Shown in pieces: positions 1 through 64,000 of a DNA stretch of 64,000 nucleotides. Origin of the DNA: Acidimicrobiia bacterium (GTDB taxonomy: Bacteria; Actinomycetota; Acidimicrobiia; Spongiisociales; ZC4RG35); contig OZ244034.1 of assembly GCA_965215185.1 (NCBI GenBank), positions 640,001 to 704,000 of the forward strand, written 5' to 3'. How positions within the stretch are numbered: position 1 is the stretch's first letter; each line of letters opens with the position of its first letter. The position numbers and the translations under genes were made by a program. The notes beneath the pieces are model-generated. The model worked only from the letters and a program-made list of their open reading frames with translations. It did not search any database and was not told the origin of the DNA.

Positions 1-1
1 G

Positions 2-847
2 GATGCCTATCTCCCCGCGGGGAAACGTCCGGCCTCCGGTTATCCGGTGGTGGTGGTTTGCCTGGGATGGGGAAGCGTGAAGGAATTGATGCCCCAATGG
101 GGCAATGCCCTGGCCACTTGGGGATACGCGGTCCTGATTCCTGACTACCGGGGATTCGGCGCCAGCGGCGGTGAGCGTGGGCGCTGTTTTCCCGACGAAC
201 ACATCGAGGACATTCGAGCGGTGATGGCCCACGCTGCCGAACTTTCCGAGGTCGACGCGCAGCGGATTGCCTTGCTCGGGGTGAGTTATGGTGGGGCGGT
301 GGCGGTGGCGGCCGGGGTGGATGACCGCTGCCGGACGGTCATCTCGGTGGTCGGATACGGAAGCGGCGCACGTCACCTGGCCGCGGTGCGCACCCCCGAC
401 CAGTGGACAGCCTTCCGCTCCCGCCTGACCGAGGACCGGCGGCGGCGGCTCGATGGAACCCCCAGCGAGTCGGTTGATCCCGATGAGATTCTGCTCCGCG
501 ACGAAGAAGCGCGGGATTGGAGGCGCAGAGTTGAGGCCCAACACCCTCATATGGCGTTTCGGACCACACTGGAGTCGGCCGAAAAGATCGTCTCCTTCCA
601 TCCGGAGCAGTGCCTTCCCTACACGCCGGGCAAACCGGCCATGTTCATCCACGCCCAGGGGGATACCATGATCCCTGTGGAGGAATCAGAACGTATGTGG
701 CGCCGCTCGTCGGAGCCGAAGCGCCTAGTGGTGGTTCCCGGTATCGGTCACCATGAAGTGCATCATGGGGAGGGATTTGGTCAGGTCATCTCGGCGGTGC
801 GGGACTGGTTGGGTGAGCACTTGTCCGAAAGAACGAATGCCCTCTGA
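2..847 (+). CDS. Alpha/beta hydrolase (5' end outside window)
   Basis: Frame is open from base 2; PDYRGFGAS motif, GVSYG nucleophile elbow, Asp in GDTMIP and His in GHHEV. Confidence 0.85.
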   Translation, partial: DAYLPAGKRPASGYPVVVVCLGWGSVKELMPQWGNALATWGYAVLIPDYRGFGASGGERGRCFPDEHIEDIRAVMAHAAELSEVDAQRIALLGVSYGGAVAVAAGVDDRCRTVISVVGYGSGARHLAAVRTPDQWTAFRSRLTEDRRRRLDGTPSESVDPDEILLRDEEARDWRRRVEAQHPHMAFRTTLESAEKIVSFHPEQCLPYTPGKPAMFIHAQGDTMIPVEESERMWRRSSEPKRLVVVPGIGHHEVHHGEGFGQVISAVRDWLGEHLSERTNAL

Positions 848-1802
848 CATTGCGCTCCGTTTTGGGCTGGTGCTGCCGCACTTCGGCGCCGACCCGCAAG
901 TCTCGGGGGTGCTCGAGGCGGCGCAGCAGGCCGAGAGATACGGGTTCCACTCGCTTTGGGTGCGGGATCGGCTAGCTGCCGGGGCTCCCCACGGACTTCT
1001 CTTGGAAGCGGGGGGGATCACCTTCTTCGAGCCGCTCCTCACCTTGGCTGCGGTGGCGGCGGTCACCGAACGCATCACCTTGGGGACGGCCGTGCTGCTG
1101 CCCAACCGCCATCCCTTGCGCCTGATGCAAGAGGTGGGTACGCTCTGGCGGCTCTCGGGAGGCCGGCTGGCTCTCGGGTTGGGTCTGGGGGTCGGACCAA
1201 AGAACTTTGAACCGCTCGGCTTGGATTATTCCAAACGGGTGAAGTTGTTCGAGAACACGGTCGACGCGCTGCGTGGGGTCACTTCCGGTTTTGATGAGGT
1301 GGAGATCGACCCGTCGCCTGGTGGAGGACTGTCGCTTTACTACGGAGGCGTCAGTCGGGCAGCGGTGCGTCGCGCCTTCCAGTGCACCGACGGTTGGATT
1401 GCCGGGCGACTTCCCCGGGACACCTTCCGGGCCCGTATGGAATTGGCGCGCCGGTATGAAGAGCAGATGGGACGCCAGTTGGACATTGCCAGCATGCCCA
1501 TCACGCTGGTCGACTCCGGCGATGGCCGTCATCTCGAAGTCGCCCGCCAGGCGGTGGGGATGCTGGCCCGAAGCGCCGAGGGGGCCGGCGACTGGATAAA
1601 ACCGCCCTCGGGCAAATTCGAGACCGTCGAAGACCTTTCCGGGCTGCTCATCACCGGTTCGCCGGAGCAATGCGCGCAGCAGGCCGCTTCCATGATCGAG
1701 TCCGGTGTGACGCATCTCATCTTCGACCTGCGACTGGTCTTCGATGATTTCCAACGGCAGATCAGGATGCTGGCGGAAGAGGTCATTCCGGTTATTGGAT
1801 GA
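837..1802 (+). CDS. LLM class flavin/F420-dependent oxidoreductase
   Basis: RFGLVLPH, GFHSLWVRD, EPLLTLAAVAAVTERITLGTAVL and GRLALGLGLG motifs; ATG at 837 overlaps the hydrolase end. Confidence 0.9.
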   Translation: MPSDIALRFGLVLPHFGADPQVSGVLEAAQQAERYGFHSLWVRDRLAAGAPHGLLLEAGGITFFEPLLTLAAVAAVTERITLGTAVLLPNRHPLRLMQEVGTLWRLSGGRLALGLGLGVGPKNFEPLGLDYSKRVKLFENTVDALRGVTSGFDEVEIDPSPGGGLSLYYGGVSRAAVRRAFQCTDGWIAGRLPRDTFRARMELARRYEEQMGRQLDIASMPITLVDSGDGRHLEVARQAVGMLARSAEGAGDWIKPPSGKFETVEDLSGLLITGSPEQCAQQAASMIESGVTHLIFDLRLVFDDFQRQIRMLAEEVIPVIG

Positions 1803-1958
1803 AACCAACCGGTCGGATTTGTTCCAGGATTGCTCGCCCTGTTAGCTTTTCTGGCCAGATCAGGTGCTAAAGTTGAGGTCTGCGAACCGTGGTGGCCGAG
1901 GCATTCACCTTGAAACACCTAGTTCGCCTGTCGTTTCCGACTTACAGAAAGGTACGAA

Positions 1959-3086
1959 ATGAGACGAATAGCGAAGTTCCTCGCGGCATTGCTCACTCTG
2001 GCCCTTATCGCCGCCGCTTGTGGCGATTCGTCCAGTGACGAAGCCGCCGACGATGGGGGCGTAGACCAGATATTCTTTATTCTGGACTGGGTGCCCAAGG
2101 GGCAGACGTCCCCATTTTATCTCGCTCTTGACAAGGGATTCTGGGCCGAGCGCGGCCTAGCTGTCCAGATCACCCGTGGTTACGGTTCTGGTGACACCTC
2201 CGCCCGTATCGGACTGGGCGAAGGCGACTTCGGCTTTGCCGGAGTAGGCGCTGTGATGCGCACCATCAGTGAGGGGCTGCCGCTTGTTGAAATCGCGGCC
2301 ATCGCCTCCACCGCCCCGACCGCGGTATACGCCGCTGCCGGCGCGGGTGTCAACGGCGACGATCCCACCAGCCTGGTGGGTCTGCGCGGCGCGGTTGACG
2401 CAGGTGATGAGAATGACCAGCTCTTCAAGGCTTTCGCAGGTTCTGCGGGTATCAGCTATGACTCCATCGACTGGCAATACGTGGACGGGGCCGGCATCGG
2501 CTCCATCGCCACAGGCCAGGCTGACTTTGTGATGGACTGGATCACCAACCTCCCCGAGTGGTGGCTGGCCGATCCGCCGATCGAGCCGGAGACCTACTGG
2601 GTGGGCCGCGCGGTCGATATTTACGGCAACGGTCTAATCACCCGTCCCGAGATGTTGGAGAACAATCGTGACATCGCCGAGCGGTTCGTACAGGGCGCCC
2701 TTGCCGGGTACGAGTACGTGATCGAAGGCGGCGTGAGCGCTCATAACGAGTCCATCGACGCCCTCTTCAAGTACAACCCGGAACTGAAGGAACAGCCCAA
2801 CGCCCGGGAGTTCCATCTCGGCAACCTGCAACTCTTCTTGACGCTGATGCTCACCGAAGACGTGCGGGAAGACGGTATTGGCTATTTCGACCCGGACAAG
2901 AAGCAGCGGAGTCTTGACTTCATCAACGACTACCTGCTCTCCTCGCCGTTGACGCTCGACCAGGCGTTCATCTCGGATCCGATCATCGATAGCGGTGATG
3001 TGGAGATCGACGACTTCGACGCCGCCCGCGATGCCCTTGCCACGGTCTTGGGCAGAGCCAACCCACTATCTCCCTTCCTCGGCTGA
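1959..3086 (+). CDS. ABC substrate-binding lipoprotein, NMT1/THI5/SsuA-like
   Basis: Lipobox IAAAC; LDWVPKG..PFYLALDKGFW and GYGSGDT motifs; AGAAAGG RBS. Confidence 0.88.
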   Translation: MRRIAKFLAALLTLALIAAACGDSSSDEAADDGGVDQIFFILDWVPKGQTSPFYLALDKGFWAERGLAVQITRGYGSGDTSARIGLGEGDFGFAGVGAVMRTISEGLPLVEIAAIASTAPTAVYAAAGAGVNGDDPTSLVGLRGAVDAGDENDQLFKAFAGSAGISYDSIDWQYVDGAGIGSIATGQADFVMDWITNLPEWWLADPPIEPETYWVGRAVDIYGNGLITRPEMLENNRDIAERFVQGALAGYEYVIEGGVSAHNESIDALFKYNPELKEQPNAREFHLGNLQLFLTLMLTEDVREDGIGYFDPDKKQRSLDFINDYLLSSPLTLDQAFISDPIIDSGDVEIDDFDAARDALATVLGRANPLSPFLG

Positions 3087-3107
3087 GTTTGGGATTCAGT
3101 AATCAAC

Positions 3108-3144
3108 TATCCGGAACCCGCGCCCATGTCGCGGGTTCCGGATA
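3108..3144 (+). terminator. Perfect 15-bp stem-loop between the SBP and ATPase genes (mRNA stabiliser or attenuator)
   Basis: TATCCGGAACCCGCG-cccatgt-CGCGGGTTCCGGATA. Confidence 0.7.
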
Positions 3145-3166
3145 ACCCCTCATAGAAACTCCACGG

Positions 3167-3967
3167 ATGGGTATCGAACTCCAAGGTCTGGGCAAGATCT
3201 TCCAGACCAGCGATCTCACTGTCGAGGCCCTGCGCGACATCTCGGTAAAGGTCTCTGACACCGAATTCGTCAGCATCATCGGACCCAGCGGATGCGGGAA
3301 AAGCACCCTGCTCCGACTGGTTTCCGGTCTGATCCCCCCTACCTCGGGGAGCGTCTCAATTGATGGTGTCCCGGTGACGGGGCCGGCGGGGAATATCGGT
3401 TTCGTGTTTCAGGCGCCGACCTTGCTCAAGTGGCGTACCGTCTTCAAAAACGTGATGTTTCCCTACGAAGTACTTGCCTCCCAAAAGCGAGCGGTCATGT
3501 CCCGGCAGGAATATGAGGACCGGGCGCAGCTTTTGCTGGAGATGGCGGGGATCGAGGAGTTCCGGGACGCCTATCCCAAGCAGCTCTCGGGTGGAATGCA
3601 GCAGCGGGTCTCGATCTGTCGTGCGCTTCTCCACGACCCGACGCTCCTGCTGATGGACGAACCGTTCGGGGCTCTGGACGAATTCACCAGGGAGCGCATG
3701 AACGAAGAACTGATCCGGATCTGGCGGGAGACCCAAAAGACCGTGTTCTTTGTCACTCACCACATACCTGAGGCGGTGTTCCTATCAGACCGGATTCTGG
3801 TGATGTCATCTCGCCCGGGGACCATCCTCGGGGAGATAAAGGTGGATCTGCCCCGGCCCCGCAAGGCCGAGATGCGTGACAGCGTGGCATTCCTCGAGCA
3901 GGTGGTGATCACACGTCGCATGATCGGCTCCGGCGACGGACATGGGAATTCCAAAGGAACCGTGTGA
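3167..3967 (+). CDS. ABC ATP-binding protein, TauB/SsuB/NrtD-like
   Basis: GPSGCGKST, LSGGMQQR, LLMDEPFGALD. Confidence 0.95.
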   Translation: MGIELQGLGKIFQTSDLTVEALRDISVKVSDTEFVSIIGPSGCGKSTLLRLVSGLIPPTSGSVSIDGVPVTGPAGNIGFVFQAPTLLKWRTVFKNVMFPYEVLASQKRAVMSRQEYEDRAQLLLEMAGIEEFRDAYPKQLSGGMQQRVSICRALLHDPTLLLMDEPFGALDEFTRERMNEELIRIWRETQKTVFFVTHHIPEAVFLSDRILVMSSRPGTILGEIKVDLPRPRKAEMRDSVAFLEQVVITRRMIGSGDGHGNSKGTV

Positions 3968-4773
3968 GCTCGCGTCTGCGTGACGCGGAGGCGGTCGAAG
4001 CCGTCGCGCCGAGGTTGGGAGAGCGAGCGGTCCGCATTCGCCGCGTGGTCGACCCGCTGGTGTTCGCCCTGCTCTTTGTGGTCGCATGGCAGGTTTTCAT
4101 ATGGATCACCGGGTTTCACTCGGTGGTGCTGCCCCCGCCCGCCAAAGTCCTCAATGTGCTGGTGCATCAAGGTGACTTCCTGGTCCGAAACATGCTCACC
4201 ACCATGATCACCATCGGTTGGGGTTTTTTCCTGGGAGGGGTCTTCGGGTTTGTGGCGGGTGTGTTGAGCCACCACTTCGAACGGGTGAAAAGGGCTATAC
4301 ATCCGATTCTGGTGGCGCTGTATGTCATCCCCAAGGCGGTGTTTATTCCCCTGTTCATTCTGTGGTGGGGGGTCGGCTTCCAGTACAAGCTGGTGGTGAC
4401 CCTGCTTTTAGCGTTCTTTCCAGTCACTGAGAACACCATCACCGGGCTGACAGGGGTGGAGCGGGAGATGGTCGAACTCACCCAATCCCTTCGGGGAAGC
4501 AGATGGTTCGGTTTTCGCAAGGTGTCCTTGCCCTTCGCCCTGCCCTTTGTGCTGGCCGGGTTGCGCATCGCCCTTACCGAGTCGTTCATCGGAGGGGTGC
4601 TCAGTGAGATACTGGTGCCCGGCAGCGTCGGGATCGGCTCGCGAATCGTGGAAGCGGCTGCGTTCTCAAACACCGAGTTCATCATTGCCTCCATCATGGT
4701 GGTGGCCGCATTCGGCATTGTCGCCTACTTCCTATTCCTGTGGGTGGAGCGCAGGCTGACGTTTTGGGTATGA
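3964..4773 (+). CDS. ABC permease, TauC/SsuC-like
   Basis: TM helices, IPKAVFIPLFILWWG, EAA-like loop; GTGA overlap. Confidence 0.9.
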   Translation: MSSRLRDAEAVEAVAPRLGERAVRIRRVVDPLVFALLFVVAWQVFIWITGFHSVVLPPPAKVLNVLVHQGDFLVRNMLTTMITIGWGFFLGGVFGFVAGVLSHHFERVKRAIHPILVALYVIPKAVFIPLFILWWGVGFQYKLVVTLLLAFFPVTENTITGLTGVEREMVELTQSLRGSRWFGFRKVSLPFALPFVLAGLRIALTESFIGGVLSEILVPGSVGIGSRIVEAAAFSNTEFIIASIMVVAAFGIVAYFLFLWVERRLTFWV

Positions 4774-5579
4774 GAGACACCTCCGTTTCCGATCAGCCCG
4801 CTGGGCTATTGGTCAGGGGAGCGCGGCGGCTTTGGAGCTACCGAGAACTGCTCCTGGTGCTGGTGGGCATCGTCCTGTTCTGGATGTTCATGATCGAGTG
4901 GCGCGACTTTCATCCCATTGTGCTGCCCACTCCCGGAGCGGTGATCAAAGCGCTGTTCGAAAACATCAATACTTATGTGGAGGCGGGTTTCGTCACTTTC
5001 TACGAGATGATTCTCGGTTTCATCGCGGGGGGCGCCCTCGGGTTCTCCTCGGCGATCGGAATCTTCTACTCACCATTCCTGAGGCGTTCCCTTTATCCGC
5101 TTCTGCTGGGCTTTCGGATCGTTCCCAAGGTGGCGTTCGTCCCGCTTTTCTTGGTTTGGTTCGGGATCGGGGTGGGCGTGAAGGTGGCTCTGGCCAGCTT
5201 CGCGATCTTCTTTTTGATCCTCATCCAAACCGGGCTGGGTCTGACCGGTGTCGATCCGGCGCTGATTGAATTGGGCCGGTCGCTTCGGATGAGCGAAGTG
5301 GCGCTGCTGCGAAGGATCCGCCTGCCGGCGGCGTTGCCGGCCATCATGGTGGGGGTCAAGCTGGGAATCACCTACGCTCTCACCAATGTGGTGGTGGCCG
5401 AGATGGTGGTGGCCACCAATGGGCTCGGTTTCCTGGTGGTTGAGGCCCGCTCGTTCATCAAGACCAACGAGATGATCGCGGCCATATTCGTGGTGGCGTT
5501 TATCGGGCTGGCGGTCTTCGCCGTGGGGCTGTGGGTTGAACGCAAAACCGTGTTCTGGTATCTGGAGGCCGATCACTGA
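4770..5579 (+). CDS. ABC permease, TauC/SsuC-like
   Basis: VPKVAFVPLFLVWFG, RLPAALP, VVAEM; ATGA overlap. Confidence 0.9.
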   Translation: MRDTSVSDQPAGLLVRGARRLWSYRELLLVLVGIVLFWMFMIEWRDFHPIVLPTPGAVIKALFENINTYVEAGFVTFYEMILGFIAGGALGFSSAIGIFYSPFLRRSLYPLLLGFRIVPKVAFVPLFLVWFGIGVGVKVALASFAIFFLILIQTGLGLTGVDPALIELGRSLRMSEVALLRRIRLPAALPAIMVGVKLGITYALTNVVVAEMVVATNGLGFLVVEARSFIKTNEMIAAIFVVAFIGLAVFAVGLWVERKTVFWYLEADH

Positions 5580-6584
5580 GCCGGGAGGTCGAAATGGGCG
5601 ATTCCAGTCGGCGGTCGACGGCGCGGTTGTTTCGATATCGGTAGGTCTGGCACCAGCGGCGGCAGAGGTCTTGGGCTGCCCCGGGCCAGGAGGGGAATTT
5701 GAAGTCGAAACCTTGTTCTTGAAGGATGCCGGGGAGTACCCGTCGGCTTTGTAGGACCAGTTCGGACTCGGACCGAAGGAGAAAGTGCCTACTTCGAGCA
5801 TCCATTTGGCCGATGGCAATCCGAAGGGCATACCCCAGGCAGTGGGCAGGTCGCGCATGAAGTCCGCGTTCGGCAACGGGTTGGGCGCCGAGATGTTGAT
5901 TGGGCGGCTGATATCTTCGTGATCGATCATCCACCGCACGGCTCGATAAAAGTCCCGGTCGTGCACCCACGACACGTATTGACGGCCGTCGCCCGCTTTT
6001 CCTCCCAACCCATAGCGAACCAGGGTGAGTAACGCACCGAACGCCCCGCCACGGTCGGGACTCAGGGTAATGGCAGAGCGCATTTTGACCTTGCGGGTAC
6101 CGGGGACTTCGACTTGGTCGAGCGCCTGCTCCCATGAGTGGGCAACGTCGTAACTAAAGTGCCAGGTGTCGGGGTCATCGGGGTGGTTTCCCAAGATGCC
6201 CGTGGCTTCATCGTGGGGGGCGTCGTAGCGGTGGATATAGACGGTGGCGGTGCTGGCCTGTAACCAGACTCGGGGCGGCCGGTTGGCGGCGGCGATAACC
6301 TCACCTACGAGATGAGTGGTCCCGACCCGGGATTGCTTGAATTCTTGGCGATGCCGGGTGTGGTATCGGCAGTTGACGCTCCGTCCGGCCAGGTTGATAA
6401 CCACATCGGCGCCGTTGATCTCATTGTCCCACTCGCCGTGGTTTGTCCCATTCCACTGGACAGTCCGCCAGGGTCCCGTGGCCGCTTGTCGGCTGATCAG
6501 GACCACTTCATGTCCCTCGGCATGAAACTTCCGAGACAACACGGTTCCGATCTGTCCGGTACCGCCCGGGATAACAACCTTCAC
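5500..6584 (-). pseudogene. TIGR01777 family NAD-dependent epimerase/oxidoreductase, frameshifted near 5781
   Basis: GGTGQIG Rossmann motif, NLAGRSVNCRY and GDGRQYVSWVH in one frame; the conserved C-terminus (LLRSESELVLQSRRVLPG..GFDFKFPSWP) is in another frame. Confidence 0.8.
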
Positions 6585-6743
6585 AACTCTCTATGCAACC
6601 TTTCCAGAATTCCAGCTGACCGGAAAGCCCCAAATCCTCGAACGCCCTGCCGATGGACAGTGGGGGCAATCCGGAGAAAACGCGTGGTCTCGCCAAGGAG
6701 TTTCAAAGTGGGATTAGGCTCTCCCGAGTGTTGTCTCAACGGG

Positions 6744-7133
6744 CTATTGCCACCCGGGGGGTTGATCGGAAACAATGTGAAAATCTCGTCCGGCGGGAGC
6801 GTAGATCTCCAGCAGCACTGCTTTGCTTTCCCCGGAACTCCCCGCTGCATGAGGAACGCCGGGTGGGATGAAAACCACATCGTCGGTTCGGAACTCATGG
6901 AAACGACCGTCGATCACCACCTGGACCACCCCTTCCAAAACCAGATATACGTTCTCGGCGTGTTGGTGATAGTGATAAGGGCCCATCCCCGAGTCCTGGT
7001 TGAGGACATTGATGTGCATGTCCACTTTCTGGGCGCCGTGGGCGGGTCCCACCAGATGTTTGGTGATGCCCCTATCGAGGCGCATGATGGTCTGCTCGGC
7101 TTTTGCGATGCTGGTCAGCCGCACTTTTGTCAT
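6744..7133 (-). CDS. Cupin domain protein
   Basis: HYHQHAENVYLVLEG and FIPPGVPH cupin motifs; AAGGAG RBS before ATG 7133. Confidence 0.88.
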   Translation of the reverse strand: MTKVRLTSIAKAEQTIMRLDRGITKHLVGPAHGAQKVDMHINVLNQDSGMGPYHYHQHAENVYLVLEGVVQVVIDGRFHEFRTDDVVFIPPGVPHAAGSSGESKAVLLEIYAPAGRDFHIVSDQPPGWQ

Positions 7134-7316
7134 ATCTGCTCCTTTGCCGAGGTGGAGACTACCCGTACAGGAATCCGCTGCAGTACCGGCCCTTGCACCC
7201 CTCCCCCGGAGCAGGCCCTCCCATCTGGAGCCCGGGACCGTGGTGAGGATCGGCTTTTTGCCGGTTTGGCTATTTAGGTACCCAACTTTGTTACCCGTCG
7301 TCCCTACATTTAGCGT

Positions 7317-9521
7317 GTGATGATGTCGAAGATTGTGCAAGGCCGGTTGGCCCCGACGATCTTCTCATGTGCTGTGATGGGGATGGTTGTGGTGGGGGGA
7401 GGATCCGCACTTGCCCAGGATCAGAGGCCGGAAGTGAGGCTTTCGGTGGAGGGTGGGATAGATGGCTGGGTTGATCCCTCCTGGCCGATGACGCTCCACG
7501 CCCGGATTGAGAGCGACATCCTCTTGGTGGGAGAGCTTTTGGTAGTGCAAGGACAAGGGGTGATCAGGGTGGAGGTGGAAGTGCCCGCCAACGGGGTGAG
7601 AAGCTTTGAAGTGGTGATGAGTCCTCCCAGGGCGGGTGGGGGAGCGGTAATCGTGCGGGTCATTCCCGAGGGCTCCCCGGATGACCAACCGGCAGCCTCG
7701 GCGCTCTTCCGGCCCCGGGTGGCTGAAGAAGAATTGCTGGTTGGATTGGTGGATCTCCCGCGCTTGGGACAGGTCCTGGGAGAAGTGCGGTCGGCGGTGA
7801 GCGGAGTGCCGATCACGCCCGTGGCGGTGGAGCATGAATCGCCGCAACTGGAGGAGGGGTATTTGTATCAGCTTTCCTATCTGGTAATGGACCAGCCGCG
7901 CCCACTGACCCCGGCCAGCGCATCCTGGCTGGAGGGAGGGGGACGGCTCATCACCACTTTTGCGGCACTGGAGTCGATGGGGCTCGATGTGACCTTCTGG
8001 GGTCTGTTCCCGGGGGTCGACGAGCAGATCGCCTGGTATGGAGTGGGGGATGGCGAGGTGCTGGCGCTCGACAGTCTGTCGGGCCGGGAGAACCGCCTGT
8101 GGGCCTTGCTGCTTCGGCCCCCGCCGCTGGCGCTGGGTGAATACGGCAATCTCGACTTTCGGGGACGGGCCTCCTTGACCCAGGCTGCCCTTTCTTCCGA
8201 CCCTCAGATACCTAGTTATCCCTGGCTGCCAGTTGTGGTGGTGCTCTACGCGCTGGTGGTCGGTCCGCTCAACCTGGGGATCCTGCGCCGTCGTGGCCGT
8301 TCGGAGTGGGCGTGGGTAACCATTCCCGTCCTCGGCTTGGCCGGGGTGGTGGCTTTCTGGATAGTTGGTGCGGGCGGGGTGAACGAAACGTTTCTGTCCC
8401 ACGGCACGGTCAAGGTGGCGGGGCCTGTTCCGGTGACGCGCAGCGGGTTGGTGGCGGCTACCAGTCGCGCCGCCAGCTTCGAGTTGATGTTCGACTCCGA
8501 CTGGGAGGTCTTTCCCTACACCATCGACGAGTTACCCGAAGACGCTGCTCAGCCGAGAATAAGCGGCGCCGGTGTCTACCGATACGATCTGCCTTCGCTG
8601 GGTTGGTTGTCTGTCAATGCCTTCCGCCGGGGAGAGCCCGTCGAAGCCGATCTGGTGGTTTCCGAACACGGCGTGGAGTTGGTGAACAACAGCTCAGCGG
8701 ACATTGCGGCGTGGGGAGTCCATTCTTTTCCGAAGGTCTTGATAGGCGAAGGGGTGCCGGCGGGTCAGAGCGGTTCTCTCAGTTGGGAGAGTGTCTTCAG
8801 TGCGGGGTCGTATCATGTTTTTGGAGATGCCTTCTGGGAACAGGGTATGTTGGGGGACAACTCTTGGGAAGGGAACGGTAGATGGCCGGAGGTGATCGGC
8901 GCACTGGAAAACACTGCGCGTTGGTCGGGAATGGTGGATGCCCCGTTCTACGTCTTTGCGGTTGCGGAGGAGACCTTCACCTACATTTCGGTGAATGGGC
9001 GATACCCGTCGGTGGAGGGGCTCACTCTCACGCTGTTTCCGATCTCCGCCGAGCAGATGGCCGAGGCGGGATGGGCGTATCCCCGTCCGGTCTGGTTGGA
9101 TAACCCTCCTGGCCAGCAGAATTTTGACCCAAATTTTGTCTTTGCCGAGCAGTGGATCGTCAGCTACCGGTTGCCGAGGGGACTTTCCAGGCCGCTTCGT
9201 TTGGAATTGGGTGGCTTTATTGGATTCGAGGGTGGCTTTGATCGCTTCGTCGCCGATACCGACTCCGAGCGGACATGGGAGGCATGGGACTGGGACGCCA
9301 CGCAGTTCTTTCCTATCGATGTCGGCGTGGACCTCGATCCCGAGCGGTTTGTGGCGCCCAGTGGTGAAGTGCTGGTAAGGGCGTTTACTAGCGATGCGGG
9401 GGTGCCGCTGCCCGTGGACGCCATTGTGGAGTGGGGGGACCTTGAGGCAGTGGTTGACTTCCCGGTCCGACTGCCGCCTGTCCCAACGGACCCCCCGAGA
9501 CCATCAGGTGGCCGCCAATGA
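7317..9521 (+). CDS. Secreted/membrane protein of the ABC-MoxR-VWA operon
   Basis: Signal peptide (..SALAQ); central TM pair YALVVGPLN...WAWVTIP; coupled to the ABC ATPase. Confidence 0.75.
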   Translation: MMMSKIVQGRLAPTIFSCAVMGMVVVGGGSALAQDQRPEVRLSVEGGIDGWVDPSWPMTLHARIESDILLVGELLVVQGQGVIRVEVEVPANGVRSFEVVMSPPRAGGGAVIVRVIPEGSPDDQPAASALFRPRVAEEELLVGLVDLPRLGQVLGEVRSAVSGVPITPVAVEHESPQLEEGYLYQLSYLVMDQPRPLTPASASWLEGGGRLITTFAALESMGLDVTFWGLFPGVDEQIAWYGVGDGEVLALDSLSGRENRLWALLLRPPPLALGEYGNLDFRGRASLTQAALSSDPQIPSYPWLPVVVVLYALVVGPLNLGILRRRGRSEWAWVTIPVLGLAGVVAFWIVGAGGVNETFLSHGTVKVAGPVPVTRSGLVAATSRAASFELMFDSDWEVFPYTIDELPEDAAQPRISGAGVYRYDLPSLGWLSVNAFRRGEPVEADLVVSEHGVELVNNSSADIAAWGVHSFPKVLIGEGVPAGQSGSLSWESVFSAGSYHVFGDAFWEQGMLGDNSWEGNGRWPEVIGALENTARWSGMVDAPFYVFAVAEETFTYISVNGRYPSVEGLTLTLFPISAEQMAEAGWAYPRPVWLDNPPGQQNFDPNFVFAEQWIVSYRLPRGLSRPLRLELGGFIGFEGGFDRFVADTDSERTWEAWDWDATQFFPIDVGVDLDPERFVAPSGEVLVRAFTSDAGVPLPVDAIVEWGDLEAVVDFPVRLPPVPTDPPRPSGGRQ

Positions 9522-10450
9522 TGGTCTCCTTTTCCGGGGTGAGGAAGAGTTACCGTTCGACGGTGGCGCTTGAAGAGGTGGATATGAGCATCCCTGAGGG
9601 GACGGTGACCGGGCTGGTCGGCCCCAACGGGGCGGGGAAGACCACCTCCATACTGTTGATGAGCACCCTGTTGTCCCGCGACGCGGGGAAGGTGGAAGTG
9701 GGAGGTCTGGATCCCGAACAGGATGCCCGTGGGGTGCGCAAGTTGATCGGATACATGCCGGATTTCTTCGGGGTCTATGAGTCCCTCACCGCGGTGGAGT
9801 ATCTGCACTTCTTCGCGGCTGGCCACGGCATCGCGGCCGCTCGTCGCAACAGCCTGGCCTCCGACCTCTTGGACTTGGTGGGACTGTCCGATAAGGCGAA
9901 GGAGGATGTCAACACCCTGAGCCGGGGAATGAAACAGCGGCTCTCCCTGGCGCGGGCGCTGGTTCACGATCCCGATCTTCTGGTGCTGGACGAACCGGCC
10001 GCCGGGCTTGATCCCCGCGCCCGGGTCCATTTGCGGGAACTCATCGCCGAGTTGGGGAGGATGGGGAAGACGGTGGTGATCTCCTCTCATGTGCTTACGG
10101 AATTGGAGGGGATATGTTCGGAGATAGTTGTTATGGACGAGGGGAGGGTGGCCGCCCAGGGCAGGATGGATTCCATCCGGGCGTCGCTGACGCCCGACCG
10201 GGTAGTGCGGATGCGCCTGGTGGATGAGGATATTGACCGGGCGGTCGGGTTGTTGGAGACCGATGCGCGAGTGTCGGAACTGGCCGTGGAAAGGGGTCGA
10301 ATGAGGTTTCATCTGACAGAGGGAGACGATGTCTCTGCACAGCTTTTGGCGCACCTGGTCACCGCTGGTGTGCGGGTGGCGGAATGGCGTATCGAGGAAC
10401 TCGGTCTGGAGGAATTGTTCCTGCGTATAACCCACGGAGCGGAGCAATGA
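9518..10450 (+). CDS. ABC-2 type exporter ATP-binding protein
   Basis: GPNGAGKTT, GYMPDFFGVY, LSRGMKQR, LDEPAAGLD. Confidence 0.93.
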   Translation: MMVSFSGVRKSYRSTVALEEVDMSIPEGTVTGLVGPNGAGKTTSILLMSTLLSRDAGKVEVGGLDPEQDARGVRKLIGYMPDFFGVYESLTAVEYLHFFAAGHGIAAARRNSLASDLLDLVGLSDKAKEDVNTLSRGMKQRLSLARALVHDPDLLVLDEPAAGLDPRARVHLRELIAELGRMGKTVVISSHVLTELEGICSEIVVMDEGRVAAQGRMDSIRASLTPDRVVRMRLVDEDIDRAVGLLETDARVSELAVERGRMRFHLTEGDDVSAQLLAHLVTAGVRVAEWRIEELGLEELFLRITHGAEQ

Positions 10451-11412
10451 ACCCGGTTCTGGCCCGTGAGGCCCGGCAGCGGTTCCGGGGACGAAAGGTC
10501 TGGCTGGTGATCGCCGGTTGGGTGATAGTGGTTGGGTTGTTGAGTTATCTGTTTTTCTTTATGGGGCGGACGTTCCAACTTGATTTCTTCTCCCCCAGGG
10601 GCCCGCTGTCGGGTCTCAACCAGGCCGGGCAGTGGGTTTTTGAGGGCATGAGCCTGGTCTTGCTCACCGCCGTTATGTTCATGGTTCCCGGCCTCACCGC
10701 CCTGTCGATAGTCGGTGAGCGAGAACGCCAGACCCTCCACCTCATCCAGGTCACCCAGTTGTCTCCGTTGGGGATTGTGGTGGGCAAGCTGTTTTCCTCG
10801 GTGGGTTACTTCGTTGTGCTGATAGTGGCGGTGATTCCCCTTTTGGGCATTCCCCTGGCTTTCGGAGCGGTGGGTCTGGTGGATGTGCTGGCGGTGCTGG
10901 GGATGTTGATTCTGACCGTTGCGATGCTGGCCTCGGTTTCGATCTGGGTTTCATCGTGGGCCCGATCCAACCGGGGGGCGGTGGCCCTCTCCTATCTTCT
11001 GGCGGTGGCGATCTTTTTGGGCTCCTTCGTGATGATGGGCGTGGAGGCATTGGCCATCCGGGACGACATCGATGACGACGGCCGGGAACTGGTCAGCACC
11101 TGGTTCAACCCCTACGTGGCGTTGGCGGATGCGGTCACATTCCCATATGATGATTCTGCGGGTTTCTTCGAGGGCGCGAACTTGCCGACTCCTCTCGAAC
11201 CCTTCGAGCTCTTGGTGATGCTGCGCCAGGGTGACAACCTGGCCGAGGAGGGGTTCCTGGGGTTTCGTCGGATACCGGGATGGATCCTCACCACCTTGGT
11301 CTATGGGCTGATCACCGCCCTCTGTCTGTGGAGTGCCGCTCGTCGAGTCACCGCTCCGCGGCCGGCGCCGCTCCGGCGAAAACGCGCCCGCGCGCCTGAT
11401 GTATCCACTTGA
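10447..11412 (+). CDS. ABC-2 type permease
   Basis: MNPVLARE, GERERQTL..IVVGKL, multiple TMs; ATGA overlap. Confidence 0.88.
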   Translation: MNPVLAREARQRFRGRKVWLVIAGWVIVVGLLSYLFFFMGRTFQLDFFSPRGPLSGLNQAGQWVFEGMSLVLLTAVMFMVPGLTALSIVGERERQTLHLIQVTQLSPLGIVVGKLFSSVGYFVVLIVAVIPLLGIPLAFGAVGLVDVLAVLGMLILTVAMLASVSIWVSSWARSNRGAVALSYLLAVAIFLGSFVMMGVEALAIRDDIDDDGRELVSTWFNPYVALADAVTFPYDDSAGFFEGANLPTPLEPFELLVMLRQGDNLAEEGFLGFRRIPGWILTTLVYGLITALCLWSAARRVTAPRPAPLRRKRARAPDVST

Positions 11413-12937
11413 GCCCCTCGTCGGGCTGGTGGCTTCGGCCCGCCGCCGCCTCTGGTTCACGCGGCTGATTGGGGATTTGGCGCTGGGAGTGGGAGTAGGC
11501 GCGTCGGGCGCGGCGGCGGTGTGGGGGGTCTCCCGGGTGGTGGTGTTTCCCTGGGCTGACCTGGTGGCGACCGGGTTGCTTTTCGGGGCATTGGTTGCGG
11601 TCCTTTCATGGTGGGTTTTCCATCGTCCCACTTCCGCCCAGGCTGCCCTGTGGGCTGACCATCGGCTAAGGGGAGAAGACCGGCTCTCCACTGCCTGGGA
11701 GCTATCTCGAACCGACCACCCGGGAACCGTGGAGCTTCGGCAGATGGCCGAGGCGGGTAGGTGGGCTGCCGAGGCGGATTCCCGTAGCTTGGGTGGGGAT
11801 TTGCCTCCGAAGAGGATGTTGGTCTTGGTGGGGTTGGCGGTGGCGGCCGCCCTGGTGTTGGCGGTGGCGCCCTCGGTTACCGATAAGGCCCTGGCAGACT
11901 CAAGAGAGGTGAAGGAGGCCGTGGAGCGGGAGAAGGCGCTGGTGGAGAATCTTGCCTCCCAGGCACCTGAAGAGTTGGCCGAGGAACTGCGGGAATTGAG
12001 GGACCGGCTGGATGAGGCCGATACTTTGGAGGAAGCCCTATCGGAACTCTCCTCCTCCCGTCTGGCCCTGGAGGAACGTCTCGGCCCTAACCGGTTGGCC
12101 GAAAGTACCGCCTTGGCAGGGTTGGCCTCCCGCCTGTCCCAGAACCCGGTGGGCAGGGGTGACGACCCCGCCTCGCAGCTATCGGATTTGGCCTCCTCTC
12201 TTGAGGGGATGTCGGCGGCCCAAAGACAGGCCGTAGCAGACGAACTGGCCGAACGGTCGGCCGATTTTGCGGGAACCAACGACGAGCTTTCCGCAGCACT
12301 GTCGGAGGCGGCCTCTGCCCTGGCCGGGGACGGGTCTTTCGACATCGGACAGGCCTCCGCCGCTCTGCAGCAGGCCGCCGGGCAAATCTCTTCGGCTCAG
12401 CAGCAGGCGTCGCGAGCTGCTGCTGCGGCGGCAACTGCGGCTCAGTTGGCCGAGGCGGGAGCACGCTTGAGGAACGCCCAACAGGGGGGAGAGGGCAGTG
12501 GGCAGTCCGGTTCCGGGGACGGCCAAGGTTCGGGTCAGGGATCGGGGTCTGGTCAAGGTGAGGGCCAGGGTCAGGGATCAGGTGGTGGGGCTGGAGGTCA
12601 AGGTGGAGGGCAAACGAATCGTTCGGGAATGGGCCAAGGCTCGGTTACCGGGGTCGGAGACAACGATCCCGCCACTGCGCCCCGGTACTCCTCTTCTGTT
12701 TTCGAGCCCCCCGCCGGCGGCTTGGGAGAAGAAGTTCGGGTCCCTATCGGCGCTACCGGTTCCGGTGAAGTGGTGGGTTCTGCAACCGCCCCATCGGTTG
12801 CCAATGCGCCACTGATTTCCTACACCGAGCGCTTGGCGGAGTACCGGTCCGAGGCCTTGGCCTCGCTGGAACGCCGCTCGCTCCCCTCTCATTTGACCGA
12901 AGTCGTCCACAGCTATTTCACGGAGTTGGAACCATGA
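11399..12937 (+). CDS. Membrane-anchored coiled-coil protein with Gly/Gln-rich linker (DUF4175-like)
   Basis: N-terminal TMs, DRLSTAWE motif, helical Ala/Glu/Gln region, C-terminal VVHSYF motif. Confidence 0.72.
   Translation: MYPLEPLVGLVASARRRLWFTRLIGDLALGVGVGASGAAAVWGVSRVVVFPWADLVATGLLFGALVAVLSWWVFHRPTSAQAALWADHRLRGEDRLSTAWELSRTDHPGTVELRQMAEAGRWAAEADSRSLGGDLPPKRMLVLVGLAVAAALVLAVAPSVTDKALADSREVKEAVEREKALVENLASQAPEELAEELRELRDRLDEADTLEEALSELSSSRLALEERLGPNRLAESTALAGLASRLSQNPVGRGDDPASQLSDLASSLEGMSAAQRQAVADELAERSADFAGTNDELSAALSEAASALAGDGSFDIGQASAALQQAAGQISSAQQQASRAAAAAATAAQLAEAGARLRNAQQGGEGSGQSGSGDGQGSGQGSGSGQGEGQGQGSGGGAGGQGGGQTNRSGMGQGSVTGVGDNDPATAPRYSSSVFEPPAGGLGEEVRVPIGATGSGEVVGSATAPSVANAPLISYTERLAEYRSEALASLERRSLPSHLTEVVHSYFTELEP
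12485..12650 (+). repeat. Low-complexity G/Q/S coding repeat (GQGSG-like)
   Basis: GEGSGQSGSGDGQGSGQGSGSGQGEGQGQGSGGGAGGQGGG. Confidence 0.7.
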
Positions 12938-13920
12938 GCAACACCCCATCTGTAGAACCGGCCGAGTTCTCCGCCCGCCTCGATCAGGCCCGAGCCGAAA
13001 TCGCCAAGGTGATTGTCGGCCAGACGGCTCTGGTCGAAAAGGTCCTGGTAGCGGTGCTGTGCGAAGGACATCTCCTCTTGGAGGGAGTTCCCGGGCTCGG
13101 CAAGACCCGCCTGCTCACCACCTTGGGTCAGGTGCTGCAGATCGGGTTCGGGCGCATCTCTTTTACTCCCGACCTGATGCCGGCCGACATCGTGGGCACC
13201 AATGTTCTGCAGTCTGGTGAATTCCGTTTCCATGCCGGGCCGGTGTTTACCAATCTGGTTCTGGCCGACGAGATCAATCGGGCCACCCCCAAGACTCAGT
13301 CGGCCCTCTTGGAGGCAATGGCAGAGCGGCGGGTGACAGTGGCGGGTGCAACCCGCCCGCTACCTCGGCCTTTTATGGTGATGGCCACCCAGAACCCTTT
13401 GGAGATGGAAGGGACCTACCCACTTCCCGAGGCGCAATTGGACCGGTTCATGCTCAAGGAATTGGTGCCCTTTCCTCCTTCCGATGATCTGGTGGAGATA
13501 CTCCGTCGCACCACCGGTGGGCCTGAGGCCCGGCCCGAGGGTGTCTTGGAGGGAAGCCATCTCACCGCGATGGCCGCGATGGTCCGGCAACTTCCCGCCG
13601 GCAAGCACCTGCTTCGATACGCCTCCACCCTGGTGGGCGCCACCCATCCCGACTCCCCGGGCGCCACCGAAGGTATTCGCCGCTATGTGCGGGCAGGGGC
13701 CAGTCCCAGGGGAGCGCAAGCCCTCATCCTGGGAGGAAAGGCCCTGGCAGTGATGGACGGGCGCCCCAATCTGTCGGCGGGCGACATCCGCCTACTGGCT
13801 CATCCGGCTCTTCGGCACCGATTGGTTCTGGGATACGAGGCGGTGGTGGACGGCGTCACCTCCGATCGGTTGATAGACGAAGTGCTGGAGGCTCATCCCG
13901 AGCCGGTGGCTGAGGGCTGA
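12934..13920 (+). CDS. moxR: MoxR family AAA+ ATPase
   Basis: EGVPGLGKT, FTPDLMPAD, LADEINRATPKTQSALLEAM, TQNPLE, EAQLDRF. Confidence 0.95.
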   Translation: MSNTPSVEPAEFSARLDQARAEIAKVIVGQTALVEKVLVAVLCEGHLLLEGVPGLGKTRLLTTLGQVLQIGFGRISFTPDLMPADIVGTNVLQSGEFRFHAGPVFTNLVLADEINRATPKTQSALLEAMAERRVTVAGATRPLPRPFMVMATQNPLEMEGTYPLPEAQLDRFMLKELVPFPPSDDLVEILRRTTGGPEARPEGVLEGSHLTAMAAMVRQLPAGKHLLRYASTLVGATHPDSPGATEGIRRYVRAGASPRGAQALILGGKALAVMDGRPNLSAGDIRLLAHPALRHRLVLGYEAVVDGVTSDRLIDEVLEAHPEPVAEG

Positions 13921-14792
13921 TGCTGATCTCCGCCGACCTGCGTGAGAAACTTGGACGTTTTTCCCTGACGGCCCGGGGAAGAGTGCGGTCTGCCCACGGT
14001 GGGCGGCATTCTTCCTTCTACAAGGGCGAGAGCATCGACTTTGTTGATTTTCGCGAGTACACCCCGGGAGATGATTACCGGCGCATAGATCACTTGCTGT
14101 GGGCTCGGTTGGGGGTCCCTCTCATCAGGGAATTTGAAGCGGAGCGGGAGCTTTCGGTCCGGGTGGTGGTGGATCGGTCCCCCTCCATGGGTTTCCACGA
14201 CAAACTCCCTGCGGCCCTGCAACTGGCTGGAATGATCACCTACCTGGCTTTGGCCGGAGGGGATCGGGTGGAGCTGTGGGGTATACCCGGCATTAGGGGC
14301 GAATCAGTGGTGACGCGGGGCCCGATGGGAAGACATCTTTCTTCCTGGCCGCGGCTGGAAGCCTGGTTGGAGGGAACAAGGATTGAGCCGGATGTAGGTA
14401 GGGTGGCTCCGGCGCTGGCGGCCATCACCGCGGGAGGCGGACGTCGGTACACCGTGTTGGTGAGCGACCTGCTGGTTTCGGACTGGAGCGCGGGTCTCGA
14501 CCGGCTGGCCGTTTCGGTGGGGGGGATGGTGCTACATGTGCTGGGTACCCCTGAACTGGATCCGGAGGTGGTGGGAGATGTTCGGCTGCGTGATGCCGAA
14601 ACCGGCGAGGAGTCGGATTTCTCCGGCACGGCCGATGCCTATCAGCGTTATCGTTCCCGTCTCGACGAGTTGTGTTCGCAGATGGCGATCCGCTCGGCGC
14701 GGTCGGGTCTCCACTATCTGCTGGTGGAGGCCGGTTCCGATGTCGCGGAACGAACCATGTCCGAGTTGGCAGGGGCAAGAGTGGTCTCCTAG
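13920..14792 (+). CDS. DUF58 domain protein (VWA-like)
   Basis: DFVDFREYTPGDDYRRID, DRSPSM, VSDLL. Confidence 0.9.
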   Translation: MLISADLREKLGRFSLTARGRVRSAHGGRHSSFYKGESIDFVDFREYTPGDDYRRIDHLLWARLGVPLIREFEAERELSVRVVVDRSPSMGFHDKLPAALQLAGMITYLALAGGDRVELWGIPGIRGESVVTRGPMGRHLSSWPRLEAWLEGTRIEPDVGRVAPALAAITAGGGRRYTVLVSDLLVSDWSAGLDRLAVSVGGMVLHVLGTPELDPEVVGDVRLRDAETGEESDFSGTADAYQRYRSRLDELCSQMAIRSARSGLHYLLVEAGSDVAERTMSELAGARVVS

Positions 14793-15151
14793 CTCATGAT
14801 GATCAGATCCCTGGGCTTCGACCTCACCTGTGCGAGTTCGGGAACGATCTGCGTGGTTTGGGATAATTACCGGCTGTTGGCGGTTGAATCTGTCCCATCC
14901 CCGTTTCATAGTGTGAACAGCCTCAAAACACCGGTAGGGACCGAACCGACGCGTAGTGCGGTCTGGGCCAGGGATCATCTTCTTTCAAGACGCCCCTCGC
15001 CGGGGACGGGCGGAGCGCGTCTTGACCAACGGCACGGTGGCGGCGGGGGAGGGCCCTTGCGGGGTGGTGGAGGCTGGAGGATTTCGCGGATTAGTGGGGC
15101 TTTTCGCGGGTTGTGCCATTTGTCTCAGAGAGAGCGGATCGGGGTGGGATT

Positions 15152-16996
15152 TTGAGTTTTCTGGTGCCGGCCGCTCTGGGGCTCTCTTCCCTGGCTCTGC
15201 CTCTGATCGCCCTCTACATGCTGCGAAGCCGTCGCGAGAGGGTCGAAATTTCGAGCCTTCTGTTGTGGGAGACGGCAGCCGACCCCCTTTCTTCTTCCCG
15301 GCCCTGGCGGCGGCTGAAAATCACCCCCTTACTCTTGATCCAACTGGCGGTTCTGGCCGCTTTTGTCTTTTCTCTGGCCCGTCCATTCGGCGCCGAAGAG
15401 GCGCGGCTGGGGGCCCATACGGTCCTGGTGTTGGACGTGTCCGGTTCCATGGGGATGGCCGGTCGCTTCGAGCGAGCGAAGGAGGAGGCCCTGGGTTGGG
15501 TTGATGAGATGTCGGGCGAGCAGTTGGTGTCGGTGATAGAGGCCGGCGCCCTACCGCGGGTGGTGGTGGCTTTCTCCCGACAACCTGACGAAGTGGCCGA
15601 AGCGGTATCCGGTGTGAAGCTAACCGGCGGGGAAGCCGACTTGGCCGAGGCCGTCCGTCTGGGAAGAGGTTTGGCCACTCCTGAACATCCTTCCGATCTG
15701 GTGTTATTCACGGATGGAGGTAATGCGGCGTTGGCCTTGGAACCGGTGGCTGCCGCCCGTCACCTTCCTTTTGACGAGACCGGCGACAACTGGGCGATCG
15801 AAGCTTTCTCACTGGAGAGAGATTCGGCGGGCGTGATCAGAGGACTGGTCTCCGTGGCCAATCACAGTGCACCCGCTGAGCCGGTGACTGTGGAAATTGA
15901 GGTTGATGGACAAGTTGCCTCCCGGATGGAACTGACCCCTCCTCCCAATGGGACGGACGAGGCGTTCATTTCTGTCCCGGCCGGTCCGGGAGCGGTGGTC
16001 CGCGCCCGATTGGTCGATGTGAGAGACTCCCTTCCCATGGACGACCAGTCTTGGGCGGCTTTGGTGGTTCCGTCTGTTACCCGGGTGGAGTTAACGGGCG
16101 TGGAATCTCCCTACCTGGGGGCCTTGTTGGCCGCCATCCCCGACCTGGAGGAGACTGACGACCCTGAAACAGCCGCGGACGTGTCGGTTGTCAACCGGGG
16201 GAGCGTTCCCGAGATCAGCGGGCCCACTTGGCTGATCCGCACCGACCCTCCGCCACCGGGATTGCGATTGACCGCATTGGCCACCAATCTGGGGGTGACA
16301 TGGCAACGACCGGGTGAACCGGTGTTGGACGATGTGAGTCTGGCCGGGACGGCCGTCGCCGAAGCGCAAGTGGTGGAGACTGATCTGTGGCTGCCGGTGG
16401 TCAAATCCGGGGATGTTCCCTTGGTGCTCCTGGGCAGGGTGGACGGGCACCGGGTGGTCTACTTCACCTTCGATCTAACCCATTCCAACCTGGTTGTGCA
16501 ACTGGCCTTTCCCTTGTTGGGGGTCAGGCTCCTGGAATGGTTGGGAGGGGAGGCGAGCGGGGGGATCCACCCCGCCCCTGCCGGAGAACCTATCCCGCTT
16601 ATAGTCACCGGCGGCGGTGTCCAGGTGGGGACTCCTGATGGAGGCTCCGTGACCCTTGGTTCGGGCGCCGCATCTTTTGTCCACACTGGTGATCCGGGGG
16701 TATACCGGATCGAGTATCTCGACGAGAACGGGCAAGTCGAACGCTCTGAACTGTCCGTAAGGCACTTCGCGGCGGTCGAGTCGCCTGCCGCATCCCGCGC
16801 AGTGGAAGTCGAGCCCGGCTCTTTTCTCTCCGATGAGAGAACCATCACCATCCGGGAATGGGGACCGTGGGTGGCGGCTCTGGCGGCTCTGCTCATGCTG
16901 GTGGAATGGTGGATGGCGCTTCGCCAACCGATGCGTCCCCGCTCCTCTCCTTCGAGAGTGGTAGGGCCCTTCCGGACTGCCAGGAGGCGGGTATGA
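15152..16996 (+). CDS. BatA N-terminal + VWA domain membrane protein
   Basis: TTG start (MSFLVP..LYMLR), SSLLLW, LARP, MIDAS DVSGS, FTDG, C-terminal TM LVEWW. Confidence 0.85.
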   Translation: MSFLVPAALGLSSLALPLIALYMLRSRRERVEISSLLLWETAADPLSSSRPWRRLKITPLLLIQLAVLAAFVFSLARPFGAEEARLGAHTVLVLDVSGSMGMAGRFERAKEEALGWVDEMSGEQLVSVIEAGALPRVVVAFSRQPDEVAEAVSGVKLTGGEADLAEAVRLGRGLATPEHPSDLVLFTDGGNAALALEPVAAARHLPFDETGDNWAIEAFSLERDSAGVIRGLVSVANHSAPAEPVTVEIEVDGQVASRMELTPPPNGTDEAFISVPAGPGAVVRARLVDVRDSLPMDDQSWAALVVPSVTRVELTGVESPYLGALLAAIPDLEETDDPETAADVSVVNRGSVPEISGPTWLIRTDPPPPGLRLTALATNLGVTWQRPGEPVLDDVSLAGTAVAEAQVVETDLWLPVVKSGDVPLVLLGRVDGHRVVYFTFDLTHSNLVVQLAFPLLGVRLLEWLGGEASGGIHPAPAGEPIPLIVTGGGVQVGTPDGGSVTLGSGAASFVHTGDPGVYRIEYLDENGQVERSELSVRHFAAVESPAASRAVEVEPGSFLSDERTITIREWGPWVAALAALLMLVEWWMALRQPMRPRSSPSRVVGPFRTARRRV

Positions 16997-19701
16997 AATT
17001 CGAGACGCCGTGGTTTCTGGGCGTGGCTGTGTTGGGTGTGGCGGCGGTCTGGTACCTGGCTCGGCGGGGGAGATGGGCGCTGGGGAAGCGGCGTCGGCGG
17101 TGGGTGGCGGCGCTGCGCATTCTGGGAGTGGCCCTGGCACTGTTGGCCGCGGCGCAGCCCTTGGTGACCTTCCCTCAACAGCAAAAAGCGGTGCTGTTCG
17201 TCCTGGACCGGTCCCTTTCGGTGGGGCCCGAAGCGCGCGCCGAACAGGAACGGCTGGTAGCGGAGGCGTTGGAATCTGCTGGGGAGGGTGATTTGGCTGG
17301 GTTGATGGTATTCGGGGCAGAGGCGAGAATGGACACGTCGTTGACCACTGATCGAGATCTGCTGCCGGTTCGGTCGGTGGTCGACTCGTCTGCCACCGGG
17401 TTGGGAAGAGCTCTGCGCGGGGCCGCGGCGCTGCTCCCGACCGCCGGGTCCCGTCGGGTGGTGGTGCTGAGCGACATGGCCGACACCGCAGGAGAAGTCA
17501 GGGAAGCGGCCGCGGCACTCGCTGAGGCTGGAGTGGCGGTGGATGTGGTTGTGTTGGAAAGCGCATTGGGCGCCGATGTTCTGGTTGACGCGGTGCAGGT
17601 GCCCGGCCTGGTGAGGGAAGGAGAGATACTTTCTGCCACTGTGAGAATCCGCTCCGACCGTCCCGGCCCGGCACGCCTGCGGATCATCGCCGGGGACCAT
17701 GTCGAACAACGGGACATCCAGCTGCTGGCGGGCGCCAACCAGGTCGAGATCCGGATACCAATCGATCGCACTGCCGTGGAGCAGGGGGGCCCATTGGCGG
17801 TGGAGGTTCAGCTCTTTGCGGCTTGGGACGAGCATTCACAAAACAACCGGGCGGTGGGGATAACCCGAGTGGAAGGCGCCGCTCGGATAGTAGTCGTGGA
17901 GGATCCTGCCCGTCGGGGTGAGGGCGCCTTTTTGCAGGCCGCCCTGGAGGCCTCCTCGATGACCGTCGAGCGGGCGGTGGGCATCCCATCGGGGGAGACT
18001 TTGGCGGAATACGATGGGGTGGTGCTGGTTAACGTGGGGCTGCGGGAATCCGAGGGGGTGGAGAATCTGGTTTCCTATGTGGAGGACTTCGGTCGGGGTC
18101 TGGTGGTGGTGGGAGGGGATAGAAGCTTCGGGATGGGTGATTATCACCGTACGCCTCTGGAATCGGTTCTGCCGGTCTCCTCGGATCCCGATGACCTGCT
18201 ACGTCGCCAGCCGGTGGCCGAGGTGCTGGCGCTCGACACTTCCGGTTCGATGGGATCTTGCCACTGCGGAGGCAACGCGGTGCGTATCGAGGGGGGGACC
18301 CCCAAGACCGCCATCGCCCAGGCGGGCGCTGCCCAGGCGATCGCAGCTTTGACCAGTTCCGACCAGGTGGGGGTCTTGGCCTTTTCCTCGGGTTTTGACT
18401 GGACCATTCCCTTCGGTTCCCGGCCCGACCCCGAACACGCCACCGCCGCTCTGGCTTCTCTCACCCCCGATGGGGACACCGAGATACGCCCTGCCTTGGC
18501 CGAGGCGCTCCGGGTCTTGGAGGGTGTGGAGGGCTCTTTGCGTCATATCGTGCTGTTCACCGACGGGTGGGATCCCAACGAGGCGGGGCTGTTGCCGATG
18601 GCTCGCCGGATCGCTGATCAGGGAGTGACTCTCTCGGTGTTGGGGACCGGGGAAGGACCCGGTCCCACCCTGCAGCGCATGGCGGAGTTGGGTGGTGGGC
18701 GATACTATCCCGGGGTTGATCTTGATCGGGTGCCGGAGATTTTCGTGGAGGAGACCTTGCTGGTGGCCGAAAACCTGGTGCGTGAAGGGGTTTTCCACCC
18801 TGTGCGGGGATTGCCCACTCCGGTCATCGAGGGATTGGTGGAGTCTCCGCCGCTGCTGGGTTATGTGGCCACCAAAGCCAAGGGAACCGCCACGGTCTCT
18901 TTGGAGGTGGGCGCGGAGCATCCCCTCCTGGCCTCCTGGCAGCGGGGACTGGGACGGGTGGCTGTCTGGACCTCGGACGCCACCTCCCGGTGGAGTTCGG
19001 AGTGGGTGGACTGGTCAGGGTTCGCTCCGTTCTGGGGGAAAGTGGTGCGAGATACCCTTTCCCCGCAGAGCGATTCGGAACTCGCAGTGACAGTGGAGGG
19101 GGGAGAACTTGCCATTACGGTAGAACAACCGGGCCTGCCCGAGGGAGCGTCGAGCATTGCCAGAGTGCGGGCTCCCGACGGCGAGGTCTCAGTGGTCTCA
19201 CTTCGAAGGGTCGCCTCCCAGACATTCGAGGGCAGGGCGCCGGCATCCGCGGCCGGGGCCTATTGGGTCACAGCGGTGATCACCACTGCGGAGGGCGCGA
19301 TGACCACCCAGAGCGCGGGCGCGGTCTCCACCTATCGAGAGGAGTATTCGTTCTTGCCCCCCGATCCGACTTTGGCTTTGGAGGTGGCGGAAGCCACCGG
19401 CGGAAGGGTCAATCCGTCCCCCAGCGAGCTGTTTGACGCGGCACCCACGCGAGGGGTCACCGAGTTGGCGATCTGGCCGTGGCTGGCCGGGGTGGCTCTG
19501 GCGCTGTTTTTGATCGATGCCGCGGCGCGGCGTCTGCGTTTCTCGGTGGGAAGGGCCACCTCGGTCCAGACGGTTGGAAAGCGGATCGAGGGCGAAACGG
19601 CGGTTGTGGAAGAACCCCCAGCGGTCTCACCGGCTTCCGACCGTCCGGCGCCAGAGCGTTCCGAAACCCTGGAGCGGCTGATGCGCCGCGCCGGCCGATG
19701 A
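16993..19701 (+). CDS. Double-VWA protein with glutamine-amidotransferase-like (DUF1355-type) domain
   Basis: MIDAS DRSLS and DTSGS; YDGVVLVNV..GLVVVGGDRSFG; WQRGLGR; N- and C-terminal TMs. Confidence 0.85.
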   Translation: MKFETPWFLGVAVLGVAAVWYLARRGRWALGKRRRRWVAALRILGVALALLAAAQPLVTFPQQQKAVLFVLDRSLSVGPEARAEQERLVAEALESAGEGDLAGLMVFGAEARMDTSLTTDRDLLPVRSVVDSSATGLGRALRGAAALLPTAGSRRVVVLSDMADTAGEVREAAAALAEAGVAVDVVVLESALGADVLVDAVQVPGLVREGEILSATVRIRSDRPGPARLRIIAGDHVEQRDIQLLAGANQVEIRIPIDRTAVEQGGPLAVEVQLFAAWDEHSQNNRAVGITRVEGAARIVVVEDPARRGEGAFLQAALEASSMTVERAVGIPSGETLAEYDGVVLVNVGLRESEGVENLVSYVEDFGRGLVVVGGDRSFGMGDYHRTPLESVLPVSSDPDDLLRRQPVAEVLALDTSGSMGSCHCGGNAVRIEGGTPKTAIAQAGAAQAIAALTSSDQVGVLAFSSGFDWTIPFGSRPDPEHATAALASLTPDGDTEIRPALAEALRVLEGVEGSLRHIVLFTDGWDPNEAGLLPMARRIADQGVTLSVLGTGEGPGPTLQRMAELGGGRYYPGVDLDRVPEIFVEETLLVAENLVREGVFHPVRGLPTPVIEGLVESPPLLGYVATKAKGTATVSLEVGAEHPLLASWQRGLGRVAVWTSDATSRWSSEWVDWSGFAPFWGKVVRDTLSPQSDSELAVTVEGGELAITVEQPGLPEGASSIARVRAPDGEVSVVSLRRVASQTFEGRAPASAAGAYWVTAVITTAEGAMTTQSAGAVSTYREEYSFLPPDPTLALEVAEATGGRVNPSPSELFDAAPTRGVTELAIWPWLAGVALALFLIDAAARRLRFSVGRATSVQTVGKRIEGETAVVEEPPAVSPASDRPAPERSETLERLMRRAGR

Positions 19702-20291
19702 GCGCCGCCCCGCCCAGAAGGACGTTTAGCCGCCCCGAATTGGAAAGCTTCCGGAACAAGACCGTCCCGGATCTGGTTGGTCCGGGGCTTCGACTCTTGT
19801 TTGTGGGGATCAACCCCGGCCTGTGGACCGCCGCCACCCAGACTCATTTCGCCCACCCCACCAACCGTTTCTACCCGGCTCTCTATCGGGCGGGGGTGAC
19901 GAGTTATGAGATCTCCCGAGAGCGTGGCTTCACCTGCGAGGATCGCCGTTATTTGGTGGAACGGGGAGTGGGGATCACCAACCTGGCGGAGAGGGCTACC
20001 GCCCGCGCCTCGGAGCTTTCGGCGCAAGAACTGCGGTCGGGCGCGATCGTTCTATCGGAGAAAGTGAAGAAGTGGCGTCCCAGGGTGGTGGCGGTGGTGG
20101 GGATTACCGCTTATCGGACGGCTTTTCGCAGACCGCGGGCCCGATCCGGTTTGCAGCCCGACCGTCTTGAAGACACCGAACTGTGGGTGGTTCCCAATCC
20201 CAGCGGTCTCAACGCCCATGAGACAATCGCCACGCTGACCGACTGGTACGGAAGGGTCGCTCAAGCGGCCAGCCTAGCGCCGACTATGTAG
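19698..20291 (+). CDS. mug: G/U mismatch-specific DNA glycosylase
   Basis: FVGINPG, HFAHPTNRF, GITNL, VPNPSGLN. Confidence 0.9.
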   Translation: MSAAPPRRTFSRPELESFRNKTVPDLVGPGLRLLFVGINPGLWTAATQTHFAHPTNRFYPALYRAGVTSYEISRERGFTCEDRRYLVERGVGITNLAERATARASELSAQELRSGAIVLSEKVKKWRPRVVAVVGITAYRTAFRRPRARSGLQPDRLEDTELWVVPNPSGLNAHETIATLTDWYGRVAQAASLAPTM

Positions 20292-20361
20292 CTTATACTG
20301 CGGCGTAGTAAATGCCCGGGTGGTCTTGATCGCTCGGGGTGCAGTGACCAAAGGAGGACTT

Positions 20362-20853
20362 ATGACCGGACAGGTCACTTTGGGGAATGGAGAGGCAAGA
20401 GACCTCGCGACGCCTGGAAGGCGATTGGTGGCGAGGCTCATCGACGTCGCCATCGTGTTAATGGTGACGATCTTCCTCGCAGTGGTGGGAATCGTCAGCT
20501 TCCTGGCAACCGCCGAGTCAAGCGATGAGGCGGCGGGAGCACTGGCCCTTGTTGGTTTTGGCGGCATCGCGGTGTTCGTGGTGATTCTGCTGCTGTACGA
20601 ACCGACCATGATTGCCCTCCGGGGCCAGACTTTGGGAAAGATGGCCGCCAATATCAGGGTGGTGGGGATCGCAGACGGTGAGGTTCCCGGTTGGGGTAAA
20701 GCACTGGGTCGCTGGGTTCTTCCCAGCTTGGTGGTATTTATTCCCGTGATTGGAGGGCTGCTGTCCTTACTCGTCTACATCTCTTTGCTGTGGGACAGCC
20801 GTCGGCAGGGCTGGCACGACAAGTTGGGGACCACGGTGGTGGTCAACGTCTAA
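20362..20853 (+). CDS. RDD family membrane protein
   Basis: RRLVARLID, GQTLGK, QGWHDK; AAGGAGG RBS. Confidence 0.9.
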   Translation: MTGQVTLGNGEARDLATPGRRLVARLIDVAIVLMVTIFLAVVGIVSFLATAESSDEAAGALALVGFGGIAVFVVILLLYEPTMIALRGQTLGKMAANIRVVGIADGEVPGWGKALGRWVLPSLVVFIPVIGGLLSLLVYISLLWDSRRQGWHDKLGTTVVVNV

Positions 20854-21168
20854 AGACTCCACCACCACTATCTGGTGGTACCCCGGGGAGTGTGACCAAA
20901 AAGAGTAAACCGGGAAGGGCAACTGAGCGGGCACGTCATAACATAACCCCGCCGATCAAACGGTGCTCGTGTATGGCGATGAGGCACGGGGGTTGCTTCG
21001 GGGCTCAAAACCTCCGCAAACCGACGGTGATCGAGAGCCTTAGCCGATGGCTGGGTGGGTCCCGATAATTCCTTGTTCATCGCTGCCATTCGCTTATAAC
21101 ATCAGCAGGAATGCCTCATAGCCGACCGGACAAAACTGTCCGAAGGCGTTCCTGTCGGACTCGTTTCT

Positions 21169-21699
21169 GTGTCCGAGGTGGTGTTGGGCGCCATTGTGCT
21201 GGTTTTGGGGTTGGTGTTGACCGCCTGTGGTGGAAGCGATGATCCCGTTTCGCGTCTGGGAGAAGGAGAGACGCAACGGATCATGATGGAATTGGAAGAC
21301 CGCTCTTTTCGTCAATTCGATCCTTCCAGGGACGCAAGTCCCAGAAGAGGGGTCATTCTCGACTTCTTTGGAGGGAATCGTGTTTCTTTGTGGGCGCAGT
21401 TCGCCGCAGATGACCGGGCCATCCACGAGTGGGAGATTGTCTCCCAGGACTTTTACATAGAAGGCGATGCCGATGGTTCCCAGGTGACGATTCGATTCAA
21501 CCAAGCGACGACGGAACAGTCCTTTCCGACCCGGTGTCAAGACTGCGTGGAGACAACGGGCCTCTCGATCGGAATCAGAAATGTCTTCGATCCCGACCGT
21601 ATTTCCTTCAAATTGAACGATCCCGAGAGTGTTCTGCCTCTCCCGTTTCCCGTCTTCGAGTCTTGGACGAACTTCCGGGAAGACGAATACTTCGAATAG
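21169..21699 (+). CDS. Hypothetical lipoprotein
   Basis: Hydrophobic leader with LTAC lipobox; natural composition. Confidence 0.65.
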   Translation: MSEVVLGAIVLVLGLVLTACGGSDDPVSRLGEGETQRIMMELEDRSFRQFDPSRDASPRRGVILDFFGGNRVSLWAQFAADDRAIHEWEIVSQDFYIEGDADGSQVTIRFNQATTEQSFPTRCQDCVETTGLSIGIRNVFDPDRISFKLNDPESVLPLPFPVFESWTNFREDEYFE

Positions 21700-21819
21700 C
21701 CGAGGCTGCACTGCCGGACCATCACCGGTGGGCAGAGCTTGAAGGCGGCCCGGGTTCGATGGTGCCCTGCCGACGGGACCTCTAGGATTATTAAGCAAGT
21801 CGGTTTCTGGAGACGCAGG

Positions 21820-22359
21820 ATGGCCACCACGGTAGTTGCCCGAACGGCCGACACTTTGACGTTGGCGCGGGTCCCCTTGGCGGTGCTGCTCGCCCTTGCG
21901 ACCTCCACCGGTCGCTGGGTGCCCGCCGCCGTGATCCTGGTGTGTGGCTGGATCACCGATACCCTGGATGGCATCCTGGCCCGCCGCGTGCCGGGAACGA
22001 CCAGGCTGGGCCCGTGGGACGCCATCGTCGACGGCATATTGGGGTTGGGTCTGATCGTGGGGTTGGGGGTGGGCGGGTACGTGCCCGTCACCTGGCTGAT
22101 CCTGGCGTTGGTCCTTGGAGGGCTCCTTCTGACTGTTCGTAGCCTCGCCTCCGGGATGCTGCTGCAGGCAATGGCGTACGGGTGGTTCCTTTGGATCCTG
22201 GCCATCGAGGAGAAAGACGCCTTGGTCTTGGTCCTGGCGGCAATAGGGTTAGCGGCTGTAACCTACGGTCACCGGATTCCCCGAGTGCTACTGCCCAGGT
22301 TCTTCGCTGATGTTGCCCGGTTGAAGGGCGCGGGTCAACCACCCGACCCGGAGTCATAG
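21820..22359 (+). CDS. CDP-alcohol phosphatidyltransferase family protein
   Basis: DTLDGILARR...G.WDAIVD signature; TMs. Confidence 0.82.
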   Translation: MATTVVARTADTLTLARVPLAVLLALATSTGRWVPAAVILVCGWITDTLDGILARRVPGTTRLGPWDAIVDGILGLGLIVGLGVGGYVPVTWLILALVLGGLLLTVRSLASGMLLQAMAYGWFLWILAIEEKDALVLVLAAIGLAAVTYGHRIPRVLLPRFFADVARLKGAGQPPDPES

Positions 22360-22405
22360 GTCCCGCCATAGGGAGGGGTATGGTGCCGGGGTGAACGCGG
22401 ATGGG

Positions 22406-23320
22406 TTATCCGGTTGGGCGTGACCGCAGGTGTAGACCCCGCATGGCAAGGATGTGGGGGACGGCAGCCACCAAACAGTCGTGGTATTCCAGCTTCTGTC
22501 GCCACCGGGAGGGTATGGCCTCAGCCCCATGAAGGACCCCGACCAGTCCTCCTGCTATCGCTCCCGTCGTATCGGTATCTTGGCCACGGTTGACCAAATC
22601 CACGATCACCTCTTCGAAGGTTGCATCCTGCTGGATGGCCCAGACCGCGCAACGAAGCGAATCGATCACGTAGCCGGACGTGCGCAGACGGCCCACCGGC
22701 AACCGTGGATCGATGTCCAGCGCCCCCTGGACGTTGGCGTGCAGTTTCAACCCCCGCGCTGCGGCCAAGGCATCCGGTACCTCGGCCCCTTCTAGCAATG
22801 CGTTGACAATCTCTCCGTATGCGACGCAACTGTCCGTGCACTGGACATGGGCATGGGTGATGGCGGATATCTCAGCCAGTTCCCGGCGGCGAACGGCGGC
22901 GTCGGAACGGGCCAGAGCGGTGGGGATACACCTCATCAGCGATCCGTTCCCACAGGAGGACTCTCTGGTTGCGCCGCTCGTTCGAGGATCCCGGTACCGG
23001 TCCAAGCGTCGCAGAGCCTCGGATGTCGCGCCACCGATATCGGGGGGTCCAGAGTGGGACCATTCGAGCATTTTGTCAGCAGCCTTTTCCAGCGTGTAGG
23101 GCCCATCGAGATAGGCAGCCAGCACCGCCCAGGTGAGGTCGCTGTCATCGGTCCCTTGCCCGGGCCGCCATCCGAAAGGCCCACCCCCGATTATCTCGCG
23201 GTGAACCCCGAATTCTCGTCTGATCTCGGCATGTGTCATAAATTCCAGCGTCGCCCCGAGGGCATCGCCTGCCGCGACTCCCAGCAGCCCTCCACTGATG
23301 CGATCTTGCAGGTCCGACAT
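22406..23320 (-). CDS. ADP-ribosylglycohydrolase (DraG/ARH family)
   Basis: GDALG, TDDSD, GNGSLMR, ITH, DTDTTGAIAG. Confidence 0.92.
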   Translation of the reverse strand: MSDLQDRISGGLLGVAAGDALGATLEFMTHAEIRREFGVHREIIGGGPFGWRPGQGTDDSDLTWAVLAAYLDGPYTLEKAADKMLEWSHSGPPDIGGATSEALRRLDRYRDPRTSGATRESSCGNGSLMRCIPTALARSDAAVRRRELAEISAITHAHVQCTDSCVAYGEIVNALLEGAEVPDALAAARGLKLHANVQGALDIDPRLPVGRLRTSGYVIDSLRCAVWAIQQDATFEEVIVDLVNRGQDTDTTGAIAGGLVGVLHGAEAIPSRWRQKLEYHDCLVAAVPHILAMRGLHLRSRPTG

Positions 23321-23528
23321 GACTGCTCCCACTGGCTCGTTTGTGCAGCCTACCGCATAGGACAGGTTCCGCACTATAAGACTACGAGTCGATGACAGGG
23401 TGGGTCATATCGGTCTTCGTGCTCGTATCCGTTTGAGGTCTTCGGCTGTGGAAGGATATCTGATGCGGGCAACGGACGTCAGCGGATCGAACGCGTTTGG
23501 CTCGGGGTAGCGTCGGCTGTCGGTGTGG

Positions 23529-24959
23529 TCAGGAGGCTTCCCACAATTCACCGGTGGCGCCGAAGAAGGCGTGCCAGGCGAACCAGAATTCGTTGCGGTG
23601 GGGAGCAAACTCCAGTTGAGTCCCGGCCAGGGGACCGTCGATGGCCTGGCCCAGCAGATTCCAAGTGCTGCCGGTCTCATTGTCGGTGAACAGATCGCCA
23701 TCGGTGCTTGCGAAAGTCAGCGGACCTTGAGAAGTAACGGCAACGAAAGCCACCCCTGTCCCGATCTGTCGGCCGTCTGGGATTACGGAGCTGTCCAAGG
23801 CGTCGGCGGTGTGAGCGGCGCCCCACATCACCACGATCGGCACCTCGTCCACCATATCGTTGATCACCCGGGCCGCCGCCAGTTCTTCGAAGGGATAGGC
23901 CTTGGCTTCGTTGTTGATCGTCACGCCCACCACCCGAGAGAGGGCGGGAAACCGGTCATCCAACTCGCCGCTGAACAAAAAAGGACGGGTCGAAGAGGAA
24001 TACCCGGAGTACGGATTGATCCCATAGGAGATACCGAACTCCTGGTCGGGCCCCAGCACGCATCCGCTTGGATAAGAAGCGGCGAACTCGGAGAAGGCCA
24101 CGATCGCCGAGGGCAGATATGCCAAGCCTGACTCGCCGGCATATGTCCCGACCAGCGGTTGTCCGGTGATCTGCTGCCAGAGGGAGGTGGTTTCCAGATC
24201 CCACATCACCAGGTCGGAGTTGCGCAAGAGCCCCGAGACGCCAAAGCGCAAATAGGTCCCGTTCACCACCGGATCGAAGGCCACCGCGGTATTGCACAGC
24301 GGACAGTAGGTGACGGTAACCGGACGGTCGCCGAAACGGTCGTTGACGATCTCATGGCGGGTCAGCACCCGCAGCGGGTAGAAGCGGGCCTGGTTTCCGA
24401 TGCGAACCAGCATCCCCGGGTCCTGGTCGGAGAGCCACTGTCCTCCCGCTGCAACATCGACAAAAACGGGCCGATCAAGGGGCGGGATCAGATCGCGTGG
24501 ATCCCGGGTGTGGATCCCCAGCCCCAGTTCGCCCAGGTCGATGGTGGTCTTTGACCAGTCGGTGGGCCACGGCTCCACGGCGTTTTGCAAATGGGAGGGA
24601 GGCGAATGGGGATTGTCGTCCACCACGGGACGAGTGATTGCTGGCGTTTCGAGGGGCGCCGGACACCCTTCGGTTACGTCCACTGTGGGTTCCGATGTGA
24701 CGACGGCGGTAATGGGCGAGGTCGGCGCCGGGGAATCCTCGGTGAAAGTCCCCGTGGTGGGAGCGGAGGTGGAACCGGTTGCGGCGGATGCCGCCCCGGT
24801 CTCCGATGTGCCATCTCCAGTTGGCGCCGGCGAAGTAGTGACCGGCGCGGCCGAGGTGGTTGAGCCGGCCGCTGGATCCCCTTCTCCACAGGCCGTGGCC
24901 ACCAAGGCGAACGCAAAGCCTATCGCTCCAGCCCTCAGCCATGAGGGACTGCTGAACAT
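23529..24959 (-). CDS. DUF3179 domain lipoprotein
   Basis: Lipobox VATAC, Thr/Pro linker, HEIVND, TYCPLC, FGVSGLL.NSDLVMWD, FWFAW. Confidence 0.88.
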   Translation of the reverse strand: MFSSPSWLRAGAIGFAFALVATACGEGDPAAGSTTSAAPVTTSPAPTGDGTSETGAASAATGSTSAPTTGTFTEDSPAPTSPITAVVTSEPTVDVTEGCPAPLETPAITRPVVDDNPHSPPSHLQNAVEPWPTDWSKTTIDLGELGLGIHTRDPRDLIPPLDRPVFVDVAAGGQWLSDQDPGMLVRIGNQARFYPLRVLTRHEIVNDRFGDRPVTVTYCPLCNTAVAFDPVVNGTYLRFGVSGLLRNSDLVMWDLETTSLWQQITGQPLVGTYAGESGLAYLPSAIVAFSEFAASYPSGCVLGPDQEFGISYGINPYSGYSSSTRPFLFSGELDDRFPALSRVVGVTINNEAKAYPFEELAAARVINDMVDEVPIVVMWGAAHTADALDSSVIPDGRQIGTGVAFVAVTSQGPLTFASTDGDLFTDNETGSTWNLLGQAIDGPLAGTQLEFAPHRNEFWFAWHAFFGATGELWEAS

Positions 24960-25046
24960 CCTGATGAGTTTACCTATTGGGCGGTTTATGCAGATTTATA
25001 GTTATCAGTTACGGGGAAACCTAATATTCCCGCTATCAACTGCTCC

Positions 25047-26417
25047 ATGAACAGCCACTCTCTTTTGCCTTTACCCGGTGACTCCGCCGAAAAGACCGCC
25101 TACACGGTCTCGGAGCTGGCCGCCACGATCGAACAGGTATTGTCGCAGGCCTTTCCGAGCATGGTGTGGGTGGAGGGAGAAGTGGCCAACCTCCAAAGGT
25201 CCAATACGGGACATGTCTATTTGGATCTGGTGGAGCGGTTGCCCCAAGGAGAGCAGGCCCTCTTGCATTCGGTGATCTGGAATAGCCGCAAATTCGCCAT
25301 CAACCAGGCCCTTCGGAGGGCCAAGTGGGGCCAAGTGTCCGAAGGCGACGAGATACGCGCCCGGGTGGGAGTCGACTTCTACTCACGGCAGGGGAGGATC
25401 AATCTCCGCATAGAGGAAGTCGACCCCAGCTACACCCTGAGCAGGTGGAAGGCGCAGCGGGAGCGGGTGGTGGCCTTACTGCGCAAAGAGGGCGTTTTCG
25501 ATAGCAACCGGAGACTTAACATGTCCGCGGCTCCCTATCGGCTGGGGCTGATTACCAGTGCCGGGAGCAACGCCTATGCCGATTTCACCACCACCCTCGC
25601 CGAAGGCGGGTTGGGCTGGGATGTACAGTTCCACCACTCCGGAGTGCAAGGCGAGGCTGCCCGGCCTGCTCTGATCGAAGCCCTTCGGCGGTTGGCAGAG
25701 TTGAGGCCGGACGCCATCTGTTTGGTCCGAGGCGGGGGATCTACCACCGATCTGGCGGTGTTCGACCACGAAGATGTGGCGCGGGCCATCGCCCGATGTC
25801 CGGTGCCGGTGATCACCGGGATCGGACATGAATTGGACCGGACTGTCTCCGATCTGGTGGCTCATCACTCGGAAAAAACCCCCACGGCCTGCGCTTCTTG
25901 GTTTGTGGAACGCAGTACCCGCTTTGTGCGGCAGGTTCACGAGTTGGGTAGATGGGTGGCGGAGGCCGCCGGAGGGCTGGTAATGGGCCATCGACGCCGT
26001 CTGGATGGGTCCCCGGGCGAGGTACGAGGGGCGGTGGACGGCGCCTTCATCCGTCGCCGGCAGCACTTGGAAAGATCGAGTCGAATGCTGCCGGCCGTGG
26101 TTAATCCCCAATTGCGCGGCGCCGAAAAAACGATAGCCGCCCGCGCCGCCTCACTGATGCGGGAGAGCAAACAAAACCTGCAACGGGAAAAGGCCGGGTT
26201 GGATACGGCCCGCCGTGTCGCCGAGGCCTATGATCCGCAACGCAACCTGGCTCGGGGCTGGTCGATCACCCGTCACCGGGGTGGGGGAATGATCGGCTCG
26301 ATCTCCCAGATCAGAGTGGGTCAGACGGTGGAGACGTGGCTTTCCGATGGGACGGTAACCAGCAGGGTGTCGGAGGCCCGCCCCGCCCGTGAACCGGCGA
26401 TTGACAAGGAGATATGA
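25047..26417 (+). CDS. xseA: Exodeoxyribonuclease VII large subunit
   Basis: WVEGEV, GHVY, RGGGS..DL..F, TGIGHE.D, TPTA. Confidence 0.95.
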   Translation: MNSHSLLPLPGDSAEKTAYTVSELAATIEQVLSQAFPSMVWVEGEVANLQRSNTGHVYLDLVERLPQGEQALLHSVIWNSRKFAINQALRRAKWGQVSEGDEIRARVGVDFYSRQGRINLRIEEVDPSYTLSRWKAQRERVVALLRKEGVFDSNRRLNMSAAPYRLGLITSAGSNAYADFTTTLAEGGLGWDVQFHHSGVQGEAARPALIEALRRLAELRPDAICLVRGGGSTTDLAVFDHEDVARAIARCPVPVITGIGHELDRTVSDLVAHHSEKTPTACASWFVERSTRFVRQVHELGRWVAEAAGGLVMGHRRRLDGSPGEVRGAVDGAFIRRRQHLERSSRMLPAVVNPQLRGAEKTIAARAASLMRESKQNLQREKAGLDTARRVAEAYDPQRNLARGWSITRHRGGGMIGSISQIRVGQTVETWLSDGTVTSRVSEARPAREPAIDKEI

Positions 26418-26421
26418 CCCC

Positions 26422-26652
26422 ATGAGTGACGCCCCACCCACCGAAAATCTGCCGGAAAGCTATGCCGCGGGCCTGGCTGAACTGGAGGAGATCCTGCAAT
26501 ATCTGCGGGGAAGCGAGGTGGACTTGGAAGCCATGGCTGAAAGGGTGGAGCGCGCCGGACAGTTGATCCGGTTCTGCCGGCAGCGGCTGGACGACGTCTC
26601 GTGCAAGGTCAACGACGTCTTGGAGTCGGTGAAGGCCGCTTTGGACGAGTAG
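26422..26652 (+). CDS. xseB: Exodeoxyribonuclease VII small subunit
   Basis: YAAGLAELEEIL..LIRFCRQRL; follows xseA. Confidence 0.9.
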   Translation: MSDAPPTENLPESYAAGLAELEEILQYLRGSEVDLEAMAERVERAGQLIRFCRQRLDDVSCKVNDVLESVKAALDE

Positions 26653-26700
26653 CTGGCTTGCTTGGCGGAGCGAACCCCCCGACTCTTGAGCCGGGGCCGG

Positions 26701-27573
26701 TTAAATCCGGATATCTCTGCCACCTTGAGAAAAGTCGGGGGGCGACATGGTGCCTGGCAGAGCAGTCCGGTAATCGGCGAAAAGGGTCTGCACCGATCTT
26801 CCGATTCCCCCGGTGGCGTCGAATAGTTGAGAGTGGGCCATCCCTCTTCCCAGGGAAGAGAACCACGACTGCGAGCGCAGGCCAACCCATTCGCCAACCG
26901 GCATTCTCAGCAAATGGATATTCAGATCTGCGTTCATGAACACCCACGAGGTGGGAAGCACCGAACTCACCCCGTTGCCATGGTCGGCGCTGATCACCGC
27001 CCGCAGCAGGGGGGTGAGTTCCTCACCGGCTACCAGGGGAGTGATGATCCGCAGCCACACCGCCCCGGGGCCCGGTTGGTCGAAGGCTCCCTCCGCCTGG
27101 CGCATCTCAACTCCGTGACGATGAAAATACAGGCGTCCGCCTACTCCCACCCCAACGCGGTCCTTATCCACGAGCGGGGCGTCAGCCACAGGTATGGGAA
27201 GCAGTGACGGGTCAGGAATGGCGGCCTCTGGGGGAGGTCGGTCTGCCACTCTCAACCTCATGGCGGTGGCCTGGGCGACCTCGGTGTCCCCGGCGTGCAT
27301 GTGGGCTCTTACCAACTGGATTCGCTTGCCCTCCCGCAGAATGAAGGCCGTGACTCGAAGGGGTACGGTGGGCACCACCCGGAAAATGTCAACGGTCAGG
27401 CGCGCTACTTCCATGGGAGTGAGGGTGGGGACCGAATCCACCGCTCTGGCCAGGAGCCCTGCCACCAGTCCGCCGTGTTGTCCGTCCTCATACCACCCGG
27501 ACTGGGAGAGGGGGGTGGACTCCACAACCTGTGGGTCGGCGGTGGGTAGGTACGGGGCTGGGGGTATCTCCAT
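26701..27573 (-). CDS. HotDog-fold acyl-CoA thioesterase family protein
   Basis: QHGGLVAGLL, RLTVD, REGKRIQL, ADHGNG, FMNADL. Confidence 0.85.
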   Translation of the reverse strand: MEIPPAPYLPTADPQVVESTPLSQSGWYEDGQHGGLVAGLLARAVDSVPTLTPMEVARLTVDIFRVVPTVPLRVTAFILREGKRIQLVRAHMHAGDTEVAQATAMRLRVADRPPPEAAIPDPSLLPIPVADAPLVDKDRVGVGVGGRLYFHRHGVEMRQAEGAFDQPGPGAVWLRIITPLVAGEELTPLLRAVISADHGNGVSSVLPTSWVFMNADLNIHLLRMPVGEWVGLRSQSWFSSLGRGMAHSQLFDATGGIGRSVQTLFADYRTALPGTMSPPDFSQGGRDIRI

Positions 27574-27618
27574 CAAGTAAGCGCGGAGAATATCACCTTC
27601 CGGTAGTGTTAAATCCGA

Positions 27619-28107
27619 ATGGCCAAAAACAAGATGTGGAAAGCCGCGGTGATCACCATGAGCGACGGGGTGATCGCCGGAACCCGCCAAGACCGCTCCG
27701 GAGAGGTTCTTTCGGGGTTGTTGACCGAGGCGGGCTATGACCTGAAAGTGCGCACCGCGGTGGAAGATACCGAGGAGCAGATCGTGAAGATCCTGGTGGA
27801 TGTGTGCGTGAAGGTGGATCTGGTGGTCACCACCGGGGGTACCGGATTGGGCCCTCGAGATGTGACTCCCGAAGCCACGCGTCGGGTGATCGACCGGGAG
27901 GTTCCCGGATTGGCTCAAATGATGATGGCCGCTGGGTTGGCTGTCACTCCGATGGCGGCGCTCTCCCGGGCGGTGGTGGGTGCTCGGGGGTCCACATTGA
28001 TTGTCAACCTCCCCGGCAGCCCCAAAGGAGCGGTGGAAAACCTGGAGCCTGTGCTGGGAGTGTTGCCCCATGCCCTTGACCTGCTGGCGGGGAACACGGC
28101 CCATTAG
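27619..28107 (+). CDS. mogA: Molybdopterin adenylyltransferase MogA/MoaB
   Basis: TMSD..DRSG, TTGGTGLGPRDVTPEAT, NLPGSPK. Confidence 0.92.
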   Translation: MAKNKMWKAAVITMSDGVIAGTRQDRSGEVLSGLLTEAGYDLKVRTAVEDTEEQIVKILVDVCVKVDLVVTTGGTGLGPRDVTPEATRRVIDREVPGLAQMMMAAGLAVTPMAALSRAVVGARGSTLIVNLPGSPKGAVENLEPVLGVLPHALDLLAGNTAH

Positions 28108-28173
28108 GCGGGAGGGCGCATCCCGCTCTGCTAATACCAAGGGTTGTCACACCCATGCTCCATACTTGTGACT

Positions 28174-29346
28174 ATGAATATTTACATTGTTGTCGCCCTG
28201 GTGGTGGTGGTCTCTTTATTGGCTTGGGATATCGCCCAGCGGCGCAGAGCACTACGTGAATCGCGGATACGACAAGGGTCTGAAGACACCTTGCAGGCCG
28301 TACTCGAAGTCCTGGGCCAAGATCGACAGGAGAGGCAGGTGGAAGCCCAGGCGCTCACCGAAAGGGCCGCTACGGCGGCGGCCGTGGAGGCGGCCCGGAT
28401 GGCTAAAGCCGAATTGGAGACCCAGTCCCGCTCCAGCGCTGATCTGATTGCCCAGCAACAGCGGACCTTCAGCCATACCGCCAAGCAGATCGGAAGCCAG
28501 ATCGAGCGTATTCAGAGCGACCTCGCCTCGCGGCAAGGCAGTTGGTCACAGCAATTCGGGCAGGTAAGTGAAACATTGGCAAAACTGGGCGGCGCCACCG
28601 AATCGCTCACCAACATGCTGAACTCCTCCGGGCAGAAGGGGAGTTGGGGTGAAAAGGTGGCTGAGGACATTCTCCGGGCAGTGGGATTGAAAGAAGGGGT
28701 TTCCTATGACGTGCGAAAGAGGTTGCCGGGAGGCCAGGTCCCCGATTTTGCCTTCCATCTCCCCAGGGGCCAGTTGCTGTGCATGGATTCCAAGCTTCCG
28801 TTCGATTCTTACCGCGGCTATCAGGAAGCTGCCGAATCGGAGAAGGAGAAGTACCGCAAGGATTTCTTGAGGACGGTGCGAGGGCATGTGAGGTCCCTTT
28901 CCGCCAAGTCATACGGGGATGCTGGTTTGGTGCTCATGTTTATTCCGCTCGAATCCATCTACGCCTTTATTTGGGAAAACGACCAGGGCCTGTTGGACTT
29001 CGCCTTCAAGAAGGGTGTAATGCTGTGCGGCCCCTCCAATCTCTTTGCAATCCTCACCCTGGTGAGAGAAGCCAATGTGGCATTTGCTATGGAGAAGACC
29101 GGCGATCAGGTGTTGGACATCCTCAACCAGATGAAGAGGGAATGGCTGGAAACCCAGAAAGCCATCAACGTGTTGCAGAGCCACGTCATCAAGGCCAACA
29201 ACAAAGCGGGAGAGATCACCGGTAAGCATTATCAAGCTATGGGCGAGGTTTTCGGTCGAGTAGATGGAGTTCGCAGTGAACGGGGAATGAGTCCCACCGA
29301 CCAGGCGCTGCCTGGTGAGTCGCCACCTTTGTTGAGGGTGTCCTAA
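28174..29346 (+). CDS. rmuC: DNA recombination protein RmuC
   Basis: N-terminal TM, coiled coil, KGSWGE, PD..LP..DSKLP, MFIPLE. Confidence 0.9.
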   Translation: MNIYIVVALVVVVSLLAWDIAQRRRALRESRIRQGSEDTLQAVLEVLGQDRQERQVEAQALTERAATAAAVEAARMAKAELETQSRSSADLIAQQQRTFSHTAKQIGSQIERIQSDLASRQGSWSQQFGQVSETLAKLGGATESLTNMLNSSGQKGSWGEKVAEDILRAVGLKEGVSYDVRKRLPGGQVPDFAFHLPRGQLLCMDSKLPFDSYRGYQEAAESEKEKYRKDFLRTVRGHVRSLSAKSYGDAGLVLMFIPLESIYAFIWENDQGLLDFAFKKGVMLCGPSNLFAILTLVREANVAFAMEKTGDQVLDILNQMKREWLETQKAINVLQSHVIKANNKAGEITGKHYQAMGEVFGRVDGVRSERGMSPTDQALPGESPPLLRVS

Positions 29347-29553
29347 CCCGAGAGAACCCAAGTGGCGGGGGTTCGCTAAGTCTTGCGTCGCGATCATCTC
29401 ATTGGCTCCTGATCCCCTTCAAGCACCCTCAGGCAAACCCAATCTCCGGGCTGGTGCTCCCTCGGACCTTGATTCTCCGCTGGATCGAAAGGCCGTTGAT
29501 AGTACAAGACGACTACCTCTATACGCCACTAGGGGCGTATGCTCAGAAACGCA

Positions 29554-30672
29554 GTGTCTGATTTGGAAACTATCCTGCAAACCACCCTGGATTGGGGTCG
29601 GACGGGGAAGCAATTCGCCCTGGCCACAGTGGTGGGAGTGAGGGGCTCGACCTACCGTCAGTTGGGTGCCCGTCAGTTGGTGGCGGAGGACTGTTATTCG
29701 GTGGGGACGGTTTCGGGAGGGTGCCTTGACCAGGATCTGAACCGGGTAGTGGGAGAGGTGTTGTCCGCCCAGCGTCCCCGGTTGGTGGAGTTCGATCTGA
29801 CCGGTGACGAGGAGGCGATATGGGGATGGGGGATTGGATGCAACGGAGCCACGGAACTATTGGTAGTCCCAACTGACGATGCCCGAGACTGGGCGGAGCA
29901 GGTTGCTTTATCCCGTTCTTCGCGGCGTCCTTTGGCCGTGGTCCACGAACTGTTCGGGCCCCGCTTCGCCAAGCTCTATGTGGCAGACGACGGTAGCTAC
30001 TCGGGTTCCCTATCCGACGCTTCCTTGGGGCGGGAGGCGATCTCGGTGGCACGGGAGGCGATTGCTGAAAGCGAGCCTCGGGTCGTCACATTGAAGGGGC
30101 GACGGATGATGGTGGAAACACTGGATGCGCCCTGGAGACTCCTGATCTGCGGGGCGGGCCATGATGCTGATCCGCTGGCCCACTACGCGGCCGAATTGGG
30201 ATTCGAGGTGGTGGTCAGCGACGAACGCCCGGCTCTTCTCACCCCCGAGCGGTTCCCTTCGGCCCATCTGGTACCTTCCGGTCCTGCTGAGTTGAGTTCC
30301 AAGGTCGAACTCGAACGACGGACATATGTGGTGATCATGAGCCACAACTATCTGCGAGACCTCAACTATGTGCGATCCTTGCTTGGAAGCGACGTTTCCT
30401 ACATAGGGACGTTGGGTCCCGGCGCCCGACTGGAGCGGCTCATCTCCGACTTGGAAGAGTCTGGAAGCTCGCCTTCTCCCGAAGACTTAGACAAAATGTA
30501 CGGGCCAGCCGGCCTGGACATCGGAGCAGAGGGACCCAAGGAGATCGCCTGGGCGATAATGGCGGAGATCTTGGCGGTGCGTCGCCGCCAAGCCGCCGGC
30601 TTCCTGCGGGATCGCAAAGGGCCTGATCATCTACGTAAACTCGGGTTTTTACGATCCAAACCGATTTTTTAG
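29554..30672 (+). CDS. xdhC: XdhC/CoxI family molybdo-hydroxylase maturation factor
   Basis: GSTYR..GA, SGGCL, GIGCNG, GAGHDA, SHNY, PAGLDIGA..P.EIA. Confidence 0.92.
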   Translation: MSDLETILQTTLDWGRTGKQFALATVVGVRGSTYRQLGARQLVAEDCYSVGTVSGGCLDQDLNRVVGEVLSAQRPRLVEFDLTGDEEAIWGWGIGCNGATELLVVPTDDARDWAEQVALSRSSRRPLAVVHELFGPRFAKLYVADDGSYSGSLSDASLGREAISVAREAIAESEPRVVTLKGRRMMVETLDAPWRLLICGAGHDADPLAHYAAELGFEVVVSDERPALLTPERFPSAHLVPSGPAELSSKVELERRTYVVIMSHNYLRDLNYVRSLLGSDVSYIGTLGPGARLERLISDLEESGSSPSPEDLDKMYGPAGLDIGAEGPKEIAWAIMAEILAVRRRQAAGFLRDRKGPDHLRKLGFLRSKPIF

Positions 30673-30688
30673 AGATAGGAACGTTCTT

Positions 30689-31243
30689 ATGAAAATTGCA
30701 AACGATTTTGAAGTCTCCCAGCCCCTTGCGGTGGTGTGGGATTTCTTTCAGGATGTACGCACTGTCGCGGAGTGCATGCCCGGAGCCGAACTCACCGAAG
30801 ACAAGGGTGACGGCATGTATGCCGGCAAGGTTTCGGCCAAACTCGGGCCACTGAGCGCCAGCTTTGAGGGTGAAGCCACGATTGTGGCCGATGCGGCTAC
30901 CCATTCAGCCACCATCAAGGGCAAAGGCGTTGACAAAAGGGGCGGCAGCCGCGGTCGGATGTCGGTGTTGTACCAACTCCGGGAGACGGAGGCGGGCACC
31001 GGAGTCAATATCGATGCGGATGTAACCCTGGCCGGGGCTGCGGCCCAATTCGGGCGCAGCGGACTGATCCGCGAAATTTCCAATCGGTTGATCAGCGAAT
31101 TTGCCCGATGCCTGGAAGGCAAGTTGAGCGCGGTAACCGTGGAAGAAGCCGCTCAAGTGCAAGCGGGTGAGGTCAAAGGACTCCAGTTGTTCCTTTCAAC
31201 CCTGGGCGCCCGCATCAAAGGTGTCTTTTCCCGCTCGGAGTAA
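30689..31243 (+). CDS. coxG: CoxG (SRPBCC) family protein
   Basis: VWDFF..VAECMPGA, KLGP..F.G, AAQFGR. Confidence 0.85.
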   Translation: MKIANDFEVSQPLAVVWDFFQDVRTVAECMPGAELTEDKGDGMYAGKVSAKLGPLSASFEGEATIVADAATHSATIKGKGVDKRGGSRGRMSVLYQLRETEAGTGVNIDADVTLAGAAAQFGRSGLIREISNRLISEFARCLEGKLSAVTVEEAAQVQAGEVKGLQLFLSTLGARIKGVFSRSE

Positions 31244-31388
31244 AACCGGTTGCCAACCTAGTCGGCGTGTCCTGCTCGTTGGCGCGGTCTGGTTTGCTTG
31301 CTTCCCGAAAAAGACTGAAAGATATGGGGGTTTTTCTCTCCCTCCACATAGAAAAGGCTGAAAGACCCGGTAGCTGCCCTAGCCGACC

Positions 31389-34109
31389 TCAACGTTTCCA
31401 GGAGGGCCCCGACTCGGGATCTATCCAGTAGCGCTTCATGGCGTCGTTGACTGTCGACGGCGCCAAGCTTCCCTGGGCGGAGAGGGCAGACAGGACGTTC
31501 ACCACCAGATAACCGGTGTCTATCTCGAAGAACCGACGGAGCCTCCTACGGGTGTCCGAGCGACCGAATCCATCTGTACCCAGGGTCACGTAGCGGGCAG
31601 GCACCCATCTGGCGATCTGGTCAGGGACGGCCCTCATAAAATCTGTCACTGCGGTGATGACCCCACCGGCTGTGTCCAGCTTTTGGGTCACATAGGGTCT
31701 GCGGGGGCGTTGGTCGGGATGAAGCAGGTTCCAACGTTCGACTTCCAGCGCTTCGCTTCGGAGAGCCTGATAGGAGGGGGCCGACCACAACTCCACTCCG
31801 ACTCCGTAGTGTTCCGCCAGATCTGTCCGGGCTTGCTGGGCCGCTTTCACGGTCGCGCCCGAGAACAGGATTGATCCTTGCTTTTCTAAGCCCTCGGGGG
31901 AGTGTGCCCAGCGGTACAGTCCGGCCAGGATACCCCCGTCCACCCCAGCAGGTTTGACCGGGTGGTGATAGTTCTCGTTGTAAACGGTGATGTAGTAGGA
32001 AATGTCCTCGTTCTCCTGGTACATCCGCCGTATCCCGTCCTCAATGATCACCCCCAACTCATAGGCGTAGGCAGGGTCGTAACTCCTCATGGAAGGGACG
32101 GTAGAAGACAGCAACAGGCTGTGACCATCCTGATGTTGAAGGCCCTCGCCCATCAAAGTGGTGCGGCCGGCGGTGGCGCCCAGCAGGAACCCGCGCGCCC
32201 GCGCATCGGCTGCCGCCCAGATCATGTCACCCACTCTTTGGAATCCGAACATCGAATAGAAAATGAAGAATGGGACCATGGGCACGCCCCGGTTGGCGTA
32301 ACAGGTGGCGGCGGCAGTCCAGGAGGCCAGCGATCCCGCCTCGGTGATTCCCTCTTCGAGGAGTTGTCCGTCCTGTCGTTCCAGGTAGGCGAGGATCATC
32401 GCCGCATCCACCGGTTCGTAGAGTTGGCCGCGGGAGGCATAGATACCCAGTTCCCGAAAGAGTGGGTCCATCCCGAAAGTGCGGGCCTCGTCGGGCACGA
32501 TGGGCACCACCCGCGGACCGAATTCCGGCGCTCGGCACAAGTTGCGCAAGAGTCGCACGAAGGCGGTGGTGGTGGAGACTTCCACCTTTCCGCTGCCTGT
32601 ATTTAATACGTCGAAGGTTTCAGGCGCAGGAAGGGTGAGGGGCTTTCTGACTCTTACTACCCGATTGGGGAGCCATCCGCCCAGGCGCTTGCGACCTTCC
32701 AATAGGTATTGGTATTCGGGAGAGGAGATGGGCGGTCGGTAGTAGGGTGGATCCTCATCTCCTTCGAAAGCCTCATCGGGTATCTCCTGGCGAAGCTCCA
32801 GACGGTCGCGAAGTTGCTTGAGCTGTTGGTTGGTGAGTTGTTTTATCTGGTGGGTGGCGTTTCTTCCCTCCACATCAGGCCCCAGTGTCCACCCCTTGAT
32901 GGTCTTTGCGAGGATTACGGTGGGCGCCCCCGAGGCGCAGGTGGCGGCCTTATAGGCGGCGTATACCTTCTGGGGATCGTGTCCTCCTCGGCGTAACTCC
33001 CAGATGTCCCGGTCAGTGAGATGCTTAGCCATAGCCAGCGTCCGTGGGTCCTTTCCGAAGAAATGTTCTCGCACGAAGGCGCCGTTTTCCGCCTTATAGC
33101 GCTGGTATTCGCCATCCAGGGTCCGGTGCATAACGTCCACCAGCGTCCCGTCGTGGTCCTGTTCCAACAAGGGATCCCATCCCGATCCCCACACCACCTT
33201 TATGACGTTCCAACCTGCTCCCCGAAAGATCGCCTCCAACTCTTGGATGATCTTGCCGTTGCCCCGGACGGGACCGTCCAACCGCTGGAGGTTGCAGTTG
33301 ACCACCCACACCAGATTGTCCAGTCCCTCCCGAGTCGCCAGGGAGATTGATCCCAGTGTTTCCGGCTCGTCGCATTCTCCGTCACCGATGAAGCACCACA
33401 CTCGGCTGTCTTCGGTGGAGTCAACCTCCCGGTTCTGAAGGTACTTATTGAAGCGGGCGTGGTAGAGCGAATTGATGGGGCCCAGACCCATTGAGACTGT
33501 CGGGTACTCCCAGAATTCGGGCATCAGGCGGGGGTGGGGGTAAGAGGAAAGGCCCCCTCCGTCTATCTCCATGCGAAAGTTGTCGAGATGATGTTCGTCG
33601 AGGCGACGCTCCAGAAAGGCGCGGGCATAGATACCGGGCGCGGCGTGTCCTTGGATATAGAGGGCGTCGCCCGGTTGTCCGTCCCCTTTTCCTTGGAAGA
33701 AGTGATTGAAACCTATTTCGTAAAGCAACGCCGAGGAAGCGAAAGTGGACAGGTGCCCACCGATGCCTTTCTCCATGTCGTTGGCCTTGATCACCATCAC
33801 CGCCGCATTCCAGCGTATGAAGCGACGGATCCTCTTCTCCAGCCGCAAATCACCCGGATAGGGAGGTTCCTCCTCGGGCGGGATTGAGTTGATGTAGGGG
33901 GTGCTAATAGAGCCTGGCGCCGCCATACCTTTTTGGCGCGCCCGGTCCATCAGCTTGGTGAGCAAAAACTCCCCCCGGGCCGTGCCGCTTTCTCCAACCA
34001 CCGCATCCAGCGACTCAATCCACTCGTTTGTTTCTTGGGGGTCGGTGTCCTGATGCTGGTGGACAAACCCGTCCACGTAGGAGAGACTGTATTCTTTCCA
34101 ATAGGTCAT
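31389..34109 (-). CDS. aceE: Pyruvate dehydrogenase E1, homodimeric type (start may be GTG at 34076)
   Basis: DPQETNEW, GGHLS, PTVSMGLG, GDGE.DEPE, NLQRLDGPV, LGTDGFGRS. Confidence 0.97.
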   Translation of the reverse strand: MTYWKEYSLSYVDGFVHQHQDTDPQETNEWIESLDAVVGESGTARGEFLLTKLMDRARQKGMAAPGSISTPYINSIPPEEEPPYPGDLRLEKRIRRFIRWNAAVMVIKANDMEKGIGGHLSTFASSALLYEIGFNHFFQGKGDGQPGDALYIQGHAAPGIYARAFLERRLDEHHLDNFRMEIDGGGLSSYPHPRLMPEFWEYPTVSMGLGPINSLYHARFNKYLQNREVDSTEDSRVWCFIGDGECDEPETLGSISLATREGLDNLVWVVNCNLQRLDGPVRGNGKIIQELEAIFRGAGWNVIKVVWGSGWDPLLEQDHDGTLVDVMHRTLDGEYQRYKAENGAFVREHFFGKDPRTLAMAKHLTDRDIWELRRGGHDPQKVYAAYKAATCASGAPTVILAKTIKGWTLGPDVEGRNATHQIKQLTNQQLKQLRDRLELRQEIPDEAFEGDEDPPYYRPPISSPEYQYLLEGRKRLGGWLPNRVVRVRKPLTLPAPETFDVLNTGSGKVEVSTTTAFVRLLRNLCRAPEFGPRVVPIVPDEARTFGMDPLFRELGIYASRGQLYEPVDAAMILAYLERQDGQLLEEGITEAGSLASWTAAATCYANRGVPMVPFFIFYSMFGFQRVGDMIWAAADARARGFLLGATAGRTTLMGEGLQHQDGHSLLLSSTVPSMRSYDPAYAYELGVIIEDGIRRMYQENEDISYYITVYNENYHHPVKPAGVDGGILAGLYRWAHSPEGLEKQGSILFSGATVKAAQQARTDLAEHYGVGVELWSAPSYQALRSEALEVERWNLLHPDQRPRRPYVTQKLDTAGGVITAVTDFMRAVPDQIARWVPARYVTLGTDGFGRSDTRRRLRRFFEIDTGYLVVNVLSALSAQGSLAPSTVNDAMKRYWIDPESGPSWKR

Positions 34110-34215
34110 CGTCTCACGGAAGGATACCCAGATGAGGGAGGGTGTCAGGTTTGGGTAGATCAGAGGGAGGGTGCCGGGTTTGGAAGGATTAGGGGAAGAA
34201 AGGACTTTTTGTAAG

Positions 34216-35610
34216 TTGCGCATTCTGCTGATCTCCACCTACGAGTTGGGGCACCAACCTCTCCATGTGGCCTGGCCCGCCGCTGCTCTTATCTCGGCGG
34301 GGCATTCCGTGAAAGCGCTGGATCTGGCGGTTGAGCCCTGGGACGATCACAAGGTGAGGTGGGCGGAGGCGGTGGGGCTCTCGGTTCCGATGCACACCGC
34401 TATGCGGCTGGGTGTGGAAACCGCCCGGCGTATCAAGGCGACCCGCTCCGAACTCCCCATCGTGTTTTACGGACTGTACGCGGCCGCGGCAACCGACGAG
34501 GTGGTGGGTCAAGTGGCTGACCGAGCCATTGCTGGTGAGTACACGGCCGAACTGGTCGACTGGTTCGGCCGATTGAAGTCCACCTCTTGGCGGGGAAAGA
34601 CCCCGATCACCATCTCCACTGCTTTGTCCACTTCATTGGTTCCTGCCCGTGGACTCTTGCCCTCTTTGGACAAATATGTCTGCATGGAGCACGGAAGTGT
34701 AAGCCGGTTGGCGGGGTATGTGGAGGGGAGCAGGGGGTGCCGCCACCGGTGTCGGCATTGCCCGTTGCCATCGGTTTACAACGGGCGGTACCGAATCGTG
34801 GATGGCGAAAGTGTCTTGGCCGACATCCGTTGGCTCACTGAGAACGGAGCACAGCACATCACTTTTGGCGATCCCGATTTTCTCAACGGACCTGCCCATG
34901 CCCGACGGCTGATTGAAGCCGCCCATTCCGAGTTCCCTGATATCACCTTCGACTTAACGGTTAAGGTAGAACACATCCTTTCCCATCCAGGGATTTGGCG
35001 GGAGATGGCCGGGCGCAATGTGCTGTTCGTGGTATCGGCTTTTGAGACAGTGAACGATCGGGTGCTCGAGCTCTTGGACAAAGGCCACACGGCTGCCGAT
35101 TTATCGCGGGCGGTGGGAGTGATGAGAGAAGCGGGGATAGCGGTTCGACCGTCATGGCTTCCTTTCACGCCGTGGACCCAACTGTCTGATCTTGACGACA
35201 TCTTCACCTTCATTGCCGATCATGATCTGATGGGGGCCACCGACCCCGTCCAGATGGGGATTCGACTGCTGGTTCCCGAAGGATCGCTGGTGCTGTCTAT
35301 ACCCGGCGCCCGTGAGGAAACACTGGGCAGGTACGACCCACAGGCTCTGGGCTATACCTGGGAGTCTGCTGATCCAGCGGTCGATGAACTTCAGAGACAG
35401 GTTATGGCTTTGGCCGAAGTCGGGAGCTTGGGGGAAATGAACACCCGCCAAACTCTTCACGCACAATGGTCGCAGGCCCGCCTGGTGGTGGGGCGACCGC
35501 CGCCCTCGCTGGAAGAAGTGGAATGGCTGGATCAGGTTCCCGGTCTCACCGAGTCCTGGTTCTGCTGTGCGGAGCCCACCGAAAGGCAGATGGCGGGTAT
35601 ATCCCGATAG
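34216..35610 (+). CDS. CUAEP/CCAEP-tail radical SAM protein (Cys form)
   Basis: TTG start MRILLISTYELGHQP; B12-binding-like N-domain; CRHRCRHC; HITFGDPDF; tail WFCCAEPT. Confidence 0.88.
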   Translation: MRILLISTYELGHQPLHVAWPAAALISAGHSVKALDLAVEPWDDHKVRWAEAVGLSVPMHTAMRLGVETARRIKATRSELPIVFYGLYAAAATDEVVGQVADRAIAGEYTAELVDWFGRLKSTSWRGKTPITISTALSTSLVPARGLLPSLDKYVCMEHGSVSRLAGYVEGSRGCRHRCRHCPLPSVYNGRYRIVDGESVLADIRWLTENGAQHITFGDPDFLNGPAHARRLIEAAHSEFPDITFDLTVKVEHILSHPGIWREMAGRNVLFVVSAFETVNDRVLELLDKGHTAADLSRAVGVMREAGIAVRPSWLPFTPWTQLSDLDDIFTFIADHDLMGATDPVQMGIRLLVPEGSLVLSIPGAREETLGRYDPQALGYTWESADPAVDELQRQVMALAEVGSLGEMNTRQTLHAQWSQARLVVGRPPPSLEEVEWLDQVPGLTESWFCCAEPTERQMAGISR

Positions 35611-35616
35611 AGGTCT

Positions 35617-37038
35617 TCATCGGTGGGAACGGCATCTTCGCTCGAAGGGGCAGGTGCTGCACCATTCTCCCACCTGAAAGGGAGGAGACGTGGCGTCGAG
35701 GTAGTCCCACTGGGCAGCGGATTCGGCGATTCTGCCCAGTTGAAGAATTAACTTCTCCATCTGGCTTCGCTCCCATACCTTGCGATCACAGACCGGGTCT
35801 TCCCCGATGGTGGAGAGGCGGTGGATGTGAGTGGCCACGGTAGCGCATTTGAGTCGGAGAAAGGCGCCGAGCGCGTACAACTCCGCTTCGAAGGGTTGTG
35901 CCCTTGGTGACGAACCCGTTTTGTGGTCGATCACAGCTGCCGTGCCATCCCCTTCCCGTCCCACCCCGTCGGCGATGCCATACAAGACCACCGAGACAGG
36001 TTTATGACCAGCGCCGAACCGGACCGAGAATCCCAGCGGAAACTCGGTCTCTTTGATGTTGAGGGTGGATGTGCAGGGGAGGCTCAGGTGCTGTCGGTAC
36101 AGAGACTCCATTTCCAGGTCCCCTGAGAAAACCGAGGCGGGTTCATCTGACAGCAAGGCCTTGGCCATCAGTTGATGAAACCTGTTCCCCACCACCAAAC
36201 CGGGGGAAATCTCACGGGAGTAATGATCTTGATCGGGGGGGATGGAGAACCATAGCCTCCAAGCTGCTCTTCTTTCGCAATAGGCCATTTCCGGCAGACG
36301 CGACTTGGAGATCATCAGTCGGAAAGCCGAAGACTTGCGCTTCTTGGGAGGGTTGATCTTCTCCGCTCCTCGGTCGAGGCGGGGAAAGGCATCACATAGG
36401 TCGGTCACCTTGCAGGTTACGCAGTGGGGACCCGCCACGATCATTGGGTCGGAGTTCGCCATCTTTTGGTAGTCGGCCTCCAATTCGGCCAGGACCTCTC
36501 GCGCCTGGTGCCGAGGCATCTCCAGGCGGATCAACTCCCCATCCGCGGTTCTCATCTCATAGGCTTCCAACCGGTCTGGATAGCGGGGGTCGGTGACGAT
36601 GGCGGCGATCTCTTCTGCAGCTGTGGCGAATTCGGTCTCTTCGTCAATCTGCGCTGTCTTGAGTTTGAACATTTTCAACAGACCTTCGGAGCTCGTCTGT
36701 GTGAACTGAAAGGAAACCCTCAGCTTTTCTGTATCAATCGGGATGATCAGATGTGGCCAGTCGCGGTCGATTTCCCCTTGATCGAGCGAGGGCAGGAGCT
36801 TTCTGACTCTATTGACCTGGGCGGCTACGATCGCAGCTTGGACAGGATCGAACTGCTCAGGGGGCGCGGGCTTTGGTGAGTCGATCAGTTCCGCTTCCAG
36901 GGCTTCCCATGTCGCATTCCATCTCCTCAATGAAGGAGTATTCGGGTTCACTGCCGGCGATCGTTCTCCCAGATTGGCAAAGGAACCTGGACACTTTCTT
37001 TTGCTCGGTATGTCGATCAGTTCTTTGGGTGTACTCAT
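35617..37038 (-). CDS. Tandem PD-(D/E)XK (Cas4/RecB-like) protein with two Cys4 Fe-S staples
   Basis: C-domain: [31 protein letters not shown]; N-domain: KCP and [11 protein letters not shown] with degenerate catalytic motifs. Confidence 0.75.
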
Positions 37039-37109
37039 GTTGTTGGCCTCCTGCCGGGGGTACTGCCGAGGATTATCTTTCCAGCGAGACTTCTACCATC
37101 ATGGCTCAG

Positions 37110-37565
37110 ATGCGGGTAGTGGTGCAAAGGGTTTCCAGGGCGCGGGTGGTGATGGACGGCGAGACGGTCGGGGAGATCGCCGAGGGTCTCGTGGCTCTGG
37201 TCGGGATCACTCATGATGACACCGTGGCGGATGCCCGGGCGGCGGCCTCCAAGATGGCTGGCCTTCGGATATTTGCGGACTCCGAGCGAAAAATGAACCT
37301 CTCCCTGGCCGACACGGGGGGAGCGGCGTTGGTGGTGAGCCAGTTCACCTTGTACGGCGACGTTCGCAAAGGTCGTCGCCCTTCGTTCGTTGCAGCTGCG
37401 CGTCCTGAACCCGCCCAGCGCCTGGTAGACGAGGTGGTGGCCGAATTGCGGGGCCGGGGGATCAATGTAGCCACCGGAAGGTTCGGAGCGATAATGGAGG
37501 TCTCCCTGACCAACGACGGCCCGGTCACCATCCTTTTGGAAACCAGTGGAGGCCGAGTGGTCTGA
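37110..37565 (+). CDS. dtd: D-aminoacyl-tRNA deacylase
   Basis: [19 protein letters not shown]. Confidence 0.96.
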
Positions 37566-37582
37566 AGCTCTCTGGTCCTCGA

Positions 37583-40500
37583 TCAAGGCTTTCTCCCGAT
37601 CGAAGCAATGAAGGTTTTACCTGCCGGGCAGACTTGCAGAAAGTCACATTTTCGGCATTCGGTCGAGGGAGTGGGGTCCCAGCGTTCCGCGGTGATGGAG
37701 TGGGCCATGGCCTTCAATCGTTCTCGGGCTGAGGACAGCCACTTTTGGTCCACCGCCTCGGCGCTGGGGAGTTCTGCCAGGCTCCCCCCTCCCAGGTAGG
37801 CAATGGTCACCGAGAGGTTGGTCGGGGTGGGGCCAAGTTCGGGTATTTCCCGCACGGCCAGGGCATAGACCTGCATCTGAGCCAAACGGGCTGAATGGGG
37901 GTCGTCGGCTGGTGGCTGCCCGGACTTGAAGTCAACGATTTCCCAGGTGTCGGAGGCATTTTGGTACACGGCATCAATGCGGCCTCGCACCAAGAAGTTG
38001 TTTTCCAGGTGGAGCGTGAATGCCTTTTCGAGCCACTGGATCTTCATGTCCGAGAAGCGGGACTTGCGGAACACCCCGAATGGGTCAGCGCCGGCTACAG
38101 AGTCCACCGGGCGGTCGTCACCGGTGAGTTCGGGGACTTCGGTGTCCGGTTCCAGCAGAGGGACTTTGCCTTGGTGGTATAGCTCGATCTGGCGGTGGAT
38201 CCGAGTCCCTCGACGGGTGACGTAGGAATAGCGGCGAGGAAGAGGCTCCACCTTTGTCCAAAAGTACTTCTTGGGGCATTGGGCGTAACTCACCAGGTCC
38301 GTTGCCGAAGCGGTGACCAGTTCCGGGCCAGTTTGGGGTGTTGGGTCGGATAGCCGGAACAGCAGGCCCGAGAATTCCTCAAGAGCGGATTGGTACTCTT
38401 CTTCGACTCCCTCCAGGCGGGCCATTTCGGCTATCGAGTCTGGATCCTCCAAGGCGAGGCGTAAACCCTCGGGCCATCCTCTTTCTTTGAAGAGAGGATC
38501 GGGTGCGGAGGCTGCTTGGGTAGAAGTGACGAAGCTGTTAGGGCGAGACCCCGCTGGGTATAGCTGTTCCAAAGCCTCATCCACATTGGCGGGTGGCTCT
38601 TTCTGGGTGGCCAGCCAGACGGCCTTGAAAAAATCGCTTTTCTGGGGGGGTCTGGCTTGTTGGGTGGGTTCCGGATAGCCGTACCAGTGTGCGCCGGAAA
38701 ACACCAATTCTTCTCTTGCGCGAGTGGCAGCCACGTAGGCGACTCGCCATTCTTGGGATCGGTGAGCGGTTTGGGCTCTACTGTAGTTTTGCGCCAAGCT
38801 GGTTTGGATCTTAAGGGCGTTCATGGTGGCCCTGATCTCATTATGAGGGGATGGGTCGATCTGCCATTCCCAGGGGAGGGTCTCGGCTTTCCTATAAGGA
38901 TCGTCGTATCCGCCCACGGCTAGGGAGGGAAAGTTATGCTGGTAGAGCGCCGGGATAAACACCACCGGCCACTCTAGGCCCTTGGCTTTGTGGACGGTCA
39001 GCAGCGGCACCGCGTCCTCATCGGATAGCCGCGCGGCATCTACCTGTTCGGAGGGTTCCTCCAGTAGAGCATCCAGGTAGTTGAGGAATTCCTCCGTAGT
39101 GGATGGTCCTTCCAGCGGTGACCAACTCTCCGCCAGGTCAAGGAAACGGTAAAGGTTGAGATGGGCGGAGAGACGTGTGTTGTCGGACATGGACTCCACG
39201 TCCACCCAGGCCCGGGTCCTCTTGAGGATCAGCCGACACGAATCTCCCGCAGTTCTGCCCTGACAGACACGCAACAGTTGGCGATATTCGTCGTGGAAGC
39301 GACGAAAGGGCTCCTCCAACGATTCGGGCAACTGACTCCAGAACTTGGGATTCTCCAATCCGTCAAGCAGGGCTTGGGGGCGATCATCGCGGTCCCGGTA
39401 GGCAAAGCGGGTCAAATGCCGGATATCTCCCAGCCCCAGTCGGTAGCGACTTCCGCCCAGCAGGCGGGCGGCTGCTTCCCGGTCGTCGAATCGGCCGATC
39501 ACTCTCAGCCAGGAGTGGATCTCCACAACTTCGGGCACGGTGAGCAATCCCCCTATGTTGGCCACTTCCGCCGGGATGTCGTGGGCCTTCAGCTGCCTGT
39601 ACACCCCCATTATGTCCTTGGTTTTGCGAAAGAGCACCGCCATGTCCCGCCAGTTTCTGCCCTCTTTGTGGCGTTCGATCAGCTGTTCGGCGATCCACAC
39701 CGCCTCGTCTATGAATGTGTTGTGCCACTGGGCTGTCACTTTGGAACGGGGCGCGGTGTGAAGAGCTTGAAGCCCGGGCGTATGCGATCCTATTTCCGCC
39801 TTTATTCGGTTGGCAAACCGGACAATCTCCTCTCCGGAGCGGCGGTTCAAGGTGAGGGGGAGGGTTGCGGCGGGCACTCCTTCCTTGTTGGGAAAGTGGG
39901 TGGGGAAGTCTTGAAAATTCTCCAGTGAGGCTCCCCGCCATTCATAGAGGGTTTGATCGGAGTCGCCCACCACTGTCAGAGGAAAGCCATTGCCGAACAG
40001 CTCTTGGAGGATTGCCCGCTGCGCGACGTTGGTGTCTTGGTATTCATCGGCCACCACCGCCCGATAGCGTCCTATGATCCGCCGGGCGATGTGAGGCTGT
40101 GTGGTGATGATCCGATGGGCCTGGGTGATCAGGTCTCCGAAGTCCACCACCCCCAGTTGGCGTTTGAGAGCCTGGTAGTGGCGGGCGGCCTCCACCATGC
40201 CCCGGCGCTTGGAGAAAGTGGCTGCCAGTTTTTGGTAGTTCTCGAAGTCTTTCTTGCGCCGAAAATCTGCTCGTACAAGTTCGGGGATTGCGGCGGACAG
40301 CATCGCCTCTTCGATCTCATCGGGGTCGCGCAGGTGATCAGCCAGGGAAGAGCAGAAACGGATGATCACGCCCGGCAGATAGAAGAAGTTGGTGTTGTCA
40401 AGCCCGGGAAGGGAGTGCTCTCTGACCACCTGTTTTACTAGCTGGCGGGTCTGCGCCGGACCGATGATGGACAGATTCCGCTCGATTTCCACTAGCGCCC

Positions 40501-40807
40501 CGAACTCGGTGACGATTTGGGAGCAAAAGCCGTGATAGGTGTTGACTTGGACTTCCCGGAGAGGCTCAGTGTGGTTGAAGAGCACCTGCTGGATTCGATG
40601 CGCGAGTTCTTGGGCCGCCTTGTTGGTGAAGGTGAGCCCCAGAATCTGCTCCGCAGGTATGCCCTTTTCCACCAGCTTGGCGATCCGATAGGAGACAGTG
40701 GTGGTTTTACCCGTACCGGCCCCCGCCGACACTCGGAGAGGCTGGAGCGGATAGTCCACCACCTCCTGTTGTTCGGAGGAAAGCTTGATTGGGGGAGCAG
40801 CGTTCAC
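37583..40807 (-). CDS. adnB: AdnB-like UvrD helicase with C-terminal RecB-type nuclease
   Basis: AGAGTGKT, LTFTNKAA, DEYQDT, TVHKAKGLEW, YVAATRA, GRIDAV, VDFKSG; GTGA coupling to the upstream gene. Confidence 0.85.
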   Translation of the reverse strand: MNAAPPIKLSSEQQEVVDYPLQPLRVSAGAGTGKTTTVSYRIAKLVEKGIPAEQILGLTFTNKAAQELAHRIQQVLFNHTEPLREVQVNTYHGFCSQIVTEFGALVEIERNLSIIGPAQTRQLVKQVVREHSLPGLDNTNFFYLPGVIIRFCSSLADHLRDPDEIEEAMLSAAIPELVRADFRRKKDFENYQKLAATFSKRRGMVEAARHYQALKRQLGVVDFGDLITQAHRIITTQPHIARRIIGRYRAVVADEYQDTNVAQRAILQELFGNGFPLTVVGDSDQTLYEWRGASLENFQDFPTHFPNKEGVPAATLPLTLNRRSGEEIVRFANRIKAEIGSHTPGLQALHTAPRSKVTAQWHNTFIDEAVWIAEQLIERHKEGRNWRDMAVLFRKTKDIMGVYRQLKAHDIPAEVANIGGLLTVPEVVEIHSWLRVIGRFDDREAAARLLGGSRYRLGLGDIRHLTRFAYRDRDDRPQALLDGLENPKFWSQLPESLEEPFRRFHDEYRQLLRVCQGRTAGDSCRLILKRTRAWVDVESMSDNTRLSAHLNLYRFLDLAESWSPLEGPSTTEEFLNYLDALLEEPSEQVDAARLSDEDAVPLLTVHKAKGLEWPVVFIPALYQHNFPSLAVGGYDDPYRKAETLPWEWQIDPSPHNEIRATMNALKIQTSLAQNYSRAQTAHRSQEWRVAYVAATRAREELVFSGAHWYGYPEPTQQARPPQKSDFFKAVWLATQKEPPANVDEALEQLYPAGSRPNSFVTSTQAASAPDPLFKERGWPEGLRLALEDPDSIAEMARLEGVEEEYQSALEEFSGLLFRLSDPTPQTGPELVTASATDLVSYAQCPKKYFWTKVEPLPRRYSYVTRRGTRIHRQIELYHQGKVPLLEPDTEVPELTGDDRPVDSVAGADPFGVFRKSRFSDMKIQWLEKAFTLHLENNFLVRGRIDAVYQNASDTWEIVDFKSGQPPADDPHSARLAQMQVYALAVREIPELGPTPTNLSVTIAYLGGGSLAELPSAEAVDQKWLSSARERLKAMAHSITAERWDPTPSTECRKCDFLQVCPAGKTFIASIGRKP

Positions 40808-43800
40808 GATGTGAAGGCCCCCTGTCCCTCCGGGCAGGCCGGACATAATGTGCGCACCTGGCATTTCCGGCACTCCTTGGAGGGTCGGGGTAGCCACGGT
40901 TGAGGATCAGCTTTCTCCGAAATGATGGCTTGACCGATCTCGCCCAGAAGCTTGATCACCTCTTCCAGCCTGACCGGGTCGAAAGAAAGCTTCCAGGACG
41001 GCTTTTCACAAAGCGGATACCAAAACTCGGCGGCGGAGGCGTTGGCGCCGGGGGTGAGTCGAGATTTCGCCCATAGGTAGAAGCCCAGTTGCAATGCGAT
41101 TCTGGCGTCCTTTGCGGTCATTGGATTCTTGGAAGTCTTGTAATCGACGATGCGCAGGGTTCCGTCTCCCATCCGGTCTATACGATCAATTCGGCCCTTC
41201 CAGGAGATCCCGTCCAGTTCGGTGGCGACTTTCCCTTCGAAACTGATGGCTTGCCCGCTCTCTTTTTCCCACCGTTGCGCCAATTGGTCGAGGAGTTTTA
41301 TTCCTCGTTCCCGCCAGGCTTGGTTGAGAACGGGGGTACCGAAATCGTAGGTGGCGAGTTGGTTGTCGAGCTCTTTCATTGCGAAATGCAGGTTCAGTCC
41401 GCTTTCGGCCCGTTCGAAGGACCTCTGTCCGCTTCTTTGGAGAACATGGTGGATCAGTTGCCCGAATTTGGCAGTGGGTTTCTCGTCAACCGCCCTGATT
41501 TGCAACCGATGTTCCAGGGCGTAACGCCGGGGACAGATCTGGTAGGCCTCGGCCTGCGACGCCGACATGATATGACCCGGATCAATCAGTCCGAGGTCGG
41601 ATCCGGGGGATAGCATTCCCGCGAAACTGCGGGGATCCCACAGGTCCGTGCGGGGAGGGTGGGCGAGCACCATGGAGGCCGCCAAGCGGCGGGGGCGGCT
41701 CTGGTGGATGTCCTGTTGGGTACGTCTCAGGTATCCCTCTGTCTCGAGCCGGCCAAGGGGAGAGGAGTTGGGTTTTGGGGAGGGTGGTCTCAGTTTCTGG
41801 CCGGTGAAGTTGGCTAGGCGGAGCATGAATCGGCTGACCGCACTGCGCATTTCTTTGAGATCTGGGGAGGTGGCGGTCCACACCACCCGGAGGCGTGCGC
41901 GGGTCATGGCCACATAGGCGAGATTCAATTCCTCCTCCAGCCGGCTCTCAAGGATCTGGAGGTATTTCACATCCGGGCGGGAAAGGAATTGTCCTTCCAG
42001 AAGGGATGTGAAGGGACGGGTGTCGGGGAACGCTCCCTCCGTGGCGCTGGCGATGAACACCACCTCGAATTGCTGGCCCTTGGCCTGATGGATGGTGCTG
42101 ATTGTCACCCCACTCTCATCCGGGCTGTAAGGCTTGAGCAGAGGCGAGGCTTCAAGATCTCCTCCCAGGGTTAGCTTCCGGTAATCGAGCAGAGAAGTGA
42201 GGGGAGAACGTTCCGCCAGCCTGCCCAGAGTTTGGGCAAATGAGAACAGGGTGGATCGGTAACTGGCGGGCTGATCTGATTCGACGAGTCGATGAAGCTG
42301 GGGAAGGCGGCTCCAGAACTTCCAGAATCCGGTGGTGGCTGGAGGGGTTTTCGCCCAAGATGGTTCATTGAGGAGGTTGGAGAGCGCCTTGGCATTGGGC
42401 AAGTTCTCTGCCAGCACCTGCGCCCAATGCTGACCGGACCCGCGGCGAATGACCTCCAGTTCCCTGGCCCGACCCTGGGTGAGCGAGAACGAGGGTCCCA
42501 GCAGTGCGCCCTTCATTATTCGGTCGACGGCCTCCTTCTCCGATCTGGAGAGATGTGGGTCGGTGTCCACCGCCGCCACCCAGGCCAGATCCAGCACCAG
42601 ACGCACCGCCGGATGGTCTATCAGCTGGGCGTTCGGTCGGGCGTGGGGTATATCCTCCCGGTCCAGTGCTCGGGATAGGGCCGCCAGTGGACGCAAGGCG
42701 CGGGTGAGCACTGCGATCTTGGAGTAGGGGAGTTGTTCGGTGAGGTGAAGGCGTTTGATCTCCGAGGCGATCCAGTCGTTTTCGGCCATCTCCTGGTTGA
42801 AGACATAGATCTCGACCTTGCCCGCGTGGGGGGCGGGGGCGGGAAGAGTTTGATGGTCGATACCCACTAGCGCCCCGGCCGATGACAACACCTCCTCAGG
42901 AACCCTGAAGCTGGTGTTGAGGATGACAGTGTTGGTCGGCGAATGCGCCACGGCGTCGAAAGTCTCGGGAAAGGCGCTCACCGAGGCACGCTCAGCGCCC
43001 AAGAATGAAAAGGAGGTCTGCTGGGGATCGGCAACCGCCGTCAGGTGGCAGCCGGCTCCCACCAGTCTCTTTAGGATCTCCACCTGCACCACGGTGGCTT
43101 CCTGGAATTCGTCAACCAACACGTATGGGAATCGAGCCACGGTGTTTCTGACTATCTCGGGTATGCCCAATGCACGGTTGGCCCGAAGCAGAAGACCCGT
43201 GTAGTCGATTTTGTTCTCTTTTTCCAGCCTGCGTAGGTAATGCCGATAGAACCCGGGTAGGGCCGCCCACGCCGGTCTTTTCTTAGCTCGATCGGCCAGT
43301 TTATCCGGGCTGATGCGCTGCTCACCACACCTCAGCATGAAGTCGGCGAGTTCTTCGGCGAGGGTGTGGGTGTGGAGCAGGCGGCGATAAAAAAGTGGCC
43401 AGTCCTCGGGTGGTTCATCGGCCAGGACCTCTTTGACGAAGTGGATCTGTTCGGGAGCGGTTAGAAGCATGGGAGGCTGGATAGTCCCGAAGAGTTCCTG
43501 GCAGTTCTCTTCGACCAACGTCCGGGCGAAGGCATAGAAGGTCCCGACGGACAATTCCCCAAAAGAGCGCTGAGCCGCTGTGGTTATCCGACCTCGCAGA
43601 TCAGAGGCGGTTTCCCGAGAGAACGACAATCCCAAGACTGTGTCGGATGAAGCAGTTTCGGAGTTGATCAAATGTGCGGCGCGGCAGGCTAAGAGTTCGG
43701 TCTTGCCCGTGCCCGGCCCCCCAATGACCAGTTGGGTTCCCTCTATCCGGGTGACCAGATCGTCCCATTTCCCAGGAGAGATCCTTTCACCCCGGAGCGA

Positions 43801-43821
43801 TCCGACCGAAGGACGCCTCAC
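40804..43821 (-). CDS. adnA: AdnA-like UvrD helicase with C-terminal Fe-S RecB-type nuclease
   Basis: GGPGTGKT, VDEFQE, HQAKGQQF, YVAMTRA, GRIDRID, VDYKT, CRKCQVRTLC. Confidence 0.85.
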   Translation of the reverse strand: MRRPSVGSLRGERISPGKWDDLVTRIEGTQLVIGGPGTGKTELLACRAAHLINSETASSDTVLGLSFSRETASDLRGRITTAAQRSFGELSVGTFYAFARTLVEENCQELFGTIQPPMLLTAPEQIHFVKEVLADEPPEDWPLFYRRLLHTHTLAEELADFMLRCGEQRISPDKLADRAKKRPAWAALPGFYRHYLRRLEKENKIDYTGLLLRANRALGIPEIVRNTVARFPYVLVDEFQEATVVQVEILKRLVGAGCHLTAVADPQQTSFSFLGAERASVSAFPETFDAVAHSPTNTVILNTSFRVPEEVLSSAGALVGIDHQTLPAPAPHAGKVEIYVFNQEMAENDWIASEIKRLHLTEQLPYSKIAVLTRALRPLAALSRALDREDIPHARPNAQLIDHPAVRLVLDLAWVAAVDTDPHLSRSEKEAVDRIMKGALLGPSFSLTQGRARELEVIRRGSGQHWAQVLAENLPNAKALSNLLNEPSWAKTPPATTGFWKFWSRLPQLHRLVESDQPASYRSTLFSFAQTLGRLAERSPLTSLLDYRKLTLGGDLEASPLLKPYSPDESGVTISTIHQAKGQQFEVVFIASATEGAFPDTRPFTSLLEGQFLSRPDVKYLQILESRLEEELNLAYVAMTRARLRVVWTATSPDLKEMRSAVSRFMLRLANFTGQKLRPPSPKPNSSPLGRLETEGYLRRTQQDIHQSRPRRLAASMVLAHPPRTDLWDPRSFAGMLSPGSDLGLIDPGHIMSASQAEAYQICPRRYALEHRLQIRAVDEKPTAKFGQLIHHVLQRSGQRSFERAESGLNLHFAMKELDNQLATYDFGTPVLNQAWRERGIKLLDQLAQRWEKESGQAISFEGKVATELDGISWKGRIDRIDRMGDGTLRIVDYKTSKNPMTAKDARIALQLGFYLWAKSRLTPGANASAAEFWYPLCEKPSWKLSFDPVRLEEVIKLLGEIGQAIISEKADPQPWLPRPSKECRKCQVRTLCPACPEGQGAFTS

Positions 43822-43851
43822 CGGTGCGGCTCCCCCAAACTAGTGAAGGGG

Positions 43852-44016
43852 TCAGGCCGCGACATGCAGTTTGATGGGCGGGCAGATAGTGCACGCACTG
43901 GTGGGTTGTGTCTCAACCAGGTCCACGGTGACGCCGGCTTCGGCCAGCCACTCCATTACCTCATGGCAGTCGGCCGGAGTGGTTTCGACGGTATGGCTGA
44001 TCAGTTGCTTTTCCAT
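43852..44016 (-). CDS. Small (54 aa) Cys-containing protein upstream of adnA
   Basis: TAGGCT -10 box 7 nt before ATG; CxxC; fills the gap co-directionally. Confidence 0.55.
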   Translation of the reverse strand: MEKQLISHTVETTPADCHEVMEWLAEAGVTVDLVETQPTSACTICPPIKLHVAA

Positions 44017-44047
44017 AGGAATAAGCCTATGAGAGGGGTGTGACACT

Positions 44048-45040
44048 TTACCCCGAAGGCGGGGAAAGGGGGATAGGTTGGGGGTTCGAAGAGGCGGGGG
44101 AGGACGACTGGGATGAGGTTTGATCCTCCCAGGCCGGGCATATCGGCTGATAGGAGCACCAGTTGCACAATCGCGATTTTCTGGTCGGGAACGTGTCGGT
44201 CATGATCGCCCGGTCGATTGCGTACCACAGGGCTTGGAGTTGCTGCTTCATTGCTCTCAACCCCAGCTGCGAGATCGGCTGGCTATAGGCGACCGAATTT
44301 CCCAGGTAGAGCAGGCGGACTTGGGCGGGTGTTCTTCCCAGGTCCTCTTGAATCATCAGGGCATAGATTTTCAGGGCGAAAAAGCTCGAATCGGCATAGT
44401 TCAGCGGGGGCGCCTTGCCCGTTTTGTAGTCGGTGATCACCAGTTCCCCGTCAGCAGCGGCGTCCAGTCGATCAATGATCCCGCGAATCTCCAGCTTCTT
44501 GTCAGAGTCGTCCGACTTGGCGTCCAGGTCGATCAGCAGGGTGACAAACTTCTCCCTATCCAGCGGTTCTATGTGGCGGGGATCCTCGATCTGAAAGTAG
44601 TGCTCAGCCACCTTCCGGCCCGCCTGGTAGTAGGCATCCCGGCCATCGGAATCTTCGGCGAACAATTCCCGGTAGTCGTCGCTTCGGAGGGTTTCATCCC
44701 AAGCGACTTCGTAAAGTTCCAACAGGCGCTCGGGGTGGCGCTCTGAGGAGGGGACTTCAAAAAGCCTCTCCAAGGCGAGGTGGATGGCGGTGCCCCGGGC
44801 CTGAGCGGGTGTGGGGACATCGCGGATTCTCTCGACATGGCGGAATTTGTAGAGCCTCGGGCAGGTTTTGAAATCAGAAGCCCGGCTGGGGGAGAGGTTG
44901 GTCAGCCCGACCGGTTCCTCAACAGAAGACGCAGAGTCCTGGGTAGGGGTAAACAGGACTCCGGACTTCTCTGCACCGGGATCGAGGACAGGCTGCTTCA
45001 ACAAGGCGGGTTTAGGGTGTTCCACTCCAATGGCGAGCAT
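44048..45040 (-). CDS. RecB-family PD-(D/E)XK exonuclease with Fe-S staple (start uncertain)
   Basis: LSPSRASDFKTCPR, GTAIH, GIIDRLD, TDYKTG, LCNWCSYQPIC. Confidence 0.9.
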   Translation of the reverse strand: MLAIGVEHPKPALLKQPVLDPGAEKSGVLFTPTQDSASSVEEPVGLTNLSPSRASDFKTCPRLYKFRHVERIRDVPTPAQARGTAIHLALERLFEVPSSERHPERLLELYEVAWDETLRSDDYRELFAEDSDGRDAYYQAGRKVAEHYFQIEDPRHIEPLDREKFVTLLIDLDAKSDDSDKKLEIRGIIDRLDAAADGELVITDYKTGKAPPLNYADSSFFALKIYALMIQEDLGRTPAQVRLLYLGNSVAYSQPISQLGLRAMKQQLQALWYAIDRAIMTDTFPTRKSRLCNWCSYQPICPAWEDQTSSQSSSPASSNPQPIPLSPPSG

Positions 45041-45247
45041 ACGGGAATGCCGGCCCCTTTTCTGGTCTCTTGCCCCTGAGCAACCGTTGTGCGCGAAAAA
45101 CACACGTAACCTGTGGAAAGCAGATGGCGGGGTAAACATGCAACTGAGGATCTGTCCGCTGCGGGGCCCCGCGAGGTAGGGTAAACCCTTCAACGTTGCT
45201 AGCCTGAAACCCCGAACCCCTCTGTTGGAAAATCATTAGAAAGCCCT

Positions 45248-47872
45248 ATGGAAAGTAGCAAGGTCCGCCAGACTTTTCTCGATTTCTTTGCCGAACGCGG
45301 TCACACAGTTCGTCCCTCGGCGTCTCTCATCCCCATCGACCCCACCCTGTTGGTGACCAACGCTGGGATGGTGCCTTTCAAGCCCTACTTTCTGGGAGAG
45401 GAGCCGCCTCCTTATCGACGGGCGGCGAGTGTCCAAAAATGTGTGCGGACCGTTGACATTGACATAATCGGAACCACCGCCCGCCACACCTCGTTCTTCG
45501 AAATGATGGGCAATTTCAGCTTCGGTGACTACTTCAAGAAGGATGCGATCCGCTGGTCTTACCGATTGGTCACCGATGGGTACGGACTGGACCCCGACCG
45601 GTTGTGGTTCACCGTTTATGAAACCGATGAAGAGGCTGCCGAACTTTGGATTTCCGAGGTGGGCGTGCCCCCGGAGCGGGTGCAGCGGGGAGGAAGGGAC
45701 AATTTCTGGCAGATGGGAGTACCCGGCCCGTGCGGCCCGTGTTCGGAGATTTTCTATGATCGGGGGCCCGAATACGGACCAGAGGGAGGTCCGATCGGTG
45801 GCGGCGAGAACCGCTATGTAGAACTGTGGAACCTGGTGTTCATGCAGAACATTCAGGACCGGCCCTTTCATGTGGTAGGGGATCTTCCCCAAAAGGGTGT
45901 GGACACGGGCATGGGCCTGGAGCGGACCGCAATGATTCTCCAGGGAGTCGAAAGCGCCTTCGAGACCGATGTGATGCGTCCGGTGTTGGAGGTCAGTTCT
46001 TCGGTCTGCGGAGTCTCCTACGGACAGAGTCCCGTCTCCGATGTGTCCCTGCGCATCTTGGCCGATCACGGTCGGGCCATGACGGTGCTGATCGCAGACG
46101 GTGTGGTTCCCTCCAACGAAGGACGGGGATTTGTCCTGCGAAGGCTGATCCGTCGGGCCGTGCGCCACGGTTGGCTCCTGAGCTATGAGGGACTGCTGAT
46201 GCCTAGGCTGGCTTCCGCCACGGTTGGCGCCTTGGGGGATGCCTACCCGGAGGTCATCGACCAGTACGACCTGGTGCTGAAGGTGGTCTCTCAAGAGGAG
46301 TACCGCTTCCTTCGCATCCTGGAGTCGGGTCACTCGATTTTGCAGGGGGAGATGAACAGCCTGGGCGAGGGCGAGACTCTGCCAGGAGAGGTGGCGTTCC
46401 GGCTCCACGACACCTACGGATTCCCCTTCGAATTGATCATGGAGATCTCCGAAGAAAGACAGGTGGATGTGGACCAGGGAGGTTTTACCCGTTTGATGGA
46501 GGAACAACGGAAGCGGGCCCGGCGAGCTTGGAAGGGCGGCGAGGAGTCGGCGGCAGCCGATCTGTACCGTGGGCTGCTTGACGACATCGGGACCTGTGAG
46601 TTCATCGGGTATGACCATGAAGACGGCAAGGCGCAAGTGCTGGCCATCCTCCAAGAGGGTGAGCCGGTGTCAGTCGCCCGGCGGGGTGAAAAGGTGGAGG
46701 TGTTCTTGGACCGCACCCCGTTTTACGCCGAGGCGGGAGGCCAGGTGGGGGACACCGGGGTCATAGTCAGTGACACGGGGGAGTTGGAGATCTCTGACAC
46801 CCGTCATCCCCTGGTGGGACTTGCCGGGCACCAGGCGCGGGTAACGAGAGGATGGGTGGGTACCGGACAGACCGTGAGGACGGGAATCGACGTTTTGCGC
46901 CGGGAGGGGATCCGCAAAAGCCACACCGCCACTCACATTCTCCACTGGGCGCTGCGGGAAGGTCTGGGTGACCATGTCCGCCAAGCTGGCTCGTTGGTGA
47001 CCGATGGGCGGCTTCGCTTCGATTTTTCCCACTACTCGGTGTTGGAGCCGGAGGAGATGACCGAAATTGACCTGCTGGCTAACCAGAAGGTGATCGGCAA
47101 CGGAAGCGTCAATACCACCGTCATGCACATCGACCAGGCCCGCGCCTCAGGCGCTCTGGCCTTTTTTGGCGACAAGTACGGGGAGCAGGTGCGAGTGGTG
47201 CAGGTGGGTGACTTCTCGCGGGAACTGTGCGGAGGCACCCACGTTCCCACTTCCGGTCAAACCGGTCCGGTGGTGGTGCTGGGCGAGTCGTCTATCGGCG
47301 CCAATCTGCGCCGGGTGGAGGCGCTCACCGGCCAGACCGCCTATGACCACCTGCTCAAGGTTCGCGACACTCTGGACAGAACCGGAAAGAGGCTCACCGT
47401 TCCCTGGACGGCGGTCCCCGAGCGGGTGGAGTCCCTTTTGGCGAGGGTGAGCGAGTTGGAGGACGAACTGGAGCAGATGCGGTCTGTCCGCAGGGGTGAC
47501 CTGGCCGCGGAACTGGCGGGCGGGGCCCGAATCTGCAACAACTTCAAGTTGGTGGTCTCCGCTCAAGAAGGACTCGACACCAAGCAGTTACGACAATTGG
47601 CCATAGGAGTGAGAGACCGGATCGGTCCGGGGGTGGTGGTGGTCGGATCGGTCGCCAGTGGCAAGGGGGCTGTGGTGGGAGCGGTGAGCCGTAATCTGAC
47701 ACAGCAGGGGATTTCGGCGGCAAAGGTGGTGGGGTCGGCCGCTCGGATTATGGGCGGGGGAAGTTCTCGTGATGCGGAGTTGTCCCAAGGAGGAGGTCCG
47801 AAGGGCCATCTCTTGGATGAGGCCCTTGAAGAAGCCGGTACGGTGGCGGCTCGGGCCCTTTTGGAGGTCTGA
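45248..47872 (+). CDS. alaS: Alanine--tRNA ligase
   Basis: TNAGMVPFK, RH.SFFEM.GNFSFGDYFK, HTATH, ELCGGTH. Confidence 0.98.
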   Translation: MESSKVRQTFLDFFAERGHTVRPSASLIPIDPTLLVTNAGMVPFKPYFLGEEPPPYRRAASVQKCVRTVDIDIIGTTARHTSFFEMMGNFSFGDYFKKDAIRWSYRLVTDGYGLDPDRLWFTVYETDEEAAELWISEVGVPPERVQRGGRDNFWQMGVPGPCGPCSEIFYDRGPEYGPEGGPIGGGENRYVELWNLVFMQNIQDRPFHVVGDLPQKGVDTGMGLERTAMILQGVESAFETDVMRPVLEVSSSVCGVSYGQSPVSDVSLRILADHGRAMTVLIADGVVPSNEGRGFVLRRLIRRAVRHGWLLSYEGLLMPRLASATVGALGDAYPEVIDQYDLVLKVVSQEEYRFLRILESGHSILQGEMNSLGEGETLPGEVAFRLHDTYGFPFELIMEISEERQVDVDQGGFTRLMEEQRKRARRAWKGGEESAAADLYRGLLDDIGTCEFIGYDHEDGKAQVLAILQEGEPVSVARRGEKVEVFLDRTPFYAEAGGQVGDTGVIVSDTGELEISDTRHPLVGLAGHQARVTRGWVGTGQTVRTGIDVLRREGIRKSHTATHILHWALREGLGDHVRQAGSLVTDGRLRFDFSHYSVLEPEEMTEIDLLANQKVIGNGSVNTTVMHIDQARASGALAFFGDKYGEQVRVVQVGDFSRELCGGTHVPTSGQTGPVVVLGESSIGANLRRVEALTGQTAYDHLLKVRDTLDRTGKRLTVPWTAVPERVESLLARVSELEDELEQMRSVRRGDLAAELAGGARICNNFKLVVSAQEGLDTKQLRQLAIGVRDRIGPGVVVVGSVASGKGAVVGAVSRNLTQQGISAAKVVGSAARIMGGGSSRDAELSQGGGPKGHLLDEALEEAGTVAARALLEV

Positions 47873-47873
47873 C

Positions 47874-48311
47874 CTGGGTCGGGTTCTCGCTGTGGACCCG
47901 GGAGAGAGGAGGGTGGGGGTGGCGCTGTCCGATCCGAGGGGGATCATTGCCCAGCCATGGGCGGTCATCGACCGTACTATTTCGGATGTGGTGGCCGAGG
48001 TGCAAAAGATGGCGCAGGAAAACGGTGTGGACACCATCGTGGTTGGCTTGCCGATCAGACTCTCCGGCGAAGAGGGAGCACCCGCCGCCGCGGCCCGCGA
48101 GTTGGCCGACCAGCTGCGAAGCGCCACCGGTCTGTTGGTGGAGATGCACGATGAGCGATACTCTTCCGTGGCGGCTGAACAGATCATGAGAGAGGGAAAG
48201 GCGTCATCAAAGAAGCGCCGCTACCAGCGGGATAAGGTGGCGGCGGCCATCATACTCTCTGAGTACCTGATGGGAAGGCCCAAGGTGAACACACCGGACC
48301 GACAACAGTGA
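47874..48311 (+). CDS. ruvX: Holliday junction resolvase-like/pre-16S maturation nuclease RuvX/YqgF (probable CTG start)
   Basis: RVLAVDPG.RRVGVA.SD, VVGLP, DERYSS, DKVAAA. Confidence 0.93.
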   Translation: MGRVLAVDPGERRVGVALSDPRGIIAQPWAVIDRTISDVVAEVQKMAQENGVDTIVVGLPIRLSGEEGAPAAAARELADQLRSATGLLVEMHDERYSSVAAEQIMREGKASSKKRRYQRDKVAAAIILSEYLMGRPKVNTPDRQQ

Positions 48312-49417
48312 CCACCCCGTCCGACCCGGACCAGTTTCCCCGCCCCTCCAGCCCCTGGTCGATTCTGCGTTTGCTGGGAGTGGCTGGGGTGGTGGTGCTG
48401 GCTTCGGTATTGGTGATAAACCTGGGTTCGAGCATGGGCGAGCAAGTGGCCGTTCGGCTCGACGCGGTGGAAACCTCCACCACTTCCACCTTGGTTCCAG
48501 GCCTCACCGTCGAGGTTGAAATACCCTTCGGCTCTTCGGCCACCAGGGTGGCGGAACTTCTGATGGAAGCGGGAGTCATTCCTGATTCAGGGCTGCTCTT
48601 GGCTGCGGTTCAGGATGCCGGTGTGGCCGCCTCCATACAAGCCGGCGTCTACCAGTTGACTTCCGGCATCTCCATCGAAGAACTATTGGTGGAACTGCTG
48701 GCGGGGCCGGTAGCCACCAGCTATCGCATCACGGTCTTCGCCGGCCAGCGGATTGATGAGATCCTTGATCTGTTGTCGGAGGGTTCTCTCATCGAAAGGG
48801 CGCAGTTCGAGGACGCTTTACTCAATGGTGCCGTCACTTCATCGTTCTTAGATCAGAGCGTGCCGATCACTCTTCGTTCGTGGGAGGGTCTGCTGTTCCC
48901 CGACACCTATGAGTTTGACAACGAAGCAGGCGCCGCCGAGATTCTCCAGCGTCTGTCCCGCACTATGGAACAGCGGATGTCGCTAATCGACTGGAGCGGG
49001 ATCGCCCCCTTGGGCTATACGCCCTACCACGGGATAGTTATCGCCTCCATCATCGAGTCCGAGGTGCGGCTCGCCGAGGAACGTTCACTGGTGGCCAGTG
49101 TCATATTCAACCGGCTCACAGACGGTGTGATGTTGCAAATGGACAGCACTGTTTTGTATGCGTTGGGCACTCGGGACATCGCCGGCTTTGATCGGGGGGT
49201 GGAGTCTCCCTACAACACATACCTGGCCAGCAGACTTCCTCCCACTCCCATCGCGGCTTCCAGCTTCTCGTCCTTGCAGGCCGTCGCACAGCCTGCCGTC
49301 ACAGATTTTCGCTTCTTCGTGCTCAGTTCCACCGATGGCCGACACACCTTCACGGTTACTGGGGAAGAGCATCAGGCGGCTGTGGAGAAGGCACGATCAG
49401 AAGGGGTGCTCCCCTGA
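48308..49417 (+). CDS. mltG: Endolytic transglycosylase MltG
   Basis: N-terminal TM, EGLLFPDTY, ASIIESE, LQMDST, SPYNTY, LPPTPI. Confidence 0.93.
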   Translation: MTTPSDPDQFPRPSSPWSILRLLGVAGVVVLASVLVINLGSSMGEQVAVRLDAVETSTTSTLVPGLTVEVEIPFGSSATRVAELLMEAGVIPDSGLLLAAVQDAGVAASIQAGVYQLTSGISIEELLVELLAGPVATSYRITVFAGQRIDEILDLLSEGSLIERAQFEDALLNGAVTSSFLDQSVPITLRSWEGLLFPDTYEFDNEAGAAEILQRLSRTMEQRMSLIDWSGIAPLGYTPYHGIVIASIIESEVRLAEERSLVASVIFNRLTDGVMLQMDSTVLYALGTRDIAGFDRGVESPYNTYLASRLPPTPIAASSFSSLQAVAQPAVTDFRFFVLSSTDGRHTFTVTGEEHQAAVEKARSEGVLP

Positions 49418-49425
49418 CCGCAGGG

Positions 49426-50250
49426 GTGACGCCCGCCACGCCCGCAGGTGGTTATCGCCTGGCGGTACTGGGGGATCCGGTTGAGCATTCTCTCTCTCCC
49501 CGGATGCACAACGCGGCGCTGGCCTCTTTGGGTCTGGGAGGGGTCTACAGTCGGCGACGGGTGGACAAGCAGGGAATGAAAGAGGCGGCAAGGCAGATAA
49601 AGGTGGGAGCACTCCACGGCGCAAACATCACCATGCCCCACAAGGGGTTGGCGGCCCGCTTGGCCGACCGGCTGAGCTCCGATGCGCAGCGAGCAGGGTC
49701 GGTCAACACCTGGACCATGGAGAGGGACGGAGGGCTCATCGGACACAGCACCGATGTGGAAGCGGTGCGTCGGGTATGGGTGAAGGCGGGACTTCCCACC
49801 GACTGTCCGGTGCTGGTCATCGGCGCGGGAGGGGCGGCGGCGGCGGCAATCGTGGCGCTGGAGAACCAGGTGGTCTGGTGCTCGGCGCGTCGTTCCGAGG
49901 CGGTCTCGTCTTTGGCCGAGCGGGTCGATGTCCCGATTCGCCCACTGCCATGGGGAGATATGTTGCCCGGAGCGGTGGTGGTGAACGCCACCCCCCTGGG
50001 GATGAGGGGAGGTGAGCTGCCCCAGGTGGTGCTGGAGGAGGCTGTGGGCATTTTCGACATGGCCTATCGGGGGGATGCGGCGCAGACCGCGGCGGTGGAC
50101 GGGATGAGGGATCTGGGCTTGCCGGCATCGGACGGCCTGGCGATGTTGGTCGCCCAGGCGGAAGCCTCTTTTGAAATGTGGACCGGACTGCGCCCGCCCG
50201 CCGGGGTGATGAACCGAGCTGTGAGATCGGGGGGAACCAGCGTCGGATGA
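49426..50250 (+). CDS. aroE: Shikimate dehydrogenase
   Basis: HSLSPRMH, NITMPHK, VNT, GAGGAA, NATPLG. Confidence 0.93.
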   Translation: MTPATPAGGYRLAVLGDPVEHSLSPRMHNAALASLGLGGVYSRRRVDKQGMKEAARQIKVGALHGANITMPHKGLAARLADRLSSDAQRAGSVNTWTMERDGGLIGHSTDVEAVRRVWVKAGLPTDCPVLVIGAGGAAAAAIVALENQVVWCSARRSEAVSSLAERVDVPIRPLPWGDMLPGAVVVNATPLGMRGGELPQVVLEEAVGIFDMAYRGDAAQTAAVDGMRDLGLPASDGLAMLVAQAEASFEMWTGLRPPAGVMNRAVRSGGTSVG

Positions 50251-50903
50251 TCGAATTGGGAGGGGTATTTCTGGCGGGGATCGGGATTGGACTGGCGGTT
50301 GACAGATGGATTGCCCGTCGGCTTGCACAAAGCGGCCTGGGAAGATCTCCCACCTGGCGACCGGCCACCCGATGGATGCTCACCGCCGCGCTGGGCGTCG
50401 GATGGGCTGCGATGTTGCGGAAGGCGGGCTGGACCTGGGTCCTGCCCGCTCATGTGGTGTGGGTGACTGTCACTGGCGCTTTGGTCATGACGGATCTGGA
50501 GCACAAATTGATTCCCAATCGCATCCTTTACCCAGGCACAGCTATAACCGGCGTCCTGCTCCTGATCGGCGCCCTGGCAGAACGAACTCCCGGGCGACTG
50601 GCAAGCGCGGCCCTCGGTGCATTACTCTGTCTGGCGGGCATGGGTGTCCTGTCGGTGTTGGGCAAAGACGCCCTCGGCATGGGAGACGTCAAACTCTCCG
50701 CGCTGCTTGGCCTGGTCTGCGGCTACCGGGGCTGGGAGGTGGCTCTCCAATCCATCCTGTCCGGATTTCTAATCGGAGGAGCCGTAGCCGTGCTCCTAAT
50801 GCCTACTCGCAAAGCCCACCGCCACACCCACGTCCCCTTTTCTCCCGCCCTGGTGGCCGGCGCTTGGTGGTCCTTTCACGGTGTCCCTCTAGACGCCGTC
50901 TGA
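50247..50903 (+). CDS. A24 family prepilin peptidase (no N-terminal Zn domain)
   Basis: TDLEHKLIPN, GMGDVKL, PFSPAL. Confidence 0.88.
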   Translation: MIELGGVFLAGIGIGLAVDRWIARRLAQSGLGRSPTWRPATRWMLTAALGVGWAAMLRKAGWTWVLPAHVVWVTVTGALVMTDLEHKLIPNRILYPGTAITGVLLLIGALAERTPGRLASAALGALLCLAGMGVLSVLGKDALGMGDVKLSALLGLVCGYRGWEVALQSILSGFLIGGAVAVLLMPTRKAHRHTHVPFSPALVAGAWWSFHGVPLDAV

Positions 50904-50996
50904 GTGTTTGCACTGTTGGTTATCTTGCCGGCAGGAGGGTGTGTCCAGCGTCACTGCCTGGATCGAGATCCTGAGCACCGCTTCGGCAGGGCATAT

Positions 50997-51710
50997 TCAA
51001 CCGGCAACTATTACCAGGCGATTCCCTGAGGGCTGGACGGGACGACTGTTGGGCCCGCCGCTCAATTCGAGGAGGCTGTCAACCTGCTCGCGGCAGATGG
51101 TGGTTGGTTGGCGCATCACATACCATCCAACCGGTTCATCGCACGGGGGAGTCGTTGTCGACCCGTCGTATCGGTAATAGCCGCTTCCGCTGGGCACGAA
51201 GCTATAAGCGTTGAGGGTGGAGCCGTCAACGACCGCGCCCTCATCTCTGGGAGCTACATCGAGGACCGCCTGTACCAGGGGGTTGTGTGCTCCCAGGTGG
51301 AACAACTGGGCCACCACCACATGGCCGGCGGCATCTGAATGGACCAGATGCAGTTCCGCCGCGAAGCGTCGTCCCTGTATCAAATGCTCGGACGGGGAAT
51401 GAATATGCGCCGTTTCCAGCTGGTAGGTCTGATGGCCGACGCTTAGCGTGTTTCCTGGTTGATAGTCGACATGCACGAACCTGCCGTCGTTGCGGACGGC
51501 TTTGGCGGCCACGCGGTAGGAGAACGAAATGGACGCCGGCCTTCCCTCCAGATATCGCCGTATGTCGATAGGGGATTGTTGTTTGCCGTCGGCGCAGGTT
51601 CGGTATTCCTCTGATATCAAGGCCCAATTCTGTGGCGCTCCGGGCCCCTCGTATCCCCACTGCACGATCTGATCCTTACAACCACGGGCCCCGTCCACCG
51701 ACGATCTCAT
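50997..51710 (-). CDS. cah: Alpha-class carbonic anhydrase
   Basis: WGYEG..PQNW, QQSPIDI, HIHSPSEH, ELHLVH, GSTTTPPC, NSRPVQP. Confidence 0.92.
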   Translation of the reverse strand: MRSSVDGARGCKDQIVQWGYEGPGAPQNWALISEEYRTCADGKQQSPIDIRRYLEGRPASISFSYRVAAKAVRNDGRFVHVDYQPGNTLSVGHQTYQLETAHIHSPSEHLIQGRRFAAELHLVHSDAAGHVVVAQLFHLGAHNPLVQAVLDVAPRDEGAVVDGSTLNAYSFVPSGSGYYRYDGSTTTPPCDEPVGWYVMRQPTTICREQVDSLLELSGGPNSRPVQPSGNRLVIVAG

Positions 51711-51902
51711 GGGGGAGGCATGGTAGCGGTAAGCCAGACCTTCTTGCCACCTGCGAAATCTGCTGGGAGGGCCGGGATGACATCAGAACACAGCTGGAGG
51801 TCGTTGAGCCCCTGCCTGTCGGGTGGCAAGGGGCGATCCGAACTCCGGTTGAGCGGGGCCGGCTTGGTGAACCACTGTTCAGGAAGGGGGGGATCTGGCA
51901 GG

Positions 51903-51908
51903 TAGCAT
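51903..51908 (+). promoter_or_regulatory. Probable -10 box for leaderless aroC transcript
   Basis: TAGCAT followed by 7 nt and then ATG (51916); no SD sequence. Confidence 0.5.
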
Positions 51909-51915
51909 CTGGGTG

Positions 51916-53073
51916 ATGCTTCGGTTTCTGACTGCGGGTGAGTCGCACGGGCCTGGATTGGTTACGGTTGTTGAGGGGTTGCCGGCTGGGTTGGCCTTCA
52001 GTGTGGAGGATTTGTCGGGGGAGTTGGCGCGGCGGCGGCTGGGGTTCGGACGGGGCAATCGGATGAAACTGGAAGAGGACAAACTGGAGATCATGGGGGG
52101 AGTTCGCCATGGCTATACGCTGGGGAGCCCGGTGGCGGTGGTCATTCGCAACACCGAGTGGCCCAAATGGGAGAAGGAGATGAGTCCCTTTCCGGGACAT
52201 GAGCCGCGGCGGGAGATGACAGCTCCTCGCCCGGGGCATGCCGACCTGGCCGGGATGATCAAGTACAACACCCACGATGCCCGCAACATCCTGGAGCGGG
52301 CATCGGCGCGGGAGACTGCGGCCAGGACGGTGGTCGGGTATCTCTCCAAGCTGCTGTTGGCTGCCTTGGACGTGGAGGTCTTCAGCCACGTTGTCGCCAT
52401 TGGTGAAGCGAAGGCTCCCGATTTACCGCTGCCGGTGCCTTCGGATTTGAAAACCATCGATCAGTCGCCGGTGCGGGTTTTCCACCCCGAGGCGGAACAG
52501 GCGATGATCGTCGAGATTGAGGCGGCCCAGAAGGACCGCAACACTCTGGGTGGGGTGGTGGAGGTGTTGGCCTACGGCCTTCCGCCCGGTATAGGCAGCC
52601 ATGTCCACTGGGACCGCAAACTGGATGCCCGGCTGGCTGGGGCCTTGATGTCAGTTCATGCCATCAAAGGAGTGGAGGTGGGAGACGGGTTCCGCTCCGC
52701 CGCCCGGCGGGGGACCGTCGCCCACGACGAGATCTTCTACGAGGAAGAAGATGGATACTTTCGGGAAACCAATCGGGCGGGAGGTACTGAGGGTGGCATC
52801 ACTTTGGGAGGGGTTCTGCGGGTGAGGGCCGCCATGAAGCCCATCTCCACCGTGATGCGTCCCCTCCAAACCGTGGATGTGAACACCCGCCAGCCACAAA
52901 AGGCCTTTCGGGAGCGTTCCGATGTGTGTGCGGTTCCCGCGGCGGGAGTGGTGGCCGAGCAGATGGTGGCAGTGATCCTGGCCCAGGAAGTGCAACGCAT
53001 GGTGGGGGGAGACACAGTTGACGATCTGCGGGCAGGATGGGAATACCACCGCAGAAAGGTGGAGGGGTTCTGA
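51916..53073 (+). CDS. aroC: Chorismate synthase
   Basis: TAGESHG, PRPGHAD, ERASARET, RSDVCAVP. Confidence 0.97.
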   Translation: MLRFLTAGESHGPGLVTVVEGLPAGLAFSVEDLSGELARRRLGFGRGNRMKLEEDKLEIMGGVRHGYTLGSPVAVVIRNTEWPKWEKEMSPFPGHEPRREMTAPRPGHADLAGMIKYNTHDARNILERASARETAARTVVGYLSKLLLAALDVEVFSHVVAIGEAKAPDLPLPVPSDLKTIDQSPVRVFHPEAEQAMIVEIEAAQKDRNTLGGVVEVLAYGLPPGIGSHVHWDRKLDARLAGALMSVHAIKGVEVGDGFRSAARRGTVAHDEIFYEEEDGYFRETNRAGGTEGGITLGGVLRVRAAMKPISTVMRPLQTVDVNTRQPQKAFRERSDVCAVPAAGVVAEQMVAVILAQEVQRMVGGDTVDDLRAGWEYHRRKVEGF

Positions 53074-53585
53074 CTCCCAAGCTGTGGCTGATCGGGATGA
53101 TGAGTTCCGGGAAGACCAAGGTGGGCCGGATAATCTCCTATCGAAGCGGCCTGCCGTTTGTGGATGTGGATGATGAGATCGTGGAACGAGCCGGGATGAC
53201 CATCCCCCAGATCTTCGCCGAGCAGGGAGAGCCGGCTTTCCGAGCCCTGGAATCCGAAGAGGTGGCCCGTATCGCCCAAGGCCGAGAGAGGATGATCGTG
53301 GCCACCGGCGGGGGAGTGATCCTGGATGCAAACAGTCGCCGCCTGATGCGCGACAGTGGACTGGTGGTGTGGCTGAAGCCCTCTCTGGTCTCGCTGATTG
53401 CCCGGGGGAAGACCCGCAACCGTCCCCTGTTGCAGGGTTATGCCGACCTGGGGGCCCGCTACACCCAAATCTGGGAGGCTCGCAAACACCTCTATGAAGA
53501 AGCCGCCCACCTGAGTATGGAAATGGATGGGAAGACTCGCGAACTGGTTGCTGAGGAAGTGTGGAGGCTGTGGAAAGCATCCTGA
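53070..53585 (+). CDS. aroK: Shikimate kinase (probable CTG start; alternative ATG at 53037)
   Basis: GMMSSGKT, GEPAFRALE, ATGGG, NRPLL. Confidence 0.93.
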   Translation: MTPKLWLIGMMSSGKTKVGRIISYRSGLPFVDVDDEIVERAGMTIPQIFAEQGEPAFRALESEEVARIAQGRERMIVATGGGVILDANSRRLMRDSGLVVWLKPSLVSLIARGKTRNRPLLQGYADLGARYTQIWEARKHLYEEAAHLSMEMDGKTRELVAEEVWRLWKAS

Positions 53586-54619
53586 TCGGGGATCGGTGCG
53601 AGATACTCGTCTCCGATGGCTTGCCTGCTCCGCTTCTTCCTTCCCGTCCGGGCCATCCTCCCGCCCGGGTGGTGGTGCTCACCCAGCCAGGAGCGGTGAC
53701 CGAGGTGGCCAGGGGGGTGGCTGCCCGCATCGCACAAGAAGCCCGGGAGGGGGCGTTGTCGGTGCACACATTGGAGATACCAGACCGTGACGAGGCCAAG
53801 ACGCTGGGGGTGGCCGAAGAGATCTACCGGGAACTCGACCGGCTCAGGGTGGGCAGATACGACACCATTGTGGGGGTGGGAGGGGGAGCCGCCACCGATC
53901 TGGCCGGATTTGTGGCCTCCACCTGGTTGCGGGGAGTGGAGGCGGTGTATGTGCCTACCACCTTGTTGGGAGCGGTGGACGCCTCTATCGGAGGCAAGAC
54001 GGGTGTAAACCGAGAGGGGAAGAACCAGGTCGGTACGTTCCGTCATCCCCGTCGGGTGGCGATCAGCATCAATGTCTTGAGGTCACTTCCGCGCCCGCTA
54101 CTCATCGAGGGGATGGCCGAGGCCCTGAAAGCCGGTTTGATCGGAGACCCCGGCCTGGCGGAGATTCTGGAGGAGCACGGGCTGTCCGCCCCTCTGGCGG
54201 AGGTGGTGCCCCGAGCGATTCGGGTGAAAGCGCAAGTCACGGCCGCCGACTTTTTCGAGACGGGACGACGGGCCATTCTCAACTACGGGCACACCATCGG
54301 CCACGCAATCGAATCGGCTACCGGCATTCCTCATGGTCACGCGGTGGCGGTGGGAATGGTGGCGGCTGGTGCGATTTCGGAGCAAAAGATGGGTTTTGCT
54401 CAACGGCTTCGGCAGCGGGAGATGATCGCCTCCTTGGGGTTGCCGCTTCGTTCTCCGAAGGTGGCTCGGGCTGTGATCATGCAACTGCTTGGGAAGGACA
54501 AGAAACGTGGGAGAGGGCCCATCCCGAAGATGGTGCTACTGGAGGACTTCGGGAAACCGGTGGTGGTTGACGTCTCCTCGGACGATCTGGAGATGGGGTT
54601 GGCAGCGGTGGGGTTGTGA
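53561..54619 (+). CDS. aroB: 3-dehydroquinate synthase
   Basis: GGGAATDLAGF, PTTLL..VDASIGGKT, LNYGHT.GH. Confidence 0.95.
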   Translation: MEAVESILIGDRCEILVSDGLPAPLLPSRPGHPPARVVVLTQPGAVTEVARGVAARIAQEAREGALSVHTLEIPDRDEAKTLGVAEEIYRELDRLRVGRYDTIVGVGGGAATDLAGFVASTWLRGVEAVYVPTTLLGAVDASIGGKTGVNREGKNQVGTFRHPRRVAISINVLRSLPRPLLIEGMAEALKAGLIGDPGLAEILEEHGLSAPLAEVVPRAIRVKAQVTAADFFETGRRAILNYGHTIGHAIESATGIPHGHAVAVGMVAAGAISEQKMGFAQRLRQREMIASLGLPLRSPKVARAVIMQLLGKDKKRGRGPIPKMVLLEDFGKPVVVDVSSDDLEMGLAAVGL

Positions 54620-54664
54620 TCCTCTACACTTTGACCTGACCTCTCCCCCACTAAAAGCGAACCC

Positions 54665-55222
54665 ATGATCTCCACCAACGATGTACGTCCCGGCATGGCG
54701 CTGGAACTTCCCGACGGGGTGTTTTCCATTGTCACTTACCAGCACGTCAAACCGGGCAAGGGGAAGGCGTTCGTAAGGATGAAGATCAAGAACGCCGAGA
54801 CGGGGCAAGTGCTGGACCGCACCTTCCGGGCGGGCGAAGATGTGCCCCGGGCCATCATCTCCCGACGTGACCACCAGTATCTGTACCGGGACGATCTGGG
54901 TTTTCATTTCATGAACATGGAGGACTATTCCCAGTTCGCCCTTTCCTCCGATGAGATTGGTGACGATGCTGGATATCTGGTGGATGGAATGAGTTTGACC
55001 ATCGCCTTCCACAAAGACCGCCCCATCGGCTTGGAACTTCCTACCTCGGTGGAGATGGAAGTTACCTACGCTGAGCCGGGGGTGAAGGGCGACCGGGTGT
55101 CAGGGGCCACCAAGGACGTCATAGTCGAGACTGGAATCAGTATCAAGACGCCGCTCTTTGTGGGGCAGGGTGACCGCATCAGGGTCGACACTCGCACCGG
55201 CGCATACCTTACCAGAGTGTGA
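54665..55222 (+). CDS. efp: Elongation factor P
   Basis: HVKPGKG, PGVKGD, VDTRTGAY. Confidence 0.97.
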   Translation: MISTNDVRPGMALELPDGVFSIVTYQHVKPGKGKAFVRMKIKNAETGQVLDRTFRAGEDVPRAIISRRDHQYLYRDDLGFHFMNMEDYSQFALSSDEIGDDAGYLVDGMSLTIAFHKDRPIGLELPTSVEMEVTYAEPGVKGDRVSGATKDVIVETGISIKTPLFVGQGDRIRVDTRTGAYLTRV

Positions 55223-56856
55223 ATATCTGGTCTGAGTGGGAGGAGACTCCCGGTCTTTTTGAAGGTCCCTCCGATGATCCGCGTTATCAGGCGCTGGGAA
55301 TCCTCTATGAGATAGCGGTCTCCGACGGATTGGATTTGGATGACGCCCTGGAGGGAAAGCTCCCCAAGGCCGAGTTGATAGTGCGGGGAGTCACCGTGCA
55401 GACAGAGCGCCTCGACTCGGTTATCGAGAAAGCCTCCCAAGGCTGGAAGGCCGGGCGGATGCCCGCGGTTGATCTGGCCATATTGCGGATGGCCGTGTTC
55501 GAGTTGCGGCATCACAGCCGTACCCCGGTGGCGGTGATCATCTCCGAGGCGGTGAGGATCGCCGGGGAGTTCTCCACCGAGCACAGCGGCCGGTTTGTGA
55601 ACGGGGTGCTGGCCACCATCGCCGGGTGGGTGCGACCCGACTTCTCGGCCGCCGGGACGGCGGAGGGAAGCGGACCCGTGGGGACGAGAATGTGGCGGCG
55701 GGCCAAGCCTGGTCTGCTGGTCACCGCCGACGGGGAGGTATTCGCCGGGCGATCGGTGGGAGCCTCGGGGACAACGGTGGGGGAGGTGGTGTTCAACACC
55801 GCCATGAGCGGTTACCAGGAGGTGTTTACCGATCCTTCGTACGCCGGCCAGATCGTGGTGATGACCGCCCCTCATATCGGCAACTACGGGGTCACCGATG
55901 ACGACTCCCAAGCAGGGCGGCCCGCAGCAGCGGGAGTGGTGATGAGATCCTATTCCCAGCGCTATTCAAATTGGCGGGCGGAAGGCAACCTGTCGGACTT
56001 TTTGACCGCCAACGGACTGGTGGCTGTGACCGGGATCGACACCCGTCGGCTGACCCGCCACATCCGCGAGCAGGGGGCGATGCCCGCTGCCATGGGGGAA
56101 GGGGCCTCCGCGGCGGAACTGGCGGCGATGGCCGCGGCCGCCCCGGTGATGGTGGGACAGGATCTCGCCTCGACGGTCTCCACCGGATCTTCCTACCATG
56201 TCTCGCCCCAAACACAGCTTCGAGGGAAGGTTGTCGCCATCGACCTGGGGATAAAACGTGATATCTTGGACCAGCTTGCTCAGCGTGGATTGGAAGTGGA
56301 GGTGATGCCTCTCGACGTCTCCGCTTCGCAGGTGCTGGACGCCCGGCCCGACGGCGTGTTCCTCTCCAACGGCCCCGGGGATCCCGAGCCGCTTCATACG
56401 GCCGTGACCACTCTTCGTGGCATCTTGGGGAAGGTTCCGGTGTTCGGGATCTGCCTGGGACAGCAGGTGATGGGATTGGCGTTGGGTGCCAAGACCTACA
56501 AGCTTCCTTTCGGACATCACGGAGGAAACCATCCGGTGCGCAGGCTCTCTGATGGAAGGGTGGAGATCACTTCCCAGAATCATGGGTTTTCGGTTGATCT
56601 TTGGTCGCTTACTGACCGCTGCGCCCCCTCCCGTGAGGGTCTGGTGACTCCCCAACTGCTGCCCGCTTCGGTTGAGTCGGACTTCGGAGCGATTGCCCCC
56701 ACCCACCAGAACCTCAACGATGGCACTCTGGAGGGACTGGAGTGTCGGGATATTCCCGCTTTCTCGGTGCAATATCATCCCGAGGCTGCTCCGGGACCTC
56801 GCGATGCTGTGGGGCTCTTCGACGACTTTATGCGTCTGATGGACCGCGGGGTGTAG
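55219..56856 (+). CDS. nusB-carA: NusB-CarA fusion (antitermination factor + carbamoyl-phosphate synthase small subunit)
   Basis: NusB motifs RMPAVDLAILR, ISEAV, FVNGVL, then a linker, then CarA motifs GEVVFNT.MSGYQE, SNGPGDP, GICLG, QYHPE with no intervening stop. Confidence 0.88.
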   Translation: MNIWSEWEETPGLFEGPSDDPRYQALGILYEIAVSDGLDLDDALEGKLPKAELIVRGVTVQTERLDSVIEKASQGWKAGRMPAVDLAILRMAVFELRHHSRTPVAVIISEAVRIAGEFSTEHSGRFVNGVLATIAGWVRPDFSAAGTAEGSGPVGTRMWRRAKPGLLVTADGEVFAGRSVGASGTTVGEVVFNTAMSGYQEVFTDPSYAGQIVVMTAPHIGNYGVTDDDSQAGRPAAAGVVMRSYSQRYSNWRAEGNLSDFLTANGLVAVTGIDTRRLTRHIREQGAMPAAMGEGASAAELAAMAAAAPVMVGQDLASTVSTGSSYHVSPQTQLRGKVVAIDLGIKRDILDQLAQRGLEVEVMPLDVSASQVLDARPDGVFLSNGPGDPEPLHTAVTTLRGILGKVPVFGICLGQQVMGLALGAKTYKLPFGHHGGNHPVRRLSDGRVEITSQNHGFSVDLWSLTDRCAPSREGLVTPQLLPASVESDFGAIAPTHQNLNDGTLEGLECRDIPAFSVQYHPEAAPGPRDAVGLFDDFMRLMDRGV

Positions 56857-56859
56857 TGA

Positions 56860-60086
<3,227 letters not shown>

Positions 60087-60090
<4 letters not shown>

Positions 60091-60764
60091 ATTTGGAGGG
60101 CGAAAAGCTCTTGGTCCGATTGGCGGTCACCGATGCCGAAGAGGCGGTCAGAGTTGCCTCGAATATGAAGGAGAGAGTGGGCGGGCTGGTAGTCGGAGTT
60201 GGTTTGTTGTTGGACCGGGGTCCGATACTGGTAGGTGCGCTCTGTGCGTTGGGTAAACCGGTGCTGGTGGATTTGGGCATCATTGATGCCCCGGAGGTGG
60301 TGGCCAGGGCGGTGGCGCGGATGGGAAAGCTAGGTGCCCGGTGGGTGAGTGTCTCCGGCTTGGTGGGCCGAACCGCGGTGCGGGCGGCAGTGGCGGAGGC
60401 CAATGAATATCCGAACACTTCGGTGGTGGTTTCCGCCACCCTCTCGGGTTGGGCCGGGGAGGATGAGCTAAAAGGGGTGGGGATCGGCGACACTCCGGGC
60501 CGGCAGGTCTCTCGGATGACCAGACTGGCCGCCGCGTCCGGCACCGGAGGGATTGTCTTTCCGGCCCGGGAGTTGGGGGTGGTCGCCCAGGTTGCGGATT
60601 CTTCCAGATTGGGAAACTTCGAGGGCCTTTCTCGAATGGCGGACACTACGTCCGGCCTATCCTCTTCGGAACACATGACTGAGATAACCGACATCATTGG
60701 GAAAGGCGCCGACTGGGTGATAGTTGCCCAGGAAGCAATCGGGAGGGCAGGTGAGGGGAAGTGA
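60087..60764 (+). CDS. pyrF: OMP decarboxylase-like protein lacking catalytic residues
   Basis: Syntenic position and PyrF-like pattern, but the DxKxxD motif reads DLGIID and FKVG reads LVVG. Confidence 0.75.
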
Positions 60765-60897
60765 ATTCCAGGCCTGGAAGGATGATTTGGCTGAGGAGAA
60801 GGAGCAATATGTTTTTGGTTTCCAACAGTTGCTTGGTATGGTATTCGACCTGTTTGGGAGCCACCCAACCGACCTGCGATTGGACATAAGGAGCATT

Positions 60898-61206
60898 ATG
60901 AAGCCACCACCTCTCACCCCCGAACAGCGTAGACAAGCACTGGTTAAAGCCGCAGCCGTTCGCAAAGGCAGGGCAGAAATCAAGGCAGATTTGAGCGATC
61001 GTCGCCTGAGCATGGTTGAACTGTTGGAGCGGACGGACGATCCGCTGGTAGGTGGAATGAAAGTTGCCGCCGCGCTGTCGGCGCTCCCGGGTCTTGGGAA
61101 GAAACGCACCAGCATGCTCATGGAGAGGGTTGGCATTCTCGAAAACCGGCGTCTTCGCGGTCTGGGAGAACGCCAGCGCGAAGCCCTCATCAGAGAATTG
61201 TCCTGA
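60898..61206 (+). CDS. mihF: Actinobacterial integration host factor
   Basis: PPLTPEQRRQAL.KAA, LPGLGK, RRLRGLG.RQ; AAGGAG RBS. Confidence 0.93.
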   Translation: MKPPPLTPEQRRQALVKAAAVRKGRAEIKADLSDRRLSMVELLERTDDPLVGGMKVAAALSALPGLGKKRTSMLMERVGILENRRLRGLGERQREALIRELS

Positions 61207-61225
61207 GAGCAGCAGTTTCGAGGTT

Positions 61226-61783
61226 TTGACCAAGCTCCCGAGCCTGGTTTTGGTGGTGTCCGGCCCCTCAGGGGTCGGCAAATCCACTGCGCTGGCCGAG
61301 TTGGCCAAACAGCGAAATGTCGAGATAGTCACTTCCTTCACCACCCGCAGATGTCGGACGAACGAGGCCGACACGGTGGACTACCACTTTGTGGACGAAA
61401 AGCAATTCCAAGAGATGGTCAGTCGAGATGAGTTCCTGGAGTGGGTCCAATACGACGGGCACTATTACGGCACTCCTCTCAAGGCTGTGGAGGAGATTGT
61501 GGAGAAAGGAGGGGTGGCGGTCCTGGAGATCGAGCGGCGGGGGGCGTTGGCGGTAAAGCAGAGATTTGCAGAGGCTGTGCTGGTATTGCTCCAACCCCCT
61601 TTTCCAGGTGAACTGGAGAGACGGTTGCGCTCCCGCGGCGCCACCGAAGAGTTCCTGAGCCGCCGTCTCGCTCTGGCGGAGCAAGATACCCCCACCTCAG
61701 ACGACCTTTACGACGAAATCTTGACCAGCACCGAAACGGGCGAAACGGTGCAAGCGTTGAGCCGTATAATCGAAGGGCGCTAA
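61226..61783 (+). CDS. gmk: Guanylate kinase
   Basis: SGPSGVGKST, TTR..R..E...DYHF, YYGT. Confidence 0.93.
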   Translation: MTKLPSLVLVVSGPSGVGKSTALAELAKQRNVEIVTSFTTRRCRTNEADTVDYHFVDEKQFQEMVSRDEFLEWVQYDGHYYGTPLKAVEEIVEKGGVAVLEIERRGALAVKQRFAEAVLVLLQPPFPGELERRLRSRGATEEFLSRRLALAEQDTPTSDDLYDEILTSTETGETVQALSRIIEGR

Positions 61784-61824
61784 GCCCCACTAACAGACGA
61801 ACATTTTGAGAGGCGGCCTTCAGC

Positions 61825-62082
61825 ATGAAAATCGAAGAAGTAGTAGACAAGATAGGTAATCGGTTCTCGGCCTCGGTGGTGGCGTCCCGTCGCGCTCGTG
61901 ACATCCAGGGTTACTACGCCCATTTGGGACAGGGCATCGGACAGTTCATCCCGCCGCAGGTGCATACCTATGCCCGCAAACCCTTGACCATTGCCATGGA
62001 GGAGATCCTGGAGGACAAAGTGGTCATGCAAACCCGCCAGGCTTCGGAAGAAAGCGAAACTCCCCAGACCCTGGAGTCTTAG
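61825..62082 (+). CDS. rpoZ: RNA polymerase omega subunit
   Basis: SRRARDI..YY, KPLTIAMEEI; position between gmk and coaBC. Confidence 0.92.
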   Translation: MKIEEVVDKIGNRFSASVVASRRARDIQGYYAHLGQGIGQFIPPQVHTYARKPLTIAMEEILEDKVVMQTRQASEESETPQTLES

Positions 62083-63263
62083 TGATCGGAGGACGCCGCA
62101 TCCTATTGGCGGTGACCGGGGGAGTTGCAGCTTTCAAGGTGGCCACTCTGGCCAGAATGCTCATTGACAATCAGGCCGAGGTACGAGCCATGATGACCGC
62201 CCCCGCCCGCAAATTCCTGGGCGCCAACACGCTTGCGGCCATAACCGGCCGCCCGGTAATAACCGACCTTTTCGATGACGCCACCTCAGTCAGTCCCCAC
62301 ACCGAAGCGGCCGAGTGGGCAGACTTGGTGGTGGTGGTGCCGGCTACCGCCGCCTCCCTGGCCCGGCTGGCGCAGGGTCTTTCTTCCGATACCGTCACCG
62401 CTACCGTCTTGGCGGCAACCTGTACGGTGGCGGTTGCCCCAGCTATGCACTCCGCTATGTGGGAACATCCCGCCACCCGCCGCAACCTGGTGACCCTTCG
62501 GTCCGATGGGGTGGTGGTATTGGGTCCGGTCAGCGGGCGCCTGGCGGGGGGCGATCGCGGAGTGGGGAGGATGATGGAGCCCGAAGAAATATTCGCGGCT
62601 CTCGAGACCATGTGGGAGGCGCCGCTGCAAGGCGTTCGGGTGGTGGTCACGGCTGGGGGGACACGGGAAGCCATCGATCCGGTTCGCTTTCTCAGCAACC
62701 ACTCTTCGGGAAAGATGGGTCACGCGGTGGCTGCCGAGTCATCCAGAAGGGGAGCAGAGACCACCCTGGTCACCTGCTCGCGTCTTTCTTCCCCACCGGG
62801 GGTGAAGAGGATCGATGTGGTATCGGCTCATGACATGGCCGAGGCGGTGGGTTCCGTGGAGGCGGATGTGGCGGTGATGACCGCGGCAGTGGCCGACTTC
62901 CGTCCCAAGATTTCCCATAGCCAGAAGTTGTCCCGAGGAGAGGGCCTGGATGTCCTGGAATTGGAACCTACCCGGGACGTACTGGGCGAGGTGTTGCGGA
63001 GAAAGCCCCGGCCCCGAGTGGTGGTGGGATTCGCGGCGGAGACGGGGAGTCTGGACAGAGCGGTCGGAAAGGCTCGGAAAAAGGGTGTTGATCTGATGGT
63101 GGCCAACGATGTGACGGTACCCGGGTCGGGGTTCGAGTCCGACAACAACCAGGTCGCCCTTATCCGAAGAAACGGTGACCCTGAGTCCTGGCCGTTGCAA
63201 CCCAAAAGCCGGGTGGCGGCCCGACTATGGGATGAAATCACCGTCTTGCTGGAAGAGGACTGA
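62082..63263 (+). CDS. coaBC: Phosphopantothenoylcysteine decarboxylase/synthetase
   Basis: TGGVAAFK, PAMH..MW, TAGGTRE.IDPVRF.SN.SSGKMG, GFAAET. Confidence 0.96.
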   Translation: MIGGRRILLAVTGGVAAFKVATLARMLIDNQAEVRAMMTAPARKFLGANTLAAITGRPVITDLFDDATSVSPHTEAAEWADLVVVVPATAASLARLAQGLSSDTVTATVLAATCTVAVAPAMHSAMWEHPATRRNLVTLRSDGVVVLGPVSGRLAGGDRGVGRMMEPEEIFAALETMWEAPLQGVRVVVTAGGTREAIDPVRFLSNHSSGKMGHAVAAESSRRGAETTLVTCSRLSSPPGVKRIDVVSAHDMAEAVGSVEADVAVMTAAVADFRPKISHSQKLSRGEGLDVLELEPTRDVLGEVLRRKPRPRVVVGFAAETGSLDRAVGKARKKGVDLMVANDVTVPGSGFESDNNQVALIRRNGDPESWPLQPKSRVAARLWDEITVLLEED

Positions 63264-63278
63264 CGAAAGAGGTTGATC

Positions 63279-64000
63279 TTGAGTCCCAGAGTCTGGTCCT
63301 TCACTTCCGAATCGGTGGTTGGAGGGCATCCCGATAAGGTGGCCGACCTGATCGCCGATCGTATTCTCGATGCGGTAATGGAAGCCTTTCCCGGTTATCC
63401 ACGGCCCCGGGTCGCCTGCGAGGTGCTGGTAACCGGAAACCGGGTGATATTGGCCGGGGAGACGTCGCATCCCCTTGACGAGGATGCGATTGAAGCCACC
63501 ACCCGGCAAGCGATCGCCGACGCGGGATACGGGCCGGGCGACCCCGAATTCCCCTGCGACGCGGTGGAGATCACCAACCTCATCCAGTCACAATCTTCCG
63601 AAATAGCCCAGATGGTGGTGGAGGGAGAGGAAATCGGGGCGGGAGACCAGGGGATCATCTTCGGTTACGCATGCGATGAAACCGCTCCGCTCATGCCGCT
63701 TCCCATCCATTTGGCGCATGGGTTGGCGCGCCGACTGGCGCAGGTGCGGACCCTGGGGATCATCGACTATCTGCGTCCGGATGGCAAGACCCAGGTCACG
63801 GTGGAATACGAGGGCCGCAGACCCGTGAGGGTCAGCCAAGTCGTGGTGTCGGCTCATCACCGAAAGGGCGTCGACGTCAGCAGGCTGCGGGAGGATATCA
63901 CCCGGGAGGTGATCCGCCCGGTGATCGCACCTGATCTTTTGGAAGGCAAGCCCCTGTTCCTAATTAACCATTCGGGTCCCTTCACTGCGGGGGGTCCGGG
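63279..64000 (+). CDS. metK: S-adenosylmethionine synthetase (3' end outside window)
   Basis: TTG start; FTSESV..GHPDK, GAGDQG, LRPDGKTQVT. Confidence 0.95.
   Translation, partial: MSPRVWSFTSESVVGGHPDKVADLIADRILDAVMEAFPGYPRPRVACEVLVTGNRVILAGETSHPLDEDAIEATTRQAIADAGYGPGDPEFPCDAVEITNLIQSQSSEIAQMVVEGEEIGAGDQGIIFGYACDETAPLMPLPIHLAHGLARRLAQVRTLGIIDYLRPDGKTQVTVEYEGRRPVRVSQVVVSAHHRKGVDVSRLREDITREVIRPVIAPDLLEGKPLFLINHSGPFTAGGP

Follow-up and report, generated by a model that had tools for sequence, protein, structure and literature searches.

A nusB-carA fusion gene in Acidimicrobiia, probably a tolerated scar of pyr operon decay

The window, by which we mean the whole stretch of 64,000 nucleotides (64 kb) of contig OZ244034.1 that was analysed, carries near its right end a row of genes on the plus strand in which the gene for elongation factor P is followed by one open reading frame joining nusB to carA, then by carB and a pyrF-like gene. 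The features, with coordinates counted from the first letter of the window, are the following:

54665..55222, plus strand: efp, elongation factor P (NCBIfam TIGR00038, 224 bits against a cut-off of 185.8)
55219..56856, plus strand: nusB::carA fusion ORF, 545 aa, GTG start, TAG stop
55219..55269, plus strand: acidic N-terminal extension of the fusion protein, residues 1-17, predicted disordered, fast-evolving
55270..55641, plus strand: NusB domain, residues 18-141, seven predicted helices (from Pfam, NCBIfam, profile alignment and AF2)
55642..55713, plus strand: linker, residues 142-165 (ca. 24 aa), with a basic run R157-K163 at 55687-55707
55714..56856, plus strand: CarA, glutaminase subunit of carbamoyl-phosphate synthase, residues 166-545 and the stop codon (TIGR01368)
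56452-56454, plus strand: Cys412 of CarA, in GICLG
56776-56778, plus strand: His520 of CarA, in HPE
56782-56784, plus strand: Glu522 of CarA, in HPE
56860..60090, plus strand: carB, large subunit of carbamoyl-phosphate synthase (NF003671, 1520 bits; TIGR01369, 1376 bits)
60078..60764, plus strand: pyrF-like gene, degenerate OMP decarboxylase homologue, overlapping the end of carB, with pyrD missing between the two

The GTG start of the fusion gene overlaps the efp stop codon by 4 nt (GTGA, within GTGTGA), an overlap that recurs in the fused loci L001-L006 as well as in unfused relatives, and carB begins 3 nt past the fusion stop. A sequence-only reading of this DNA had described a single in-frame NusB-CarA ORF of 545 aa, and our analysis returns exactly that: one plus-strand ORF, 55219..56856, containing all the strings quoted in that reading, namely FVNGVLATIAGWVR (residues 126-139), EGPSDDPRY, GICLG (Cys412) and HPE (His520 and Glu522). 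Pfam recognizes in it NusB (residues 50-135, E 4e-24), CPSase_sm_chain (167-291) and GATase (340-539). The AF2 model consists of two folded domains with a low-confidence linker between them; pLDDT falls below 50 at residues 1-13, 15-17 and 141-160. The region 53400-61200 contains no promoter-like site and seven terminator-like sites, against 5.6 expected by chance.

The architecture is not confined to the window. The suggestion that the same combination of NusB and CPSase_sm_chain be sought in related genomes proved fruitful: it occurs in at least 46 protein clusters of Acidimicrobiia (46 among the 120 matches listed) and, as a single in-frame fusion ORF, in 8 of 80 genome loci apart from the window. 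The fused homologues measure 544-547 aa in L001-L006, 551 aa in L042 and 639 aa in L070, the last having its best match in the protein collection at 86%. That the junction is an error of assembly or sequencing, with a stop codon lost or an indel introduced, is extremely improbable against this background: the clusters, all with the same in-frame architecture, come from several sources, the eight fused loci are independent genome records with chromosome-level assemblies among them, and sequence divergence tracks phylogeny.

The N-terminal module is, judged by its sequence, an orthologue of true NusB: it scores 96.4 bits with TIGR01951 nusB, above the cut-off of 88.35, and the RsmB model NF011494 matches it weakly (35.9 bits, residues 53-135). 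The PF01029 NusB match in the window spans profile positions 47-132 only; a profile of the NusB part compared with solved NusB structures aligns over nearly the full length (best 1eyv_A, E 9e-33, residues 9-139) and covers residues 6-138 of the E. coli NusB chain. AF2 places seven helices between residues 21 and 138 (block-mean pLDDT 66-89), corresponding to the all-helical NusB fold. The FVNGVL motif and the conserved Asp85 are retained in the window and are among 29 columns that are invariant across fused and unfused NusB, F126 and D85 themselves being unchanged in both groups. In Aquifex aeolicus NusB, F122 (the Phe of FVNGVL) and E81 (an acidic residue of the preceding helix) belong to the boxA U8/NusE pocket (PMC3177189), with which we equate F126 and D85 of the window by motif rather than by a residue-numbered alignment. 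With its own job unchanged, the fused NusB would act together with S10 and boxA RNA; neither rpsJ nor an rRNA leader lies within the window, where no Rfam family was matched.

One part of NusB is different in the window. The Arg-rich N-terminal segment, which in A. aeolicus touches the 5' part of boxA and in E. coli becomes ordered on boxA binding (PMC3177189), is missing, SDDPR being aligned with E. coli RRRAR. The sequence-only reading had noted this acidic N-terminus in place of the usual Arg-rich one. The acidic N-terminus is indeed present, but the fusion did not cause it: the nearest unfused NusB proteins (L007, L009, L012-L015, L018) are likewise acidic, with EEPRD or EPRD and no Arg-rich segment, and two other fused lineages, B and C, retain the segment as RHRARERA or SRPARERV. 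Because the unfused sisters carry the acidic N-terminus too, these alignments make it older than the fusion. The missing boxA-contact segment, together with the restricted Pfam match, might also suit a relic that is no longer a NusB, its sequence kept as a translated leader that carries ribosomes from efp to carA. This we regard as highly improbable: the unfused sister group also does without the Arg-rich segment, whereas fused lineages B and C have kept it; the module stands above the TIGR01951 cut-off with FVNGVL and Asp85 among its invariant columns; and its dN/dS of 0.03-0.23 (7 pairs) lies in the same range as the 0.08-0.26 of unfused nusB genes (4 pairs).

The C-terminal module scores 444.4 bits with the CarA model TIGR01368 (cut-off 307.35, residues 166-542), and both PF00988 and PF00117 match it. 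C412, H520 and E522, which we take to be the Cys-His-Glu catalytic triad of class I amidotransferases, are invariant in 24 fused proteins. The top Foldseek match is the small subunit of E. coli carbamoyl-phosphate synthase (1a9x_B, TM 0.80 on the target, 44% identity), which indicates likeness of fold only. As glutaminase, CarA would continue to assemble with CarB, and the carbamoyl phosphate made would probably go to arginine. Over seven pairs dN/dS amounts to 0.07-0.17 in CarA and 0.34-1.5 in the linker; in the N-terminal extension it is 0.39-1.9 in six of the seven pairs, the seventh having no synonymous difference. Purifying selection acts on both NusB and CarA, while the linker evolves almost freely. 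Both modules look functional, because dN/dS is low, the CarA triad is invariant and AF2 folds two domains.

The linker varies by lineage in length and composition, from about 24 aa in the window to a low-complexity stretch of about 80 aa in L070, yet a basic run is found in it in all 34 clusters of the window's lineage. Within this run lies an in-frame ATG (55690-55692, Met158) with purine-rich sequence upstream, which the sequence-only reading had held could still yield free CarA. Comparison shows that this is no conserved route: Met occupies position 158 in 3 of the 34 clusters, Arg in the remainder; the rows with Met have a nested position in the tree, making Met the derived state; and in L002-L006 none of the codons ATG, GTG and TTG occurs in frame there. 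Since Met is nested and derived, the Met158 codon was rejected as a retained ancestral carA start. Most fused members in fact lack a carA start codon of their own. These observations also weigh on the possibility that one ORF gives two proteins, a separate NusB and a separate CarA, whether translation starts a second time near the linker or the linker itself is cleaved. The ATG with its purine-rich upstream sequence would serve the first route, and the predicted disorder of the linker, which would leave it accessible to proteases, the second. We nevertheless hold this to be unlikely, given a Met that is rare and derived and the start codons missing from that place in L002-L006; moreover, a start inside the ORF can release no free NusB, the frame being open beyond the NusB domain in all eight fused loci (8/8).

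The DNA upstream of carA, with its in-frame translation, was compared between fused and unfused loci for the origin of the linker. In L009 and L014 the purine-rich bases immediately before the inferred start of carA translate as RRR when read in the frame of that gene. Its resemblance to the basic run of the linker invites the speculation that the two are related, the DNA alignment itself being unconvincing.

What normally lies between nusB and carA is evident from the window and 80 related loci, classed by the next recognizable gene after nusB. This gene is pyrR in 52 of the 81 loci and carA in nine (window included), and Pfam identifies pyrR, pyrB and pyrC between nusB and carA in L007, L012 and L013. 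The nearer unfused relatives keep the order efp-nusB-pyrR-pyrB-pyrC-carA-carB-pyrD-pyrF, the pyrD gene (DHO_dh) being found between carB and pyrF in L012, L013, L014 and L071. The earlier placing of the fusion exactly where pyrR-pyrB-pyrC usually lie is thereby borne out, as is the removal of these three genes from an ancestral efp-nusB-pyrR-pyrB-pyrC-carA-carB order. Neither tblastn over the 64-kb window nor Pfam on 29 ORFs of its 1-38 kb part detected pyrR, pyrB or pyrC, and tblastn at the locus found none of these genes, nor pyrD, in the window or any fused locus. PyrB queries from L007 and L071 gave no match assignable to fused genomes among the 120 matches listed for each, but these reach down only to ca. 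67-70% identity and the collection seems to be without the L070 genome, so that they carry no weight for or against a PyrB elsewhere in the fused genomes. Wherever nusB and carA are adjacent they are fused (9/9, from about three events), as opposed to none of the five loci in which nusB stands beside pyrF or pyrC. Nine fusions in nine adjacencies are not obviously predicted by pure chance, and there is room here for selection favouring fusion.

At the far end of the operon, the pyrF-like protein of the window falls below all three NCBIfam PyrF cut-offs (59.8 against 92.3); PyrF of L012, by comparison, clears two of them. In Mt-OMPDC (PMC12395307) the catalytic tetrad Lys, Asp-x-Lys-x-x-Asp consists of K42, D70, K72 and D75', and R203 is the phosphate-binding Arg. 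The window's protein has neither the Lys of xKxG nor that of DxKxxD; the PGIRP loop is absent as well, and so is the arginine of GR(P). The alignments show other residues in place of the two lysines and this arginine in L002-L006 also. Because the catalytic lysines are replaced and the scores stay below the PyrF cut-offs, the gene appears to encode a catalytically dead PyrF homologue. No pyrF was found at the fused loci L042 and L070, so that lineages B and C lack the gene there. From two things, the fused locus and the dead pyrF-like gene, we infer loss of the pyrimidine pathway rather than relocation of its genes.

The fusions do not all go back to one event. On a tree of concatenated Efp and CarB (34 rows, 1282 columns) the fused label needs three changes, and an AU test rejects all eight fused rows as one clade (p 7e-50). 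The fused L070 is sister to the unfused L071 with 100/100 support under LG+C20, and holding L042 and L070 together was rejected in two AU tests (p 0.0018 and p 0.00036). With a single origin rejected by the Efp+CarB trees and the AU tests, the fusion must have arisen at least twice, and most likely did so three times. The tree of the CarA domain is consistent with vertical descent. Horizontal spread of one fused gene was considered and rejected, the CarA tree following that of Efp+CarB.

Taking all of this together, we think it probable that the gene encodes a genuine two-module protein (NusB, a flexible linker and CarA) and that this protein is a tolerated and stable remnant of pyr operon decay, the two statements being judged jointly. 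In the ancestor nusB and carA stood apart, with pyrR-pyrB-pyrC between them, in an operon efp-nusB-pyrR-pyrB-pyrC-carA-carB-pyrD-pyrF. In the lineage of the window pyrR, pyrB, pyrC and pyrD would then have been removed, pyrF surviving only as a dead homologue, and the nusB reading frame would have run on into carA. Translation of carA as a continuation of nusB may stand in for start signals of carA that disappeared when the 3' end of pyrC was lost. The fusion would persist as something harmless and hard to undo, not through coupled functions, and the same outcome was reached separately in at least one, probably two, other lineages of Acidimicrobiia that are also without pyr genes at this locus. 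Of the two outcomes offered by the sequence-only reading, a tolerated scar or a new link between boxA antitermination and carbamoyl-phosphate supply, the scar fits best, and nothing that we found supports a functional link.

Adaptive coupling nevertheless deserves to be weighed. The tethered NusB might link rRNA antitermination or RNA-binding control to the supply of carbamoyl phosphate, arginine or nucleotides or, in a variant, take over from the lost PyrR the control of the efp-carAB message. Several observations would suit it: the independent origin two or three times; the adjacency counts given above for carA and for pyrF or pyrC; the absence of a split NusB/CarA version among the 35 other clusters of the window's lineage in the matches listed; the finding that stand-alone CarA among the matches listed (74 examined) is at most 70.5% identical to the CarA domain of the window; and the conservation of the basic run of the linker. 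We still consider such coupling unlikely. Apart from the basic run the linker is near-neutral, it differs greatly in length and composition between the window and L070, and AF2 models it with low confidence; three events are too few for a pattern; and fusions are intrinsically hard to reverse, so that persistence alone is no sign of selection. Furthermore, no regulatory RNA or Rfam family was found in the window. In its most ambitious form, the proposal would be that the fusion was selected since it ties the cell's only NusB to carbamoyl-phosphate synthase in Acidimicrobiia without pyrimidine synthesis: antitermination assembly, or a PyrR-replacing control of the efp-carAB message, would respond to how much enzyme there is or to its state, the basic run would be an RNA-binding or docking surface, and repeated origin with all adjacencies fused would reflect convergent selection. 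To this we attach quite a low probability.

Compared with known systems, the tolerated two-module protein combines familiar parts in an unfamiliar way. With stand-alone NusB (M. tuberculosis 1EYV; E. coli 3D3B/1EY1) it shares the full-length all-helical domain, FVNGVL and the acidic residue of the boxA U8 pocket, but its NusB is covalently joined at the C-terminus to an enzyme of 380 aa and begins with the 17-residue acidic extension and SDDPR instead of E. coli RRRAR. With E. coli CarA (1A9X/1JDB chain B) it has in common the TIGR01368 equivalog, the Cys-His-Glu triad, the fold (TM 0.80, 44-45% identity) and a carB gene directly downstream, and it differs by ca. 165 extra N-terminal residues (NusB and linker). 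RsmB/Sun, the 16S rRNA m5C967 methyltransferase, likewise has a NusB-type domain N-terminal to a larger enzyme; there the partner is an RNA-modifying enzyme and the functional sense is obvious, whereas here it is a metabolic amidotransferase. CAD/URA2 and CPS1 (the latter being the Foldseek match 5dou) also demonstrate that a CarA-type glutaminase tolerates a longer polypeptide. In these, consecutive enzymes of one pathway are fused on the C-terminal side of the glutaminase; in the window, by contrast, an unrelated transcription factor sits on its N-terminus. Our literature search, with subscription journals outside its coverage, found no report joining NusB, carbamoyl phosphate synthase and gene fusion, and, among the papers listed, nothing relevant on pyrimidine biosynthesis or auxotrophy in Acidimicrobiia.

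Among the matches listed, the public names of the fused proteins mention CarA only, so that these genomes seem to have no nusB and the fusion is overlooked. The locus offers a natural example of the decay of a conserved operon, in which pyrimidine genes were lost and the flanking genes merged, more than once. Judging by the apparently dead pyrF-like gene and by the absence of pyrB, pyrC and pyrD from the locus, these small-genome Acidimicrobiia may need external pyrimidines. Should the genomes have no other NusB, the fused copy would show that the factor can do its work, or that the cell can do without it, when it is tied to a large enzyme, and this would bear on the way in which the rrn antitermination complex is assembled. 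Finally, at the loci themselves the fusion is accompanied by loss of pyrD and by loss or decay of pyrF.

The single 545-residue reading frame that the sequence-only reading had described is present in the window, as are all the strings quoted from it, and nusB::carA is a genuine, stable fusion of two well-known proteins. Two features of the window are central to this analysis:

55219..56856, forward strand: nusB::carA fusion ORF, 545 aa, GTG start
60078..60764, forward strand: pyrF-like gene, 228 aa, overlapping the end of carB (60078-60090)

The GTG start and the TGA stop of efp (TIGR00038, 224 bits), the gene just upstream, overlap by 4 nt, and carB begins 3 nt past the fusion stop (NF003671, 1520 bits). 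Pfam places NusB at residues 50-135, CPSase_sm_chain at 167-291 and GATase at 340-539; by NCBIfam the N-terminal part is a NusB equivalog (96.4 bits; cut-off 88.35) and the C-terminal 380 residues are a CarA equivalog (444 bits; cut-off 307). A profile made from the NusB parts covers solved NusB proteins almost end to end, including residues 6-138 of the E. coli chain, with M. tuberculosis 1eyv_A as the best match (E 9e-33). The AlphaFold2 model (24-sequence alignment; mean pLDDT 74, pTM 0.62) has seven helices at residues 21-138 plus a modelled CarA part, its pLDDT falling below 50 at residues 1-17 (residue 14 excepted) and 141-160; in structure the model comes closest to E. coli CPS small subunits (TM 0.80 on target, 44-45% identity). 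The predicted picture is that of two independent domains on a flexible tether.

Among the 120 matches listed in a protein search with residues 1-200, on which these counts rest, at least 46 proteins (P0002-P0047, 463-589 aa) join NusB and CarA domains, at identities from 99% down to 33% and from several sources that include contigs of 2-3 Mb. A genome scan with the NusB-part alignment (one genome per species) matched 599 stretches, 532 of them encoding a relative; the best 80 loci were retained, and eight carry a single in-frame nusB::carA ORF:

L001-L006: 544-547 aa
L042: 551 aa
L070: 639 aa

Pfam bears out the fusion domains of L003, L006, L042 and L070. An assembly or sequencing artefact is ruled out by these fused proteins of several origins together with the eight in-frame loci. 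An exhaustive search with the window's NusB part returned no stand-alone NusB nearer than 54% identity, its top two matches being fragments of fused genes, and the 74 stand-alone CarA proteins examined among the matches listed reach at most 70.5% identity to the window's CarA. Where the sources name the fused proteins, they do so only as 'carbamoyl-phosphate synthase small subunit', and such names need correcting. Our literature search, thin on subscription journals, found no published account of a NusB-CarA fusion. NusB appears prone to C-terminal fusions: the databases also hold a NusB joined to a NUDIX domain (P0048, 310 aa, by Pfam), and P0133 (336 aa) and P0240 (551 aa) each have an unrelated C-terminal extension after NusB.

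The nearest unfused relatives (L007, L009, L012-L018 and L048; CarA 61-69% and NusB 42-52% identical to the window) have a nusB of 120-139 aa that ends at its own stop; three ORFs of roughly 180, 300 and 420 aa separate it from carA and carB. In L007, L012 and L013 these ORFs are, by Pfam, Pribosyltran (pyrR), OTCace (pyrB) and amidohydrolase/DHOase (pyrC). The window and the 80 loci were also classified by the first recognisable gene after nusB.

First recognisable gene after nusB (81 loci)
pyrR: 52
carA: 9, all fused
pyrF: 3
pyrC: 2
nothing recognised: 15, of which 5 at contig ends

The earlier claim that the fusion lies where pyrR-pyrB-pyrC normally do is therefore right, given pyrR next to nusB in 52 of the 81 loci and the Pfam assignments in the relatives. 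Direct junctions with other pyr genes also occur, with nusB before pyrF in L052 (1249-2218), L056 (10001-10749) and L059 (1365-1736), and before pyrC in L010 (10013-11654) and L019 (6212-7862); in each of these five, nusB still ends at a stop codon of its own.

Three lineages can be told apart among the fused proteins:

Lineage A: the window, P0002-P0036 and L001-L006
Lineage B: L042, P0038-P0042 and P0044-P0047
Lineage C: L070, P0037 and P0043

In a concatenated Efp+CarB tree (34 rows, 1282 columns, LG+G4, quick search) lineage A (SH-aLRT 100) is nested in the unfused group L007/L012-L018, B and C lie in another, mostly unfused clade, and the fused label requires three changes. Holding all eight fused rows together as one clade is rejected by the AU test (delta lnL 501, p 7e-50). 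In a more careful LG+C20 tree (22 rows) the fused L070 is sister to the unfused L071 (100/100), and none of the 200 bootstrap trees allows a single origin. A common clade of L042 and L070 is likewise rejected in two tests (p 0.0018 and p 0.00036); the two had been grouped as distant fused loci before any tree, and this comparison was chosen after the first. The CarA-domain tree has the same pattern, its strongly supported branches forcing at least two changes, and this agreement rules out horizontal spread of one fused gene. Reversal of a fusion would need pyrRBC to be re-inserted. From these trees we conclude that the fusion arose at least twice, three origins being the most parsimonious number. 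The linker of lineage C (L070, 9854-11773) is about 80 residues long, repetitive and rich in Pro, Gly, Ala and Ser, versus 24 residues in the window.

Further pyr genes are missing from the locus as well. In unfused relatives pyrD (DHO_dh) lies between carB and pyrF:

L012, 17443-18450
L013, 17555-18472
L014, 17588-18502
L071, 17952-18908

Neither the 64-kb window nor any one of the eight fused loci gave a tblastn match to pyrR, pyrB, pyrC or pyrD, and Pfam detected none of these families among 29 ORFs in the window's 1-38 kb part. In L070 gmk follows carB, and neither pyrD nor pyrF was found within the locus; in L042 the pyrD/pyrF place, between carB and the mIHF-like and gmk genes, is taken by formate-tetrahydrofolate ligase and LytR_C-domain genes on the opposite strand (15170-18836, reverse). 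The window's pyrF-like protein reaches none of the three NCBIfam PyrF cut-offs, two of which the PyrF of L012 does pass. Aligned to unfused PyrF and solved OMP decarboxylases, it is without the Lys of xKxG and that of DxKxxD, as well as the PGIRP loop and the arginine of GR(P); an extract of PMC12395307 describes these as the residues that form the catalytic tetrad and bind phosphate in OMP decarboxylase. The gene is nonetheless conserved among L002-L006 (dN/dS 0.13-0.32) and may encode a pseudo-enzyme that was kept for some new role. The missing genes and the degenerate pyrF-like gene suggest, rather than prove, that the fused lineages gave up de novo pyrimidine synthesis, pointing to a possible pyrimidine dependence of these bacteria, and that carAB was kept to serve something else, in the simplest case arginine biosynthesis.

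The fusion is a by-product of this decay of the pyr operon, which took place more than once in the Acidimicrobiia. Since carA overlaps the end of pyrC in unfused relatives, where the sequence upstream of its inferred start lies within pyrC, removal of pyrRBC would endanger carA translation; reading carA on from nusB, itself coupled to efp, would have rescued it. Both modules remain under constraint, as estimated by the Nei-Gojobori method over seven lineage-A pairs.

dN/dS of the fusion segments and of unfused nusB
NusB domain: 0.03-0.23
CarA: 0.07-0.17
Linker: 0.34-1.5
First 17 residues: 0.39-1.9 (6 of 7 pairs, one undefined)
Unfused nusB genes: 0.08-0.26 (4 pairs)

The fused NusB is thus constrained like free-standing NusB, and CarA residues C412, H520 and E522 are invariant across 24 fused proteins; the fusion offers a natural experiment on a tethered NusB.

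The ATG at 55690, which had been put forward as a possible start for free CarA, is present and codes for Met158, and it may permit some free CarA in the window's species. It is no conserved start: of 34 lineage-A clusters scored (two further clusters missed the motif), three have a Met among the 12 residues that precede the CarA core, namely the window's own (P0001), P0002 and P0032 (L001), the others carrying Arg at this place. Within the lineage-A tree the Met rows occupy nested positions, and all deep branches have Arg; Met158 is therefore a late substitution, and its nested occurrence in 3 of 34 rules out both a retained carA start and a conserved internal one. A basic run before CarA (mostly RRRRR or SRRR; 55687-55707 in the window) is found in all 34 clusters, the rest of the linker drifting, and may be what is left of the former carA leader, now translated. 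An adaptive reading of the fusion has a low probability; we keep it alive because all nine nusB-carA adjacencies, stemming from about three events, are fused, unlike the five of nusB with pyrF or pyrC, and because of this conserved run.

The acidic N-terminus to which attention had been drawn is also real, the window's SDDPR standing opposite RRRAR of E. coli in the profile alignment, but it is not a trait of the fusion. The nearest unfused NusB proteins also have non-basic starts (EEPRE, EEPRD, EPRD), and lineages B and C retain RHRARERA or SRPARERV; the trait is therefore older than fusion A and does not depend on fusion. The change could alter how NusB recognises the 5' part of boxA, because, according to an extract of PMC3177189, contacts with boxA in A. 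aeolicus start at the N-terminus of NusB; the same extract has A4-R8 of E. coli NusB becoming ordered upon boxA binding.

Elsewhere in the window, a eukaryotic-type (alpha) carbonic anhydrase gene (50997-51710, reverse strand; PF00194, 114 bits) sits on the opposite strand within the otherwise co-directional aro/efp row. Two large UvrD-helicase plus PD-(D/E)XK-nuclease genes (35617-45193, reverse strand; 1104 and 1005 aa) resemble an AdnAB-type pair and are flanked by two more PD-(D/E)XK nuclease genes.
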